A DNA stretch of 64,000 nt. Source: Lepidodermella squamata. Its lineage: Eukaryota > Animalia > Gastrotricha. The DNA lies in the NCBI GenBank assembly GCA_047495785.1, contig JBLDXI010000054.1:1054001-1118000 (forward strand), in the 5' to 3' direction. Below are positions 1 to 64,000 of the stretch, piece after piece (positions within the stretch are counted from its first letter, which is position 1; each line of letters opens with the position of its first letter). The notes beneath the pieces are model-generated. The model made no database searches, was not told the DNA's origin, and was given only the letters and a program-made list of their open reading frames with translations. The translations under genes and the position numbers were made by a program.

Positions 1-1089
1 ATGACAAACACTGAGTAGAAAGTGGGTAAATAACTTAGGACGAAAAATATGAACAAAGCGATGGAAAGTTTGACGAGATAGATCTCTTTTCGCTGCCATT
101 CAGCTAGATTCACTTGGGGACGAGAACTGACACTTGACTTTGAAGGGTACATAGACAAGTTTGAACTTCGGAAGGATCCATGTGTGCCTTGACGTGAGTT
201 CTTCAGCCGATCGATAGCTTTGAAGATTTTGTAGTAATTCAAGGCTAGGTAAGTTGTGGCTGATGTGAATAGTATTGAGTAGTAGGCTAGGGGTAGGATT
301 GTTGTGTCGAAATCCCCAGAGATGCTATAGTCCCAATCGCCACAGACTAGGACTGGAGTGTTGTTGTTAGCCCCTTCTATGATAATCCATTGAGTTGAAA
401 ACGTGTGATAAGGCCACCAGGCGAAGCCTGCACTCGATACTAAGCAGAAGATTAAAAGAATGAGACAGGCCGCGAAAATCTACGAAAAATCTAAGAATTA
501 CGACAAATTGTCAAAATCACGCGCAATTCACCTTTATAGTACTAGCTTTGTAGTTGAGCTTATTCGATGATATGCATAGACGTCTTTCATAAGAAATCAC
601 TGCATCGATCAATGCTCCCCAACCTCCAATCCCCCAGATTAGCCAGGGTGTTGTAGTACAAGCCTCAGGGGCAGATTCCCACCAGCCAGTTCTCAGGGTA
701 GACAACAAACCGTGGCAGTAGCAGATCGTGAATGCAAAGCTTCGAAAGTGGAGGAAGCAAGTCAGCATCAGGAAGTCTCGCTTCACACCCCGTCGAACGT
801 AGACGTAGACGTTCGCGATTGATGCGATTATCGTGAGGCAGGACATCACGACACAGGCTGCCGTCCAGCCTAATCTTTCTGCCAAAGTCGTTGACGCAAC
901 GTCGTGGTAGAAACCGACGAAGTACGGCTTCGCTTTTCCGTATCCTCTGTCTGGGATCTCAACCTCTAGCCAAGCTCTACTGATGATTTTAGCTATAGGA
1001 TAGGCTGGTGTGGCTCTATTCCTGTAAATCGCCAGAGATACATTCATGTTAGATGATAAAAAAGAAGAGTTGCTGCTTGAAAAGTTCAT
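1..1089 (-). CDS. Class A (rhodopsin-like) GPCR, 3'-partial; exons 1089-532 and 479-<1
   Basis: N-terminus MNFSSSNSS with N-glycosylation sequons; hydrophobic TM1-3 ending in DAVISYERR (DRY-like). A 52-bp GT-AG intron (531-480) joins to an open frame with TM4 IFAACLILLIFCLVSS, an ECL2 Cys, TM5 ending YYKIF and TM6 IALFIFFVLSYLP (CWxP-like). Runs off the window. Confidence 0.85.
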
Positions 1090-2000
1090 CCTTTGTGAAC
1101 AAAAATGACATATAATGTCAGCGAGATTACTTTTGATACAACCGAACGGGCCTAATCGCGATGGTGACACACCTTCATCCGGCTCAGGTTTCGATTTGTG
1201 GTCGAATTTGGATGACAATCAAGACACATTTCATTGCTGAGAAAATGATCGTCCACAGGATGCTTAGATAGAGCTGCTTAGTGCAGTTTCGCGACTAAGC
1301 TATGACGCCTGGATAGAAAGAATTATTTTTATAGCAGAAAACCCCAGTTCCCCAGTTCCAATGCTTCGCCTATGATTTATGATTTGGAAAACTGACCTAT
1401 TACGTAGATTTGTAATAAGAATCTCTACTGTAGGTTGCAAACTCTCAACCTTCAGCCTAACACGCTTCGATCGGTCCAGCATGCGTTGGCGAATTAATAT
1501 TTTTGGATATAGAATCGCGCCGGTTTTTACTGAAATTAAAATTTATTGAAATTACAATCGATAAAAATAGGAATAAGATTTTTCCAGGTAACCAATCGAC
1601 AGGCAGATAGCTCTACATTTTAAACTTGAAACTTCAAGCATTGCACTGAAATACACTGTTTTTCAATTCATTTTCAGGTTCATGGAGTGGCTAGCTCTAC
1701 ATGGATGCGACGTCAAAGCCTAAAATCAGTTAAAAACGCACTTGACCGAATGAAATACCATATATGTACGCCCACGCTAGATCGATATGCATTCACGAAT
1801 TTTGACTCTTCATATTGATAAAACTTCACACTTCTCAGCATCGCCGCTTTTTTGAGCCTGATCTTTGTTTTTAATCTTGAATCCTTCTGCTATTGAAACT
1901 GTTGTGAACCAATATATGCAACAGTGAAAGTCCAAAGTGTGCAAAAGCTCAGCTCAAAGAACGCGTTTTGAAGAAAATCCATAATCCAGCATTGAATTAA

Positions 2001-2590
2001 TCAGTAATATGGGTAAACTGAGTGATGATGATGATGACGATGGCTCGGACGGATTCTCATTGAAGGTGGGCAAACGCCAAGCTCGGCTTGGCAATTCGGA
2101 CATTTGTGGATAGCTGAAATCAAATTCATTGTTAATTTGACGCTCTAATTCAGAGCTACCCACCTTCTTTACAGGCTTTGACCAGAAATGCGACGAAAAA
2201 GCAACTAAAGTAAGATGTAAAACGAATTGCAATTAAATACTCAAGATTAACTCACGGTGGAAAGAAACACATTAAGCAAATGCAGAAGATCCAATTGTTG
2301 AGACATATTTTGTGATCAATCACCGTCTGAACTTCCATTTTACAAGCTTCACATCTCGCCATCAGTGGTTCCCGGCTGTTATATGGCGAAGGTACTGGAA
2401 TACCTACAAAACTGAGTTGATAGTTCACATTTTGATACTGGGGCTCTAGTTCACCTGGCATAACGGTAATAACGGTTGGTTGCATCCCATATGGTTGCTG
2501 GGCGTAGGCCACATCTGAGGCCATGTAATGAGCCTGGTAGGGGTAAGCCATGTAGCCCCCCACAGGTGGAGCCATGCCTCCTCGATCCAT
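2001..2590 (-). CDS. LITAF-domain protein (3 exons)
   Basis: Pro/Tyr-rich N-terminus, CEAC knuckle and Cys-rich hydrophobic segment. Splicing across two short GT-AG introns gives ...ACKEAIHKCPNC, the LITAF HxCxxC motif; His-run tail, TGA at 2003-2001. Confidence 0.85.
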
Positions 2591-3234
2591 AGTGGCGCTT
2601 CGGCAGCTAAGAGCTGATTGTTAGCAACCAAAAACGCTGCAATAATTCCAGTGCTTGAAGCTGCATGGCGCGAATGCTTTCGACGTCGCTCGAATGTCGG
2701 AAGTCGAAGGCGAGTAGGCGGATACAGTTCTTCCTACATGCTGTATATACCAAACAATCGAAAGATCTGCAATTATTTATCACAAATATTGATCAGATTT
2801 TTTTAAACTGCGCACGCTGCAAGTTGGTAGGCGAATGCATGCCTCTTAGGTATTATTTGTTGGATTATCTGATGCTATGCCGCAAAGATCGATGCTTTTA
2901 TTTCAATGGGGAACAGCTCCAAGCTCGTTCTCCATTCGCCATTTGTTCAGAATAGGATGAACTTTGGGCGCAAAGTGTATTTAATCGATGATTGACCCTT
3001 CGTCTTCGCACTCTCTCACTTGGGAAACAAATTCTGGATTTTCCATGAAAACGACTGATGACTAAATCGCCAAAATTAACAGAAATAATTCTCAGTAGAT
3101 ATAATAAGTAATAATTCTCGATCGGCTCTGGCTTCAAATGTATCACATGATAAGGTGGCTGTGCATTTTATCGATTTATTGAAAAGATGAAAATTGAACT
3201 GAAATATCACAAATTTCAATAAAAAAATGGCTGG

Positions 3235-4253
3235 CTACACAGGATTTGCCGACTGATCGTAGCTATGAAACTCCTCCATTATTGGCTCGGGACACTCTTC
3301 CGGCATTTGCTTCGCGATATAACTCGTTTTATTCGGCTCTTGATACGTAACTCTATCTCCGCTATAGACATTATGAGCAATGTCTCTTCCACACTCGGGG
3401 CATTGATGGATAACTGGAATTGAAAATTTTCAAATTATGATGGTAATTACTGAAAATTGAAACTAACCATCGTTGCACTCTTTTGTTACAAGGGGTATGA
3501 TCCAGCAAAAGAAAGGGCATAAGCAGATTAGGAAAACGAAGAAACTGATCCAGACCCCACATCCTTTGACATAGCGAATGTTGGTGACAATTTGCTTCTT
3601 GCAACAAGGGCAGGTCGTTTCCGTTGGCTCTCGACATTTCTCCAAGGGAAGAGGTTGTTCGGTTATGGTAGGCTCGGAACCTGGGAAGAAATCATGAGTA
3701 AAACTGGCAAGAGCGATAGGACAAGCTTACCTCTAGGTGATAGCAATGATTTATCAACCGCTGGGCTAGCCACTACAGGTTCCTTCCGGTGAATTTGAGG
3801 CAGCATCGCCATTTGATTGAACCGAACAATTGGCCGAATGTTCTTTCTTGCCAGAGCCCAGTTATTTCGCCTCGGAGTCTCATTCGTGAACGGCAGAGGA
3901 GGTTGTAGCATAGCCGCGTTGTTCGAGCCTTGATTCGTAAACAGAGTCGCCGACCTTGGCCTGTAGCAATCCCCAACTGTTGAGATCGGATTCGAAGAAT
4001 AGTAGTCGACCCCGATCGACACCCCATTGACCTTTGATTCTCGTTTGGTCGGAGTAGAATACCCACTGGACCCGCTTCCTGGGCATGGGTTCGCCCCGAA
4101 AAGCACCTGCCTGTTCGAGACAGGGGACGCAGCTCGCGAGTTTCCTGGAGACATAAACTGGTTATACTGAAATTGAACACCAGGTAACGGGAGGTTTCTA
4201 GCATCGTGCCCGATGACAGGCGCTACGAAGCTGTTATCACTTGGTTGCCACAT
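3235..4253 (-). CDS. LITAF-domain protein with long disordered N-terminus (3 exons)
   Basis: Intron 3730-3681 joins the 3663..4253 ORF to CPCC...WISFFVFLICLCPFFCWIIP; a second intron leads to VIHQCPECG; TAG at 3237-3235. Confidence 0.85.
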
Positions 4254-4477
4254 ATTTTGACTGAGACGGATACTAATATTTTGCCTGTCACATTATCGTA
4301 AACACCTTAAAAGCTTTTGGTGACGCTGAATCGTCTGCTGATGCTAATGGACCCGCCTCGTGACTAACGACGAATTTGGTTGCTAGCCATCGTAGGCAGC
4401 CTTTTGTCCTGAGTTGTACTCATTCATAAAATGAAAAAAATTGACCTGATCGCGGCGAAATTGAACTCGAACTTTAT

Positions 4478-6216
4478 TTATTCTACGGTTTCATCGCTAG
4501 GTTTTGGAAAAACATACAAACACCCTAGTTGATCAGCCAATGAACGAGGTGTCACGCCATTTTCATCAGAAATATCGATTGCATCGGGGTATTTGCTTGC
4601 TAGTGATTCAACAACACTCAGATACGAATCGTCCTCCTTCAATTTCAACATTGCAGCCATTAAAGGAGAACACCCCTTGTCGGTATCGGACATTTTGACA
4701 GCATCAGGCCATTGCTCGTTGAGTAAATCGATCGCTTCCAGATCTCCATATTCAACTGCTTCGAAAAAGAGCGGGGAATACTTTTCAGAGTCGTTGTAGA
4801 CCTCAGGGAATTTGAAAATAAGATATCTCAGTACTTCGAAGCTACCCGACCTGATAGCTTGAGACATGAGGTCAGTAGGCTCGAAAGCTTGTCCTCGATG
4901 GTTTTCGACAAAAAATTCGACGATTTTGGAATGGTTTGATGATATTGCGTACCAGATTGGCAATCGGCCGTCAATATCAGGGCTTTCCGCGGCTTCTTCG
5001 TAATTTTGGTACAGAAAATTGACCACGTCCACGTTTCCAGTCTCAGCAGCGTACGATAAAGCAGTTCGACCGGTTAAGCTGACGGATCTAACCGCTTCAG
5101 GGTCGATTTCGTAGAGGGCCTCGATAACGTCGACATCGTGGCCGTTTTGGACAGCGTGGATGAGGGGAGTTTTGTTTTGGTGATCAAGACTCTTCACAGA
5201 ATCAGGGTCAACCTCACAACAGAATTTTATCAGAGATAAATTTCCACTTTCAGCCGCGAACGAAAAGGTAGTTCGACCTCGTTGAGCCGGCAGTTTAATC
5301 GCGTCCTTTTTCTTCTCGTGGAAGTATCGAATAATCTCGAGATGGCCGTATTTGGCAGCGTAATGGAAAGGCAACATCCCGTTCATCTTGTCAGGAATGC
5401 TGAGAGCTTCAGGCCATTTCTCGTAGAGAAATTGAACAATGTCAATGTTGCCATTTTCTGATGCGATAGACAGCAAGCTACGGCTATTTACTGAATCGAG
5501 GTCTCTCAGAGCCTCGGCATCGATCTTTTCCAAATGCCTCAAGGCTTCGATATGGCAATTTTCTGTTGCTAACATCGCAGGTGTTAGGCCGAAATTATCA
5601 CGTTGTTTGAAATCTGAAATATCCAACAAAAGATCGATGACATTCGCATGACCAAACTTGCAGGCTAGATGAAGGCCGTTTCTGCCTCGACTATCGCATT
5701 GACGAGGTAAAACAGAGTTGCAGTCACATTTCAGCAGAAATTTCACAACTTCTATGCACCCCGCTTCAATCGCTAGAAGAAAGGCGGTTTGTTGGTACCG
5801 CCCTTCGGTTAGAAAAGCTAGATCAGAGCATTGCTCTAGCATCGAAATTACAGCCGAAATATTGTCGCGTTGCGCGGCTTCGAAAAATATTTCGCGGGCT
5901 TGATAGAAGTCTAAAAATTCAGCCTAAAATGTTAAAATAAAAATAAAAAGTAATTTGTCAAAAATAAATCACTGACCTGACACGATGCGTCCGTAGAGCC
6001 ATCAGTCGTGCCTGTTTCAGATGCCGGCTGAATGATGATATCATCCTGTGCAGATTTCTCCACTTCAACTAAACCAGAATCATGTATCGTATTTTCCATT
6101 ATAAGCTTGTCCTTCATTTCCGGATCTGGCACAGCACTTTCGGCCGCTGCTTTCTTGCGCCGTTTACGACCTGATGATTCGCCAGAATGCTTGGCACTTC
6201 CGTGGTTATTCCCCAT
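4478..6216 (-). CDS. Ankyrin-repeat protein; exons 6216-5977 and 5923-4478
   Basis: 53-bp phase-0 intron joins ORF 5932..6216 to the 4478..5842 frame. Many GxTxLxxAAxxG repeats with FLYEKWPEA-type ends. Starts MGNNHGS followed by a basic cluster RKRRKK. Confidence 0.88.
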
Positions 6217-7939
6217 TCGTTCACGCTGTGATAATTCAGCGCAGCAAACTCAATTCAACATACGCAGTTAACAGTCTAAATTCATAAGAAAAAAATACGG
6301 AAATTAGATGAGAAAAGTATCGTGAGGCGTAATAGGCCGTTGAATAGGCTTGTTTTATAGCCAGCACTTGATACAATTTTGTTATTACTCGAGTTTTTTT
6401 TATGACCATATGGTGCGCGTTTTTTCTTACACAGACGGTCCGGATATGATCGCGGCGCAATGAATGAAGATACATGCGATAATGATGATGAGCGGCTAGC
6501 TAAAAGAGCGTGCTCTAGGCACCTATGCGCTAAATATATTACTCTCTACTCGCGCACATGTGGGAATAAACGCAAAAAATCGATAGTAAAAGTCAGTGCG
6601 AATCAGGATAGCGGGGAAAACTTGGCGTAGTACTACTATACCCCTTCACCCTACGTCAATATTTCTGTAGTGGTGGAAAATGTAGTGAACAATACCTGAG
6701 CGCGCATCTTTTTGACTCTATCTGCGTAAATAACAATGGGGCTAATGTTATTACAGAGGGGCTTATTGTGCCTAGCAATATATACCTAGACATATTTTTC
6801 AGGGTGTAAATTGGATTCGCTGCTTTAATACTACATCCGGTATGCGTAAAAACGCAGCGCGGTCAGCCAAGCGGGTCGATGGTCAATTTTACGCTTGGCT
6901 GCACTTCGCTGCGTGAAGAGTGAAAAGTTACGTGCTCAGAATAATCTCTATTCATTGATTGCTCATGTTTCTATTATTGAGTTATCATTGCGGATAATTT
7001 TGCTGGTAAATGATGAGATATGTTGACAAGGATTAAAATTGTCCTGTGATGATATAGCGGCTGAAAGCTATGAGATGTGTGAAATTGGAGAAGTAAGGGC
7101 TGCTTTTGAAAAGGAAAAGAAACGCAAGATGAAAAAATAGATCAAATAACATACAACGAGAATGAAAGTCAATCCAAACTGTTGAACTTTTATTAACGCA
7201 AACAAAATGAGAAAAAAGCAGTCTAGCAAAAGCAAAAAAACTAGATATTTGAAGCAGGTTAAACATTTAAAAAGAGCTAATATGTACATAATATGATTCT
7301 CATGAGAGTTGAAGTTACGATGCTAAATGAATTTGAATGCAATTCACAAGTGGGGCGACTAATTTTGGAGACTGTAACCCTAGGCATAGCTCTGAAAGCG
7401 CTCGCAGTCATATGATATAGTTTATTTCCCATTCTATTACTCCAATTTTGCTTAAACTATCGATCTTGCAGATCTCTTCTACTCTGTCACATGCTGAGAA
7501 TCTCAAAATTGCTCTCTCCTTATTTACAATAAATATTATTTTACAATTATAGCATGAAAAATATATTTGCTGGTCGGGGTGCAACTAACATTCGATGTTT
7601 TGGTTATATACTATTTATAATGTGCCGATGGATCGAGCTGCTATAAAATAGGCGTGCCATTTCTTATCTCAGCAATAATTCCACGCATACCTTTGAGGTA
7701 ATGAGGTAGTTCGCAGTGCACTATGCTGCTCACCAACGCTGTTGAAAAAATTGCATGCGATAACAATTATAGCTAAGGCTGATAACTTCATAGGACAAAA
7801 ACTCTTCCTCTTGACGTGTGACCTCTACTTTTTATTGTTTTTACATTAATTTTATAAAGCGCACTTGCACCATGTTCATATCAAAAAGCATATAAAATCA
7901 CAGGTTCAGTTCAATTGTTGTTAACAGTTAAAATTATTT

Positions 7940-9240
7940 TTAAAGGGACCCACTGAGAAACACTAGTGTTAGCACGTTGAAACCCACAAGAATAACGCCT
8001 GCAATCACAAACGCCGCGATATCCAACACGTAATACAACCGGCTTTTCGTCATTGAAAAAACCTGGACCCGCATTTCAGCTTTGTTAGGGCACATTGATA
8101 TGAAGTAGCACATCCCAGCTGAGTAGATCACTATACCCATTGCATAAATCAGCTCTCCCAGAAAGTATGCGCTAGCAACCATTAATTTAGGTGTTTTGGG
8201 CACATTTCCGAGAAACTGAGCCTGAAGCACGAATATCGATAGCATTACAGTGCAAGCGTAGGTCGGGCGGTCCGGCTCATTTGCCGGGATGAGAAACGAG
8301 TTTAGCTCCATAATACTCAGGATAAAACTCGGCACGAAAAGGTTGATGAAGTAGTAATGTGGTTTCCGTCTGATTTTCAGGCTGAATTTCCCCTGCGAGA
8401 ACAACCCCGCGGCCCCATTTGCACCAAAAGGTGGCATTGTTGCATCATGGCTAAGAAACTCCCAGTTCGAATTTTGCGGCATTGCCATTTGTAGCTCTGC
8501 AGATGCGGAAAAGCTCACATTCGTGATTCGAGCCAGATTTTGATCGTGTTGACAAGCAACTAGCAGGAAGCACTCTTGCCTGAAGGGAACAATCTTGTAA
8601 ATTCCAAAAATTCTTCAAAATATTGAAATTACGTGTCGTATGGGAAGCGGAAGAATTCAAGATCACAATATGACGAAAATGACCCAACGATCGTACCGAA
8701 TACAACGCCGAACTTTGGAATGATTTGAAAGTACCTCGCATATTGGCCGGACGGAATTGTTAGTGGCATTTGCTCCAACGCATTTCTATGCAGCAAATTA
8801 GGCCACCAGTAATCATTTGGTTCCTCCTTCGTCATCTGTGTCACTTCTTGTGGCCATTCAGGGTCGGTATTAACCGCTCTAGCGATGCAAGGTACAGTCC
8901 ACCGCGTGATAAGAACACCGTTGAATGAGAAGCTTTCCGATACATCGTCGATTGATAGGAATCGATCGACCCTCAAATCAATTTGAATGTTAGTTACGGA
9001 GTTAGGCTTGTCGTATTCATTCGGCGCATTGACCCTTGGATCGATGTGGCACCTCTGAAGGAGAAATTTCGATGGGGAGAATGCGTATAAGGCGGATAGA
9101 TTTGTCCCTGTAGTTGGAGATTGCGTTCCACCGATTTGGTAGGCTGATGCGTTGCTTGATTTTGTAGTCTTGATGAATGATGGAAGTTGAGACTTGACCG
9201 AAACCAAAAAGGTCAAGCAAATGAAAATAAAAAAGAGCAT
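7940..9240 (-). CDS. Divergent Cys-loop pentameric ligand-gated ion channel subunit A; exons 9240-8633 and 8579-7940
   Basis: Signal peptide MLFFIFICLTFLVSVKS, WWPNL loop-A motif, Cys-loop CDLEFFRFPYDTQEC (C-x13-C) completed across a 53-bp intron, pre-M1 RRKPHYY, four TM helices. Confidence 0.9.
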
Positions 9241-9388
9241 TATTTTTAGGATTATAAAAACCACAGGAATGAACGATAATGAGATCAGGTTTCATCATGT
9301 AAATTATAAATCGATAAAGAACATTCCAGAATCAAATCGTCTAACGATGGACTGCAGAATAGGGTCAATCAATACGGTAAAAAAACTC

Positions 9389-9417
9389 CGGGGATTTATT
9401 TGTCTATTTTTAATGGA
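9389..9417 (-). promoter_or_regulatory. Conserved upstream motif shared by both pLGIC genes (second copy 11519-11546)
   Basis: CGGGGATTTATTT-n-TTTTAATGGA lies about 150 and 110 bp upstream of the two ATGs, while flanking sequence is diverged. Confidence 0.5.
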
Positions 9418-9578
9418 CAGTTAGAGTGCTCTTAGCTGCTGGTACAAGCATCAGCATTACGTTTTGGCCTGACTACCAGAGACATGGCCTAATGGCAGCA
9501 CTTTCCTGATAAATGCAGTTTTTCTGTCGACACAAATCACTTCACTGTCGGAGCATTAAACGGTGTGTAGTTTCAACT

Positions 9579-9994
9579 ATTTCGGCCTGTTTGTCAAACA
9601 ACTTTCAGCCTCTTTCTAGACAAAATTAATTTTAAATTTGGTTTGAATTCTGAATAATGTCATTCGGGTTTCAGATTCTTAGAGGAATATCCAAAAGTAG
9701 CATTCCACAAATCGGCGCAGCTTTTATCTAGGACAGTAAAAATTTCGATTCGAAATTGTCCTGATGGCTGTGAAACAGGGCGCGAAGAACGGGGGAATGA
9801 GGGGTATCATACCCCCAAGTTCGGCAGGCCAAAGGGAAAGAAAACCGCAAAAAACTACAGGGGCACCATTTGGTAATAAAATTCGGGCCCGAAAATACCC
9901 TCCGAAAATACCCTCCGAAAATACCCTCGAGGAGCCTACTTCGCGCACTGCTGTGAAAGATGGCTGAAGGCTGGGTCCAAATTAGGCCTGAAAT
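9579..9994. mobile_element. Degenerate MITE-like element between the two pLGIC genes
   Basis: Imperfect ~38-bp inverted arms (9579-9616 vs 9955-9994); 3x 13-bp CCGAAAATACCCT; core 9791-9860 recurs inverted at ~29270-29340. Confidence 0.5.
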
Positions 9995-10121
9995 TCAACT
10001 TTGTATTAAAATCTCGGCACTGGAAGCATACTCGAAAATAACCCGATACACTTCGAAAGTTTTATTCATCCACATTCTTAGCTCGATATTAAGATCTGAA
10101 GAGTTTCATTTTATCTTTCAC

Positions 10122-11407
10122 CTACCCGTTGCTGAGGTAAACCAACGTTATAACGTTGAATGCGACAAGAAAGGCACCAGCAATAGCGAAAGCCGCGATA
10201 TCAATGACGTAGTACAGCCGACTTTTCGTTCCCGAAAACACGTGAACTCGCATTTCAGCCTTGTGAGGGCAAATTGAAATGAAGTAGCACATCCCGGCTG
10301 AGTAGATCACAATAGCCATTGCGTAAATCAACTCGCCTAGTATGTAAATACTCGCAATAATCGTTCTAGGCGTTTTTGGCACATTGCCAAGAATTTGCGC
10401 TTGCAGAACGAAAAGCGACAGCATAACTGTACAGGCATATGTTGGCCGATCGGGTTCAGTAGCTGGGATCAGAAATGAGTTCAGCGTCATGATACTGAGA
10501 ATGAAACTTGGCACGAACAGATTGAGGAAGTAGTACTGGGGCTTCCGTCTGATTTTGAGGGTGAACTTCCCTTGAGTGAATAGGCCTGTGCTCCCACTAA
10601 TAAGAAACGGAGGCATTGTTGCTTCGTGGCTTATGAATTCCCAATTGCTATTCGTAGACATAGCAAGTTGAAGCTCTGACGAAGATAGAAAGCTGACATT
10701 CGTAATTGGAACCAAGGTTTGGTCGTGCTGGCAAGCCACCAACAAGAAACATTCTTGGCTGAAAAGCAGGAAAACATCCGTATAAATAACTTGTTACAAT
10801 GGAATTCTAGTACTTACCTATCGTAAGGGAATGCGAAGAAATTAAGGTCGCAGTAGGATGAAAAGGAGCCGATAATTGTTCCCATCATAATACCAGCTTT
10901 CGGAATGATTTGCATATATCTAGTGTACTGCCCTGAGGAGATTGTTAGCGGCATTTGTACCAACGCATTTCTATGCAGCAAATTTGGCCACCAGTAGTCG
11001 TTTGGTTCCTCCTTTGTCATTTGTGTAACCTCTGACGGCCATTCAGGGTCGGTATTCACTACTCTTGCGATGCAAGGTACAGTCCACCGAACGATGAGAA
11101 TTCCGTTGAATGCGAAGCTCTCGGAAACATCGTCAATTGACAGGAAGTGATCAACTCTCAGATCCACGGCAATTTTAGTGATAGATGGCTTGTCATACTC
11201 GTTTGGCGAATTAACTCTCGGATCGAGGTGACATTTCTGGAGGAGAAATTTCGATGGGGAGAAGGCGTAAAGTGTGGATAGATTCGTCCCCATGGATGAG
11301 GCGTTTGTTCCATTGATTTGATTGGATTTAGTTGTCATGATGAAAGATGGAATTTGAGACTTAACCCCAAAAACTAACGCAAAACCCAGTAAAAAGCTTC
11401 TCGTCAT
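10122..11407 (-). CDS. Divergent Cys-loop pentameric ligand-gated ion channel subunit B; exons 11407-10818 and 10758-10122
   Basis: Tandem paralogue of 7940-9240 with the same intron position; Cys-loop CDLNFFAFPYDSQEC; four TMs. Confidence 0.9.
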
Positions 11408-11676
11408 AGTTTTTCTCGGGAAATACTAATAACCGAGAAATCTGTGTAAAATTTAGCACTCTGAACATTCAATTTATACACACCCCGTACGCAGAACCAG
11501 GACTCTCACTGGAGAGCTCGGGGATTTATTTTTCAATTTTAATGGATTTTTAATCGATGATGGAATGAAACAAGTCTACATGCGGTTTTGGGCGAATTCG
11601 TACGGACGCGGACAAAACACTACTAATGTATTTATTCCTGGCAAAATCATAGTATTATTTTACAACAGTCCTGTTT

Positions 11677-14217
11677 TTAGTTCGATAGCCGAACCATAAC
11701 ATTGTCGGCAGCATTTAATGGACGAATTCCAGACGATATTCTATGTCGGAGCCTAATTCGCTCGAAAATCATTCTGATATTATCGAAGAAACAAGCCCCG
11801 GATGTAGAAGCCGAAATGACGAGTGAAGAGAACGCGACAGCAACCGCTTGATCAAATGGATCTTGAATAATCGCAAGGATGAAAATCGAAGCGATCGAAA
11901 TAATGACTGCGTTGGACAGGATTAGTTTAAGCTTCAAAACTTCCAACGTTTCCCTAGCTGCTCTGTGTCGGTTCAGGCGATAAACATTCTGAATAGACTT
12001 AAGCCCCATGAGACCATTTAAAGTGATAAAAACCGCTATCCAGCGAATATCCCATAGAGATTTGCAAATCCAACCATTAAAGTGGGTTAAAGTATCAGTC
12101 GCTTCGTCATAGTCATCCTTCGCACGGAATGGCCAAAAAGAGTGCTGAGACGGATCGCTAGCAATCCATGCCTCTATTATAGCTACATTAAGTAGGATAT
12201 ATATAACGCAAGACTGAGCGACGCTGATTTCACGGACTCGATCGTAGCTATTTGCGAACATAATCGCGCTCGAAGAAGCTTCCGAGTGACGTGCTCCTGA
12301 GTCTAGTCGTGGCCTTAGGGTGGGAGCTTCCCCCGTCAGGTCTGAGTTCGTATTTCTTACAGAAGGGGGAGCATGCAGAGAGTATTTCGAATTGCTCTTT
12401 GAAGCTGCTTTACTTGAGTGATGGAAAATTGAAGATCGAGTTCGAAGTCTCGAAACAGACGTGACCTGTCCGAGGAAAGATACCCCTCCTGCTCTGCCAC
12501 TAGAAGATGAAGACACGGCCCTTAAACATCCGACTAGATCGCTCGATTTTGCGCAAATCATGCCAACGAGGAACGAAAAAGCTGCAGAAAGGCCGGAAAT
12601 ACGGAAAATGCAAAGCCAACTCGAGTTGACGTCGTCTGTCACATAGACAACAGACGTCGCGTTGAAAAGCAGACAGCTAATTACGACAAACGAGTCGAAC
12701 AGACGCATTTCTTGATGTTGTGTGAAAATGAACTTATGTACCACGGTTATTAGCTGAAATGTTGAGATCAACCCAGCGATGGCGTATATGGCGTATCTGA
12801 GGTCTTCAGAAACTTCAAGAGGCTCGTATTTCTCGTTCCAAGCATCGCGGGGGAATTCTTTATCTGGCGAGCCTGTCCACGGAAATTTCACTGGGCCAAT
12901 AAAGTCGTAACTTTTGACATCAGCGAAGCTTGAATTGACCTTCAAGACGACTTTGTAGGTGTATTCGATAGAATTTGCCTGGGATGAGTAGATACCAGCA
13001 AACATGGGCTCGTAGTCCGGCTCGAGACGTTTCGAGTAGAGGGTCCGGCCAACTCTCAAGCTGTTATAATCCTGTTCAGCCGCACTTCGATTCATAGCTT
13101 TCATCACAAGCTGAGAATCTGGATCTCGTAAGGATGAGTTCCTTTTGATTAGAAGCTCCTCGGCATCGTGTAGGGTCAGAATTGTTTGCAACATAGCATC
13201 GTGACAGTAATAACGTGATCTGTAGTCCGGAACTCGAGATTTGTTAGTTTTGGCATCCAGGAGTGCCTCAAATTCAACCATGTCGTAGCCAAGCCTGGTT
13301 TTCCCGTAATTTTCAGTCGGGAAAAGGTACGAACCCATCCAAATCGTAATTTTGTACTGCTCCATCAATATTTCCTTCGTACAGATTGGAGGGATATTAC
13401 TAGCAGTCGGATCCATGAACCCGTTGATATTCCCGACTATTGCGAACTTGGGACCTCTCAGCCCAAAACGGTACGCCTTGCAAAAGAAGACTGAAGCTAA
13501 CGCCGGGGAGTTGAGATCGATGACAATGATTCTTAGGTTCGTTTTCTTCAAATTCATGATCGTATCATCTTCGATTGTTGAAACAGCCTCGTACCATGCG
13601 ATGGTGAAGTCAAGATTTTTACTCAACTCGTAGAAGAAGTTCGAGTTGGCGAGGTCAAACGCGTTATCCGAATTGCTGATCATCGCGAAACGTTTCCAGC
13701 TGGTGAAGTGTTTGATAATCGCAGCTCGAAGTGTCACGATGTTGAGGCCAGGGATTCGCGACCGATAGACGTTTGGATATTGGGCTCGTTTGTCGATGAG
13801 ATTCGGAGCTCCGCAGCCAAGTGCGACAAAGACCATACCAAGCCGATGGTATAGCGGCCCACTACGCTGGCAGCCCGGGCTGAAGTAGGATCCAACAGTT
13901 ATCGGAGCTTTGAAGGTATTAGGCCCTAACGTAGCTTGGTCCGCCAGTGAAAACTCCATGACTCCTTTCGGAATAAGGGAAGAACCAGCTCCTTCATCGA
14001 GGTAAACAGTTTCGATTGAATATTCGGGCAGAATATCGTTACGGCTGTTCGCGACATCAACAGCTACCTGCATTGATGCCTTGCAAATCGAACCATCAAA
14101 TGGGTTATTCCCAGTGAAAGGAACAAATGCGATGAGCTTCAATTTGTACGGCTTTTCCGCAGCTGAATTGCTTATCGCGATCGCCAGCAATTCAAGAAGT
14201 AGAACTTTCGAAAACAT
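11677..14217 (-). CDS. GABA-B-like class C GPCR, subfamily I (intronless, 846 aa)
   Basis: Signal peptide; Venus-flytrap motifs (AMQVAVDVAN..ILPEY, YPNVYRS, WKRFAMI, NLRIIVI); no Cys-rich domain; seven hydrophobic helices with TM3 Cys (WLCIFR) and ECL2 Cys (GWICKS). Confidence 0.85.
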   Translation of the reverse strand: MFSKVLLLELLAIAISNSAAEKPYKLKLIAFVPFTGNNPFDGSICKASMQVAVDVANSRNDILPEYSIETVYLDEGAGSSLIPKGVMEFSLADQATLGPNTFKAPITVGSYFSPGCQRSGPLYHRLGMVFVALGCGAPNLIDKRAQYPNVYRSRIPGLNIVTLRAAIIKHFTSWKRFAMISNSDNAFDLANSNFFYELSKNLDFTIAWYEAVSTIEDDTIMNLKKTNLRIIVIDLNSPALASVFFCKAYRFGLRGPKFAIVGNINGFMDPTASNIPPICTKEILMEQYKITIWMGSYLFPTENYGKTRLGYDMVEFEALLDAKTNKSRVPDYRSRYYCHDAMLQTILTLHDAEELLIKRNSSLRDPDSQLVMKAMNRSAAEQDYNSLRVGRTLYSKRLEPDYEPMFAGIYSSQANSIEYTYKVVLKVNSSFADVKSYDFIGPVKFPWTGSPDKEFPRDAWNEKYEPLEVSEDLRYAIYAIAGLISTFQLITVVHKFIFTQHQEMRLFDSFVVISCLLFNATSVVYVTDDVNSSWLCIFRISGLSAAFSFLVGMICAKSSDLVGCLRAVSSSSSGRAGGVSFLGQVTSVSRLRTRSSIFHHSSKAASKSNSKYSLHAPPSVRNTNSDLTGEAPTLRPRLDSGARHSEASSSAIMFANSYDRVREISVAQSCVIYILLNVAIIEAWIASDPSQHSFWPFRAKDDYDEATDTLTHFNGWICKSLWDIRWIAVFITLNGLMGLKSIQNVYRLNRHRAARETLEVLKLKLILSNAVIISIASIFILAIIQDPFDQAVAVAFSSLVISASTSGACFFDNIRMIFERIRLRHRISSGIRPLNAADNVMVRLSN

Positions 14218-15710
14218 TGCAAAACTGGAATAAATTTAGATCTGTGATCGAGATACTAAAACGGGTTTATATACGTGTTTGTTTTCAAAAGTAAATTGAT
14301 GTCCTTATGACTTTCCGCCAATATTTCGGAAGTCGTAGGCAATTGTCGTGCCACAAGAATCAAGTTTTTCGCTTAAAAGCTGCTAGCGGATGCAGACAAC
14401 TTTCGAAAAGTGAAGGAAATTGCCCAAGGAAAACGTATGCTCAATGAACGTTTTAGCGCTGGCAAGCTATTAGCGAGGTTTAATTTCAGAGTTCGTTTTA
14501 ACTGAGGCAAAAATTTAGGATATTGTCACGTTTTTCTTCTCCATTTTTCAATGATATTGAATAACAGTGATAAATATATGAAGTTGTTCGACAAAGGTAA
14601 ACACGAGAGCTTCAAACAAGTTAAGAAAATCATCTTAAGTCACTGCCAGCGGAGAAGTGAAAATAAACCAGCGCAGTCATGAATGGGTGAGAAGAGTTTT
14701 CCAAGATCGCAAAATTCGAGCTAGCTATTCCATTCACTATTACGCCAGGCTGAGATAAGTCTGGCTAGACTGCTGTCTAACTTGCTTAAAGTTAAACGGG
14801 CTTCACGGAATTTCACAGATTTGTCGCGCGCGACAACTGAATGACGCGACGAATCCGGCGTCGTGCACTTCCTCACGGACTTATCGATGTCACGCGTGAC
14901 GCGCGTCGCGCGAGACAAAAAGCTAGGGTGTTCGCAGAATCAGCGATGCAACAGGCTATCGAGCGATTGGGTTGGATGACCGTAGCAGCCATCGACTGAA
15001 AGATCAATGGATTCTGAGTTTATTTGAAGCAGTAATAACAGTCGGAGTCGAGTCGAGTATTTGACAAGTTCAGACTCTTATGTGACGCGAAAGTCTGGAC
15101 GAGATAATAGATTTGAAATCCGAATCATATAACGAATTTTTCTTGTCAGTGACGAAACTGATGAAGATTCAGCCGATTAATCAAGAACAATCAAATTCAC
15201 AAGGCCCACACGTAATCCTAAAATCCAAATTTGTCATAAAATTTGAAGAGTTCCAACCAATTACAGCCGAGAAAGACTACGTCGTCTTTTGCCATGTCTT
15301 ATTTAACCCGACAGCCTAAAATGTGACTTAAAATAGCCGACATGATTTGCTGATCATCTCTGTCCAATAGCCAAGCCCAGGAACATGAAAACTCAGCTGT
15401 TTACAATCGATTCCAGATCCAGCATTCTTTTTTGTGGAACCCATCAGTTGTGGACGTAAAAAAGGATTTATTACACCCTGCAGCTCGAAAGCCTGTCTTC
15501 GAGCTCAAAAATATTTCCAAACCAACTAACCGTTTGCCGAATTGACTTCGGAATTACCGCAGTTACCGAAATGTAAGCCCCCACTAGTTTAGAAGCCTAG
15601 GTAAATCGAAATTCGACGATGCATAGTCTCATCTCAAATAGAAGCCTAGTCTTGAATAGAAACATACGTTTCCTATTTTTCGAGGTATACTTTTTGTATA
15701 AGCCGGGCAT

Positions 15711-15854
15711 AGAGCGAAGTAGGACCGCGGAACTGATGTAGGGATTGCGAAAATCGACATAAGGGTCCCCCCTATGGTCTTTGAATGAGCTCACCTTACG
15801 GACCAATGGAACTGGTAGCGATAACCCCTACCATCCCTAGCGGTACTTCGCTCT
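15711..15854. repeat. Short hairpin/MITE-like dispersed repeat
   Basis: Perfect 11-bp inverted ends AGAGCGAAGTA / TACTTCGCTCT; a diverged second copy at 45241-45369. Confidence 0.6.
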
Positions 15855-17018
15855 CTGAACCCGGGGTTAGTATTTCCGTAACTACGGTACTTGAGTCTCT
15901 TTGGAAAATCCCTCATTCTCTAAAATTCAGTGAAACTTTGTTTTTAGAGTTAACTGCTGTCTGATATAATTAAACAAGACACATTTTAGGCTTCGGATGA
16001 AATGGGTCGTTTGTCTGATTTCGAGTAAGACAAATGTCTGATGAAAAAAGTCACACCATGCAAGCCTTGTCACATTGCTACTTACATTGGCCTGTTGCAT
16101 TTTTTATTTCGATCTTGAACAGCTAGAATTAGAGCGTGGCAACCCTATATCGCCATTTGTCATAATCTCAAGCCATTTGAATTTTATTACAATACGCATA
16201 ACTAAGGGGATTTCCATGAGAACTGCAGCGCAAGTTGAGACAAGTGTCCGACATGTGTGTTGAAGCGAGCAGGTGCCCCCTTCAATCACTCTCATGTCTG
16301 CATGCTCACTTAAAGCTTTCAAGCATTCCATGACGCGCCACCGTAACCTTTTCTATCATCCTGTCAGCAGCCCACGCTATATAGCGTAATCACCTCTGCC
16401 CCACTTTTTCGAGTATATTATAAATGAAAAATGTTTAGAAATTTAGTCGGGATGATTGACATAATCGTGGCGACTTCTCTAATTTTTCGATCGGTTTTCT
16501 CTAGTCGGTTACTCCAGTTACCGGGAGATCGTTTAATCTAATTCCCGTCTTGGACCACTCTCCTCGGCTGAATTCTCATCTATTTGATCTTAGATTTGCC
16601 TAAGTAGATCATCAGCGCCGTATGTTGATCGATCGCCCTAATCATCCGGGCTTTATTCTCCGCGTGCAATGGCGAAGCAGTAGCCGCAATATCATTTCAT
16701 TAGTACGCACATTTCTTGATATGCTTGCTGATGTAATATACTGCGTCAAACATGCCTATTATACCTACCCCATATAGTGCGGCAGGCGGTTAGTTAAATA
16801 TTTGCTTAAATGTGTAGTAAAACAAACAGCATTTCGGGCGAGCGCGCGCACAATAGTGCCATGATACATCACGCAATTGCGGCGAGCGCATATGATAATA
16901 TCGATGAATGCTGAATTCAGGGATTGCAATATGATATTTACGAAATCGTTTTTTATCACGATGTCTTGCGGCCGTGCTGATTGAGTTTTTTTATAGGCCA
17001 GAAAATAAACGCCGAAAA

Positions 17019-19942
17019 ATGGGAGCGAAACAATGCCGCCTTCCAGTCCAAAACGGCGCTAATGTGACCACAACCAGCGGTGTGCACGACGAATTCAGGT
17101 CGGGCAAAAGCAACATGCCGCCGAAGAATTCGATCGAGTCCCAAATATTCGGCGCGAAGAAGGACAAAAACGGCGCGTTGATCAGTAATTGGACGACGAT
17201 AGATGATTTTCTGAAAATTGATATTCCTGAGGTCTGCAATACGTTTGAAGACATGGACTTCGGTGTAGATGCTAGGTAAAACATCCTAATAAATGCTTCC
17301 TATTAATTATGCCCCTTTCTTTCTAAGGTTTATGCCCATCGAAGTTCCGCATGTTAAGAATTTCCAAGAAGTGGGACACGGGTATTCGCAACTGAAAGCT
17401 ATTTTCTCAACTCTTTCGAGGAATCCGTGCCAAGGTAAATCCTTTTATTTTAAACAATTTCCCAGATAGTGGACCATAAAATTAGTTCATGCCGTCATAA
17501 AAGTGAGATTTCCCAGCGACAGCTGTTATTTTTTTAGAAATAATTATGCGTGCGCCTCAAGTTTATCATCTGGTGATTTACATGCTAAATTTTGGGATGT
17601 ATTTATTCTGCCGACTAAAATTCCTGAATATGCCGTGAATAGACATGCCCTGAACAAATTTTGTTTTCATAGGTCCTATAGTTATCACTGGACCGAGCGG
17701 TGTTGGGAAAACGTGTCTCCTCGCCCATACGCTGCGAAACTCAGCTGAATCAGAGTTTTGGCTCAACCACTGCCAATACACACATGCTTTGTGGTTAAAT
17801 TGCCAAAAATGGTCTAACAACCAATTCGATCAGCAAGATCAAGCTTCCTTCATATGCCAACTTTTTAAACTTGCCGAACTTGCCGATCATTCAGGAGACA
17901 TCGAACACCGGTGCAATTTCAGCGGCCTGGCCAGCTATTTCGCTTCGAAAAGAAACAGAATACTTGTGATTTTCGATAATGTTACTGGCGTAGGCATTTT
18001 CGAAGCGTTAGTTGACACGATCTCGAAATTCCTGCCCTGTTGCATAATAACGAGCAATGAATCTGAAAAGGTCCTGATGAAGATCAGTTGTCTCAAACTG
18101 GTTCACAAAGTTCAACCGGTCCTGAAGGATGTAGTCGAGCGATTTCCCGCCGAAATCAGGTCTAGCCAGACTAAATTGGTTCAGGTTCTGCGTGAAAACT
18201 GCAAAAGTCTACCAATGATTTCAAACATGATTATGGGACTCGCTTCGTCCATCTCAGCTTCAGAACTCCAGCTTTTACTTGCGAGTAAACTGAGTTCCAA
18301 TTCAGAGTTAGTCGAGCAGCTGTTACGGGTAATTCTGATGAAATGCCTAACCACTTTGAAGAGGCAAGTATTCTATTCTCTGGTCTACTTCGCGCCTAGT
18401 GAGGAGATATCAATCCACGACATTTCTATTCTGGGCGGATTCAACTTATTAGATCAAGCAGTGGACGTTTGCAAAGACCTTCAAGAACTTGGCCTGATCT
18501 CAAATATCGGCCGCAGTGACATTGACCCGCAATCCGGGGATCGTTTCATTGTCCACAGCTTGATCCACCAGGCTGCGATCGCTATTGTGAAAAAAGATCA
18601 CGTGATTATGTCGGAAGTCTCAACCCAAGGCGGGTCATTCTTAGCAACGCATTCCCACATCTGGACAAAGAAAACTCCCTATTCGGAATTGTTGGAAATT
18701 CTGAGGCGAGCTGTCTCACAGAAGCGGGAAAATCTCTGGCGGAAGTTGATTTTGGATGACTTTAATTTGTCTCACCAAATAATTAACAAGCACCCTGAAG
18801 CTGCGTCCCTGCGCGACTCGGCAAATCGAACCTCTCTCTACATAGCTGCCGAACACGGGAATTACGAAGCCGTCAAGTTTCTTCATCATATCAACCCGAT
18901 CTCAGTTAGGACTATTGAGCAAGATGAAGGAAGAACGCCGTTAATGGTTGCTGTTATCAATGGCCATTATGATGTAGCTCGCTATCTGTACAAAAAGTAC
19001 CCAGAGGCCGCTCTACTGCCTGATATGCACTGCAGCAGGTTACCTTTAAGCTGGGCTGCAGATCATGGTCACTTCGAAATGGTCAAGTTTCTCTACGAAA
19101 AATACCCAGATACGATAAGTCAGAAGGACGAATTCGAACAATCTGCCTTAATTTTAGCATCAGCGGCTGGTCATCTCGAAATCGTAAAGTTCCTCCATAA
19201 TGCCTATCCTAAAGCTATTGAAGAGCCTGATTACGAAAGGCGGAATGCGTTGTCACTTGCTGCTGAGAATGGCCATTACGAGGTTTGCAAGTTCCTCCAC
19301 GAAAACTACCCCCAGGGCCTTAGGGTGACTAATAAGGACGATCGAAGTCCGCTGTCCTGGGCGGCGGAGAATGGCCATTTAGAGCTATGCAAGTTTTTCT
19401 ACGAGAAACACCCGATGACTATCAAAATCGGTGATAGAACTGAAGACTTCCTGCCGTTAAGTTTCGCAGCGGCTAATGGCCATCTGAATGTGGTCCGGTG
19501 GTTGTGCGAAATCTACCCTAATGCTGTGAAGATGCAGACTTTCAAGTTTCAAACGCCGCTACTTCTCGCTGCTAGTCACGGTCATTTGAATGTAGTCGAA
19601 TTCCTCTACGAGCTATACCCTGATGCTGCGAAAGTTCCGTCGAAAGATGGCAGAACCCCGTTGTCATGGGCTGTGCAACGAGGCCATTTGTCTCTTGTCG
19701 AGTTTTTGTTTGATAAGTACCCGCAAGCTCTGGAGTTGCGGGACAACGAGACTGGCAAAACGCCGCTGTCAACTGCAGTCTCGCATGGTTATTCTAAAAT
19801 AGTCAAGTTCTTTTTTGAGAATTGCCCAGATGTTTGCATCAAGCTCCAGGATGCGGACGGGCGGACTACGCTGGACGTTGCTAAGCAGGAGTGCACAAGT
19901 GCCGCATTGCTGGAGTACCTCAGAAGTGCTTTTTCGGTCTAA
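17019..19942 (+). CDS. STAND/NB-ARC-like P-loop NTPase with C-terminal ankyrin repeats (NLR-like); exons 17019-17275, 17328-17434, 17673-19942
   Basis: Spliced frame gives Walker A IVITGPSGVGKT, Walker B ILVIFDNV, sensor-like CCIITSN, a GLP-like SLPMI, a winged-helix-like region with VHSLIH (MHD-like), then more than ten ankyrin repeats. Confidence 0.82.
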
Positions 19943-20274
19943 TCGGAACTTGCTTCATTTCCGTCCCGTGTTTTTGCTACCACAATGTTATATTTTCACT
20001 CCGAATAAATCTTTTGCATTTCGAACATGTACTTGAGTTTTGCGGTAAAGATTGCGGGGTAATTGGCGACAGGACGCCTTGCCTAAAATAGAAACGAATG
20101 GCGTAATAACGCTAAATTTGTGCATCTACGCCAAGTCAGTCGCGTGACAGAACGCCCGCCACTTTTTTCTGCTCCACACCATCTGTTTCCATGATAGGTT
20201 CTTGAAAATAATATTGAAACCATGCAGAATTAACACCATTTTATGTTCATTTTCTTACATCGCTGCCTATTTAA

Positions 20275-20559
20275 GGCTTAAATTCTATGAATGGCTATGC
20301 GTTAGTGTTAGTGTTTTTAGCTATGGTTAGAGTTAGAGTTAGGGTTAGAGCTAGGGTTAGGGTTAGGGTTAGAAATCTGCCACCTAGGCGCTATTCTTAT
20401 CCCTAACACTAGGCATACTTCTGTAAAGCAAATGGCAACGAACAGGAAGCAGGATTAAGGCATAGGCTCAGAGCTTTATGTGACTGATTCGCTAACAAAC
20501 CCTAACCCTGACCCTAACTAAAAACTCTATCGTTGAGCCAAAACCATTGGAATTAAGCC
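20275..20559. repeat. Foldback element with telomere-like (TTAGGG / CCCTAA) inverted arms
   Basis: Degenerate TTAGRG array at ~20300-20373; CCCTAA array at ~20499-20520; the non-telomeric outer flanks (GGCTTAAATTC... / ...GAATTAAGCC) are also inverted. Confidence 0.7.
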
Positions 20560-21031
20560 CGCTTTAGTACGCAGCGAGATAATTGCGTATACACTATTGG
20601 AAAAATCAAATTTATTAGCTGGAAAACGATCAAAATGCCGTTGCTCATTTTCAGCTAAATATCAGTTAAAATGCCAAAATGCCAATGAAAATTAGCTTTT
20701 CAGTTGCTATTCAGCTAACAATAGAAATAGTAGGTCATTGTTGTTTATTCGAAAGAGCATTTTGAGGGGTTTTGAGCTAATAAACCAGATTTTTTCCTCT
20801 GACAGTCTAGGGGCTTTCAGTCTTAGAGCGAAGGCTTATGTTTCGACGCATTATCACGTTAAATATTTAAACACCAATCGCTACTATCGATCCCCGTTCG
20901 CTATGTTGCCAGGCCACTCACGACAATGCACCTAGCCCGTATTAAATACAACCATCAAACAACTGTTCGTTTACTTTGAAGGACAAGCTAAGAAACCATT
21001 GTATTTCCCACGCCGAAAATCGAATCCGATC

Positions 21032-23800
21032 ATGAAAGCATTGTTATCCGCCAGCCTCAGTGCTGGCAACAACGCATCGAATGGAAGCTCGATTACAATA
21101 ACGAAAAGCCGCGTTACTTCATCTCCCGCTGCTGGTGTTGGCCACTACGCTGCCGGCATTTCTCGCGCTGGGCGTGTCTTCAATAAAATCGCCCATCGTC
21201 GCCTGGCTGTAGGCACAATCGCAACGAAAATGTATTCTACAACCACTTATTACAACAATATAATTGATGGGCTCTCGCCGGACCACGTCAATGTCCTGTA
21301 TTCCTTTCTGCTATTCGAATTGAACGAGCCCGTTCATATTCTTGATTTGGCGATAATTTCCGGAATTTATTCAGGCGAAAAAGATGACGGGAACGATGCT
21401 TTACTAGCAGCCTTAGACTTGGTTTCTAACCTCTGTGTCGAGCTTGAGACTAAGCACATGCTATGCTGTAAAATGGACCCGTTCAACTTTAAACTGAAAG
21501 ATTATTTCTACATCGAACGAGATATTCAAATTGCGCTGAGGGAACATTTTAAAGCGAATGTTACTCTCCCAAGTCCAAAGGGCGTTTCCTTACTCCTGGC
21601 TCTGATTGCGAACCTAGTTGACGCAGACGATATGGACCTGGATGAAGACAAGTCTGGTCAATCGATTATCGATAAATTGATCGCAGTGTCGAGAAACAAA
21701 GTCTGGGAAAGAAGGATTTTGACGAATGGCTACTTGCTACGATTTTTCTACGGTAGATACCGAAGTTTGGCTGGTCGAACTAATCCAGAAGGTAAAACGG
21801 CATTATCAGTCCTGGCCTCGATAACGGACATGCAAGAGCCAATTACCTTCATCTACAATGCCTGTCCTGAAGCTGTAAAAATGATTGATAGCAACGGCCG
21901 AACAGCGATTTCGATAGCGGCAGAAAACGGCAGTATTGCAGTCGTCCAATTTCTATACGAAAAGTACCCCTTAGCCATTGAAATCGCAGACTCTTTGGGG
22001 CGATTGCCACTCCATCACGCTGCGATGAATGGTCATGAAGCTACAGTTCAGCTACTACTTGAATTGGGGCCGGAGTTATCGAGTAGGCAAGATCCGGTTA
22101 CTGGTCGTAACGGGCTTTCGATATGCTGCGAAACTTGCGATGAGATAGAGCTGATAAAGGCTTTCATCTCGCTCAGCTCATCCTCTCTAAATCAACCTGA
22201 TTTGAATGGTCAGACGCCACTCTTCCACGCCGTAGCTAGGGGTAACGTGAAGTTCGTTAGGTACCTTCTCACTGCAGATCCTGAAGGGTTCAAGGCCAAA
22301 GATCTTGAGATGAGAATACCAATTTTCATCGCGGCTGAGAATGGCCGGCTGGAAGTTGTGAAGATTCTCCACAATCTCTGGCCAGAATCTATAAAATTCA
22401 TGGATCGCATAAATAGGACAGTCCTTAGTTACGCAGCTGCTTCTGGAGATTTGAAGACGTTTTCCTTCGTTTACGAATTGTATCGAGACGCGATTATTCT
22501 GTGCGACGATGCTGGCAGATCTCCAATATTCTGGTCTTGTAAGCAGAACGGCTCAAAGAACTTTGTTTCCTTTATCTACGATTGCTACCCGAATTTGGTG
22601 AAAACGAGAGACTCGTCAAATGGCCAAACCCCTTTGATGGCAGCGATTCTAAGACGAGCAGATTTTGAATTGATCACGTTTCTGCATGATTTGGATGAAA
22701 CAGCTGTGAAAGTACCTGATATCAAGGGAAGAACCTGCTTTTCCTACGCTGTTGAGCAGGGCATTGCAAAGCTCATTGAATTTCTACTAAAATTACACCC
22801 AGAAGCTGTTCGTATAGCCGATGAAAACGGCCATCTTCCAATTTGGTTTTCAGTCAACTCCGGCGACTTGAAATTAGTGGATTTTCTATACTCTTTAAAC
22901 CCTGCATCGCTGTCAGTTGTCGACCATAACGAGGGCGGTAAGACTTTGGTGACACTGGCAGCTGAAAAGGGCTATCTTGACATAGTGAAGTTCTTCTACG
23001 GCCGGAGTTTTGACGTCATCAAGCAACGAGATGCCATGGGGCAAACGCCTTTACTTCAAGCTTTTTCGAAAAACCACGTATCAATTGTTAAATATTTCTG
23101 CAATTTATCGAAAGCCCTAACTCAGGAAAAGGACACCAGAGGTAGAAATTTGCTGACCCTCGCCCTTGAGTGCATGAGTATGAATTTCAATTTCATCAAA
23201 TTTCTCTACGACAAATGGCCTGAGGCTTTGGAAATGCCAGATAACGATGGAAATATAGCCTATCTCTTAGCTGAGAATTTCAATTTGGCCACCAATGTTA
23301 AACAACTGATAGAAGAGGCTGTGAAAACACGAGATCGATCTGGCCGAACGCCGTTCTACCGAGCAATAGGCCGCGGCCATTTTGAGGTGGCTAAGTCACT
23401 TCTGCAACTTTACCCTGAATCTCTGAAAGTACCAGATCGGAGTGGGAAAAGTGTCTTCTTTTTATCTGCTCAACTTGGCCTGTTGGAAACTCTCATCTAT
23501 TTATGCGAGCTTGATCCGGAAGCAATTCAGACTCCGAATAAGACTGGTCAAACGCTTTTATTCGCCGCGTCAGAAGAGGGCCAAATCGATGTGGTCAAGT
23601 TTCTGTACGAAAAATATCCGGAAGCCTTGGAGATACCTGATACAACAGATAGAACGCCGAGCATCATTGCGAGTCAACGCGGCTTTTACAATATTGTCAG
23701 CTTTTTCAAGCTGATGACTGATCCTCCGGTCGAGGAGGAACCGCTTCTTGCTACAACTGAAAGTTTGGAAGACACGGCAAAAAGCACCATTAAATTGTAA
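21032..23800 (+). CDS. Ankyrin-repeat protein with N-terminal winged-helix-like region and no P-loop (intronless ORF; start codon uncertain)
   Basis: 933-aa ORF with many ankyrin repeats of the same consensus as its neighbours. VLYSFLLFELNEPVHILDLAIISG aligns by eye with VFYSLVYFAPSEEISIHDISILGG of the upstream NB-ARC protein. Confidence 0.85.
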   Translation: MKALLSASLSAGNNASNGSSITITKSRVTSSPAAGVGHYAAGISRAGRVFNKIAHRRLAVGTIATKMYSTTTYYNNIIDGLSPDHVNVLYSFLLFELNEPVHILDLAIISGIYSGEKDDGNDALLAALDLVSNLCVELETKHMLCCKMDPFNFKLKDYFYIERDIQIALREHFKANVTLPSPKGVSLLLALIANLVDADDMDLDEDKSGQSIIDKLIAVSRNKVWERRILTNGYLLRFFYGRYRSLAGRTNPEGKTALSVLASITDMQEPITFIYNACPEAVKMIDSNGRTAISIAAENGSIAVVQFLYEKYPLAIEIADSLGRLPLHHAAMNGHEATVQLLLELGPELSSRQDPVTGRNGLSICCETCDEIELIKAFISLSSSSLNQPDLNGQTPLFHAVARGNVKFVRYLLTADPEGFKAKDLEMRIPIFIAAENGRLEVVKILHNLWPESIKFMDRINRTVLSYAAASGDLKTFSFVYELYRDAIILCDDAGRSPIFWSCKQNGSKNFVSFIYDCYPNLVKTRDSSNGQTPLMAAILRRADFELITFLHDLDETAVKVPDIKGRTCFSYAVEQGIAKLIEFLLKLHPEAVRIADENGHLPIWFSVNSGDLKLVDFLYSLNPASLSVVDHNEGGKTLVTLAAEKGYLDIVKFFYGRSFDVIKQRDAMGQTPLLQAFSKNHVSIVKYFCNLSKALTQEKDTRGRNLLTLALECMSMNFNFIKFLYDKWPEALEMPDNDGNIAYLLAENFNLATNVKQLIEEAVKTRDRSGRTPFYRAIGRGHFEVAKSLLQLYPESLKVPDRSGKSVFFLSAQLGLLETLIYLCELDPEAIQTPNKTGQTLLFAASEEGQIDVVKFLYEKYPEALEIPDTTDRTPSIIASQRGFYNIVSFFKLMTDPPVEEEPLLATTESLEDTAKSTIKL

Positions 23801-26169
23801 TTTGAATATTGATTGAATTTAAAATAAAGACCTGAACTCATATTTTGGCTTTTAAAACTGGAGCTACAATGAAAGTAGCAGCCTTAGCTATGCCGGACCG
23901 ATTATGGGGTCAAAGTACAAAAGTGGAAATGGCCAATTCTATTTAGGATTAGGAAAAATGCAATACTCCGCCTGACAAGGCACCTCACAAATTTGCAAAT
24001 CGGAAAATCATCCCGGGTCTGCTATTTAAGAAATCTTATACGCAACAATGTATCAATTTCAAACCCGAAAATTAGTTAACAGCTATTGAAATTCTAAATT
24101 TTGTTAATTCTTGAATTTCCGCACCGTGCGGTTTTAAATAATCTCTAATCCATTTTGCCTGGCGCAACTTAAGTCTGGTTTAGACAACGTTCATCGTATG
24201 TAAAAATAAATGGAAGGGACCTCCTTTGCACTTTGAGTAGGAACTATATTGATAGCAGATAGCGCTAATTTTGTGCAAGGCATGGGCAAGAGTAACACTC
24301 TTCCGAGATTACTCACTCATCTTTCGGCTTCGTATTCACTAAGTTGAATTCCCTGTGTAGAAAAACGCGTCAGTATATTCATGAAAATAGGCCATCGAAG
24401 AAACGTTAGACCGTCATGCTCAAACTCAAATTTCAATTGCGTTCACTTCTCTTTTCTTATGTGTGCTTTAAAGCTGCGGCTGAATGCTGAATGCTGAGCC
24501 GAATAATGAATCTCACGCTTTGAAACAATATTTCCCTTTAAATTTTCAAAACAAAGCCAACGATTATGTTTCTTCGCTCGCGCCACGTGTTGCTAAATTA
24601 ACCTCGTTTATAGCCGTGCATAGGCGCGGAAAATCAATGTAAACGTGCGAGTAAATGAAATAACAGCGCTTTTAAGGCGGCACACGCTCTCGCGCGCGCG
24701 CTCTCTCGTTCGCTTTGGGCAAAGGGCGCACACAATGCACAGTAGAAATATTGTATTCAGGAAAATAAACATCTAAAAATGGCTGCCGGCCAGCGTAGAA
24801 TTATATACCCCGCTGCGGTTTTTAGACACAATGCGCGCACTCACACATAACATACACATAGACATACGCACACATGTCATTTCGAGTGAGGTAGGCCGAG
24901 CCATTAGCAGTGCGACAGGCCGTTTTATTATCATGTCATCGCGCAGTGGGACGCCTGGGATTATGCAGTAGAGTAGTAGGCCCGGTAATTCAAATTAGAT
25001 AGTCGTCACTGCTAAAGGGCTTGTTTATTCACTGGGCTTTTTTACTCAATATATTCGAGCCGCTTTATCGGAATGGGTCACCTTATCTCCTCAGAATTTG
25101 CATGGTGCGTGCCATTAAATGCTAAGCACAATTACCTGGCTTTTTCTCCCGTCTTAATTAAAAAACCTATTCTTTCATTTTTCGAGTTTGTCGGAGTGTT
25201 GTGCTGCGACTATGATGTTGACTTGCCGCGAGGTAAAAAATAAACTTTATGATGCGCTGTTTGTCATCCAAACAAAGTGCGGCAAAAGTTGGCATTAGCT
25301 TTTATGGCCTGAATTGGCATCCGGATTTTAGGTGAAGCCAAAAATTGAGGATGCCAATTTGATGAATTATTCCAGAAGAAAAATTTATTTAATGAATTAT
25401 TCGTTTACCTTCTATAATTTTTCCTTGGATCACTACAGCTATTGTCTCATCATTCTTTAAGATTCTTCGATGATTAATTTTTTCTGTAATTTTCCTGTTT
25501 TTGTGTTAGGGATTACTCTTGTGAAAGCAAGTGTGCAGTCAATGAGCCGGACTGGAGAAGGTATCGAATTACGAAATCAAATACCTTGCAATGGGGAGCA
25601 GATCGTGTTCGCCCTAAGCTTAATTCTAGGCTGGGTGGTTGTATTCTGCCCGCAAATCATATCAACAGCAACACCGCTGATTTTCAGTTGAAATATGTTT
25701 CGCGTCTAAACGAAGGCCGAATTTTCCGAGCCCGAATCTCGCGAATGGCACGCGTGACGATTATTTACGACCGGCATTGGCAAAAAATGCGCCCAGCATC
25801 GATTATGACACGACACGCGATGGCATTAGCTATGCAATGATTATATTGAGAATGATGAAGAAATATCAATAAAATTCAGACTTTCTTCCCACTGTTAGAC
25901 TCATTGTACTGCGAGCCTTAGAATCAATAATTTCCTTTACAGAAAGTGAGCTAGCATTTTCTTACGCCAATACCTACTTCCTGCATCAATTTTGTGGATT
26001 TACCTATTCAATCATGCTCTGGGGTTATAAATTTCAAGATTCAAACATTGTTGGAAAGGTTTGTTTCTCCGTTATCTGGATACCATGACACCTTGCTGCT
26101 ATTTAGGTTGCTAAGAGGGTCCATTATGAATCAGGGCTGGAGCAAATTAATCAAATAATCGACAAATTA

Positions 26170-27162
26170 ATGGCTCAGGGGGTGTTGAGGCACCCTGAAA
26201 TAGGCAACATAGTCACAAGCAATTCATTCCTAGGATCGATCCTCGTCAAATTCTGCAGCAAAGACGAGTTGGTAACAATTCACGGCGAAGCACTAGAGCC
26301 AACTGAACTCGATAATTTATACGAATATTTCCGGCGATTCTGTATGTTTTACTCAGGGACCACTTCTGTATCAGCTGCTGCTCCGTGTTTCTTCAACCCG
26401 TGTTATTTGCACGAGGACGGGTCCGTCGAAGCAGTCGCTATACCCCGCCATCTCAACACGACCTTCATTTGCCTATTCGGGGCGATCAAAGCTGATATAG
26501 ACTCAAACCCGTCCATTCTCGGGCAATGGAAAACTGTAACGAGAAAATTAGCCAATGAGATCAAAGGTAAGACTATTTGTAGACGACTTGATTTTCAGTC
26601 GGCTGATCAACATCTGTTTTTTTCAGTTTTCATCAACGAATTTCCTGGCCTGCGCGATCCCCACGCTCTAATGAGTGAAGCTGCAGAAGAGGTCTTCAGC
26701 AAACTGGACGATGCTAAGGATACAGGCGGCCCCCTGAAAATTGAAGGCATCATCTGTAATGGAGTTGATCTCTCCAGCAAGAAACTAGCCCTGATGATCG
26801 CTTATTACGGCATTCTAATCGGCGAACAGTGGCCTTTTCTCGTACCATCCGAGAGAAAATTTCGTCTCAAAAAGACTTCAGCAACAGATGACGAAAACCA
26901 GGAAGAATACGAACGGGCCAGGGCTATGTCAGTCGGCACAGCTGAGGCTCAGAGTTTGACGCAACGGCGTAAAATGAAGCGGCAAGCATCTAGTGACGAG
27001 AAGTCACGTAGTGCCGAGAAGAAAGTAGCGAACCCCGAGTCAACGGGCGATTTCGTATGGCGAAACGCTCACTTCTTCATTGGATTTGTTGTCCTGGCCG
27101 TGTTTGGCATTGGGCTGTATGGGGTTCTCTACTTCATAATGATGCTGAGCACTCACGATTGA
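26170..27162 (+). CDS. Unknown protein with a single C-terminal TM helix (tail-anchored); possible upstream exon
   Basis: 330-aa ORF: globular-looking N-terminal part, charged linker, hydrophobic HFFIGFVVLAVFGIGLYGVLYFIMML near the C-terminus. Confidence 0.65.
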   Translation: MAQGVLRHPEIGNIVTSNSFLGSILVKFCSKDELVTIHGEALEPTELDNLYEYFRRFCMFYSGTTSVSAAAPCFFNPCYLHEDGSVEAVAIPRHLNTTFICLFGAIKADIDSNPSILGQWKTVTRKLANEIKGKTICRRLDFQSADQHLFFSVFINEFPGLRDPHALMSEAAEEVFSKLDDAKDTGGPLKIEGIICNGVDLSSKKLALMIAYYGILIGEQWPFLVPSERKFRLKKTSATDDENQEEYERARAMSVGTAEAQSLTQRRKMKRQASSDEKSRSAEKKVANPESTGDFVWRNAHFFIGFVVLAVFGIGLYGVLYFIMMLSTHD

Positions 27163-27445
27163 GAGTCTCGGCTGATGGGGAAGCATATGTCCAAATGACG
27201 GCTGCAAATAACAATGTAATGCGACAAGTAAACTGCCAGATTGCTGTGTAATTCAAATAAATTAATTGGTATGAGAAGTCGTGAAAGCAAGGAATCTTGA
27301 AAGAATATACCTACTGCTGAATGGCATTCTATTTTGGGGCTTGGATGCCCTGAAGAGCTGCAACCCGTCAATAGGTGGCTCTATTCACACCCATTGCTAT
27401 TCATTTTCGTTTTTTTTCGAGTAAAATTTACATCGCAATTTCATC

Positions 27446-28367
27446 ATGGCAGCTCGGGCTAACCTTGGAGCTGTAATATTGCTTTTCGCAACAACGTTTG
27501 TTTCAAATTCGTGGAAAATTCGTATTCTAGTTCAATATTCCAGATTCCATTGTTATGGAGATTTCGACAAGCATCTTACAGATATCCAAAAGCAAACACT
27601 TCTTCGAACGTTAGATTGCTGCATCGCAACGCTCAATAAATTGAATATAACATGGTATCTAGAGGGCGGTTCATTACTGGGATTTCATCGAAACAACAAA
27701 ATGATTCCGTAAGTTTGTAAGCATTCGATTTTCGTCTTAGCTCTATTAGACCTTTAACAGCTGGGATGATGATGTCGACATAGCGATTCCTTACGACGGG
27801 GATACATTAGAAAACGTTACACAGCTAGTTGATCTAATGCAGAATACTCTAAATGATATATATGGATTAAATGTTGTCAAAATATTGACGCCTCCTCGTG
27901 GGTACCTCATCAAGGTCTTCTTCACGTCGCCGAAACTGACGAAATTGTTACCGTTTTGGAATGCTATGCAAACGCATTTATTCAAAGGCCTCCGTTTTCC
28001 TTACGTTGATATCCTGATTTATCAGGTTGTGAATGGGAGCGATTACATTTGGAAAGCTATACCTACGAAGAAGGTATATTTCTAGACTGAGTTTGCTTAA
28101 ATTAACCCCTTGCCTTCCTTTTGAATTCAGTATTCAAAGTCAGTCATCTTTCCACTTAAGGAGGGAACATTCGAATCTCGCCGGGTTTTTGTTCCGGGTG
28201 ATCACCAATCTTACCTTCAAGCGATGTATGGCGACTTGACTCTATGCGCGACGCCGATTTTCGATCATAAGTTGAACCGAAATTTGCAGTGGATGCATTA
28301 TGTAAACTGTTCTATCTTGATGCCGAAATTTCCAGAAATGACACTTATCTCGCAGACCAGGCTATAA
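27446..28367 (+). CDS. LicD/fukutin-family nucleotidyltransferase-like protein (3 exons)
   Basis: Signal anchor; WYLEGGSLLGFHRNNKMIP spliced to WDDDVDIAIP; PYVDILIY; IFPLKEGTFE...YLQAMYGD; TAA at 28365-28367. Confidence 0.85.
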
Positions 28368-28479
28368 TACAGAATTAAAACAACGATTGGTGCTCAAATA
28401 CAAGTGTTAAATGTTAATATATGAGAAATAAATGCAAAAGATATAGAAGAAGAAACGAATAAAAATATAATTCTTGTCA

Positions 28480-29080
28480 GAATTTCGGTGCTTCTTACGA
28501 ATTTACATAACTCAATCCTCGAAGCATTTTTCTTTGATGGTATTTGCCAAGATTAGAGTACTTTCAATCAACGACTGACTGCTGTGCAGAAGAAAACGCT
28601 GCTAACAACATTCGATAGAACCGTTGAAGCATTAAAATCGTTGAATATTGCATGGTATATGAAGGCGAATCTTTACTTGGCTTTACTTGGCTTGGCTTAT
28701 ATCGACACAGCGCCATCATTCCGTGAGTCATCGGGAAAACTCTAAAATCTGCTTTATTGAACCCTGCGATCCTATAGTTGGGACAACGACATTGACATGG
28801 CAATCCCCATAGATGAGGAAAATTACAAGCCTAACAGTACTTCTCTTTTGATTCAAATTTAGGCTCTGGAACTGTGAAAGTTGGGATATACCCAAGACTG
28901 GACCTTCTAAAAGTCTTCCTAACCTCACAGAAAGCAACAAAACTTTTACCATCGAGGGGTAAAAGCCAGGAAGACGAAACGAATGGACTGAATGTTCCTT
29001 ATATTGACGTAATTCTCTATCGCGGCAAGTACTGGTTCCCGAATGATCAGCTGGATCGCATCGTAAAATATGCCTTCTTT
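28480..29080 (+). pseudogene. Degenerate LicD-family paralogue (boundaries approximate)
   Basis: Remnants WY..ESLLG, YRHSAIIP|WDNDIDMAIP, LLKVFLTS.K.TKLLP and PYIDVILY, with microduplications (CTTTACTTGG x2), frameshifts and no recognisable last exon. Confidence 0.75.
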
Positions 29081-29269
29081 AAACTCATAAAACTATCTTC
29101 CAAGCCGGGATTTTTTGATATTTTCTTAACAGGCAGGCATTTTGTATATTTTTATATCAAAAAATGCCCGCTTGCCCAGAAAATATCACCAATAACCCGA
29201 CTTGTCAAACACACAATGGAAACCCAAAGAAAGTTTGAGCAACACTCCAAAACGGTGTTATTATCCCAA

Positions 29270-29340
29270 TCTGTGGTATTTTTTTGGGTTTTTCCATCTT
29301 GGCCTTGCGAACTAGGGGGTACGATACCCTCCATTCTCCC
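29270..29340 (-). repeat. Inverted copy of the core of the 9579-9994 element
   Basis: Reverse complement GAATGGAGGGTATCGTACCCCCTAGTTCGCAAGGCCAAG matches GAATGAGGGGTATCATACCCCCAAGTTCGGCAGGCCAAAG at ~9795. Confidence 0.65.
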
Positions 29341-29691
29341 TGTACTTCTAAAATGTTATGCAATGTAGCCGGAACAAATCTACCGATCTTTCTTCATCCT
29401 TCGAGTTCAGCATCCATTATGCAGATCAATATTCAGTTGTTTATATTCGGTGAACTCGCTGAGCTCAGGCAATATTCTTTTTAATGAGCATCGGGTTTTT
29501 CATTGCTGGAAAATGTTGTCAAGTGAACAGCTCAGACGGCGACACGCCATTCATATTTATAAAAAAGCAGTGATGAATAGGCTGTAAGGACTTGACTGAT
29601 TACGGAATCGGCCCACGGTAATTTCCATTCAGTAGAAAATTCTAAAATTGTCTTAGAGACATTCGTAACCAGTGCAATAACGATTTTTACG

Positions 29692-30587
29692 ATGCGTTCT
29701 GGTTTCTCAATCTTCATTTTAGCGTGTTTCCTGCCGTTTCTGTAAGCGATCCTTTGTCCCTAACTTAATGGGTTTCCTTAAGTTCTCCTTTTCTTTATAC
29801 AGATCAACCTTCGACATTGCTGCCGATGCTTTCAAGCGAGTTCTAAACCCTGCGAGAAAGCGAACCTTGATCGAAACTGCTAAAATAACAACTGAAGGCC
29901 TTGATTACATCAATGCTACTTGGTTCCTCGACTCGGGATCTCTGCTTGGATACTATCGCCATGGCTCGATCATACCGTGGGATGATGACATCGACTTCGG
30001 AATATTTGCCAATGACACCAGCGTCTTCACAACTTCTCTTCAATATTTAGGTGACAAGCTACAAGTTTTCTTTGATGAAAAGCATGGCAGAGGGGTGGTT
30101 GAGGTTCGAGTCTATGAGGCAATCGATTTAATCAAGGTTTTCTTCACTTCACCGAAAAAGACGCTTCTGCTCCCAGATTGGTACGACACGGTGCGGGAAC
30201 GAATTAGATGGCCAAGCGTTGACGTTTTTCTGTTTCGACCTTTCGACGATAATTCGACTATTTCGATGAAATGGGGAGAAGACGGTGCGGTTGTAAGTTA
30301 TATCATGAATGTTTAACATAAAGTTACAGCTATTCGCTTTTCCACAGCTAGCTCTGTCTAACGTATTCCCACTGAAGAAGGCCATTTTCGAGACAATACC
30401 TGTTTTCATACCTTCGAAAGTGGAAACCTATCTGGAGAAAGTTTACGGGAATCTGTCTTACTGCGTGAGTGCAGTCAATTTTCATCGACAGCATGCGATT
30501 CAGCAAAAAATGTGGATGACAGACTGCAGCGACCTTGCTAAAATGTACCCGAAATTGTACAAGGCGAAAGCTGCTGCAAAAACCTAA
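29692..30587 (+). CDS. LicD/fukutin-family nucleotidyltransferase-like protein; exons 29692-29741, 29803-30292, 30330-30587
   Basis: MRSGFSIFILACFLPFL signal; WFLDSGSLLGYYRHGSIIPWDDDIDFG; WPSVDVF; VFPLKKAIFE...YLEKVYG. Confidence 0.87.
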
Positions 30588-31078
30588 TATAATCTCATTC
30601 TATTATATCCCCTTTCTAGTATGGAGTGTGATAAAAAAATAAAACATTTTGCCGCTAAATAAATGTTGGGAAAATTAAATACCGATATTTGTTCGTTGGT
30701 TTAAAAAATGCGAGTGCATTGATCTTGACATTGATGGCATCGCAGAGTTAAGTGAGACAGCTGTTTCAACCAAGTAGGCGTTGTCGCGAAGTGATAAGCG
30801 GTACGCATCCATGATTAAACGGAACCTGGTTATCAGATAGATCTGTGGGTGTATCTGCGGGATGACTCATAAATTTAAGTAATAATTTTAAATATGTAAA
30901 AGCCAATTAAAGAGACTACGGTTTAGGAGGTAGGAAGTTTAAAAATGGTACTACAGCAGCGGGGCAGTTTCATTAAGCCATTCCAAAACCGCTGGAAATT
31001 GTTTATTGTCTATTAAAGAAAGGTAATCGTGCGCTTTAAGCGAAGTTATAAGAACCACTTCCAACACTCTTTTCATAG

Positions 31079-32188
31079 CTAAAATCTCGTATTGTTGACG
31101 TTCGGCCTGGAAGCTGTTGAGTTGGGGTTCAGCGGCGTAGTATAATTACCAAAATATGCAACCATCGGCTGAGTTGAAGGCGGCTGTTGTTTCGCAGTCG
31201 TAGTAGTAGGTTTCGGAGTTGGAACAGTCTCAGAACCAGACGAACTCGGAAGTTTCACTTTAGCCGAGTTTTTGTCAGCCATGAGCGCTGACTGGTCAAC
31301 AAACTCCAAATTCGACGACGGAACTGTGCAGAACCAATGCAGATCGATATCGTCCCACTGAGGATGCGGCTCCCCGGTCAAAAACCACTTCATACCATGG
31401 TCGGCCAAGATAGCTCCATACTTCTGAAGTGCCTTCAGAATTACCTGGTTATTCCTTGAAAACGAACTGATATTGTAATCGGATTTGAGACGCATTCTTA
31501 TGCCCATTGGGGGTAAAGCTGGGTCGGTGTTGAAGTACTCGAGATGGCGGGCTGGCCAGACATAAGCCCTCTGAACCTTAGGCAAAGTGAAACGGATCGC
31601 ATGCTTTATCTCCCCAGCTTGAACTTCGTCGTAGCGAATGAGACCCGGAAACATCGGAAGACCAGCTCCGTCAGCGGATAGCCACCCCTCGGGGCGTAAA
31701 TCGTTCGACTTGAGGTTGAAAATAGCTCCAGACGCTGCCTTAATCGAGCCATCAGGTTGCTTTTTGTAGTCGAGAAGTTCGTACAGAGTGCAGGTTGATT
31801 TATCAACTACAATAACGTGACGATCTTCGGCACTGACTTCGTAAGGCACGTTGTCCGGGATTGGGTAGGGCTTACGGTCGCTCTCGTCCCAGTAAACGAA
31901 GGTAATGTTCTTTTTTGGCTGTTTTTCGTCGACTACGACGTAAGGAATGCCGCACGGGATGTTTTCTGTGAATTTTCCTGTTCCTAAGTAACGACGGATT
32001 GTGTCGCGGCCTTCCATTTTAGCGATTGAATCCATGTAGACTTTGTTGAGAGGGTGAACAGGCAATTTGTCGACCGGAGTGTTCCAAACATTGTCAGCTG
32101 GGAAAACTGGGCAGCCCGCGATCGTCGGCTGAGCTACTGATATATGCACAATTTGAAATAGCGTTAGTGCAGTTATGAAGTACATCAT
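31079..32188 (-). CDS. Secreted intronless protein resembling an uncharacterised bacterial family (HGT candidate)
   Basis: 369-aa ORF with signal peptide; motifs CPVFPADNVWN, GIPYVVV, DESD..PYPIP, DRHVIVVD, LRPEGWLSADGAGLP.FPGLIRYDEV, YVWPARH, PPMG.R.RLK, ALQKYG.I.AD; Thr/Pro-rich tail. Confidence 0.85.
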   Translation of the reverse strand: MMYFITALTLFQIVHISVAQPTIAGCPVFPADNVWNTPVDKLPVHPLNKVYMDSIAKMEGRDTIRRYLGTGKFTENIPCGIPYVVVDEKQPKKNITFVYWDESDRKPYPIPDNVPYEVSAEDRHVIVVDKSTCTLYELLDYKKQPDGSIKAASGAIFNLKSNDLRPEGWLSADGAGLPMFPGLIRYDEVQAGEIKHAIRFTLPKVQRAYVWPARHLEYFNTDPALPPMGIRMRLKSDYNISSFSRNNQVILKALQKYGAILADHGMKWFLTGEPHPQWDDIDLHWFCTVPSSNLEFVDQSALMADKNSAKVKLPSSSGSETVPTPKPTTTTAKQQPPSTQPMVAYFGNYTTPLNPNSTASRPNVNNTRF

Positions 32189-32737
32189 ATGTATATTAGC
32201 AGAAAAATTTGCTTAATGACACAGTCGTGACTTGTCCAAGTGAGAAAGAGAAAAGGAAAACATCAGCCAGCTTTATTGATTCCCTTACTAGGCTAGACAT
32301 GTTTATTTAGCTGCTTAAGTGAAACAATTTCAATTAGGAATACATTTTTTATTCAATTTCAAGTGAAAAATTAAGACGGTGATACTAATAGTACCATTTT
32401 TCGAGGAAAATTTCAGCAGCACTCCGGTTTGATCTTGAGCATGATTGAATCATACTATAATCTATATCAAACCAGTAAATGCGAATCTGAAGCGGTCAAC
32501 AAGAGTTTTCAAATCGGCGATTAAATCTTGCCATCTTAGATGCACTAAAGACTAAAGATAGACCATCACCATCAACATGGCTATCTATATCAATTTACGA
32601 AGGTTCACCGAACCTGGGAAAATAGATCGAGGAAGCGCAGGAAAGTGCATGCTGAAATGTACGTTATCTGCGGAGTTTTCCTGAATTACCAGAGATTTTG
32701 CGACTCGAAAAGCGTTAACAGCAGTAAAGTTTTTCGC

Positions 32738-32788
32738 TGTTTTTCTGAGTCATGGCACGGACGGATATTTTTCACAGAAATGCACACT
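32738..32788 (+). promoter_or_regulatory. 51-bp block identical upstream of two subfamily-II GPCRs (second copy 37065-37115), containing TGAGTCA
   Basis: Exact 51-bp identity about 360-430 bp upstream of both ATGs within more diverged sequence; includes an AP-1-type TGAGTCA. Confidence 0.5.
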
Positions 32789-33145
32789 AGTTCGCAGGAA
32801 ACGGAGTTGAAATGGGTATGCATTAGTCCTGCGAAAGAAGTGGGCGAAGGTTCAATTTTCAATCATCCAGGAAATTCAAGTCCTGGACTGACTCTTCATT
32901 GCTCTGAGAATATTAAGTCGAATAGAACAACCGTGAAGGGAAAGTTTCCTATTACACGCCATTCGTGAACAATTAAATTTATTTGTTCGTTGTTGCGTGG
33001 TTTAGGAGAAGATATCGGAAAGAAAACCCCGATAATGGCAGGAAATTCCTTGATAGCATGCCGTCATGATTTGCAGTGTAGAAATCTAATCCGAAAACAA
33101 TACATATATAAAGGCGAAAAAGAAATAAAAAATTAACGCAATCCG

Positions 33146-35761
33146 ATGTTTCGAGTATTTATCTCTCTGATAGCAGCTAGTGCTGCACTAGCCAAAATAC
33201 CAATGTCAGCGCCACTGGAGCCAAGAATTTTCTCATCAACATACAATCCGAACGATACGAGTCGAAAAGTCATCAGCATAATGGCGTCATTCAATTATGG
33301 TGGCACTGTTCAACCTATGGGGCCCATTTGTACGGAGGGGATAAAACTTGTCCTTAATGGCGTGAAAAGAATGAACATGCTACCAGGCTATGAACTAGCT
33401 GTTGACTTTGTTGACGACCAGGTAGGCACGCTGACAATATAAAACTTTTTTCTATTGTTCGCTTCAGTTTTCCAGACCGATTGGAATCAGTAGAATGGTG
33501 ACCCAACTTCAGGTTAATGATTCAGTCTCAGATCGACTACCACTCACGGTGGGTCCATTCAGTTCTGCGAACATAAACACTGGTCAAATCTTTCAACACT
33601 TCAACTACATCGGAATTACGTTGGGGTCAACACAGAACGAGCCTGTCACCCAGCGATCGCGTTATAGCAACTTTTTCGTCACTCAAGGCCGACTTGGTAT
33701 ATGTTTCAGCAGCCTTCACAAGTTCCTTGACATGATGAGGTGGCAAAGATTGGCAATATTATCAGAGGGTAGCGACTACTTTGGGCAGATAGATGCCGAA
33801 TTCGTCCAGAATTTTGAGATGAACAATGGCTCGAAAGTTTTGGGAGTTTTCAAAATTCCCTACATTGTCGGATCTTTAGCTGAGGCTGAAAATATCGAAC
33901 AAGCAGTTTCAGACTTGAAAAAGCTGAATCCGAGGATCATCATTCTGAACGCAGCAGCAACAGCTCGAGCGGCTTGTTATCTACATCGATACAAGTTATT
34001 TGGACCGAATGTGGTCATCTTCACTCTGTTGAGCTCTGTTTTCGTGGCGAATGACCCTTCACGCTTTGATTGGTGTTCGGAGAGCATGTTGGAGGAGGTA
34101 CTTCAGAGTGTTATCTCTTTCGGTTGTTCTAACTTCATGAATTTGGGCATTGAAAATGACGTGGATTCCCTCGGAAACTCTGGGTCTGACCTAACAAATT
34201 GGATAACGTCCAGAATAGAAAGGCCTGAAGCTTCAACGATCTTCACTAATAGGCGACATTCGTGCTATGACGTCACCATGACGGGAGTTTTTGTGTTGAA
34301 CAGAACCGAGACTCTTCTTAACAGCAGTAAGTATGAACAAAATTTACCTCTGAATACCTTTGACACGTTTTCTTTCAGAGAATCAGACTCTCTCACAATG
34401 GGTAACTCGCGGGGATATGTTCAAAGAAAACGGAAGCTCGATTGTTGAAACCATGAAAGAAGCGCTATTCTCTGCCCGCTATAGAGTGAAAGCCGGGGAT
34501 ATCGCTTTTGAAAAGAGTACAACTTTGAACACGGGTGGCAATTCGATACAAGGCGTCATTCAATATAGAAGAGATCCCACGACAAACAAAGTCAAACAAA
34601 TCCCAATATGCGTCTACTACTCAAAGACTCAAGTTTTGAATTGCAGCCTCTCGCCAATAGTTTGGAGAACATCGAACGGGAAACCTCCTTCAGATACTAT
34701 TCACATAGAGAAAATAATTTCTCCGCTACTCGACCCTCCCGCCTACATAACAATCACGTTCTTCGCGGTGTTGTTACTCGCGACCAGTGTTTCCGTTTTC
34801 ATTTGGCATGAAAAAATGCGTCAGAAGAATGAAAGAATTTCAACATCCGCCCCCGAGCTTGGACGATTTATCATGCTTGGAAATATCCTACTTTTGACTT
34901 CCGTCCTGCTTCAACCCATGCTGTTTGATTCGAATTTCCAACCTCTGATGACTCTTGCAAATGGCGTGTTGTTTCTCGGCATAACCTGTTTAATGTTTGG
35001 CTTGGAAGGGAAGCTGGAACTGGCATATCTTGCCCTGAAGAATTACGCAACTATGAATCTGACAAATGATGATCGAGTGTCACGGAGAACAACATTCTCG
35101 TCAGTTAAGGCAGCAAAAAGGATTCCAGGATTCGGGCAATTAAAAATCGCTGTATGCTGTGTTGGAGCTCTTGCAATGACATTGTTTGCAATAATGCTGT
35201 TGGTGTGCTTCGTGGTATCGCCGCCTACTGTCGTAACGACAATAGATGAAGGCTTTGTCAATGATGCGGTAGAAATCGCGTTCGTGAACTATAGCCTAGC
35301 AATGAGAACCTCAGTTATGTCTCAATTTATCATTTCTGCGACCTGCTTGATCAATGGGGTTATCACTTTGAGAGGAAGCTTCCTTGCACATGCCCTCAGA
35401 ACAGTAAGTTTAAGTTTTCCTTGTTGAATATGAAATCTCTAAATCCTAACGATCATTGCAGAAAACGATTTCAAAGATAACCGATTTGAAAGCCACTTCA
35501 GCTTGCTTCTACGCGACGGTGATGCTGCTAGCTTGCGGAGGCATCATTGCGGGTGCAATTTTCGATGAAAGTTCCTATCAACGCATCACGTTGTCAGTTA
35601 TGATATTCGCGTGCATCACAATGAATCTGGGCATGCTTTTCTTTCCCAAAATGAGAAAAGCGAAACTTAGCGAAACATCATCGTCTAGCGCAGTAACAAC
35701 CTGGAACCAAGGCCATCGACAGATGAATGCTACATCTGCGATTATGTTCACCTCTACCTAA
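33146..35761 (+). CDS. GABA-B-like class C GPCR, subfamily II copy 1; exons 33146-33421, 33468-34326, 34379-35403, 35462-35761
   Basis: Three short GT-AG introns join four ORFs in frame. Venus-flytrap motifs (MLPGYELAVDFVDDQ, YSNFF, WQRLAIL, NPRIIIL), WRTSNGKPPSD linker, 7 TMs ending LFFPKM. Confidence 0.85.
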
Positions 35762-36102
35762 ACGTTTGTCTAGATAGCTGCCCCAATCGCGGCATTTCAA
35801 GTGGAACAGCTATAATCCTGTATTTCTCTCCCACCAGTCGAACTTACGTTTCAGAGCCGAGCACATTTTGAGTACAGTATACCCTCACTGATAGATGCTA
35901 AAAACTGAACGCTAATGAATAAAGAATAAAAGATTGAAATGAATCCAGATGAAACAGGTCTTCCTTATCATACTGGTATCAAGCAGGACTAACAAGTATT
36001 GCTGATAAGGATTAATGGGTTTTCAAGCGCGTTCTGGATTACCCCCAGAAGACAAAATGTGTCCACAGAAATGTGTCTGAGTGCTTTACATCTGGAATCT
36101 AT

Positions 36103-36601
36103 GGGTGTATTTCACGGCCTTAAAAATTATATAAAAAATGATGAAATACGATCGACACACTTTTTTAAATTCTGCCAAGCTGTTTTTTCGCATCTTAATT
36201 CTTGCCAAACGCGCGCCACCCGGTATTAGGCACCCTCCAATTTCTCTGTCGATGCGCTCCGATGCACTTCTGACGCATTTTTAAGCCGTGTTTTGGGCGG
36301 CATCCGGGTTGTCCTACGGGTGGGTGGCGCCCAAAAGAGACGGACAACGGGATTAAGTAGCGATGCACGTGGCGCCACACGATTTTCGCAGCCTCTCAGA
36401 ACGTGTCGGGGGTGGTGGGCGACACAGGCAAAAAATGAATTTTCGGACGAAAGTTCTAATCCGTGCGTCCGAGAACATCAAAGATCCTGAAAATATGATG
36501 CTTTTGGCTCTCGTTTTTCGACCCCGATACGCTACAAATTTAAATGAAAATGGAATTTCACAATGCAAAAACATTTATTTTTAGGGCGGTGAAATAGACC
36601 C
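36103..36601. mobile_element. ~500-bp MITE (non-autonomous DNA transposon)
   Basis: TIRs GGGTGTATTTCACGGCCTTAAAAAT vs reverse-complemented right end GGGTCTATTTCACCGCCCTAAAAAT; TAT on both flanks (putative 3-bp TSD). Confidence 0.7.
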
Positions 36602-36609
36602 TATGTTGA

Positions 36610-36900
36610 AATCAACGACCAAATATCGGTATTTAATTTTCCCAACATTTATTTAGCGGCAAAATGTTTTATTTTTTTATCACACTCCATACTAGAAAGG
36701 GGATATAATAGAATGAGATTATATTAGGTTTTTGCAGCAGCTTTCGCCCTGTACAACTTTGGGTACATTTTAGCAAGGTCGCTGCAGTCTGTCATCCACA
36801 TTTTTTGCTGAATCGCATGCTGTCGATGAAAATTGACTGCACTCACGCAGTAAGACAAATTCCCGTAAACTTTCTCCAGATAGGTTTCCACTTTCGAAGG
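36610..36900 (-). pseudogene. Inverted duplicate of the LicD gene 3' end plus 3' UTR (source ~30411-30700)
   Basis: Near-identical reverse complement; encodes PSKVETYLEKVYG...KAAAKT* as at 30411-30587. Confidence 0.9.
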
Positions 36901-37494
36901 TCTATGCAGTCTATGTTCAACTTGAAAAAGAGAGCGAAGAACCGCTAGGGATTGTACCAGTTTAATCGGCCAAAAGTGCATGCTGTGCGTGTCTGTGAAG
37001 TGTTCCAGAATTTCCAAAGATTTCGCTGACCAGAAATGTTTAACAGCAGTGAAATTTTAATGATTGTTTTTCTGAGTCATGGCACGGACGGATATTTTTC
37101 ACAGAAATGCACACTTTGAATGCAGGAAATGAAGTTGAAAGGGTATGTATTTGTCCTGTGAAAGAATAGGCGAAGCTTCTAAATGGTTCAATGTTTACAC
37201 CATCCAGGAAATGTCTATCGTTAACCAGTTCGAAATTGACCGGCAGCTTTGTGTTCACTTTGCAAATTTCTAGTCGAAACGCGAACATCCGTCCTGTTCC
37301 CAGGTTAACAGCTCTCAATCCACGCCATTTGCGAACAATTGCATAAATTGTTCGATGTACGTGACGTCAGTTAAGATATCGGAGATAGAACCCCTGAAAA
37401 TAACAGGAAATTCCACGACAGGATGTTGCAGCATAGGATTTCTTTCTTATTGCGATATAAAAAAGCGAAAATGAATAAAAATTAACGCATCCCA

Positions 37495-40114
37495 ATGTTT
37501 AGAGTATTTATCTCTCTGATAGCAGCTAGTGCTGCGCTAGCTAAAATACCAATGTCAGCGCCACTGGAGCCGAGAATTTTCTCATCAACATACAACCCGA
37601 TCGATACGAGTCGGAAAGTGATTAGTATAATGGCATCCTATAACTATGGGGGCACCGTGCAACCCCTTGGACCTATTTGCACTGAAGCGATCAAACTTGT
37701 TCTTGACAGTGCAAAAAGAATGAACATGTTACCTGGCTATGAACTGGCTGTTGACTTTGTTGATGACCAGGTAATCTTTCTGATACTTTAAAAATTACTT
37801 CAATCTCGGTATTAGTTTTCCAGACCAATCGGAATCAGTAGAATGGTGTCCCAGCTTCAGTTTAATGATTCTGTCTCAGATCGACTACCACTAACAGTTG
37901 GCCCTTTCAGTTCGGCGAGCATTAACACTGGTCAAATCTTTCAACACTTCAATTTCGTCGGAATCACTCTGGCTTCAACGCAGAATGAGCCTGTCACCCA
38001 GAGATCGCGTTATCGCAACTTTTTTGTAACTCAGGGTCAACTTGGTATTTGTTACAACAGCCTCAACAGGTTCCTCGACGCGATGAAATGGAAACGAGTG
38101 GCGATATTGTCTGAAGGCAGCGACTACTTCGGACAGATAGAAACGGAATTCATTTCAAATTTTGAGAAGAATAACGGCTCTAAGGTTACGGGAGTTTTTA
38201 AAATTCCAATAATTTCCGGCTCTTTAGCTGAGGCTGAAAATATCGAACAAGCAGTTTCGGACATGAAAAAGCTGAATCCGAGGATCATCATTTTGAACGC
38301 AGCAGCAACAACTCGAGTAGCTTGCTATTTACATCGATATAAGCTTTTCGGCCCAAATGTGGTCATTATCGCCCTGATAAACTCTGTCTTCGCGACAAAT
38401 GACCCTTCCCGTTTCACTGATTGGTGTACGGAGAGCATGCTGGAGGAGGTACTTCAGAGTGTGATTGCCTTCGGTTGCACTAGTCTGATGAATTTGGGTA
38501 TCGACAAGGATAAGGATTCCTTAGGAAATTCTGGGTCAGATCTAACAAATTGGATAACGTCAAGGGTAGAAAAGCCCGAGGCTTCACCAGTCTTCAACTC
38601 GAGGAGACATTCTTGCTATGACGTCACCATGACGGGATTGTTCGTTTTGAATAGAACTGAGACTCTCCTGAACCGCAGTAAGTATATAGTAGCGAAACTT
38701 AGCCCTGAATATTATAGTTCTTTTTCTATCAGAAAATCAAACTCTCTCACAATGGGTGACGAGTGGAGAGTTGTTTCAACGAAATGGAAACTCAATTGCT
38801 GAGACCATGAAGGAAGCACTGTTCTCGACCCGCTTGAGAGCAAACGTAGGCGATGTCGCTTTCGAAAGTAACACAACGTTGAACACGGGCGGCAGTGGGA
38901 TTCAAGGCATCATTCAATATAGAAGAGATCCCATTACAGATAAATTCAAACAATTCCCAATATGCGTCTACTTTACAAAGACTCAAGTTTTGAACTGCAG
39001 TCTATCGCCCCTGATTTGGAGAACCGCGAACGGGAAACCACCCTTAGACACTGTGCATGTTGTGAGAACAATTTCTCCGCTTCTCGATCTTCCCGTCTAC
39101 ATAACGATCACGTTCTTCGCGGTGTTGTTACTCGTGACTAGTGTTTCCGTTTTCATTTGGCATGAAACAATGCGCAAGAAGAATGAAAGAATATCAAAAT
39201 CCGCACCCGAATTAGGACGATTCGTTCTGGTTGGAAACATCCTACTCCTTATTTCTATCCTACTTCAACCCATGCTCTTCGATTTGAATTTCCAGTCTCT
39301 GATGACCCTCGCGAATGGAGCGATGTTTCTCGGCATAACCTGTCTGTTGTTTGGCCTGGAAGGGAAGCTAGAACTTGCGTACCTTGCCCTGAAAAAGGCT
39401 GCTCTAAGTCTGACAACAGAGGATGTAATTTCGCCGAGAACAATCTTTTCATCGGTAAGAGCAGCAAAAAAAATCCGCGGGTTTGGAAAATTAAAATTGG
39501 TTGTATGCTGCGTTGGAGCACTTGGATTAACATTGTTTACAATACTGGTATTAGTGATTTTCGCTGTATGGCCACCTCCGGTGGTGGCTACAACTGATGA
39601 AAACTTCATCGATGGCTCCCTTGAGTGGGTATTCGTAAACTATAGCCTAGCAATGGGATCCTCAGTAGTATCTCAATTCATCATTTCTGCGACTTGCTTG
39701 ATCAACGGGGTCATCATTTTGCGAGGAAGCTTCCTTGCGCATGCCCTCAGATCGGTAAGCTTCGCTTTTCTGTTCAAATCTATCAATCCTAAAAAATTGA
39801 ATTTATTATTGCAGAAAACGAATTCAAAAATAACCGATTTGAAAGCAACATCAGCGTGCTTCTATGGAACAGCGATGCTGATAGCTTGCGGAGGTATCAT
39901 TGCTGGTGCAATTTTCGATGAAAGTTCCTATCAACGCATCACGTTGTCAGTTATGATATTCGCGTGCATCACAATGAATCTGGGCATGATTTTCCTCCCC
40001 AAAATGAGGAAACCGCAATTGGGAGAGACACCATTGTCTAACTCGGTAGCATCATTGAACCAAGGCCATCGACGCATGTTTGCTACATCCACGGTTGTGT
40101 CAAGTTCTTCATAA
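37495..40114 (+). CDS. GABA-B-like class C GPCR, subfamily II copy 2 (4 exons)
   Basis: Paralogue of 33146-35761 with the same three intron positions. Confidence 0.85.
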
Positions 40115-40469
40115 ACGTTTGTGAAGACAGCCGCCCAAATTACGGAATTTCAAATGAATAAACTATACTGTATTTCTCGCTCATCACTTCGACATGTGTA
40201 TAAGCTGAACCTACCACTTCAACTTGCGAAACTGTATCTCTTACCAGTGATATCAAACTTGACCGCAGTTTTTTAGTAGGTGTGGACTTTGGACGTGCGG
40301 CCTCCTCCTCTCTTAATTGCCTCGTTTCTTTGTAACATGACCTAATGAATAATGACTGGAACCCCAAAATATCAGATAACCATATTAATTAGCGGAAGGA
40401 TTTGATAGTGAGTAAGTGAAAAATGATGAGCGATGGAAACAAATTGCATTCCAAAAACTAAGAAAACAC

Positions 40470-40805
40470 GCAATATAATCGCCTGCATCACAATGAATCT
40501 TTGCGTGCTTTACTTTTCAAAAAGCAGCAAAAATCAGGAAACAGCTGTTTCCGCAGAACGCATTGTCTAATGAAGTACCAACGTTCCACCAACGTACAAT
40601 TTTGTTTGGCTAGCTGCCCCAATGGCGGCATATCAAGTGGAGAAGCTTTAATCCCTAGTCCAACTCGTGTAACTGAACCCAGCACGTCAAAGCTTGCCTA
40701 AATTTTGAGTTCAACATAATCTGATTCTTCGAAGCTATCTAAAAACTGAAAGCTGTCAACAAACTGAACTGAAAGATTAACAAATCCAGATGAGAGAGGC
40801 TTTCA
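40470..40805 (+). pseudogene. Decayed fragment of a subfamily-II GPCR last exon plus 3' UTR
   Basis: GCCTGCATCACAATGAATCT, TAGCTGCCCCAATGGCGGCATATCAAGTGG and AATCCAGATGA match ~35610-35955 in order. Confidence 0.7.
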
Positions 40806-41687
40806 TCACGACAGTGGTCGGGGCATTCATCTATCTATTGAGCCATTTCTGATCGAAGTGACGTTTTCTGGAATTTCAAGCACGAGTGACGCTGTTTCCG
40901 CTAGGAAGCGGACCCGAATATGATGCCCTTTTCATGTAGTTTGACTAATATAAATATATTCATGAGATGGCTTTAGCCTATATGACGCTCTTAGTCACAC
41001 GCGAAAAATCCAGAAAAAAATGAGCAGTTAGCGTAAGTGTAAGATCTATCAAAACTCAAAACAAATGTCTTTTTTAATTTTTTAATGAATCTCATATTTT
41101 GATGTTATCTGAATGTTAATTAGCACCTCATTAATATTAATATCTTCACCTATTATAATTGCACGAGTCTGCACGAGTGACAATTGTTATTTTTAGCTGA
41201 CATAAACCCATGGATACAGCAGTTCAGTACTGAACTATGTCTATAGCTAAACCCAAAATTTGGATCTAAAAATAGTTCAGGCGCGTGCGAAATATTTTTT
41301 GTTTCAACTCGGCAAATTACTGAACGTGCGTAACTGCTGATCATCACTGTAAATGCCGGTTCACCGGTACACCAACATGGTCACTCAAATCGTGTCAAAT
41401 TGCCTTTATATCAAAGACTGCCGCCGAGTATAGCACGTGATTCGCTGCAAAAATAAGAGGCCAACGAGAAATCACCCCTAGATACTGTCGGATAATATGC
41501 TTAGATGTAGAAAATGTGTCCTCTCTTTTTAATTAGTTAGCTTTGAACAAAGAAGGTGGAAAACATGTCTTAGCGTTCTCAGCTACAGGATTTCACGGAA
41601 AGTGTTCAAATTTTATGCCAGTTATTCCTCCGAAAGAAAATAATTCATTCCTAGAATTTCGAATACTTTTAACGGCCTTCATCTAGT

Positions 41688-44006
41688 ATGCTAGCTATTT
41701 TAGCTTTTACCTGCCTGTTTCCCCACATGATGGCGGCAGAATCGGCCAAATTGCAGCTGCTTACCTTTGTTCCCTTCACTGGAAATGCGCCATTCGACGG
41801 GTCCATCTGCAAAGCAGCTATGCAAGTGGCAGTCGATGCCGCAAATTCTGACTTGGCTATTCTACCAGGCTTCCGCATCGAGCCCCTTTATCTAGACGAG
41901 GGCCTGTTGTCCCTGAACATTCCTAGAGTCACAGTACAGTTCTGGCGAGAGCCGATGCGGGATAACAATACATTCAAGGCCCCACTGGCTTTGGGAGCAC
42001 AATTCAGCCCAGGCTGTCAAAGGGGTGGTCCGATATTCCACCATCTTGGAATGGTTTTTGACGCTGTCGGTTGCCAAGGTAGTGACTTAATCGATCGGCG
42101 AGATCGCTACCCAAACGTTTATCGACAACGCGTTCCAGCTCAAAATTATATCGTCGCAAGGGTCGCTGCGATCAAGCGTTTCACGCCCTGGGTCAAGTTT
42201 GCTTCGATAACGTACGCAGACAATAATTTCGACGTCAGTAACGGTAGATTGTTCCTTGATACGGCTAGGTCAGCTGGATTCGACATCATCTGGTTCGATA
42301 CTGTGACTTCATTAACCGATGAAATGGTCGAATCTTTGAAGGAAAGCAACGCACGAATTATCGTTATTGATATCAGCGGGGCTGCAATGCTGACGGAATT
42401 CTTCTGTAAGATCCATAAATTTGGAATCAGAGGCCGGAGATATGTTTTCGTCTCTTTAATCAACGGAATTCTGGACATGAAACTTCCAACATGGACGATC
42501 GGCTTACCCCCGGGCTGCTCGAAAGAGATGCTACTTGACCAATACAGAAATTCAATGTGGTTTGGGAGTGTTCTCAGCCCTGATATGAATTACGGGCGAA
42601 CAGCCTTGGGCTATGATTTGACGGAATTCGAATCTCGGTTAGATCTTCTGACAAACAAGTCCCGAGTTCCCGATTATCGGTCAAGGTTCTACTGCCATGA
42701 TACTATGCTGGAATCAATTACGATCCTAGATAGGGCTGAGAAGCTTTTGAACCTCGAAAACATGTCTCTCAGCCATTTCGACGGTAGGCCAAGTTACGTA
42801 ATGGATGCCGTCAACAAAAGCGCAGCTACCGTCGATTATGTAACTCTGAGGACAGGTCGCAGTTTTATGTCCAAAAGAGTAGAGCCGGACAACGAGGCTC
42901 TTTTCATGGGTTACATGCCTTTGAATTCAATAGAATTGACAGGGCTATACAAAGTACGACCGTCTGTTGAGTATTCCTTCGAAAACTTCTCGGCTTATGT
43001 TTTTGACGGACCGAAGGTTTTCTCATGGCCCAACAATGGCCTGGCAAAAGACTCTTGGACTGAGGTTACGGTTGAAGTCACAGTCGGACAATCATACCGC
43101 TACGCTGTTTTTGGAACAACTGCTGTTGTAGCCGCGGCCAAGTCTTCGTTCGCTATAGGCTTCTTGAGAAAAAAGATGGAAAGCTTCATCTGGAGAATAG
43201 CCGGATTCTCGTCTTGTTTGTTCCTGGATACATCAGCTTTGATTTTTGTTCTCAGCTCCTCCGACACCGAACTCATAAATCTCTGCATTTTCAGGGTTAC
43301 AATGCTGGTTTTTGGACTAGCTACTATACACGGTTTGGTTATCGGGAAAAGTCTGTCCTTTTCAGCCATTTCTCAGGGCTCTAGAAGGAATACAACCAGA
43401 TCTGCTCTTCGCGTTAGCGGAAATGATGCAATGAATTTAAAAAGAACAAATCTGTCGACCGGAAGTGCATCATCAGGGCGCAGAAGTATGTCAAGGCCTG
43501 AAAAAAAGATTGGAAAAAGCTCGGTGTCGATCACTGCAGTATTTGTCCTGGCTAATTTGCTCGTGGTGTCCGCGTGGGTTGGCTCAAATCCAGCCGCGTT
43601 CAACTTCTCAAACGTTGCAATTTCTTCAACTTATGATGAAGTAAGCGATTTGAAGAGCCACAATTTCGGGTGGATCTGCACGGCTCATTATCAAATCGCA
43701 TGGATTCTGTCGATATGGGCACTGAACATAGCTGGATTACTCCTAACTGGCTTTAGGCTATTGGCAACTCATCGAAGTGCAGGTAAACAAGATGCGGGAA
43801 AGCTCAAGCTTTATGCTGTTTTGATCAACTGCTTGGTCACCCAGTTCGCTTCGATTCTTATCATCGTCCTTCTGAATGATTACTTCAAGCAAATGGCTTT
43901 CATTTCTTTTACGGCCCTCTTCATCTCAACTTCGACTTTTTTCATCGAAAACAGCGGTGAGCTAAAGCAGGCTTTCACCAGGTGTAGAGTTCATTTGCGC
44001 ATTTGA
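41688..44006 (+). CDS. GABA-B-like class C GPCR, subfamily I (intronless, 772 aa)
   Basis: Homologous to 11677-14217 (FVPFTGN.PFDGSICKA.MQVAVD; NKSRVPDYRSR.YCHD); 7 TMs. Confidence 0.87.
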   Translation: MLAILAFTCLFPHMMAAESAKLQLLTFVPFTGNAPFDGSICKAAMQVAVDAANSDLAILPGFRIEPLYLDEGLLSLNIPRVTVQFWREPMRDNNTFKAPLALGAQFSPGCQRGGPIFHHLGMVFDAVGCQGSDLIDRRDRYPNVYRQRVPAQNYIVARVAAIKRFTPWVKFASITYADNNFDVSNGRLFLDTARSAGFDIIWFDTVTSLTDEMVESLKESNARIIVIDISGAAMLTEFFCKIHKFGIRGRRYVFVSLINGILDMKLPTWTIGLPPGCSKEMLLDQYRNSMWFGSVLSPDMNYGRTALGYDLTEFESRLDLLTNKSRVPDYRSRFYCHDTMLESITILDRAEKLLNLENMSLSHFDGRPSYVMDAVNKSAATVDYVTLRTGRSFMSKRVEPDNEALFMGYMPLNSIELTGLYKVRPSVEYSFENFSAYVFDGPKVFSWPNNGLAKDSWTEVTVEVTVGQSYRYAVFGTTAVVAAAKSSFAIGFLRKKMESFIWRIAGFSSCLFLDTSALIFVLSSSDTELINLCIFRVTMLVFGLATIHGLVIGKSLSFSAISQGSRRNTTRSALRVSGNDAMNLKRTNLSTGSASSGRRSMSRPEKKIGKSSVSITAVFVLANLLVVSAWVGSNPAAFNFSNVAISSTYDEVSDLKSHNFGWICTAHYQIAWILSIWALNIAGLLLTGFRLLATHRSAGKQDAGKLKLYAVLINCLVTQFASILIIVLLNDYFKQMAFISFTALFISTSTFFIENSGELKQAFTRCRVHLRI

Positions 44007-45240
44007 AGATATCAATGGCGAGTGGCGATTCTTCAGCAGTCTTTTAGGCTCGGGCAGTGTCGTAATCAATTAAGTGGCTAGATAATTTCGCTTAAAGGTC
44101 CAGTATTAAAGACTCAACTATGCTAAACTATGTTGATGAAGAACACATGTGCGATAATGCATTGTAGATTGATATTATATATTGTAAATGTATCAGGCCA
44201 ATTATTAATTATTAATTATTACCATCAATTATTATTAAAATTTATTATTGAAAGTTAAATTTAGCTTCATTACGCCACCTACGCCTGTGAAACCTGGAAC
44301 CTAACTACCCCGCAGGAACAAATATGAAATGCTACTTTCATGCGCTGGCTTAGAACCATTTTGGGATTTTTCATAACCGATTATATACCTAACATCGATA
44401 TTAGATTGATCTGTGACGTTTTGGATTTATCTAAGTAAAATAATTGAAAAACATCGTTTGAAATAATTTTGTCGCATTATTCGACAAGATGAGTATGACA
44501 CGGAAAGCAGTGATTCGATTTGATTTCTTCTGTAACCCGCAGGCCTCTTAAAATCAATCATTTCAAATCGTCAGACCAGTTTAAATGAAATGAAATCAAA
44601 TCAAATCTTTCGCATAGAGAAACATGAGTATTAGGGTACATTTCTAAGGACGCACATTTCAACGCCAGCAATGTCATAAAACCATAAAGTGTGCGACTCT
44701 CAGGGGGGATGGGGGGGATCATCAAACTGTCCGTGATAGGTACCGAGGATATGCAGTACCATTTTACCTTCAGGATATATGCAGTACCTCTGAAACAGAC
44801 TCAAATCCACCTTAAATCAGTGATGGGAAATCTCAAGCAGCTTTCAAATCATATCAATTTCAAATCAATAAGTCTCGAAGCTCTTAAAATACATTTTTAC
44901 ATTTTCAAACAATTATTTTATAAATCCTGCTAAATAATGTATTCTCTACATCAAGGGACGCAGATTCTTCGAACCTCAAAAAATATCGAGGGAGTGCAAG
45001 AATAAATTTCGGAAATTAATTTCACTGAAAAATGTTCCGTGGGTCTTTTTTCAAATTTCCAGAAGGGATTCTGTCGACACTGAATAAAATCATAGCAGCA
45101 TTAAATTATATTATAAGCCCACGTCAAAGCTCAAATATATATCACGCTGTTTAAACATACTTTTCTTATAATTTCCAGTCTGTTGGGCTCTTGAGTGCAT
45201 TTTCAGTCTGGTTCCAGCGAGCTTTAGCAGATAGGTAGCT

Positions 45241-45369
45241 AAGTAGGACAGCGGAACTAGTAAGGATAAGGAAAATCCGCATATGGGTCCCCCTTTTGGT
45301 TTTTGCTGAGTTCACCGATGGAACTGGAAGGGATTATCCCTACAATCCCTAGCGGCACTTCGATCTCTC
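45241..45369 (+). repeat. Second copy of the 15711-15854 repeat
   Basis: AAGTAGGAC.GCGGAACT, GGGTCCCCC, ATGGAACTGG and CCCTAC.ATCCCTAGCGG.ACTTCG are shared in order. Confidence 0.65.
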
Positions 45370-46231
45370 AGCTAACGCTATTTTTGTACATTTTTCTAGG
45401 TGGGTGACCAGAAATATACCGAATCTCCCAAATTTTCAATTTTCAATAGAATAGATGACCCCGGACCCCGGCTGACTTGGCGACCCCCATTTTGAGAATC
45501 TCTGTGCGACGTTATAAAAAAAACGTAAAAATCTTTATTGTTGTCCTCTTTCCAAATAACTAAGTTATAAAACACGGGGAATTGCTGTACGGTTTGGACG
45601 AACCGTACACAGTCATTACGGCAGCCACTCCTGTACTCAGCAAGTACGGTGCATCGACTGTACATGGACTACAGTTCAATGAGCTGTATTCAATGCTACA
45701 GTAGGAGAGCACTGTACATCTCATATACAGCGGAATCAACTGTAATCGCTCCACAGCCGAGTGAGCCGTACTGATATTTACTGATATTGAAACTGTACCC
45801 AAAGTTACAGAGTAGAAATACTGTACTCTTGTGTACGCGAGTTTTTTTGCCTGAAGTGCTGGTTCTTCCGCGCCACGAACGATTTGTTACTGATGTGAAA
45901 ACAGGAAAGTCTGGCATTAGCCCTGGCCCAACTGCCAAATATCCAAGGTATTTCTGTCCTTACTAGCACGCCATTATTGGCGCGTCTCGGTTAGATTCAA
46001 ATCTAGACGAATTAAGCATCCCTTGCTGTTCCAAAGTGGACATTTCCTATTGCACATCGCGCGTGAACAGTTATAGTGTATGTGGTCTGAGTGAATAGAT
46101 CGGAAATAAAATATATGATAGTGGCAGGAAAGCCAGCATCGACAGGATGCCGTGATGTATGGGCAGCATTAGATTTCTCTCGAAAAACAATATAAAAGCA
46201 GCACGGTTATCTGAAAAATCAACGCAATCCA

Positions 46232-48852
46232 ATGTTTCAAGTATTTTTCGCTTTTTGTTGTGTTAGCGCTGTGCTAGCCAAAATACCAATGTCAGCTCCA
46301 TTGGAGCCAAGAATTTTCTCAACAACATACAATCCGAACGATTCGAGTCGAAAAGTCATCAGTATAATGGCTTCCTATAACTACGGCGGTACCGTTCAAC
46401 CTATGGGGCCCATTTGTACCGAGGGGATCAGATTAGTCCTCGACAGCATGAAAAGAATGAACATGTTACCTGGCTACGAACTGGCTGTTGACTTGGTTGA
46501 TGACCAGGTAGGCGTGTTGACAATTCAAAAGGTGTTCCCAATTTTTCTCATTGGTCCCATTAGTTTTCCAGACCAATAGGAGTTAGTAAAATTGTGTCTC
46601 AGCTTCAGTTTAATGATTCTGTCTCTGATCGACTGCCGCTGACAGTTGGCCCGTTCAATTCGGCAAATATCAACACTGGGCAAATCTTCAAACACTTCAA
46701 TTACATCGGAATTACGTTGGGGTCAACGCAGAACGAACCTGTCACCGAGCGATCGCGTTATAGCAACTTTTTTGTCACTCAAAGTCGACTTGCCATTTGC
46801 TTTGACAGCCTCTACAAGTTCCTCGACGTGATGAAATGGCAACGAGTAGCTTTATTATCTGAAGGCAGTGACTACTTTGGACAGATAGACACCGAGTTAG
46901 TCCGGAATTTTGAGATGAAAAATGGCTCAAAAGTGCTAGGGGTTTTTAAAATTCCCTACGTTGTCGGTTCTTTAGCTGAGGCTGAAAATATCGAACAAGC
47001 AGTTTCAGACTTGAAAAATTTGAATCCAAGAATAATAATTCTAAATGCAGCAGCCACAACTCGAGCGGCATGTTATCTACATCGATACAAGTTATTTGGA
47101 CCGAATGTGGTCATCTTCACTCTGTTGAGTTCTGTTTTCGTGGCGAATGACCCTTCACGCTTCAATTGGTGTTCGGAGAGCATGCTGGAGGAAGTTCTGC
47201 AGAGTGTGATTGCCTTCGGTTGTTCTAACTTGATGAATTTGGGCATTGACGACGATGTAGATTCCTTTGGAAACACTGGGTCCGATCTAACAAATTGGAT
47301 AACGTCCAGAATAGAAAGGCCTGAAGCTTCACCTATCTTCAATGTTAGGAGACATTCTTGCTACGACATCACCATGACGGGAGTCTTTGTTTTGAATAGA
47401 ACCGAGACCCTTCTTAACATCAGTAATTTTTAACACAATATAGCACTGAAAACCTATACCAGTCTCTTTTACTTGTAGAAAACCAGACCCTTTCTCAATG
47501 GGTGACTCGTGGTGATTTGTTCAAACAAAATGGAATCTCGATTGCTGACACAATGAAGGAAGCGCTCTTCTCGACCCGCTTGAGATTGAAAGCTGGGGAT
47601 GTGGCTTTTGAAAAGAACACAACGTTGAATACCGGTGGCGATTTGATACATGGCATCGTTCAGTATAGAAGAGATCCCTTGACAAACAAGCTCAAACAAG
47701 TTCCAGTATGCGTTTACTACTCAAAGATTCAAGTCATGAATTGCAGTCTCTCGTCTATGGTTTGGAAAACGTCGAACGGAAAACCCCCTTCTGATACTGT
47801 GCACATAGAGACAATAATTGATCCGCTTCTCGACCTCCCCGCCTACGTAACAATCACGTTTTTCGCGGTGTTGTTACTCGCGACTTGCGTGTCCGTTTTC
47901 ATATGGTATGAGAAAATGCGCAAGAGGAATAAAAGAATCGCAACATCTGTCCCTCAGCTCGGACGATTCATCATGGTTGGAAATAAATTACTCCTGATTT
48001 CTATCCTGCTTCAACCCATGCTCTTCGATTCGAATTTCCAGTCTCTGATGACCCTCGCGAATGGAGCGATGTTTCTAGGCATAACCTGTCTAATGTTTGG
48101 CCTGGAAGGAAAGCTGGAACTTGCGTATCTTGCCCTGAAAAGAGCTGCTCTGAATGTAACGATTGATGCTCTAGTTTCGCGGAGAACAATTTTTTCGTCA
48201 GTTAGGGCTGCTAAAAGGCTCCAAGGGTTTGCGAAAATGAAGTTTGCTGTATGCTGTGTTGGAGCACTTGCTTTGGCATTGTTTGCAATATTGTTGTTGG
48301 TGTGCTTCGTGGTATCGCCACCGCCTGTTGTGGCTATAACTGGTGAAAGCTTCATCGATAGTTCCGTTGAATTTGTACCCGTAAAATACAGCTTAGCTAT
48401 GGAATCATCAGCCATGTCTCAAGTTATCGTTGCCGCGACTTGCTTGATCAACGGGATCATCATTTTAAGAGGAAGCTTTCTTGCACATGCTCTAAGATCG
48501 GTACGTTGTTTTGTTCCTATTCTCACAATTTTTGTAATGTTTCTTATTTCAGAAAACGATTTCAATGATAACCGATTTGAAAGCTACAGCAGCTTGCTTC
48601 TACGCGACGGTGATGATGCTAGCTTGCGGAGGCATAATTGCTGGTGCGATTTTTCATGAAAGTTCCTATCAACGCATCACATTGTCAGTTATGATATTCG
48701 CCTGTATTGCAATTAATTTCGGCATGCTTTTCTTCCCGAAAATGAGAAAGCCGGAGTTGGTGGGGACACCAATGTCTAGCGGAGCACCTAGCTTGAAACA
48801 AGACCATCGAAGGATAGATAATACATCTGCGATCATGGTCAGCTCTTCGTAA
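46232..48852 (+). CDS. GABA-B-like class C GPCR, subfamily II copy 3 (4 exons)
   Basis: Paralogue of copies 1 and 2 with the same intron positions. Confidence 0.85.
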
Positions 48853-50010
48853 TCTCTTGTCTACACTCTAGAAAGCTGCGAGTTGGGCGGCATATCAAGT
48901 CCTGTATTTCTCTCAAATACGTAATACGTCTGACTTGTACCTTTCGTACCTTAGTAAAATATCACCTCATTCATATATTCCGAAAGTGGTTTTTTTCATC
49001 GAATTTGAGACCAGAAAAGTTCCAATCCCAGCCGATCACGTTCTACATTGAGATCTGAACGTATGATGTAATACTAAAAATGCATAGAAATATCGAAACC
49101 AATAAAATATGAACACGAACGATACACTTATTTCGGGGAACCGATCCTGTCCTATCCTAATATCCTAATGCAGGAAACGGAGCGATCGAGAAACAAAAGG
49201 ACAAAGGGCAAAGGAGAAAGCCATTCTGCTCACGAATTTTATCTCGCTTTGGTATGAGCATTGACCCCAATCTGAATATTCACACTGAGCTGTCCGAATT
49301 TAGGATCAATGTGGATCACCAGTTTTCCTTCTATACCTGAACAGGACAAATTATTTGTTTACCGGAGTTGATGCTAGACTATGCAGTTTTTCATAGCGCA
49401 TCTTTTGAAATAAAGCGACTAAACATAGTGCCCACAGACAATTTTCTGAGACTGCTAGACAACCAGAAACATCTGGACAAAAAATATTAATTTAACAACT
49501 TTTCAAGCTTCCGGCGAAGAGAGAGTTGCATGCTCCAGACAGCGAAGCCAAGATCGAGTCATATGCAATTTGAATTTGAAATGGACAGCAGCAAAGCGAC
49601 TTGACAATGTTACGGTCAGTAAGCTGATTCTTTAAAAGCGGTCCTCATTTTTTAAATCGATTTTTCAGCGGCCCATATCGGCACGAAACTGATGAACGGA
49701 GGTGAACGGCTATTTGACACATGAAGGAAGATGAACTTTTTTGATACAAGGTGAACGAACGTGAACAAGCAAACGATTTTTTCTTGCTACGTGAACAGAG
49801 GTGAAAAAACGTGGGCAGCAGTCAGAAGGAGATGAACTATGGTGAACGTTACTTGGAGAGCTGATAAAACTTAATTTTGGCGGGAAATGAAATCCAATGT
49901 AGTTGAAGATCATTGCATTTCGGCAAAGTTATCAATTTTGCGTTGGTATACCACGGTATAACGCAAACCTTAGCTAACTACGGATTACAGGTTGTTTGAG
50001 CGCATTACGA

Positions 50011-50670
50011 ATGGTCTCCTATGATGTTTCTAGTTGTCTGGAGGACAACATGTCAATCAGCGATTTTTTCTGGAACTTGGAACACGGATTCTTCGTGGAA
50101 TTTGACCAAATGAGACTACGTGAAATTTTCTTGATGCATCCTGAAAAAGTCGACGCTAGTTATCTGCGGCCGGATTCGCCTGGTTTTCTACGGATTGCGT
50201 ACATTTTTGTCGACGAAAATGAGGAGGAAGATGAAAACTGGCCAAGTATTGTTCTGTCCATTATAACAGCGGCCGGCGAAGCAGCGGGTAAAGCGGCTGT
50301 AAACGAGCGTCACGCGCTTACTTTCGGCTTGAAAGAAATGTTACGCTCGAACGGGCCCTATGCCATTGCGATTCTTGAATTCTTTGTCAAAAGGCTACTT
50401 CAATCCGGTTCTCGACTGAAAATATCATCTCTGGACAATGCGCTAGGTGGTGAGATTTTGTCTAGCTCAAGGTTCAAATCACTGATGCCTGAAATTCTAA
50501 GCGAGTTTGACGATTCAATCTTAAAACGCCCAATTTTCACGCTAATGTCTTTGGCTCGACGTGCTGTATTGATTCGACTGAGACTTGGCTTGATGAGGCG
50601 CAATGAAGATATCGCGAGTTTATGCCTACCTGACAGCCTTAAAAACTATCTCCATTTCGACGATTTGTAG
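50011..50670 (+). CDS. SOCS-box protein carried inside the transposon (start uncertain)
   Basis: C-terminus FTLMSLARRAVL...DIASLCLPDSLKNYLHF matches the BC-box plus cullin-box SOCS pattern; AATAAA downstream. Confidence 0.72.
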   Translation: MVSYDVSSCLEDNMSISDFFWNLEHGFFVEFDQMRLREIFLMHPEKVDASYLRPDSPGFLRIAYIFVDENEEEDENWPSIVLSIITAAGEAAGKAAVNERHALTFGLKEMLRSNGPYAIAILEFFVKRLLQSGSRLKISSLDNALGGEILSSSRFKSLMPEILSEFDDSILKRPIFTLMSLARRAVLIRLRLGLMRRNEDIASLCLPDSLKNYLHFDDL

Positions 50671-51034
50671 CTGGTTGTTGTATTATACTGTTACAACGCA
50701 CGCTTATGTGTCGAGTGAAAAAGGAATAAAAAGGCGGAAAAGTACTCATATATTTCTTTTTTAATTCAAAAGTTGAGCCTCTTCATAATCTAGTCAGTTA
50801 TAACAGCAGCGTTACACGGAAATATTAACATCATCGCATTAATAACGCTTGGTTATACTCTATTTTCAGCACATACAAATTGAAAAAAATTTCCGAGCTT
50901 GAAATAAAAAAATCTCAGAAAATTTTCCAAAGATGATAGTTATTGTAGCTATGAAACAGCAGATGCAACTACAGCTCGAAAAACACACAAGTCAAATAGC
51001 ATCAATGTAGTAGTAAGAAACGTTGTACTAAGAG

Positions 51035-53906
51035 CTATGAGGCGATTTCAGTTACATTTGTTATTTTAGAGAGAAAAATGTCGCCACTAGCCTTGCTTTT
51101 GAAAACACAGCAAGGAGCAGTAATGGAATCGTAAAGGTGGAAGGTCATGCTAGCGCCGATCTCGGTGACGACTTTGTGATGACCGCGGCTTGAATTCGGC
51201 CATAGGTTTCGCACGCTTAACAATCGCAGGCCCACCCATAACTTGGAGCCATCTTTTAAAAAAATGGAGCAGACGCCGTATCCAAACTCGCCGAAAACGG
51301 CAGTCCCAGACTCGATAGTATCTCCACCAGTCAACAGGCCAAATGGGGTGAGACATTTTCTATAAAGCTTGGGAAGATCATCCGGTAGAATCGATAGATT
51401 ACTCGTTTTCGAGATGTTATAGCGTTCGGTGATGGTAAGCTTAACGTCAACTGCAGCCCAGATGTAAACAGATTCCCCAGCTGTTTCGCCCGATTTATGC
51501 AGTGGTCTCGCCTCCAGCGACTTGTAGAAGCGAGAGGCGACCTCGGCGTCCTGAAAGCGGTAAGAGCCATGTCGCAAAGCCTCCTCGATGAGTGCCCGCT
51601 TCGCGATCTGATCGAGAGGGTGATTTGGGCCGGTGACGAATCGAGCTAAACGGCCGTAAAAACTCTCTAGCCCGAATTCGTCATACTCTGATAGGATACC
51701 ATGCCTGGCCAGGAAAAGGCCAAAGTGTCTAGTTTGATGGATGGCATATGACAACAGCCGTTGGCCAAACAGCTGCCCAAAGCGCACGACGAAGTTATCA
51801 AAACTTCTGCCAAGCTCTTCCGGGGTTCGACCTAGGAAACATAAATATAATTATTTGTCAAGCCTAAATTATTAAACTCTGAAATTTACCATCAAAATTT
51901 GGTACGAGGGATGAATGAACGATGTCGCAGAGCTCGATGATAAGAGTGCCGTAGGTTTCCAGCCACTCGTCATCGACATCAGGGGCTCCTTGACGGAAGA
52001 AAATAGGCGCCAGGTGGAGAAGGAAAAAGCGATACTCGTTCGCTTTTAATTTCCGGCTCTCAGCAATGCTCTCACGACCTCGAGTTTGATAGAACGACGG
52101 AACACTAACCGTTTCAATATCATCCTCAATTTTTTGAAATGCGGTGTCCGAGCAGAGCTGAGCAGCCGAGCCTGGTGCGATGATTCTTTCACAAATAACA
52201 CGTATCACACCGAGGCACAATCCGTGTAGGTAGCCGGGGGCGGTATCTTCAATGATATCGTAGAAGAGCAGGCGAAACAGTGGGCTCAAGTTGTAGGTAC
52301 CCTCCGTTTCATCATTGTCTTTGAATGTTCCTCCGGATTCGTCGAAAAGCTGCTTAGCTAGTAGCGCTGCCAGTTTTTCAGACTCGTGAGTTCGAAGGTG
52401 TAAGGGGCTCGGAGCTTCACCCTCTTCCGGAAAAATGACAGTACTATCGTCCAGTCGCTTTTTCTTCTTCTTATTGGCAGCGTTTTCCTCGTCTTCATTG
52501 TCTGCATTTTCTTCCTCATCATCAGCTTCATTACCTTCGCCAATTTTAGACTCGGCATAGGCCTGTCTCGATAATCCGCGAGTCCTGCAGTAAGCACAGC
52601 AATAGTGTCCTCCCGACTTGCGGCACATGGCGTGCGCTTTTGCCGGCAAGTCCATCACACCAATGACTCCTTTCGGCGCCACAACCTAAATCAGGCACAT
52701 TAAATTTTGTTATTAAAATGTTTTTAGTTCCTAACCTTGATTTCAGTGCCACAAGGTAATGTAAGCCCATTAGAAATAACTTCATTCATCTCGGTGATAA
52801 ACTCGCTGAAAGTATCTTCAGGATCGGGATAACCGTCACCGGACCAAATGTTAACCAGGAAACGAAGGCGTGTACCCCGAACACCGAGAACCAGCATCCA
52901 TAGGTTTGTAAGCTCGTACTCCGTCATAGCCAAAGTAAAATGCGATTTTCTTACTGCTATTCTTGTACTTAACGGAAGTCAGCGCAGAAATAAGACGATC
53001 TTTGAATGGAAGATTGATCATTAAGCCATTTCCAGCTTTCGACACTGTAAGCGTTTTTTCGAGCTCAATGTTGACTAGGCGGTGTACATAACGCTGCAAA
53101 GTTCGTACTGAGCCTATACCTTGAAACAAGTTGGGCTTAGGTAGCAACACGGCTTGATCCTGAATTCCGCTCAAAATTGACTTCCATGATAATCTGCCAG
53201 TAACGGCGGTTGCAAGACATAACATGAGACCATCTCCTAAAGTAGACTCGCTGCCACCATACAGCGGCTGTTTCAACTTATCGCGCCAGAAGTCATCTGG
53301 TAAATAATTATCGTGTTCCTCGTCGCTATTTCCGCCTTCTTCTTCTTCAGATTGAGAATTTCTTGAGGGGCTTGTCGAGAACTCTTCTTCGATCGAAGAG
53401 CTATCAGATGGTAATCGATCAGCATCTATAGGCTCGAAAGTGCTAGTATCTTGGGGATGAGGATGTGAAAGGACACTTTGAACCCCCGAAGTTAGTTGAG
53501 TCATTTGCTCACCATCCGAGTCGGCGCCAGCCTTCTGAGAAGTTGAATCAATATTCTCAGCCGACGAATTAGAGTCGATATTCTCAGATGATGAATTAGA
53601 GTCAGTAGTTTCAGATGATGAATTAGAGTCGGTAGTTTCAGAAGACGATTCAGAGTCTGATTGTTGAGAAGACAATATCGGAAGTTCTTTAGATGAACTG
53701 CCAGCGATTATAACACGATTGGAAGCTGTATTCACTGTCGAACTAGCACCCGCAAGAAACCCCGCTGCAGGTCGAATTTCATGCATAACCTTATGCGTAT
53801 CGCGCCGTCGTTGCTTGTCAGATGGTTCTTCGCGAGATTCAACTTGTTCAGGAGCTCTCGGCTCACCAGCTTTACGAAGTGGAACGAATCCTTTGCGCTT
53901 TCCCAT
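51035..53906 (-). pseudogene. CACTA/EnSpm transposase, 3 exons, with an apparent frameshift near 52905
   Basis: Motifs FGYDGV, LW...IWSG..YP, MDLPAKA..GHYCCAYC, YLHGLCLGV, KANEYRFFL, AIHQTRH..HG.L...FGLESFYG, HPLDQI; introns ~52735-52686 and 51889-51832. The DGV and LWM motifs are in different frames. Confidence 0.85.
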
Positions 53907-54512
53907 TCATATATAATTAATGATAACTATAGAAATAAAAAATCCACCTTAAATGTACGTGGTGATTCTGGAAAACACTTTCTCTTGCGGCAGAGAATGG
54001 CAGAAAGTTTGGATGACGATTTAACAGTAACAATAGTAACAGGATGTTGGATGAAAAATAAAACCCAAGTCGAAGCTATTGTATCTTCTACCCTATGTGA
54101 CGTAACGAGTCGCGTGCCGGGATGCCGGAAGCGTGGCGGCGCGGAAAATAACGTTGCTATGAGTTTTATTTTTCACATTTCAATTTAAAATTATCAATAA
54201 TCAATATTAAAAACTTGATTTTAGATTATTACAGTAATTATAATTTTTTCCCGCTCTTTTTTAAGCACAATGTTTTTTGCGAGCACGCGTGCACTTTTCA
54301 GTTTTTTTTGCGAGCACGTGCGCTTTGCTTTAAAATGGTAGCCGATTCATGAAAAACGGTTAGTTTTTTGTTTTTTTTGCTATTCTTTCTTTTTGCCCTT
54401 CCTTATGCTCGACACTGCGCCATTTGCAATCTTACCAGTACTGTAATTTTTTATTTCCATTTAGGTCCACTGCTGGTTTTAGAGTTATTGTCATCGAACT
54501 GCTGCCGTAAAC

Positions 54513-56106
54513 ATGGGCAAGAAATCGGAACCTTACTCTCGCGAGCCTCACGCCGTCATCAAATGGCTGCAAAAAACTGTCGATGGCAATACAATGATCG
54601 GCTACGTTCCCTGTTCAAATCTAATCATGCAACCGGGCACGACCACTTCAGACTTGGTTGCGAACGAAACAAAGCTGGCGGCTGTGTTCAGGCATCAGAT
54701 TCACGACGCTCTTTTCATTGAAATGTGCAAGAACGAGAAGATTGCAAAGGAATACGTGGAAAAGCTGGCAATCGAAATGCAAGTAGCAGCAGAAGCAGCA
54801 GCAGCGGCGGCTGCGGCGGACAAAGAAAATGGCAATTTAGAAATCGGCTCGAAAGTCAGCAAGGACAAGAAGAACAAGAGTGAAACTATGGAGGAGAAGG
54901 GCAGCAAGGAAAAGAAGGATACGAAGACGAAGGTTACGACATTGGAAGAAAGCGAGAGTGCTGTGGATCAATCCAAAGCGAAGAAGGCAAGGATCACGCC
55001 AGAAGCTAGCGAGCCTGCGGTCGAGAAGTGTTTCGTTCAAGCTGCAGGCACTAATTCCGAGTTCGGTCAAGGAAGTGATGTGGTCGATAGCTCTCTGGAT
55101 CAAGCCACCACAACAGCCCATTCAGAACTGGTTCCACGAAGACATGATTCTAGTTCACTGGCCCCTTTGCCTATGCTTCCAGATGATTCGATGCTGATGT
55201 TCAATGACCCAGCCTTTTCTCAACTACCTAGCGACGGCCAGCCTGGCATCATAACGATGGTCAAAGCAGATGTGATTCTGTCGATGGCAGTGAAAGTGGA
55301 TGAATTGTACATGGTTACCTTTTCTGATGTCCGCAAGCTTATGGTTTGTTCATCTCATTTGTATTATATTTTTTCAATGTCATTTCTGTCTTAAAGCTCT
55401 TTGATTACATTATGCTGCTTCTTTTTTTCCAGGTTGCTGGGGTAGTCCCGCCAAGCGCCGAGTTGCTGGAAACATGCGACGACATCATGTTCTCAAAGGA
55501 AAATGGCAACAAATACGCAGCTCGTAAATTGATGCTCGAAATGGTTATTGATAACAATTCGCATGACGACTTGATGAGCAAGACCCTAACTGGCAAGCAA
55601 AAGAATGGCAACGTCGATGCTGCGAAGGCGCTGGACCGTACGAAATGGGCGGCGATCATCAGTAAGTTGTCTTGACCCTTCATCCGTGCAGTTTCATAAT
55701 TTTTTCTCCTCGTAGATTATGTTCTATCGAGGTATAGGATTGTAGATGGCTTCAAATATCTACAAAAGAAGGCGATGCATTTTTTGAAGTACTACCGGTC
55801 GAAGTATGCAGGTGAGCTATTTCGGCTTCATTGTAATGCCTAATGCTTAATATTTTGTTATTCATAGGAGGAGTACCAGCGCGTAAAGATCTTTCCGCCA
55901 CAATTGACAAGTCTGCCCAGATCGAAGATTTCCATTTATCCAAGAAGCGCGCGACCCCGGCGACCCCGGCGACCCCGGCGACCTCGGCGACCTCGGCGAC
56001 CCCGGCGACCCCGGCGACCTCGGCGACCTCGGCGACCCCGGTGACCCCGAAACCAGCTACCGCGGACGCCGGTGACGTGAGCGATTCCGACGATTCTGAT
56101 CTGTGA
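54513..56106 (+). CDS. Transposon accessory gene, BEN-domain-like (about 4 exons)
   Basis: AARKLMLEMV...DDLMSKTLTGK...KALDRTKWAAII resembles the BEN consensus; short GT-AG introns link ORFs 54513, 55346 and 55843. Confidence 0.6.
55951..56049 (+). repeat. Coding 9-bp minisatellite GCGACCYCG x11 (ATP/ATS repeats)
   Basis: Directly visible tandem array. Confidence 0.95.
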
Positions 56107-57413
56107 CTTGTTATTTTGATTGCGATTATACTCTCTCGAGTTCTCTTGTTTCTTTCGTTTGCAGATGTGAGCGATTTCGATGATTATTCTGATTTGTGAA
56201 TTGTTATTTTGATTGTGATTATACTCTCTCGACTTAGTCGTTATTTCCATCACCTGCTCGGACGCCGATATGTGCGATTCTCCGACCATTCTGACTTGTT
56301 GTGATATACTCTCTAGAGCTCGACTTCGATATCATTCGTTTTTTCATGAGCAGTTAATGTACTCCTCTTTTCAACTTTTTCATTGAACCATTTCATTTCA
56401 ATTATACTCGCGTCTCTTGTCAAGTAGATTGAAGATTGAGTCTCTCGTTATTCTTGTGCCTAAGTATGTGCCAAATCAAGTAAAAAGTAGTCATAATAAG
56501 AACGACGTCTTTTTATTAGTAAAAGTACGTGAACGAATAACAGCTGAACGCACATGAACCAGCTAGCTGAACAGAGGTGAACCAGGCAGCTGAACGTAGG
56601 TGAACCAAACAGCTGAACTGAGGTGACTAACGACGGTTTGACACCTCAGTTCATCTCTTTAACTTGTTCAGCTTACTTCAGCAAAACGGTGCCGATATGG
56701 GGGGGAGAAGTTCATTCCTGCTGTTGGCTCTGCTGTTACAATTTTTATCCTAGATTCACACCGGTGCCACTATGCCTCTGAGGGTTTAATGCTTCATGCA
56801 GACTATCGGAAGGATTTACAGCAATTCACGACATCGTAGGATTAGAATTTATTAAGGAATATTACATTTTGAGGAGTTTACTAGTTGGAGACGTCTGAGT
56901 GAGCAAATGAAACCTTCTTTCTTCTTCCGCTCCCTACGCTAGCACGCACGATTTGGAGAACATTTCGTTCAAAATTCAACTCGAATCGATTGAATTCGGA
57001 AGAATGCAGAAACAGTCGGCTAAACACCGCGAAATTGACCTTCATTTCTGTTTTACGATGCCGTGTGACATAGACATCGAATGCCTGCTCACATGTGCCA
57101 GCATGGCCACTCGAATCATGTCAAATTGCCTATTTTCAACGTCTGCTGCTAAGGGCAGTGCGTGATTCTCCGCACAAAGTGAAAGACTAGTGAGAAATCG
57201 CCCTCAAAAAAAAGTCAGATATGGTTGGATATAGCAAATTTGCACTCTCCTCTTAATTAGCTAACTTTGACCAAAAAAGTTGGAAAACATTTCTCAGATC
57301 AATTTAAGATTCAAGGTATTCTCCAACTCTATCATTCAAGGTTTTTTGCCTTTTTCCTCGAATTAATAATTCATTCCTAGGAAATCGTACACTGTTAGTA
57401 ACCTTCAATTAGG

Positions 57414-59804
57414 ATGCTGCCTATTTTAGCTTTCATCTCCGTGTTTCCCAATTTGATTGTGGGAAAATCGGCGAAATTACAGCTGCTTTCCTACATTCCC
57501 TTCACCGGAAATGCGCCATTCGATGGGTCCATCTGCAAAGCAGCTATGCAAGTGGCAATCGATGCCGTCAATTCTGATTCGGCTATTCTACCAGGCTTTC
57601 GCATCGAACCCCTTTATCTAGACGAAGGCCCGTTGTCCTTAAACATTCCTAGACTCACGATCCAATTCTTGCGAGAGCCAATGAGGGATAACAATACATT
57701 CAAGGCCCCAGTGGCGTTGGGATCATATTTCAGCCCAGGTTGTCAGAAGGCTGGTCCGATTTTCCACCATCTTGGAATGGTTTTCGACGCTATCGGCTGC
57801 CAAGCTAGTGATCTGATCAATCGAAGAGATCGCTACCCAAACGTTTACCGACAACGCGTTCCAGCACAAAATATTATCTTCGCAAGAGTGGCAGCGATCA
57901 AGCGTTTCACGCCCTGGGTCAAGTTTGCTTCGATAACGTACGCAGACAACAATTTTGACATCAGTAACGCTCGTTTGTTTCTTGATACGGCCAAATCGGC
58001 TGGATTCAACATCATCTGGTTCGATGCTGTGACTTCGATAACCGATGATATGGTCGCATCTTTGAAGGAAAGCAATGCTCGGATCATCGTAATTGATATC
58101 AGTGGAGCTGCAATGTTAACGACCTTCTTCTGTCAGACCCATCAATTTGGAATCAGCGGCCGGAGATATGTTTTCGTCGCGTTAATCAACGGAATTCTAG
58201 ACATGACCCTTACAACATCCACCGACAGCTTACCCTCGGGCTGTTCGAAAGAGATGCTACTTGACCAATACAGAAATTCAATGTGGTTTGGGAGTGTTCT
58301 TAGCCCTGATAGGAATTACAGGAAAACAGCCTTGGGCTATGATTTGCCGGAATTCGAATCTCGGTTAGATCTTTTGACAAACAAGTCCCGAGTTCCCGAT
58401 TATCGGTCAAGGTTCTACTGCCATGATACTATGCTGGAATCAATTACGATCTTAGATAGGGCTGAGAAGCTTTTGAACCTCGAAAACATGTCTCTCAGCC
58501 ATTTCGACGGTAGGCCAAGTTACGTAATGGATGCCGTCAACAAAAGCGCAGCTACCGTCGATTATGTAACTCTAAGGACAGGGCGAAGTCTCAGGTCGAA
58601 AAGAGGAGAATCGGACTACGAGGCTCTCTTCATGGGTTACATGCCTCTGAATTCTCTAGAATTGACAGGGCTATACAAAGTGCGACCATCTGTTGAGCAT
58701 TCAGTCGATAACTACTCGGTCTATGTTTTCGACGGACCGAAGATTTTCTCATGGCCTAACAATGGCCTGGCTAAAGACTTCTGGACTGAGGTTACGGTAG
58801 AAGTCACAGTCGGACAATCTTATCGCTACGCTGTTTTTGCAACAACTGCTGTTGTAGCCGTGGCTAAATCGTCGCTCGCGATAGGCTTCTTGAGACCAAA
58901 TATGGACAACTTCATTTGGAGATTGGCCGGATCCTCGGCTTGTTTGTGCCTAGATATTTCGGCTATTATTTTCGTTCTTAGCTCCTCCGACACCGGACTC
59001 ATAAATCTCTGCATTTTCAGGGTGATAATGCTGGTTTTTGGGCTGGCTACAATACACGGTTTGGTTGTTGGAAAAAGTCTGCTAACGGCTGCCATTTCGC
59101 AGGGTTCCAGAAGGAATACTAACAGATCCCCTTATCGTGTTAGAGGAAGGACCCAAACAAACGTTTCGATCGGCACTGCTTCAGGACGTGAACATCCGAC
59201 TATTTTTAATATTGATCGCAGAAGAGCGGAGACAAGACCTGAAAAGAAGAGTGCAAAAAGCTCGGCATCGATCACCGCAGTATTTGTCCTGGCTAATTTG
59301 CTCATTGTGTCCGCGTGGGTTGGCTCAGATGCAGCTGCATTCGATTTTTCGAAGGTTGCAATTTCTTCAACTTATGATGAAGTAAGTGATTTGAAGAGCT
59401 ACAATTTCGGTTGGATTTGCACGGCTCATTATCAAATCGAATGGATTCTTTCGATATGGGGATTGAATATAGCTGGATTGCTACTAGCTGGTTACAGGCT
59501 CTTGGAAACTTATCGAAGTCAAGGTAAGCAAGATGCGGGAAAGCTCAAGCTTTATGCTGTTTTGATCAACTGCTTGGTCACCCAGTTCGCCTCTATTCTT
59601 ATCATCGTCCTTCTGAATGATTACTTCAAGCAAATGGCTTTCATTTCTTTTACGGCCCTCTTCATCTCAACTTCGACTTTTTTCATCGAAAACAGCGGTG
59701 AGCTAAAGCAGGCTTTCACTGGGTGTAGAGTTCGCTCACGCAATAACACTGTGGATTTGACGATATCAGATTACAGCAGTGGCGATACTTCAGCGGTTTT
59801 TTAA
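57414..59804 (+). CDS. GABA-B-like class C GPCR, subfamily I (intronless, 796 aa)
   Basis: Close paralogue of 41688-44006, including about 350 bp of upstream homology. Confidence 0.87.
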   Translation: MLPILAFISVFPNLIVGKSAKLQLLSYIPFTGNAPFDGSICKAAMQVAIDAVNSDSAILPGFRIEPLYLDEGPLSLNIPRLTIQFLREPMRDNNTFKAPVALGSYFSPGCQKAGPIFHHLGMVFDAIGCQASDLINRRDRYPNVYRQRVPAQNIIFARVAAIKRFTPWVKFASITYADNNFDISNARLFLDTAKSAGFNIIWFDAVTSITDDMVASLKESNARIIVIDISGAAMLTTFFCQTHQFGISGRRYVFVALINGILDMTLTTSTDSLPSGCSKEMLLDQYRNSMWFGSVLSPDRNYRKTALGYDLPEFESRLDLLTNKSRVPDYRSRFYCHDTMLESITILDRAEKLLNLENMSLSHFDGRPSYVMDAVNKSAATVDYVTLRTGRSLRSKRGESDYEALFMGYMPLNSLELTGLYKVRPSVEHSVDNYSVYVFDGPKIFSWPNNGLAKDFWTEVTVEVTVGQSYRYAVFATTAVVAVAKSSLAIGFLRPNMDNFIWRLAGSSACLCLDISAIIFVLSSSDTGLINLCIFRVIMLVFGLATIHGLVVGKSLLTAAISQGSRRNTNRSPYRVRGRTQTNVSIGTASGREHPTIFNIDRRRAETRPEKKSAKSSASITAVFVLANLLIVSAWVGSDAAAFDFSKVAISSTYDEVSDLKSYNFGWICTAHYQIEWILSIWGLNIAGLLLAGYRLLETYRSQGKQDAGKLKLYAVLINCLVTQFASILIIVLLNDYFKQMAFISFTALFISTSTFFIENSGELKQAFTGCRVRSRNNTVDLTISDYSSGDTSAVF

Positions 59805-60835
59805 CCCCGGATTCTGACTATTAATCAAAGTCAATTGTGCAATTTCGCGTCAAGCGTCCGTGTTTAGGAATTGTCTATTTTAGAAGCTTCAATCCAACTT
59901 GGCAAGGGAAGGATAGCAATCATTAACAATGTTAATAAAGATAATAGGTGCGATAATGATAATGTATCCCAGAATTGTTTATTTTATAAAATGCATCAGG
60001 CCAATTGCCTAACTATTCCTTCCGAACATATAAAGTTGCTAGACTCCAAAACACCAGTACTTGATTAACGTTTGATTTACGTGCTACTTACTTGTCGATT
60101 CTTATCGTTTGAAGATCGCTTCTCCATGTTCTGTAAATTTTTTATAATCAATCCCGGATGAGAATCTAGCATTTAATGTACTTCCCTCTGTTTTTGAGAA
60201 GATAACTTCCTTCCGGGGTCGCAAACTACACGTAAAACGAGTCCTATCTCTCCAACGTCTAGAAGCGAGCAACCAGCACACCACCAGGTCGATAATGGGT
60301 TTGATAGCACATTAGCATTTCTCGCTGAATTCAGCCTAACTCATGCCGCTAAGGAATCAAGATCATCGAAGGAATTTACGTCAAAATTTCTGATTGCAAA
60401 TTACGAAAAACCGAAGAAAATACGGGGCTTTGTAAAGCGCAAGCTGGGTTTCGACATTTCAAATCCGGAAAGAAATGACAATGGGAGTAAGTCAGCTATG
60501 TGAAATGGATGTCACGTTTCAGTAAAAGTTATGCAATCGTTTTTTTTTCGATTTACTTGTAATAGCCTCCATTAATTCAGTTTATCATTAAAATTCTTTG
60601 AATTGAAATTGAATCGGGCAACTTCAGGGTTAAAGATCTGACTGTGTAAGCAATAGCGGCAAGACGAATTTTGAGAATGAGGGTCTCACGCTCAACAATG
60701 AATGAGAAGACAGTGAAATTACGTGTGTCAATGTACTAAGATGATCAAACGTGTCACGCCCAGGTGTAGAAATTAATCTCAGTCGCCAGTAGTATTGTTA
60801 AACCACAAAACTATTCATATATTCAAAGTTGGAAT

Positions 60836-62739
60836 ATGGATGTGCGTAATATTCTTCATTTCTTAGCTGGTCTCTTCAACTTTACAACAAAACGAGCTCG
60901 TCGGAAGAAATTCTTAGCGTTTCTGTGGTTCGTTATCCTGTTCTGGGGCTACAACGTCATACTAGCCCTTCACAAACGATTTCTTTTCTACGCAAGCGAC
61001 CAGCCGTACGAGAAATACTCACTGCATGACCCCTACAAACCGGTTAATATACCAGATTTGTTTGGGGCAAATGGAGAGCCAGTTTCAATTGATCCGACCA
61101 GACTAGACATAGAATCGACCTTCGCCGTTATACTGAGGGTCGCTTCACCTACTTCATCAATGAATTTGCATCAGATATGATTTCTCTCCACCGGTCATTA
61201 CCAGATACTAGACACCCAGCGTGTAAACACTTGACCTATCCTATTGATAAACTGCCTGATACCTCAGTTGTCATAACTTTCTACAACGAGGCTTGGTCCG
61301 TCCTACTCCGGACAATTCATTCAGTTCTAGATCGATCTCCGCCGAGTTTGCTCAAAGAAATCCTATTAGTCGATGATTTTTCGGAATTTGACCATCTGAA
61401 ACAGCCCTTAGAAGACTACATCAAACATCTGCCAAAAGTAAGACTGATCCGCACGAAGAAGAATGAAGGTCTTATCCGGGCGCATAACTTTGCGGCGGAT
61501 AATGCGAACGGCACTGTTATAACGTTCATCGATTCTCATGTTGAAGTTCTGCATGGATGGTTGGAGCCTCTTTTGAATAGGATCTATCAAAATGGGACTG
61601 TTCTGGCCCTTCCGGTGATGGATGCTATTGAGGGCGATGATATGAGGTACAATTCAATGTCCCAAGAGTCTTTCGGTACCTTCACATGGGACTATTTGCT
61701 ACAAAGTTACTCATATGTAAGGAAATTTAAGGTTAACGTTCACTCAATCCTGAAACTTTTGTTTGATATCTAGCTTAATAATTGGCGTCAGCAATTGAGA
61801 AATTCTGATGTAGACCCGATATTATCGCCTGCAATGTTCGGCGGCCATTTTGCGATTAGGAGAGACTGGTTTATGAAACTTGGGAAATACGATGATGGTT
61901 TCGAAGTGTGGGGTAAGAAACTACCGTATCACTCTCCAACTAATATTTCCCAGTGTTTAGGATCGGAAAATTTCGAGATCTCCCTGAAAGCATGGATGTG
62001 TGGTGGGAGTATGGAGATCATACCTTGCAGCAGGGTCGCTCATATGAGACGAACGCTATCCTTACCCAGCATTCTACCATATTCCCATCCTTATGCTCCG
62101 ATCAAGTTTTTCTTCCTAAGGAATAACATCAGACTAGCTGAGACCTGGCTTGACGAGTATCGATTCTATTACTACCACACTGCCTGTACCGCTTAGTAAT
62201 AACGTCAACGTAACAGAGAGGAGAAAGCTGAGAGAGAGCCTCAAATGCAAATCTTTCAATTGGTACCTGAATAACGTCTTTCCAGAGGCTTTCAATCCTT
62301 TGGAGGTGATTACCTGGGGCCAGGTCCGGAGCTATCACAACAACATGTGTCTAGAGTCAAAATCAGCTTTCATCGAAGTCAAGCGATGCCGAAAATGGAA
62401 CAGACGTCAGGAGTGGTATCTGAGTAAAACTGGTCATATAAGGCGGGAGGATGTTTGTTGGGAGTTTCAAAACGAAACTTTGATGGCTGTCGAATGTTTT
62501 TACGAGAGCTCACATCAGAAATTTACCCTTCATCAAGTAAGATTATATACACTATATTCTTATAGAAAATGTGTTCTCTCTTTTAGGATAATATGATAAG
62601 AAACAACTTCATAGGCAAATGCCTGGAGGTTTCGAACGATTTGGTCGTTGCAAAGACTTGCGATCCCGACAATACTAGGCAGCAATGGGCGTGGAAAAGA
62701 GGGACACCTGATTTTATGCCTAAATTAAAAACATTTTAA
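60836..62739 (+). pseudogene. GALNT: Polypeptide N-acetylgalactosaminyltransferase (GT27 plus ricin lectin) with two apparent frameshifts
   Basis: Type II TM; SLHRSLPDTR, SVVITFYNEAWSVLLRTIHSV, EILLVDDFS, FIDSH, WG..ENFEIS, CKSFNWYL and ricin QEW/QQW. Frame changes at ~61090-61118 and ~62175-62190 without a usable intron. Confidence 0.8.
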
Positions 62740-62976
62740 AAAAGAAGGATAACGATCGATACGAAGGTTCTGAAAGCTCAAATCAATCCGTGAATTAAAT
62801 TGATTACATCATTCTTAGATGCAGGGAGACGTCATCAGCATATTTTGTCTGCAATTTGATCGCTCTACCTGCACATTCCACTTTTCGACCTTGCTCATGC
62901 TTTGAGCTTCATGAATTTCAACTTTTTTAACCGCAAAAGACCCGATTTACATAGGTTCTAACATTTCCAGCAAAAA

Positions 62977-64000
62977 ATGTTTAAAATCCTAATATTCTCA
63001 TCAGTTATTACTGCTTGCATCCTTGGAGGAACAAGTAAGCCTTTCAAGGTGCAACTCTTAACTTTCATTCCTTTCACCGGGAACGCCCCTTTTGATGGGT
63101 CTGTCTGCAGAGCTGCGATGCAAGTTGCAGTTGATGCATCTAATTCAAACTCCAGCATTTTGCCTGACATCGAAATCGATCCACTTTATCTGGATGAAGG
63201 TCCCCTTTCTCTGGGCATAGCTACGGCATTGATTCAACATCTGAGAGAATCTAAAAAAGATCCCACTTCTTTCACAGCACCTGTTGCATTGGGTTCCTAC
63301 TTCAGCCCAGGTTGCCAAAGGGCAGGTCCAATCCTCCACCACCTAGGCTTTGTATTCGAGGCGATAGGATGCGGTGCTAATGATTTGACAAACCGTCGAG
63401 ATCGTTATCCTAATGTTTATCGCACCAGAGCTCCTGGGCAAAATCTTGTCCACGCTAAGATTGCCGCTTTCAAACGTTTTTCAAACTGGACAAAGTTCGC
63501 ATCGATCGCTTACTCGGAGAACAATTTCGACGTTAGCAACGCTAGGCTTCTGCTTGATATCTCGAAGGCCGTTGGCTTGAATATAGCTTGGTTTGACCTG
63601 GTTTCAGTTATTACCGACGAAACTATCGAGTCTTTGAAAAGTAGCAATGCTAGAGTGATTATTGTAGACTCAGGAGTGATTGAATTCACGACTTCATTCT
63701 ACTGCAAGGCCCATCAATTCGGAATCACCGGGCCTAGATTTGTATTCATAGCCAACTTGTATTCATTCATCGATTTGAAATCAGGCGAACTTGAGAAAGG
63801 CCTGCCTCGTGGCTGTACAAGGCGAATGCTACTGGAGCAATACAAAATTTCAATGTGGTTCGGCAGTTTCCTGAGCCCAGATGTAAATTACGGGAAAACG
63901 GCACTGGGCTATGATTTACACGATTTCGAGGTTCGATTGGATGCTTTAACCAACAGTTCCCGAGTTCCCGATTATCGATCCAGATTCTACTGCCACGATG
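62977..64000 (+). CDS. GABA-B-like class C GPCR, subfamily I, 3'-partial
   Basis: MFKILIFSSVITACILGG...TFIPFTGNAPFDGSVCRAAMQVAVD; the window ends in the shared ...SRVPDYRSRFYCHD motif. Confidence 0.85.
   Translation, partial: MFKILIFSSVITACILGGTSKPFKVQLLTFIPFTGNAPFDGSVCRAAMQVAVDASNSNSSILPDIEIDPLYLDEGPLSLGIATALIQHLRESKKDPTSFTAPVALGSYFSPGCQRAGPILHHLGFVFEAIGCGANDLTNRRDRYPNVYRTRAPGQNLVHAKIAAFKRFSNWTKFASIAYSENNFDVSNARLLLDISKAVGLNIAWFDLVSVITDETIESLKSSNARVIIVDSGVIEFTTSFYCKAHQFGITGPRFVFIANLYSFIDLKSGELEKGLPRGCTRRMLLEQYKISMWFGSFLSPDVNYGKTALGYDLHDFEVRLDALTNSSRVPDYRSRFYCHD

Follow-up and report, generated by a model that had tools for sequence, protein, structure and literature searches.

A gene of the window (the whole stretch of 64,000 nucleotides from the gastrotrich Lepidodermella squamata that was analysed) very probably derives from a bacterium. 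It belongs to a very large and unnamed family of proteins that bacteria secrete or carry on the cell surface, and it would have entered the animal germ line by horizontal transfer and would since have been retained as a working gene. The case for a transfer, in which we place high confidence, rests on linkage to host genes, expression, amelioration of base composition and conservation of residues, and thereby goes beyond similarity alone. With moderate confidence, the best joint explanation is a horizontally transferred gene that is retained as a working gene and encodes a secreted, glycan-acting enzyme. The features on which the argument draws are the following (positions in the window).

31079..32188, minus strand: intronless open reading frame (ORF) of probable bacterial ancestry, 369 amino acids, stop codon TAG at 31079-31081
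32129..32188, minus strand: predicted signal peptide, residues 1-20 (MMYFITALTLFQIVHISVAQ), from hydropathy and alignment to the start of the mature bacterial domain
31253..32128, minus strand: conserved domain of putative catalytic type, residues 21-312, from homologues, alignment and the AF2 model
31082..31252, minus strand: Ser/Thr/Pro-rich tail of 57 residues, a mucin-like linker by its composition
31002..31007, minus strand: AATAAA poly(A) signal in the sequence, 72 nt past the stop codon
32231..32263, minus strand: pyrimidine tract and subsequent AG, 43 nt ahead of the ATG; judged from the sequence alone, a possible (trans-)splice acceptor
29803..30587, plus strand: LicD neighbour, last two exons (Pfam LicD; spliced at GT..AG in run X2), convergent with the candidate
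33146..35761, plus strand: class C GPCR-like gene with ANF_receptor and transmembrane region (Pfam ANF_receptor/7tm_3), divergent from the candidate
30410..30705, unstranded: left arm of an inverted repeat, 296 nt, last LicD exon and 3′ UTR, from sequence comparison
36606..36901, unstranded: right arm of the inverted repeat, 98% identical, with the LicD 3′ end as an orphan copy in inverted orientation, from sequence comparison

The ORF opens with two consecutive ATG codons, closes with TAG and is read without interruption across 369 codons. Its predicted signal peptide has a mean Kyte-Doolittle hydropathy of 1.68 (residues 3-19) and S-V-A precedes the predicted cut, behind which the mature protein begins like the mature bacterial homologues with the motif Cys-Pro-x-Phe-Pro-Ala-Asp-Asn. 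The domain that follows carries the motifs CPVFPADNVWN, ESD, DRH, LYE, WLSADGAGL, HAIRFT, WPARH, PPMGIRMRLK and LADHG. Ser, Thr and Pro make up 49% of the C-terminal 57 residues, which also contain three N-x-S/T sequons; a hydrophobic end was sought in this tail and not found, which argues against a GPI or transmembrane anchor. The protein had been described from the sequence, before any search, as the product of a single-exon ORF of 369 amino acids with a signal peptide and a Thr/Pro tail, and this description holds in all its parts.

A word-based protein search (E ≤ 0.001) yielded at least 6,800 relatives, counted as clusters at 90% identity, among the matches listed; the best of these are only 47-54% identical to the window protein and all are labelled "hypothetical". 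The named relatives among the matches listed (Bryobacteraceae, Chloroflexi and Anaerolineae MAGs) are all bacterial, and statements on origin cover the placeable relatives, as most metagenomic ones carry no taxon label. Similarity of the window protein to the family reaches E-values of 1e-90 to 1e-99 with 45-54% identity over 78-94% of the query, and the two top-scoring relatives are bacterial proteins which carry the domain in tandem. Species-representative genomes of GTDB contain at least 597 loci in more than 12 phyla. The best 80 of these at least 597 loci (tblastn 1e-83 to 1e-96; 45-53% identical to the window protein) belong to Acidobacteriota, Chloroflexota, Actinomycetota, Pseudomonadota, NC10, Binatia, Desulfobacterota, Verrucomicrobiota, Planctomycetota, Gemmatimonadota, Deinococcota, Spirochaetota and one archaeal MAG. 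The Atlas clusters nearest to the protein are 98-100% bacterial, and none has a Pfam family. The hits that come nearest in composition (low GC) or coverage, P0053 and P0079, lie on dense bacterial contigs, and a metagenome scan with peptides specific for the window protein returned only high-GC bacterial DNA, at identities of up to 53%. Searches of Pfam, NCBIfam and PDB sequences, both with the single protein and with a profile of 76 sequences, gave no match for the core domain, and a literature search for the WPARH motif found no paper. Likewise, no conserved partner emerged from the bacterial gene neighbourhoods when 135 flanking ORFs were compared with Pfam, the commonest family being present in three of them. 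The sequence-only reading had assigned the motif series to a widespread, uncharacterised family of bacterial secreted proteins and not of an animal family. The motifs it quoted match conserved alignment columns, and the size of the family, its spread over the GTDB phyla, its bacterial Atlas clusters and the lack of a model in Pfam, NCBIfam or the PDB support this assignment.

No eukaryotic member was present among the nearest matches, and the window protein itself is absent from the searched database of 5.8 billion proteins. As this database does not include the kin of the host, the missing animal orthologues are weak evidence: a lineage-specific GPCR of the host also had no match there at E ≤ 1e-10.

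The genes which surround the candidate indicate an animal genomic context. The LicD flank (Pfam E 9e-12) belongs to three LicD paralogues that lie in tandem near 27.5, 28.7 and 29.8 kb, the class C GPCR-like neighbour is one of seven paralogues within the window, and the window also contains exons of Cys-loop channels and ankyrin genes. The spliced LicD and GPCR genes that had been named as flanks were thus recovered, with two LicD introns seen in RNA and with matches to ANF_receptor and 7tm_3. The two arms of the inverted repeat bracket 5.9 kb that contain the candidate and the first GPCR gene, and the contig of the left arm in the DNA run X1 has double depth. This arrangement indicates a probable local inverted segmental duplication. 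The 5.9-kb segment was also considered as a mobile element and rejected as such, as its arms consist of a LicD exon and 3′ UTR and not of transposon ends. It had been noted from the sequence that the LicD 3′ end is duplicated on the far side of the candidate, and that this would argue against a chimeric join. A copy of 296 nt with 98% identity does exist, but it is inverted and lies beyond the first GPCR gene; being inverted and 5.9 kb away, it is not in itself proof of a genuine join, which is backed by sequencing reads instead.

Three sequencing runs were compared with positions 28900-34800 (5,901 letters). Run X1 consists of DNA contigs and possibly represents the assembly's own sample, whereas run X2 is independent, coming from a different study nine years earlier. 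X1 covers every bin of this region. Contigs without differences bridge both ends of the ORF, from the 3′ spacer into the ORF (30662-31417) and from the start of the ORF into the 5′ spacer (32081-32553), and the depth within the ORF (about 100-190) matches that of the flanks. A second X1 contig over 32081-32553, with 41 letter differences, 23 gap positions and about half the depth, is the second haplotype and also carries the start of the ORF. In X2, two GT..AG introns are absent from LicD, one of 61 nt (29742-29802) and one of 55 nt (30293-30347); as the resulting joints show LicD to be spliced, X2 is RNA. Its depth is zero in both spacers (30673-30869 and 32249-33036), 21-116 over LicD, 3-29 over the GPCR gene and 4.5-12 over 31067-31854, i.e., the 3′ two-thirds of the ORF, with the 5′ third being uncovered. 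The RNA depth fades between 31066 and 30870, just past the stop codon. The coverage of the 3′ part only, together with the AATAAA signal, fits a polyadenylated mRNA from the minus strand, and the gene is transcribed at a low level, as judged from assembled contigs of low depth and without strand information. Joints of the "opposite strands" type which X2 shows inside the ORF were dismissed as artefacts of low-depth contigs; they also occur in the GPCR gene, with the same spacing of about 100 nt.

MDA is known to generate chimeric molecules, and for this reason the independent RNA run matters. The L. squamata assembly of 2024 (43% GC) was made from MDA-amplified DNA and was decontaminated with BlobTools, and the same study also sequenced C. 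elegans (PMC11660948).

Two maximum-likelihood trees were calculated, with 81 and 55 rows. In both, the window protein is placed inside the bacterial radiation, at the end of a terminal branch of 1.02 and 0.89 substitutions per site, respectively, compared to medians of 0.25 and 0.31. It belongs to no supported clade, its nearest rows stem from three different phyla, and the bacterial family tree itself is mixed across phyla. The phage versions of the domain, which are described below, and the window protein do not group together. Because of this long and unplaced branch the donor cannot be named, and the branch suggests that either the transfer would be old or evolution after it would have been fast. 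A maximum-likelihood phylogeny had been proposed as a check of the bacterial origin, and its outcome, a long branch within the bacterial radiation, is in line with it.

The base composition of the candidate is largely, but not completely, ameliorated toward the host. The GC content of the ORF is 0.485, compared to 0.428 for the window and a mean of 0.65 for 80 bacterial homologues. Its GC3 of 0.53 lies slightly above the range of eight host coding stretches (0.44-0.51) and far below the mean of the same 80 homologues (0.80). The codon usage of the candidate correlates at 0.23 with host genes and at 0.14 with bacterial homologues, while real host genes correlate among each other at 0.40-0.71.

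With these data the origin of the gene can be weighed. That the sequence is a bacterial contamination, or a chimera of assembly or MDA, could be suspected from an intronless gene of bacterial type in an assembly made from amplified DNA, with an inverted repeat of 296 nt nearby. This idea is largely refuted and we regard it as extremely improbable. The X1 contigs join both ends of the ORF to unique host DNA at host depth and in two haplotypes, and a run of another study and another year holds the gene along with spliced host transcripts. The contigs cannot be those of a contaminant, since no bacterial sequence in the collections searched exceeds 54% protein identity, and the GC content of the gene differs from the mean of its bacterial homologues. 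The proposal that the gene is an HGT candidate and a part of the animal genome is hence well founded, with X1 contigs that bridge both ends, two haplotypes, and X2 containing both the gene and spliced LicD. A route other than from a bacterium to this lineage appears quite unlikely, although somewhat less so than an artefact: the gene could be an old eukaryotic one that was lost elsewhere, or could have arrived via a virus or another eukaryote. This would be compatible with a donor that cannot be placed in the trees, with phages that carry the domain and with databases that do not include the relatives of the host. Yet the nearest matches contain no eukaryotic member, the window protein is nearer to cellular bacteria (up to 54% identity) than to the phage versions (32-45%), from which it is also separate in the tree, the gene is intronless while neighbouring genes have introns, and its GC3 is still above that of the host. 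A horizontal transfer from a bacterium remains the favoured reading of the origin.

Whether the transferred gene still encodes a functional protein was approached via the conservation of its residues. The animal protein was compared with 75 bacterial members, and its retention of the bacterial consensus was binned by the conservation of each column. The consensus is kept at 82% of the columns with a conservation of at least 98% among bacteria, at 76% of those conserved to 90-98%, at 59% of those conserved to 75-90%, at 47% of those conserved to 50-75% and at 22% of those conserved to less than 50%. Such a gradient is what would be expected under continued purifying selection. At the near-invariant columns (at least 98%), however, the animal copy is altered at 14 of 78 positions, more than every bacterial member, the lowest bacterial retention being 93% compared to its 82%. 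The altered positions include D67Y, F68L, W149I, T170L and N264H, and three columns are deleted ahead of the DRH motif. Because of these 14 changes, the activity of the animal copy may be altered or lost. A deeper core of 35 positions, conserved in bacteria and phages alike, was defined by adding eight phage homologues to the bacterial alignment. Of these positions, 33 are retained in the animal protein, the exceptions being T170L and A174G, and all 13 charged core residues (E102, D104, E117, D122, H124, E137, R165, D173, H196, R199, H215, R233 and D263) are among those kept. This would suggest that the presumed active site is intact while its surroundings have changed. The set of conserved Asp, His, Glu and Trp residues that had been pointed out in the sequence is, according to the alignments, retained in the animal protein as an Asp/His/Glu/Arg/Trp set. 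The further claim that this is an animal-domesticated protein stands in part: the intact ORF, the low-level transcription and the conservation gradient speak for it, and domestication is shown to that extent only.

An AF2 model built with 76 sequences has a pLDDT of 89.4 and a pTM of 0.88, and it superimposes on eight bacterial Atlas clusters with TM scores of 0.86-0.93 and an rmsd of 1.5-2.3 Å. Foldseek against the PDB gave no match (best E 0.3), nor did two VIA-align searches return anything convincing, so that the predicted fold appears to be new to the PDB. AlphaFold with Foldseek had been suggested as a way to identify the fold, and this led to a confident model whose fold is that of the family in the Atlas clusters and has no PDB match. 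The weak rows among solved structures comprise six MltA chains (aligned over 171-184 residues), five expansins, cerato-platanin, kiwellin, barwin, YuiC and PA4485, and double-psi beta-barrel proteins are the sole theme which recurs among them. Judged from the model, this likeness is a resemblance only. Membership in MltA (GH102) was considered and rejected: a profile comparison (hhalign) with E. coli MltA gave a probability of 0.15%, and none of 76 family members had a Pfam match to MltA or 3D at E ≤ 10, nor did any have one to the other families among these weak rows.

On bacterial homologues the domain is combined with CBM96, type I dockerin, CE2_N, BACON_2, SLH, SH3_3 and T9SS sorting domains as well as with Ig-like spacers; CBM96 is a family of alginate-binding modules (PMC9971899). 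Phages provide the firmest lead on function. The fold recurs in five of their predicted proteins (Foldseek E 3e-16 to 1e-11, TM 0.58-0.69), including the minor tail protein of Gordonia phage Guillaume (BFVD A0A411B1R7; E 4e-15, TM 0.69) and another one whose annotation names parallel beta-helix repeats. Relatives with 32-45% identity are also present on eight IMG/VR contigs, in most cases as a part of proteins of 750-1,480 amino acids. In one of these phages (L083) the tape measure gene (PHROG E 3e-46) is followed by genes for a protein of 771 amino acids, in which a ConA-like lectin module precedes the family domain, and for a protein of 1,335 amino acids with Glyco_hydro_cc, phosphoesterase and BACON modules. 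PHROGs recognised the tape measure among the phage proteins and not the family domain. The presence of the domain in tail proteins of phages and its fusion to carbohydrate-binding modules suggest a glycan-active enzyme, and the possible action on glycans that had been raised from the sequence gains in plausibility from the same two observations. That the protein is a secreted enzyme which cleaves glycans of the bacterial envelope or of extracellular polysaccharide has, in our estimation, about an even chance, the main functional rival being a wall peptidase or another metal-dependent hydrolase.

Accordingly, two alternatives concern what the animal protein does. It could be an enzyme with a substrate other than glycans, such as a phosphoesterase or a metal-dependent peptidase or amidase of peptidoglycan, directed against bacterial walls. 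His, Asp and Glu are abundant in the conserved set (D122-x-H124, H196, H215, D263), as they are in metal sites, the SH3_3 and SLH tails are wall-binding modules, and phage tail proteins often bear wall peptidases. In the searches run, however, no peptidase or amidase family matched in structure or in sequence, the recurring partners are carbohydrate-binding modules (CBM96, Laminin_G_3, BACON, CE2_N, dockerin), and the weak structural matches cluster on glycan-active double-psi beta-barrel proteins. We consider this alternative improbable. To the same low degree it may be that the gene was transferred but that the animal copy has ceased to be the ancestral enzyme, being a non-catalytic glycan-binding protein (lectin- or opsonin-like), an enzyme with a changed substrate or a decaying copy. 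The 14 of 78 changed columns (82% retention compared to at least 93% in bacteria), the three-column deletion ahead of the DRH motif, the terminal branch of 0.9-1.0 against a median of 0.25-0.31 and the low RNA depth would all fit with this. Against it, the ORF has stayed intact through about one substitution per site, the gradient of conservation is still present, 13 of the 13 charged residues common to bacteria and phages are kept, and the model is confident and has the fold of the family.

For the favoured reading, a retained glycan-acting enzyme, the following mechanism may be envisaged. The mature domain of 290 residues would be an enzyme with an active site formed from E102/D104, E117, D122-x-H124, E137, R165, D173, H196, R199, H215, R233 and D263, and it would bind and cleave a polysaccharide of the bacterial envelope or of an extracellular matrix. 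Bacteria would secrete this domain or anchor it on their cell surface, while phages would bear it in tail-tip proteins. In the animal the protein would be secreted with an O-glycosylated tail, and it might serve in the digestion of bacterial or biofilm food or in antibacterial defence. More tentatively, and with clearly less confidence than in a glycan-cleaving enzyme as such, it could be that the animal recruited, as a secreted digestive or antibacterial depolymerase, a member of an enzyme class that is uncharacterised and has no counterpart of its fold in the PDB, a class which bacteria secrete and phages mount on their tail tips to breach envelopes. If this depolymerase reading were true, the gene would be the first documented functional gene transfer in Gastrotricha and an entry point to a new family of carbohydrate-active enzymes with thousands of members. 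A family with at least 6,800 clusters, which is present in more than 12 phyla and in phage tails, has no Pfam model, solved structure or known function, and both its retention by an animal and its use at phage tail tips point to an activity directed at bacterial surfaces, one that would merit assays.

No report of a gene transfer into gastrotrichs emerged from a literature search, and the L. squamata genome paper contains no gene-transfer analysis (PMC11660948). Compared to its closest known counterparts, the unnamed bacterial family (e.g., P0003-P0120 and the GTDB loci L001-L080), the window protein contains the same domain from end to end (E-values down to 1e-99, TM 0.86-0.93) with the same series of motifs. 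The animal copy differs in its host-like GC content, its long branch and its 14 near-invariant changes, and its tail is mucin-like, whereas the bacterial proteins have Ig-like, CBM, SLH or T9SS tails. The phage tail proteins (A0A411B1R7; IMG/VR L082-L088) have the same fold and the 35 deeply conserved positions in common with it, the IMG/VR versions being 32-38% identical. There, the domain is one module of tail proteins of 750-1,480 amino acids that are encoded next to the tape measure gene and also contain a lectin-like module, while in the animal it forms a free, secreted protein, which stands apart in the tree. The likeness to MltA (GH102), expansins, GH45, cerato-platanin, RlpA and YuiC is structural and weak, although the barrel of MltA is likewise interrupted by an inserted domain.

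Among small invertebrates, rotifers and nematodes are established recipients of bacterial genes. Acquired bacterial or fungal genes for cell-wall-degrading enzymes are exemplified by the foreign genes of bdelloid rotifers and the GH45 and expansin-like genes of plant-parasitic nematodes. The event described here, a well-supported horizontal acquisition, is of a known kind, and the transferred gene belongs to a family undescribed in function and structure. In contrast to those cases, the protein belongs to a different, uncharacterised family, the recipient is a gastrotrich and the gene has gained no intron. Like them, the gene encodes a predicted secreted enzyme of microbial origin, lies among host genes, is ameliorated and expressed, and is plausibly used on food or microbes.

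The candidate gene is enclosed by a pair of nearly identical inverted repeat arms (296 nt, 98% identical), which lie in the window as follows:

30410-30705, first arm
36606-36901, second arm

Each arm consists of the last exon of LicD, the spliced animal gene beside the candidate, together with its 3′ UTR, and the 5.9-kb segment between them contains the candidate and one GPCR gene. The repeat is the mark of a recent inverted segmental duplication, and an inversion mediated by it is possible. Within the LicD paralogue region, window positions 29097-29490 exhibited a depth of ~1,260-3,520 in contigs of the DNA run, compared with ~100 in the flanks, and were covered by many variant contigs. This stretch represents either a repeat present in many copies or a piece of a transposon.

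Over 473 nt of the candidate's upstream spacer (window 32081-32553), the DNA run yielded one contig for each of two haplotypes, and these are separated by 41 letter differences and 23 gap positions. Variant contigs were also present for the LicD exons in the RNA run, which stems from a different study, and are ~6% apart. Allelic divergence is thus very high.

Genes of class C GPCR-like type, with ANF_receptor and 7TM regions, also form a cluster in the window:

11677-14217
33146-35761
37843-40114
41688-44006
46594-48659
57414-59804

For the 772-aa member no relative could be found at E ≤ 1e-10 in a 5.8-billion-protein database, which makes the cluster a strongly lineage-specific receptor expansion.

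Two other ORFs are of note:

26170-27162, plus strand, 330-aa ORF
61177-61773, plus strand, ORF that strongly matches Glycos_transf_2 (E 1e-33)

The former matched nothing in Pfam or among the Atlas clusters, and its codon usage correlates poorly with that of the other host genes (0.12); it could be either an orphan or one more gene of foreign origin. The latter could belong to the host's ordinary complement as a DPM1-like gene, or it could have been acquired as well.

The candidate's domain also occurs in a phage contig from IMG/VR (L083):

L083:1933-10729, phage tail module

There, the tape measure gene is followed by genes for a 771-aa protein, which combines a ConA-like lectin with this domain, and a 1,335-aa protein with Glyco_hydro_cc, phosphoesterase and BACON_2 domains, making the module a candidate multi-enzyme tail tip for breaching envelopes. 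The top-scoring bacterial matches (P0001 and P0002, ~620 aa) carry two tandem copies of the domain.

Follow-up and report, generated by a model that had tools for sequence, protein, structure and literature searches.

Transposons carrying host-type genes that are able to act on host control are rare, and they show how this conflict is fought. The best example of such transposons is provided by the fungal elements that carry TET/JBP genes. Within the window analyzed here (the whole stretch of DNA under study, 64 kb in length), an element of ~7 kb had been predicted to be a CACTA/EnSpm transposon with a SOCS-box gene among its contents. A complete ubiquitin-ligase adaptor gene within an animal DNA transposon is a concrete, testable case, and it raises the questions of whether the gene truly belongs to the element, where it came from and whether it is kept for a purpose. 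The original prediction had noted no standard description of such cargo in CACTA elements; in agreement with this, our literature search turned up no account of a transposon with SOCS-box cargo.

Ends and copies of the element

The sequence CCCATATCGGCAC forms a perfect 13-bp inverted repeat at both ends of the element, and the repeat extends to 36 nt at 72% identity (Table 1). No further exact copy of this terminus was found in the 64-kb window; a TIR-like match at 43707 was a chance match within a receptor coding region. The TGAAC-richest 200-nt stretches of the whole window were the two element ends, which contain 8 and 10 copies, compared with a window-wide density of 2.4 per kb. By analogy with En/Spm, these subterminal repeats may be binding sites for an element protein. 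A TGAAC cluster at 41222 was also inspected and is not an element end, and Rfam gave no match inside the element.

Table 1. Coordinates of the element and its features within the window
Feature	Position	Strand	Remarks
Whole transposon	49672-56701		~7 kb
Candidate 2-bp target site duplication	49670..49671	no strand	GG before left terminus
Left terminal inverted repeat	49672..49684	+	CCCATATCGGCAC
Left subterminal region	49685..49871	+	8 TGAAC motifs; 40 per kb vs 2.4 per kb window-wide
SOCS-box gene	50011..50670	+	single exon; 219-aa protein with helical N-terminal part and C-terminal SOCS box
SOCS box	50536..50652	+	residues 176-214; Pfam PF07525; aligns with ASB8 SOCS box
Transposase	53906-51035	-	three exons
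Transposase exon 1	52736..53906	-	acidic/Ser-rich N-terminus; first catalytic D in YFGYDG
Transposase exon 2	51890..52685	-	MDLPAK with second D; C(2)C 18-21 residues further on
Transposase exon 3	51035..51831	-	IHQTRH with H(3)H; FGLESF with E 20 residues further on; C-terminal part
Second element gene	54513..56106	+	four exons, 454-464 aa; candidate DNA-binding helper, divergent from transposase
Exons of second gene	54513-55313 or -55343, 55433-55661, 55716-55811, 55868-56106	+	open through all
9-nt tandem repeat	55951..56049	+	codes for (A-T-P/S) run in tail of second gene
Right subterminal region	56520..56688	+	10 TGAAC/GTTCA motifs
Right terminal inverted repeat	56689..56701	-	
GG after right terminus	56702..56703	no strand	

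The left edge was located a second time in sequencing run X1, where two Logan contigs match the element inward from 49672 and are unlike the sequence that precedes it. Because the flanks of these contigs differ from those in the window, the left boundary is fixed independently and other copies of the element must exist. Perfect TIRs, TGAAC clusters at both ends and contigs with other flanks that break at 49672 together establish a bounded, multi-copy DNA transposon. The element had been predicted to be bounded by both TIRs and a TSD, and while the TIRs were upheld, the TSD reduces to a GG dinucleotide at most: the flanks are CGG (left) and GGG (right), with GG alone common to both, an agreement expected by chance 1 time in 16. 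Removing the element leaves a spacer of ~1240 nt, compared with ~1280 nt for the paralogous spacer between sister receptor genes; in this empty-site comparison the lengths alone agree, as the sequences do not align.

An independently assembled contig of 6.3 kb from run X1 begins 22 nt inward of the left terminus, covers the SOCS-box ORF and the transposase and reaches into the second gene. Over 5.6 kb it differs from the window copy by 5 bases and by a 14-base insertion in the contig. The copies are ~99.9% identical (~0.1% difference), and the element is very young. At 52904/52905 the transposase of the window copy is frameshifted, and it is here that the contig has its 14 extra bases and stays open in frame; the window copy is broken by this 14-base gap.

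This contig bears on whether the locus is one element at all, rather than a chance arrangement in which nested or adjacent insertions, or an assembly join, have placed a host SOCS-box gene between a transposon end and a transposase. Such a composite would fit with a candidate TSD of merely 2 bp, with the broken transposase of the window copy and with variant joints near 49840-50005, where two run X1 contigs link 49839/49853 directly to 50005/50002. However, the independent contig spans the ORF, the transposase and part of the second gene with only the differences listed above, and it exceeds the junction contig in word depth, which is what a stretch repeated as a whole should show (depth being no copy number). 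We therefore consider a composite locus very improbable.

The transposase and a divergent second gene

The predicted minus-strand transposase is present as a three-exon gene, albeit frameshifted in the window copy; apart from that one gap, its spliced model has an uninterrupted reading frame. It contains D328, D403, C421-x2-C424, H688-x3-H692 and E712, residues that were read by eye and not by profile. A D, D, C(2)C, H(3)H, E signature has been given for EnSpm, Mirage, Chapaev, Transib and RAG1 (PMC12730594), and the predicted protein carries this signature, which points to a transposase of the CACTA/Mirage/Chapaev/Transib (CMCT) clade. The class assignment draws on the by-eye motifs together with language-model features, for which the clusters nearest to exon 2 were Transposase_21, Plavaka and RAG1_ZnC2, since there was no profile or sequence match: the exon pieces matched nothing in Pfam (even at E 10), NCBIfam or PDB, two protein or contig searches returned no homologues, and a metagenome scan with exon 2 was blank. 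An AlphaFold model of exon 2 alone did not give a usable fold (pLDDT 39.7).

Compared with CACTA/EnSpm elements, the likenesses are the transposase motifs from D403 to E712, a candidate TSD that is short and within the 2-5 bp range, subterminal repeats that are clustered and occur in both orientations, and the presence of a further element gene next to that of the transposase, comparable to the TnpA and TnpD pair. In contrast, the termini here are CCCAT...ATGGG and not CACTA/G, CAC..GTG or CA..TG, the transposase is without a match to Transposase_21 or any other profile, and the shared GG of the flanks does not make a 3-bp TSD. The CACTA/EnSpm assignment can thus be retained for the wider CMCT clade, by virtue of the C(2)C and H(3)H motifs, but not for the family in its strict sense.

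A divergently transcribed plus-strand gene had also been predicted and was recovered with four exons. Its description as BEN-like did not find support in Pfam or PDB, where exon pieces were searched. There was no Pfam match to BEN (PF10523) on these pieces, the candidate domain being split by an intron and searched piecewise, and a PDB search with exon 55433-55660 returned designed ankyrin repeats only (E 0.003). The proposed layout is that of TIRs with TGAAC repeats enclosing a putative three-exon DDE transposase, a divergent four-exon gene that may act as a helper, and a single-exon passenger.

The SOCS-box protein and its relatives

The passenger had been predicted as an ORF of ~220 aa within the TIRs, and it is indeed open over 219 aa. 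It occupies the interval from the left end of the element to the 3′ end of the transposase gene, has upstream space of its own and is followed by an AATAAA ~55 nt past the stop codon. The SOCS-box pattern noted at its C-terminus corresponds to a true profile match, as SOCS_box (PF07525) scored 25.5 bits (E 1.5e-5), which is above the curated cut-off of 23.5, and aligned over profile positions 3-38 of 39. BC boxes follow the consensus (A/P/S/T)-L-x3-(C/S/A)-x3-(A/I/L/V). The BC box read from the translation, T-L-M-S-L-A-R-R-A-V, is canonical and is conserved in the relatives P0001 and P0003. Downstream, the Cul5-like box reads L-C-L-P-D-S-L-K-N-Y-L, in which the first proline of L-P-phi-P...Y-L is replaced, whereas P0001 has L-P-I-P...Y-L. 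From these motifs, the SOCS-box protein, if made, is predicted to serve as a substrate receptor that binds Elongin B/C and a Cullin.

The N-terminal part had been described as matching nothing recognizable, a view that must be revised because it is common to P0001 and leans weakly toward ankyrin-SOCS proteins. In an exhaustive search of 1.8 billion representative proteins, P0001 was the only homologue (E 1e-8, 31% identity over 180 residues, N-terminal part included); P0002, a 469-aa internally repeated protein with a 28-residue match, was judged spurious. As in ASB proteins, a small helical-repeat-like N-terminal part is followed by a C-terminal SOCS box, and among named proteins ASB8, ASB9 and ASB17 come closest. 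Unlike ASB proteins, the ORF has no ankyrin profile match, and the resemblance consists of weak feature and fold leads alone. An AlphaFold model built from a three-sequence alignment was of low confidence (pLDDT 55.6), and for this model matches to ASB, HEAT and armadillo repeats in Foldseek/Atlas were not significant (best E 0.06, TM 0.29).

P0001 is encoded on a 2.2-kb contig, L001, with a second family member 90 nt upstream of it in head-to-tail orientation. A word-indexed protein search with the SOCS-box ORF alone gave no match, and the same type of search with the three-member alignment matched the two L001 proteins only. A metagenome scan with the SOCS-box family was blank, and exact-sequence look-ups of the window proteins returned no records. 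The family is lineage-restricted, with a helical N-terminal part, a BC box and a Cul5-like box, and its other known members are in tandem.

Origin and possible role of the cargo

The tandem layout on L001 is an arrangement of host-gene type. Most likely, a SOCS-box gene of a host family was recently captured and now is cargo, an origin claim that is based on one foreign contig, L001. In the opposite direction, the gene could be original to the transposon lineage, and the tandem chromosomal genes would then be its descendants, either domesticated or amplified as fragments of the element. The recovery of two relatives among 1.8 billion representatives would fit a fast-evolving family that is selfish or driven by conflict, but the L001 members stand head to tail without a transposase on the 2.2 kb, and SOCS-box proteins are ancient animal host genes; descent from the transposon is accordingly improbable. 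On balance we favour, with modest confidence, a very young, low-copy cut-and-paste transposon of the CMCT clade that recently captured a host-family SOCS-box gene. Under this capture model the transposon would have taken up a member of the host SOCS-box repertoire and would now be spreading it as cargo. By GC3, the cargo could not be told apart from element genes or host genes.

Pack-MULEs and the captures made by plant CACTA elements and Helitrons likewise place host coding sequence between DNA-transposon ends, where it is copied along. What is captured in this way is usually a fragment or a chimera, and the element that carries it is non-autonomous. Here, in contrast, the cargo is a complete single-exon gene that retains every family-invariant residue, and it is accompanied by a transposase in the same element.

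Whether the cargo is kept by selection is a separate matter. Its product could recruit Elongin B/C-Cullin to ubiquitinate a host silencing or restricting factor, or the transposase itself as a brake. In keeping with this, the ORF is enclosed by the termini of a multi-copy element and has upstream space of its own and a nearby AATAAA, its BC box is canonical, and a homologue of 31% identity shares its entire architecture, indicating that the protein family is functional. However, because the copies are ~99.9% identical, the open ORF carries no signal of selection. Moreover, the sole base difference within the ORF between the window and the run X1 contig, at 50321, alters an amino acid, and a search of run X1 at ≥85% showed no divergent version of the ORF body. 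We thus regard retention by selection as possible but doubtful. More doubtful still is a broader proposal, in which the protein is a putative transposon-encoded Cullin-RING substrate receptor, kept to destroy a host control factor or to tune the transposase, and belongs to a broader pattern in which such transposons carry ubiquitin-system cargo.

Viral hijackers of Cullin-RING ligases, such as HIV Vif and adenovirus E4orf6, use BC or SOCS-like boxes and have proven substrates. As with these viruses, a selfish element here encodes a BC-box protein predicted to plug into Elongin B/C-Cullin; the viral proteins differ in having proven substrates. If it is indeed kept as cargo, it would represent a DNA-transposon counterpart of the viral ligase hijackers.

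Fungal CMCT and KDZ transposons carry TET/JBP dioxygenase genes, and the cargo family is strongly expanded in the same genomes (PMC12730594). The element described here belongs to the same broad clade, and in both cases an extra host-type gene could act on host control of the element. By comparison with the fungal elements, its cargo is a predicted ubiquitin-ligase substrate receptor and not a DNA-modifying enzyme, its host is animal-like and not a fungus, and the copies seen are near-identical, from which long-term retention cannot be read. Even as a mere passenger, the gene would reveal one route by which the SOCS-box family is copied around a genome.

Boundaries and copies of the element

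The ~7-kb transposon (49672-56701) has defined boundaries and is present in more than one copy. Its termini form a perfect 13-bp inverted repeat, CCCATATCGGCAC, which stretches to 36 nt at 72% complementarity. No further exact copies of the terminal 13-mer were found in the 64-kb window; the single match with two mismatches, at 43707, was rejected because it lies inside a receptor coding region. Directly inside both termini the pentamer TGAAC is densely clustered, usually as GTGAAC, CTGAAC or ATGAAC, with eight occurrences in the 200 nt at the left end and ten in the 200 nt at the right end; the window average is 2.4 per kb, and the element ends are the two TGAAC-richest 200-nt stretches in all 64 kb. 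The dinucleotide GG flanks the element left and right, which fits a 2-bp target site duplication and, with a chance of 1 in 16, is weak evidence alone.

The element stands between two class-C receptor-like genes arranged in tandem, each with an ANF_receptor domain. Minus the element, the spacer between them is ~1240 nt, compared with ~1280 nt between sister genes elsewhere in the window; these lengths fit insertion of a 7-kb element, while the spacer sequences themselves no longer align. The receptor-like genes combine an ANF_receptor ligand-binding region with a multi-pass membrane part, some in very long uninterrupted ORFs, and one spacer of this family holds the transposon. Left of the element, at 49300-49420, lies a short repeat of very high depth (word depth 1562 in the public sequencing run X1), within which several small X1 contigs end at 49416/49417; it is a high-copy repeat or MITE-like piece, unrelated to the element.

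Logan contigs of X1 were compared over window 49300-55299, and 96% of the sampled words of the element were present in this run. One contig of 6279 nt spans 49694-55299; it differs from the window at five bases and carries one insertion of 14 bases. A separate 343-nt contig leads from the window's own left flank into the element terminus. Two more contigs match inward from 49672 and are unlike the window sequence before it, which places the left boundary of the repeat precisely at 49672 and shows that the element is also present at other sites with other flanks. That it is a composite or an artefact is hardly credible. Word depth was higher for the internal element contig (136.7) than for the junction contig (78.7), which agrees with more than one copy, although depth is not a copy number. 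No other X1 contigs at least 85% alike were found over 50100-52100; thus the sample contains a handful of near-identical copies, ~0.1% different, beside short, more distant subterminal-repeat pieces and one 86%-identical related transposase fragment (52103-52447).

Positions of the annotated features (window coordinates unless stated otherwise)
Feature	Position	Strand	Remarks
SOCS-box ORF	50011-50670	+	219 aa from first ATG
Transposase, exons 1-3	53906-52736, 52685-51890, 51831-51035	-	GT..AG introns
Transposase, first D	residue 328		in YFGYDG, spliced model
Transposase, second D	residue 403		in MDLPAK, spliced model
Transposase, C-x2-C	residues 421/424		spliced model
Transposase, H-x3-H	residues 688/692		spliced model
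Transposase, E	residue 712		in FGLESF, spliced model
Second gene, four exons	54513-55313 or -55343, 55433-55661, 55716-55811, 55868-56106		open throughout, 454-464 residues
Class-C receptor-like genes, tandem family	47502-48659, 57414-59804		paralogous stretches near 35619-35772, 39972-41774, 43500-43800
Tandem small SOCS-box genes	L001 521-1099 and 1192-1890	same orientation	Logan contig of SRR23086389

The transposase and the second gene

The spliced transposase model comprises ~921 residues and is open except for a frame shift at 52904/52905, where the X1 contig has 14 extra bases that keep the frame open. The window copy has therefore either lost these bases by deletion or reflects an assembly slip; the element family itself has an intact transposase.

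The protein carries the motif signature of the CACTA-Mirage-Chapaev-Transib (CMCT) clade. Feature searches agree with this class: exon 2 lies nearest clusters with Transposase_21, Plavaka and RAG1 zinc motifs, and exon 3 nearest unnamed rotifer and arthropod clusters and DUF6830. Pfam gave no matches on the transposase exons, even at E 10, protein/contig and metagenome searches found no sequence relatives, and no PDB entry matched pieces of the protein. CMCT elements make 2-5 bp duplications and have mostly CA..TG termini (PMC12730594). Unlike strict CACTA elements, this one has termini reading CCCAT and duplicates at most 2 bp. For these reasons we place it in the CMCT clade at clade level only; of the CACTA/EnSpm assignment in the original prediction, the motif signature stands, whereas CACTA termini, a profile match and a duplication longer than 2 bp were not found.

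A 1642-nt X1 contig matches only the conserved transposase part 52103-52447 (~86% identity), is unlike it on both sides, and suggests that the genome holds a second family of related transposases. A tandem repeat of 27-nt units (about five, in four overlapping copies) at 53539-53673 encodes a repeat rich in Ser, Thr, Asp and Glu within the transposase's N-terminal part.

The second-gene product has a small N-terminal domain, followed by a long low-complexity stretch rich in Lys, Glu and Ala, a ~100-residue helical region across exons 2 and 3, an (A-T-P/S) repeat and an acidic tail. By eye, this helical region looks like a BEN domain. Pfam gave no match on pieces of the gene, the BEN candidate being interrupted by a stop-containing intron, and a PDB search of the main exon returned only designed ankyrin repeats (E 0.003). 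The gene predicted as BEN-like is thus open over its four exons, but the BEN label itself drew no support from these tools. Its location and the parallel with En/Spm TnpA suggest that the second gene may encode a DNA-binding helper of the element, which would bind the subterminal TGAAC repeats. A tandem duplication (56074-56142 and 56164-56235; period ~90-93 nt, identity 86-92%) takes in the gene's final codons together with the first part of its 3' untranslated region.

The SOCS-box gene, its relatives and its origin

As originally predicted, a complete ORF ending in a SOCS box lies inside the termini. Pfam SOCS_box matches residues 176-214 (profile positions 3-38 of 39) with 25.5 bits (E 1.5e-5), exceeding the curated cut-off of 23.5, and the family profile aligns this stretch cleanly to the SOCS box of human ASB8 (PDB search, E 0.11). 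The BC box, T-L-M-S-L-A-R-R-A-V, fits the consensus; in the Cul5 box, L-C-L-P-D-S-L-K-N-Y-L, the first proline is substituted. The predicted product would dock on Elongin B/C-Cullin.

Gene capture by DNA transposons is known. Accessory host-type genes are also known from CMCT or KDZ elements, as with TET/JBP in fungi (PMC12730594). A full-text literature search found no papers linking the SOCS box with transposon cargo, in line with the earlier statement that no standard description of such cargo is known.

Among 1.84 billion representative proteins, searched exhaustively, there was one true relative, P0001 (E 1e-8), with 31% identity over 180 residues including the N-terminal part. Its gene lies on a 2.2-kb contig (L001), 90 nt downstream of a second family member in the same orientation. 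These comparisons show that the N-terminal 175 residues, previously described as matching nothing recognised, are not unique to the transposon, and that the SOCS-box family is genuine, with a conserved architecture. Public protein collections yielded no relatives other than the L001 pair, which suggests a family restricted to a poorly sampled lineage. AlphaFold, given three sequences, produced an all-helical model (pLDDT 55.6); its top Foldseek matches, ASB9 and ASB8, were not significant (E 0.06, TM 0.29), and all Atlas fold matches had TM <0.45. Language-model features of residues 1-175 alone were nearest small SOCS-box protein clusters and ASB17 (0.88-0.90), a lead only.

The other known family members stand in tandem, a layout typical of host genes. 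The ORF may have been captured from the host SOCS-box repertoire, and the reading we favour is that this happened recently and that the gene travels as a passenger. The reverse course, in which the family arose in the transposon and then seeded host arrays, appears improbable. Retention of the cargo for a benefit to the element is a somewhat better, though still doubtful, explanation: with copies ~99.9% alike, an open SOCS frame would be expected whether or not selection acts on it, and the single base difference within the ORF among copies, at 50321, changes an amino acid. Two X1 contigs link 49839 straight to 50005, and 49853 straight to 50002; the contigs represent variants, either of the element itself or of a relative, in which 150-165 nt just upstream of the SOCS ORF start are missing.
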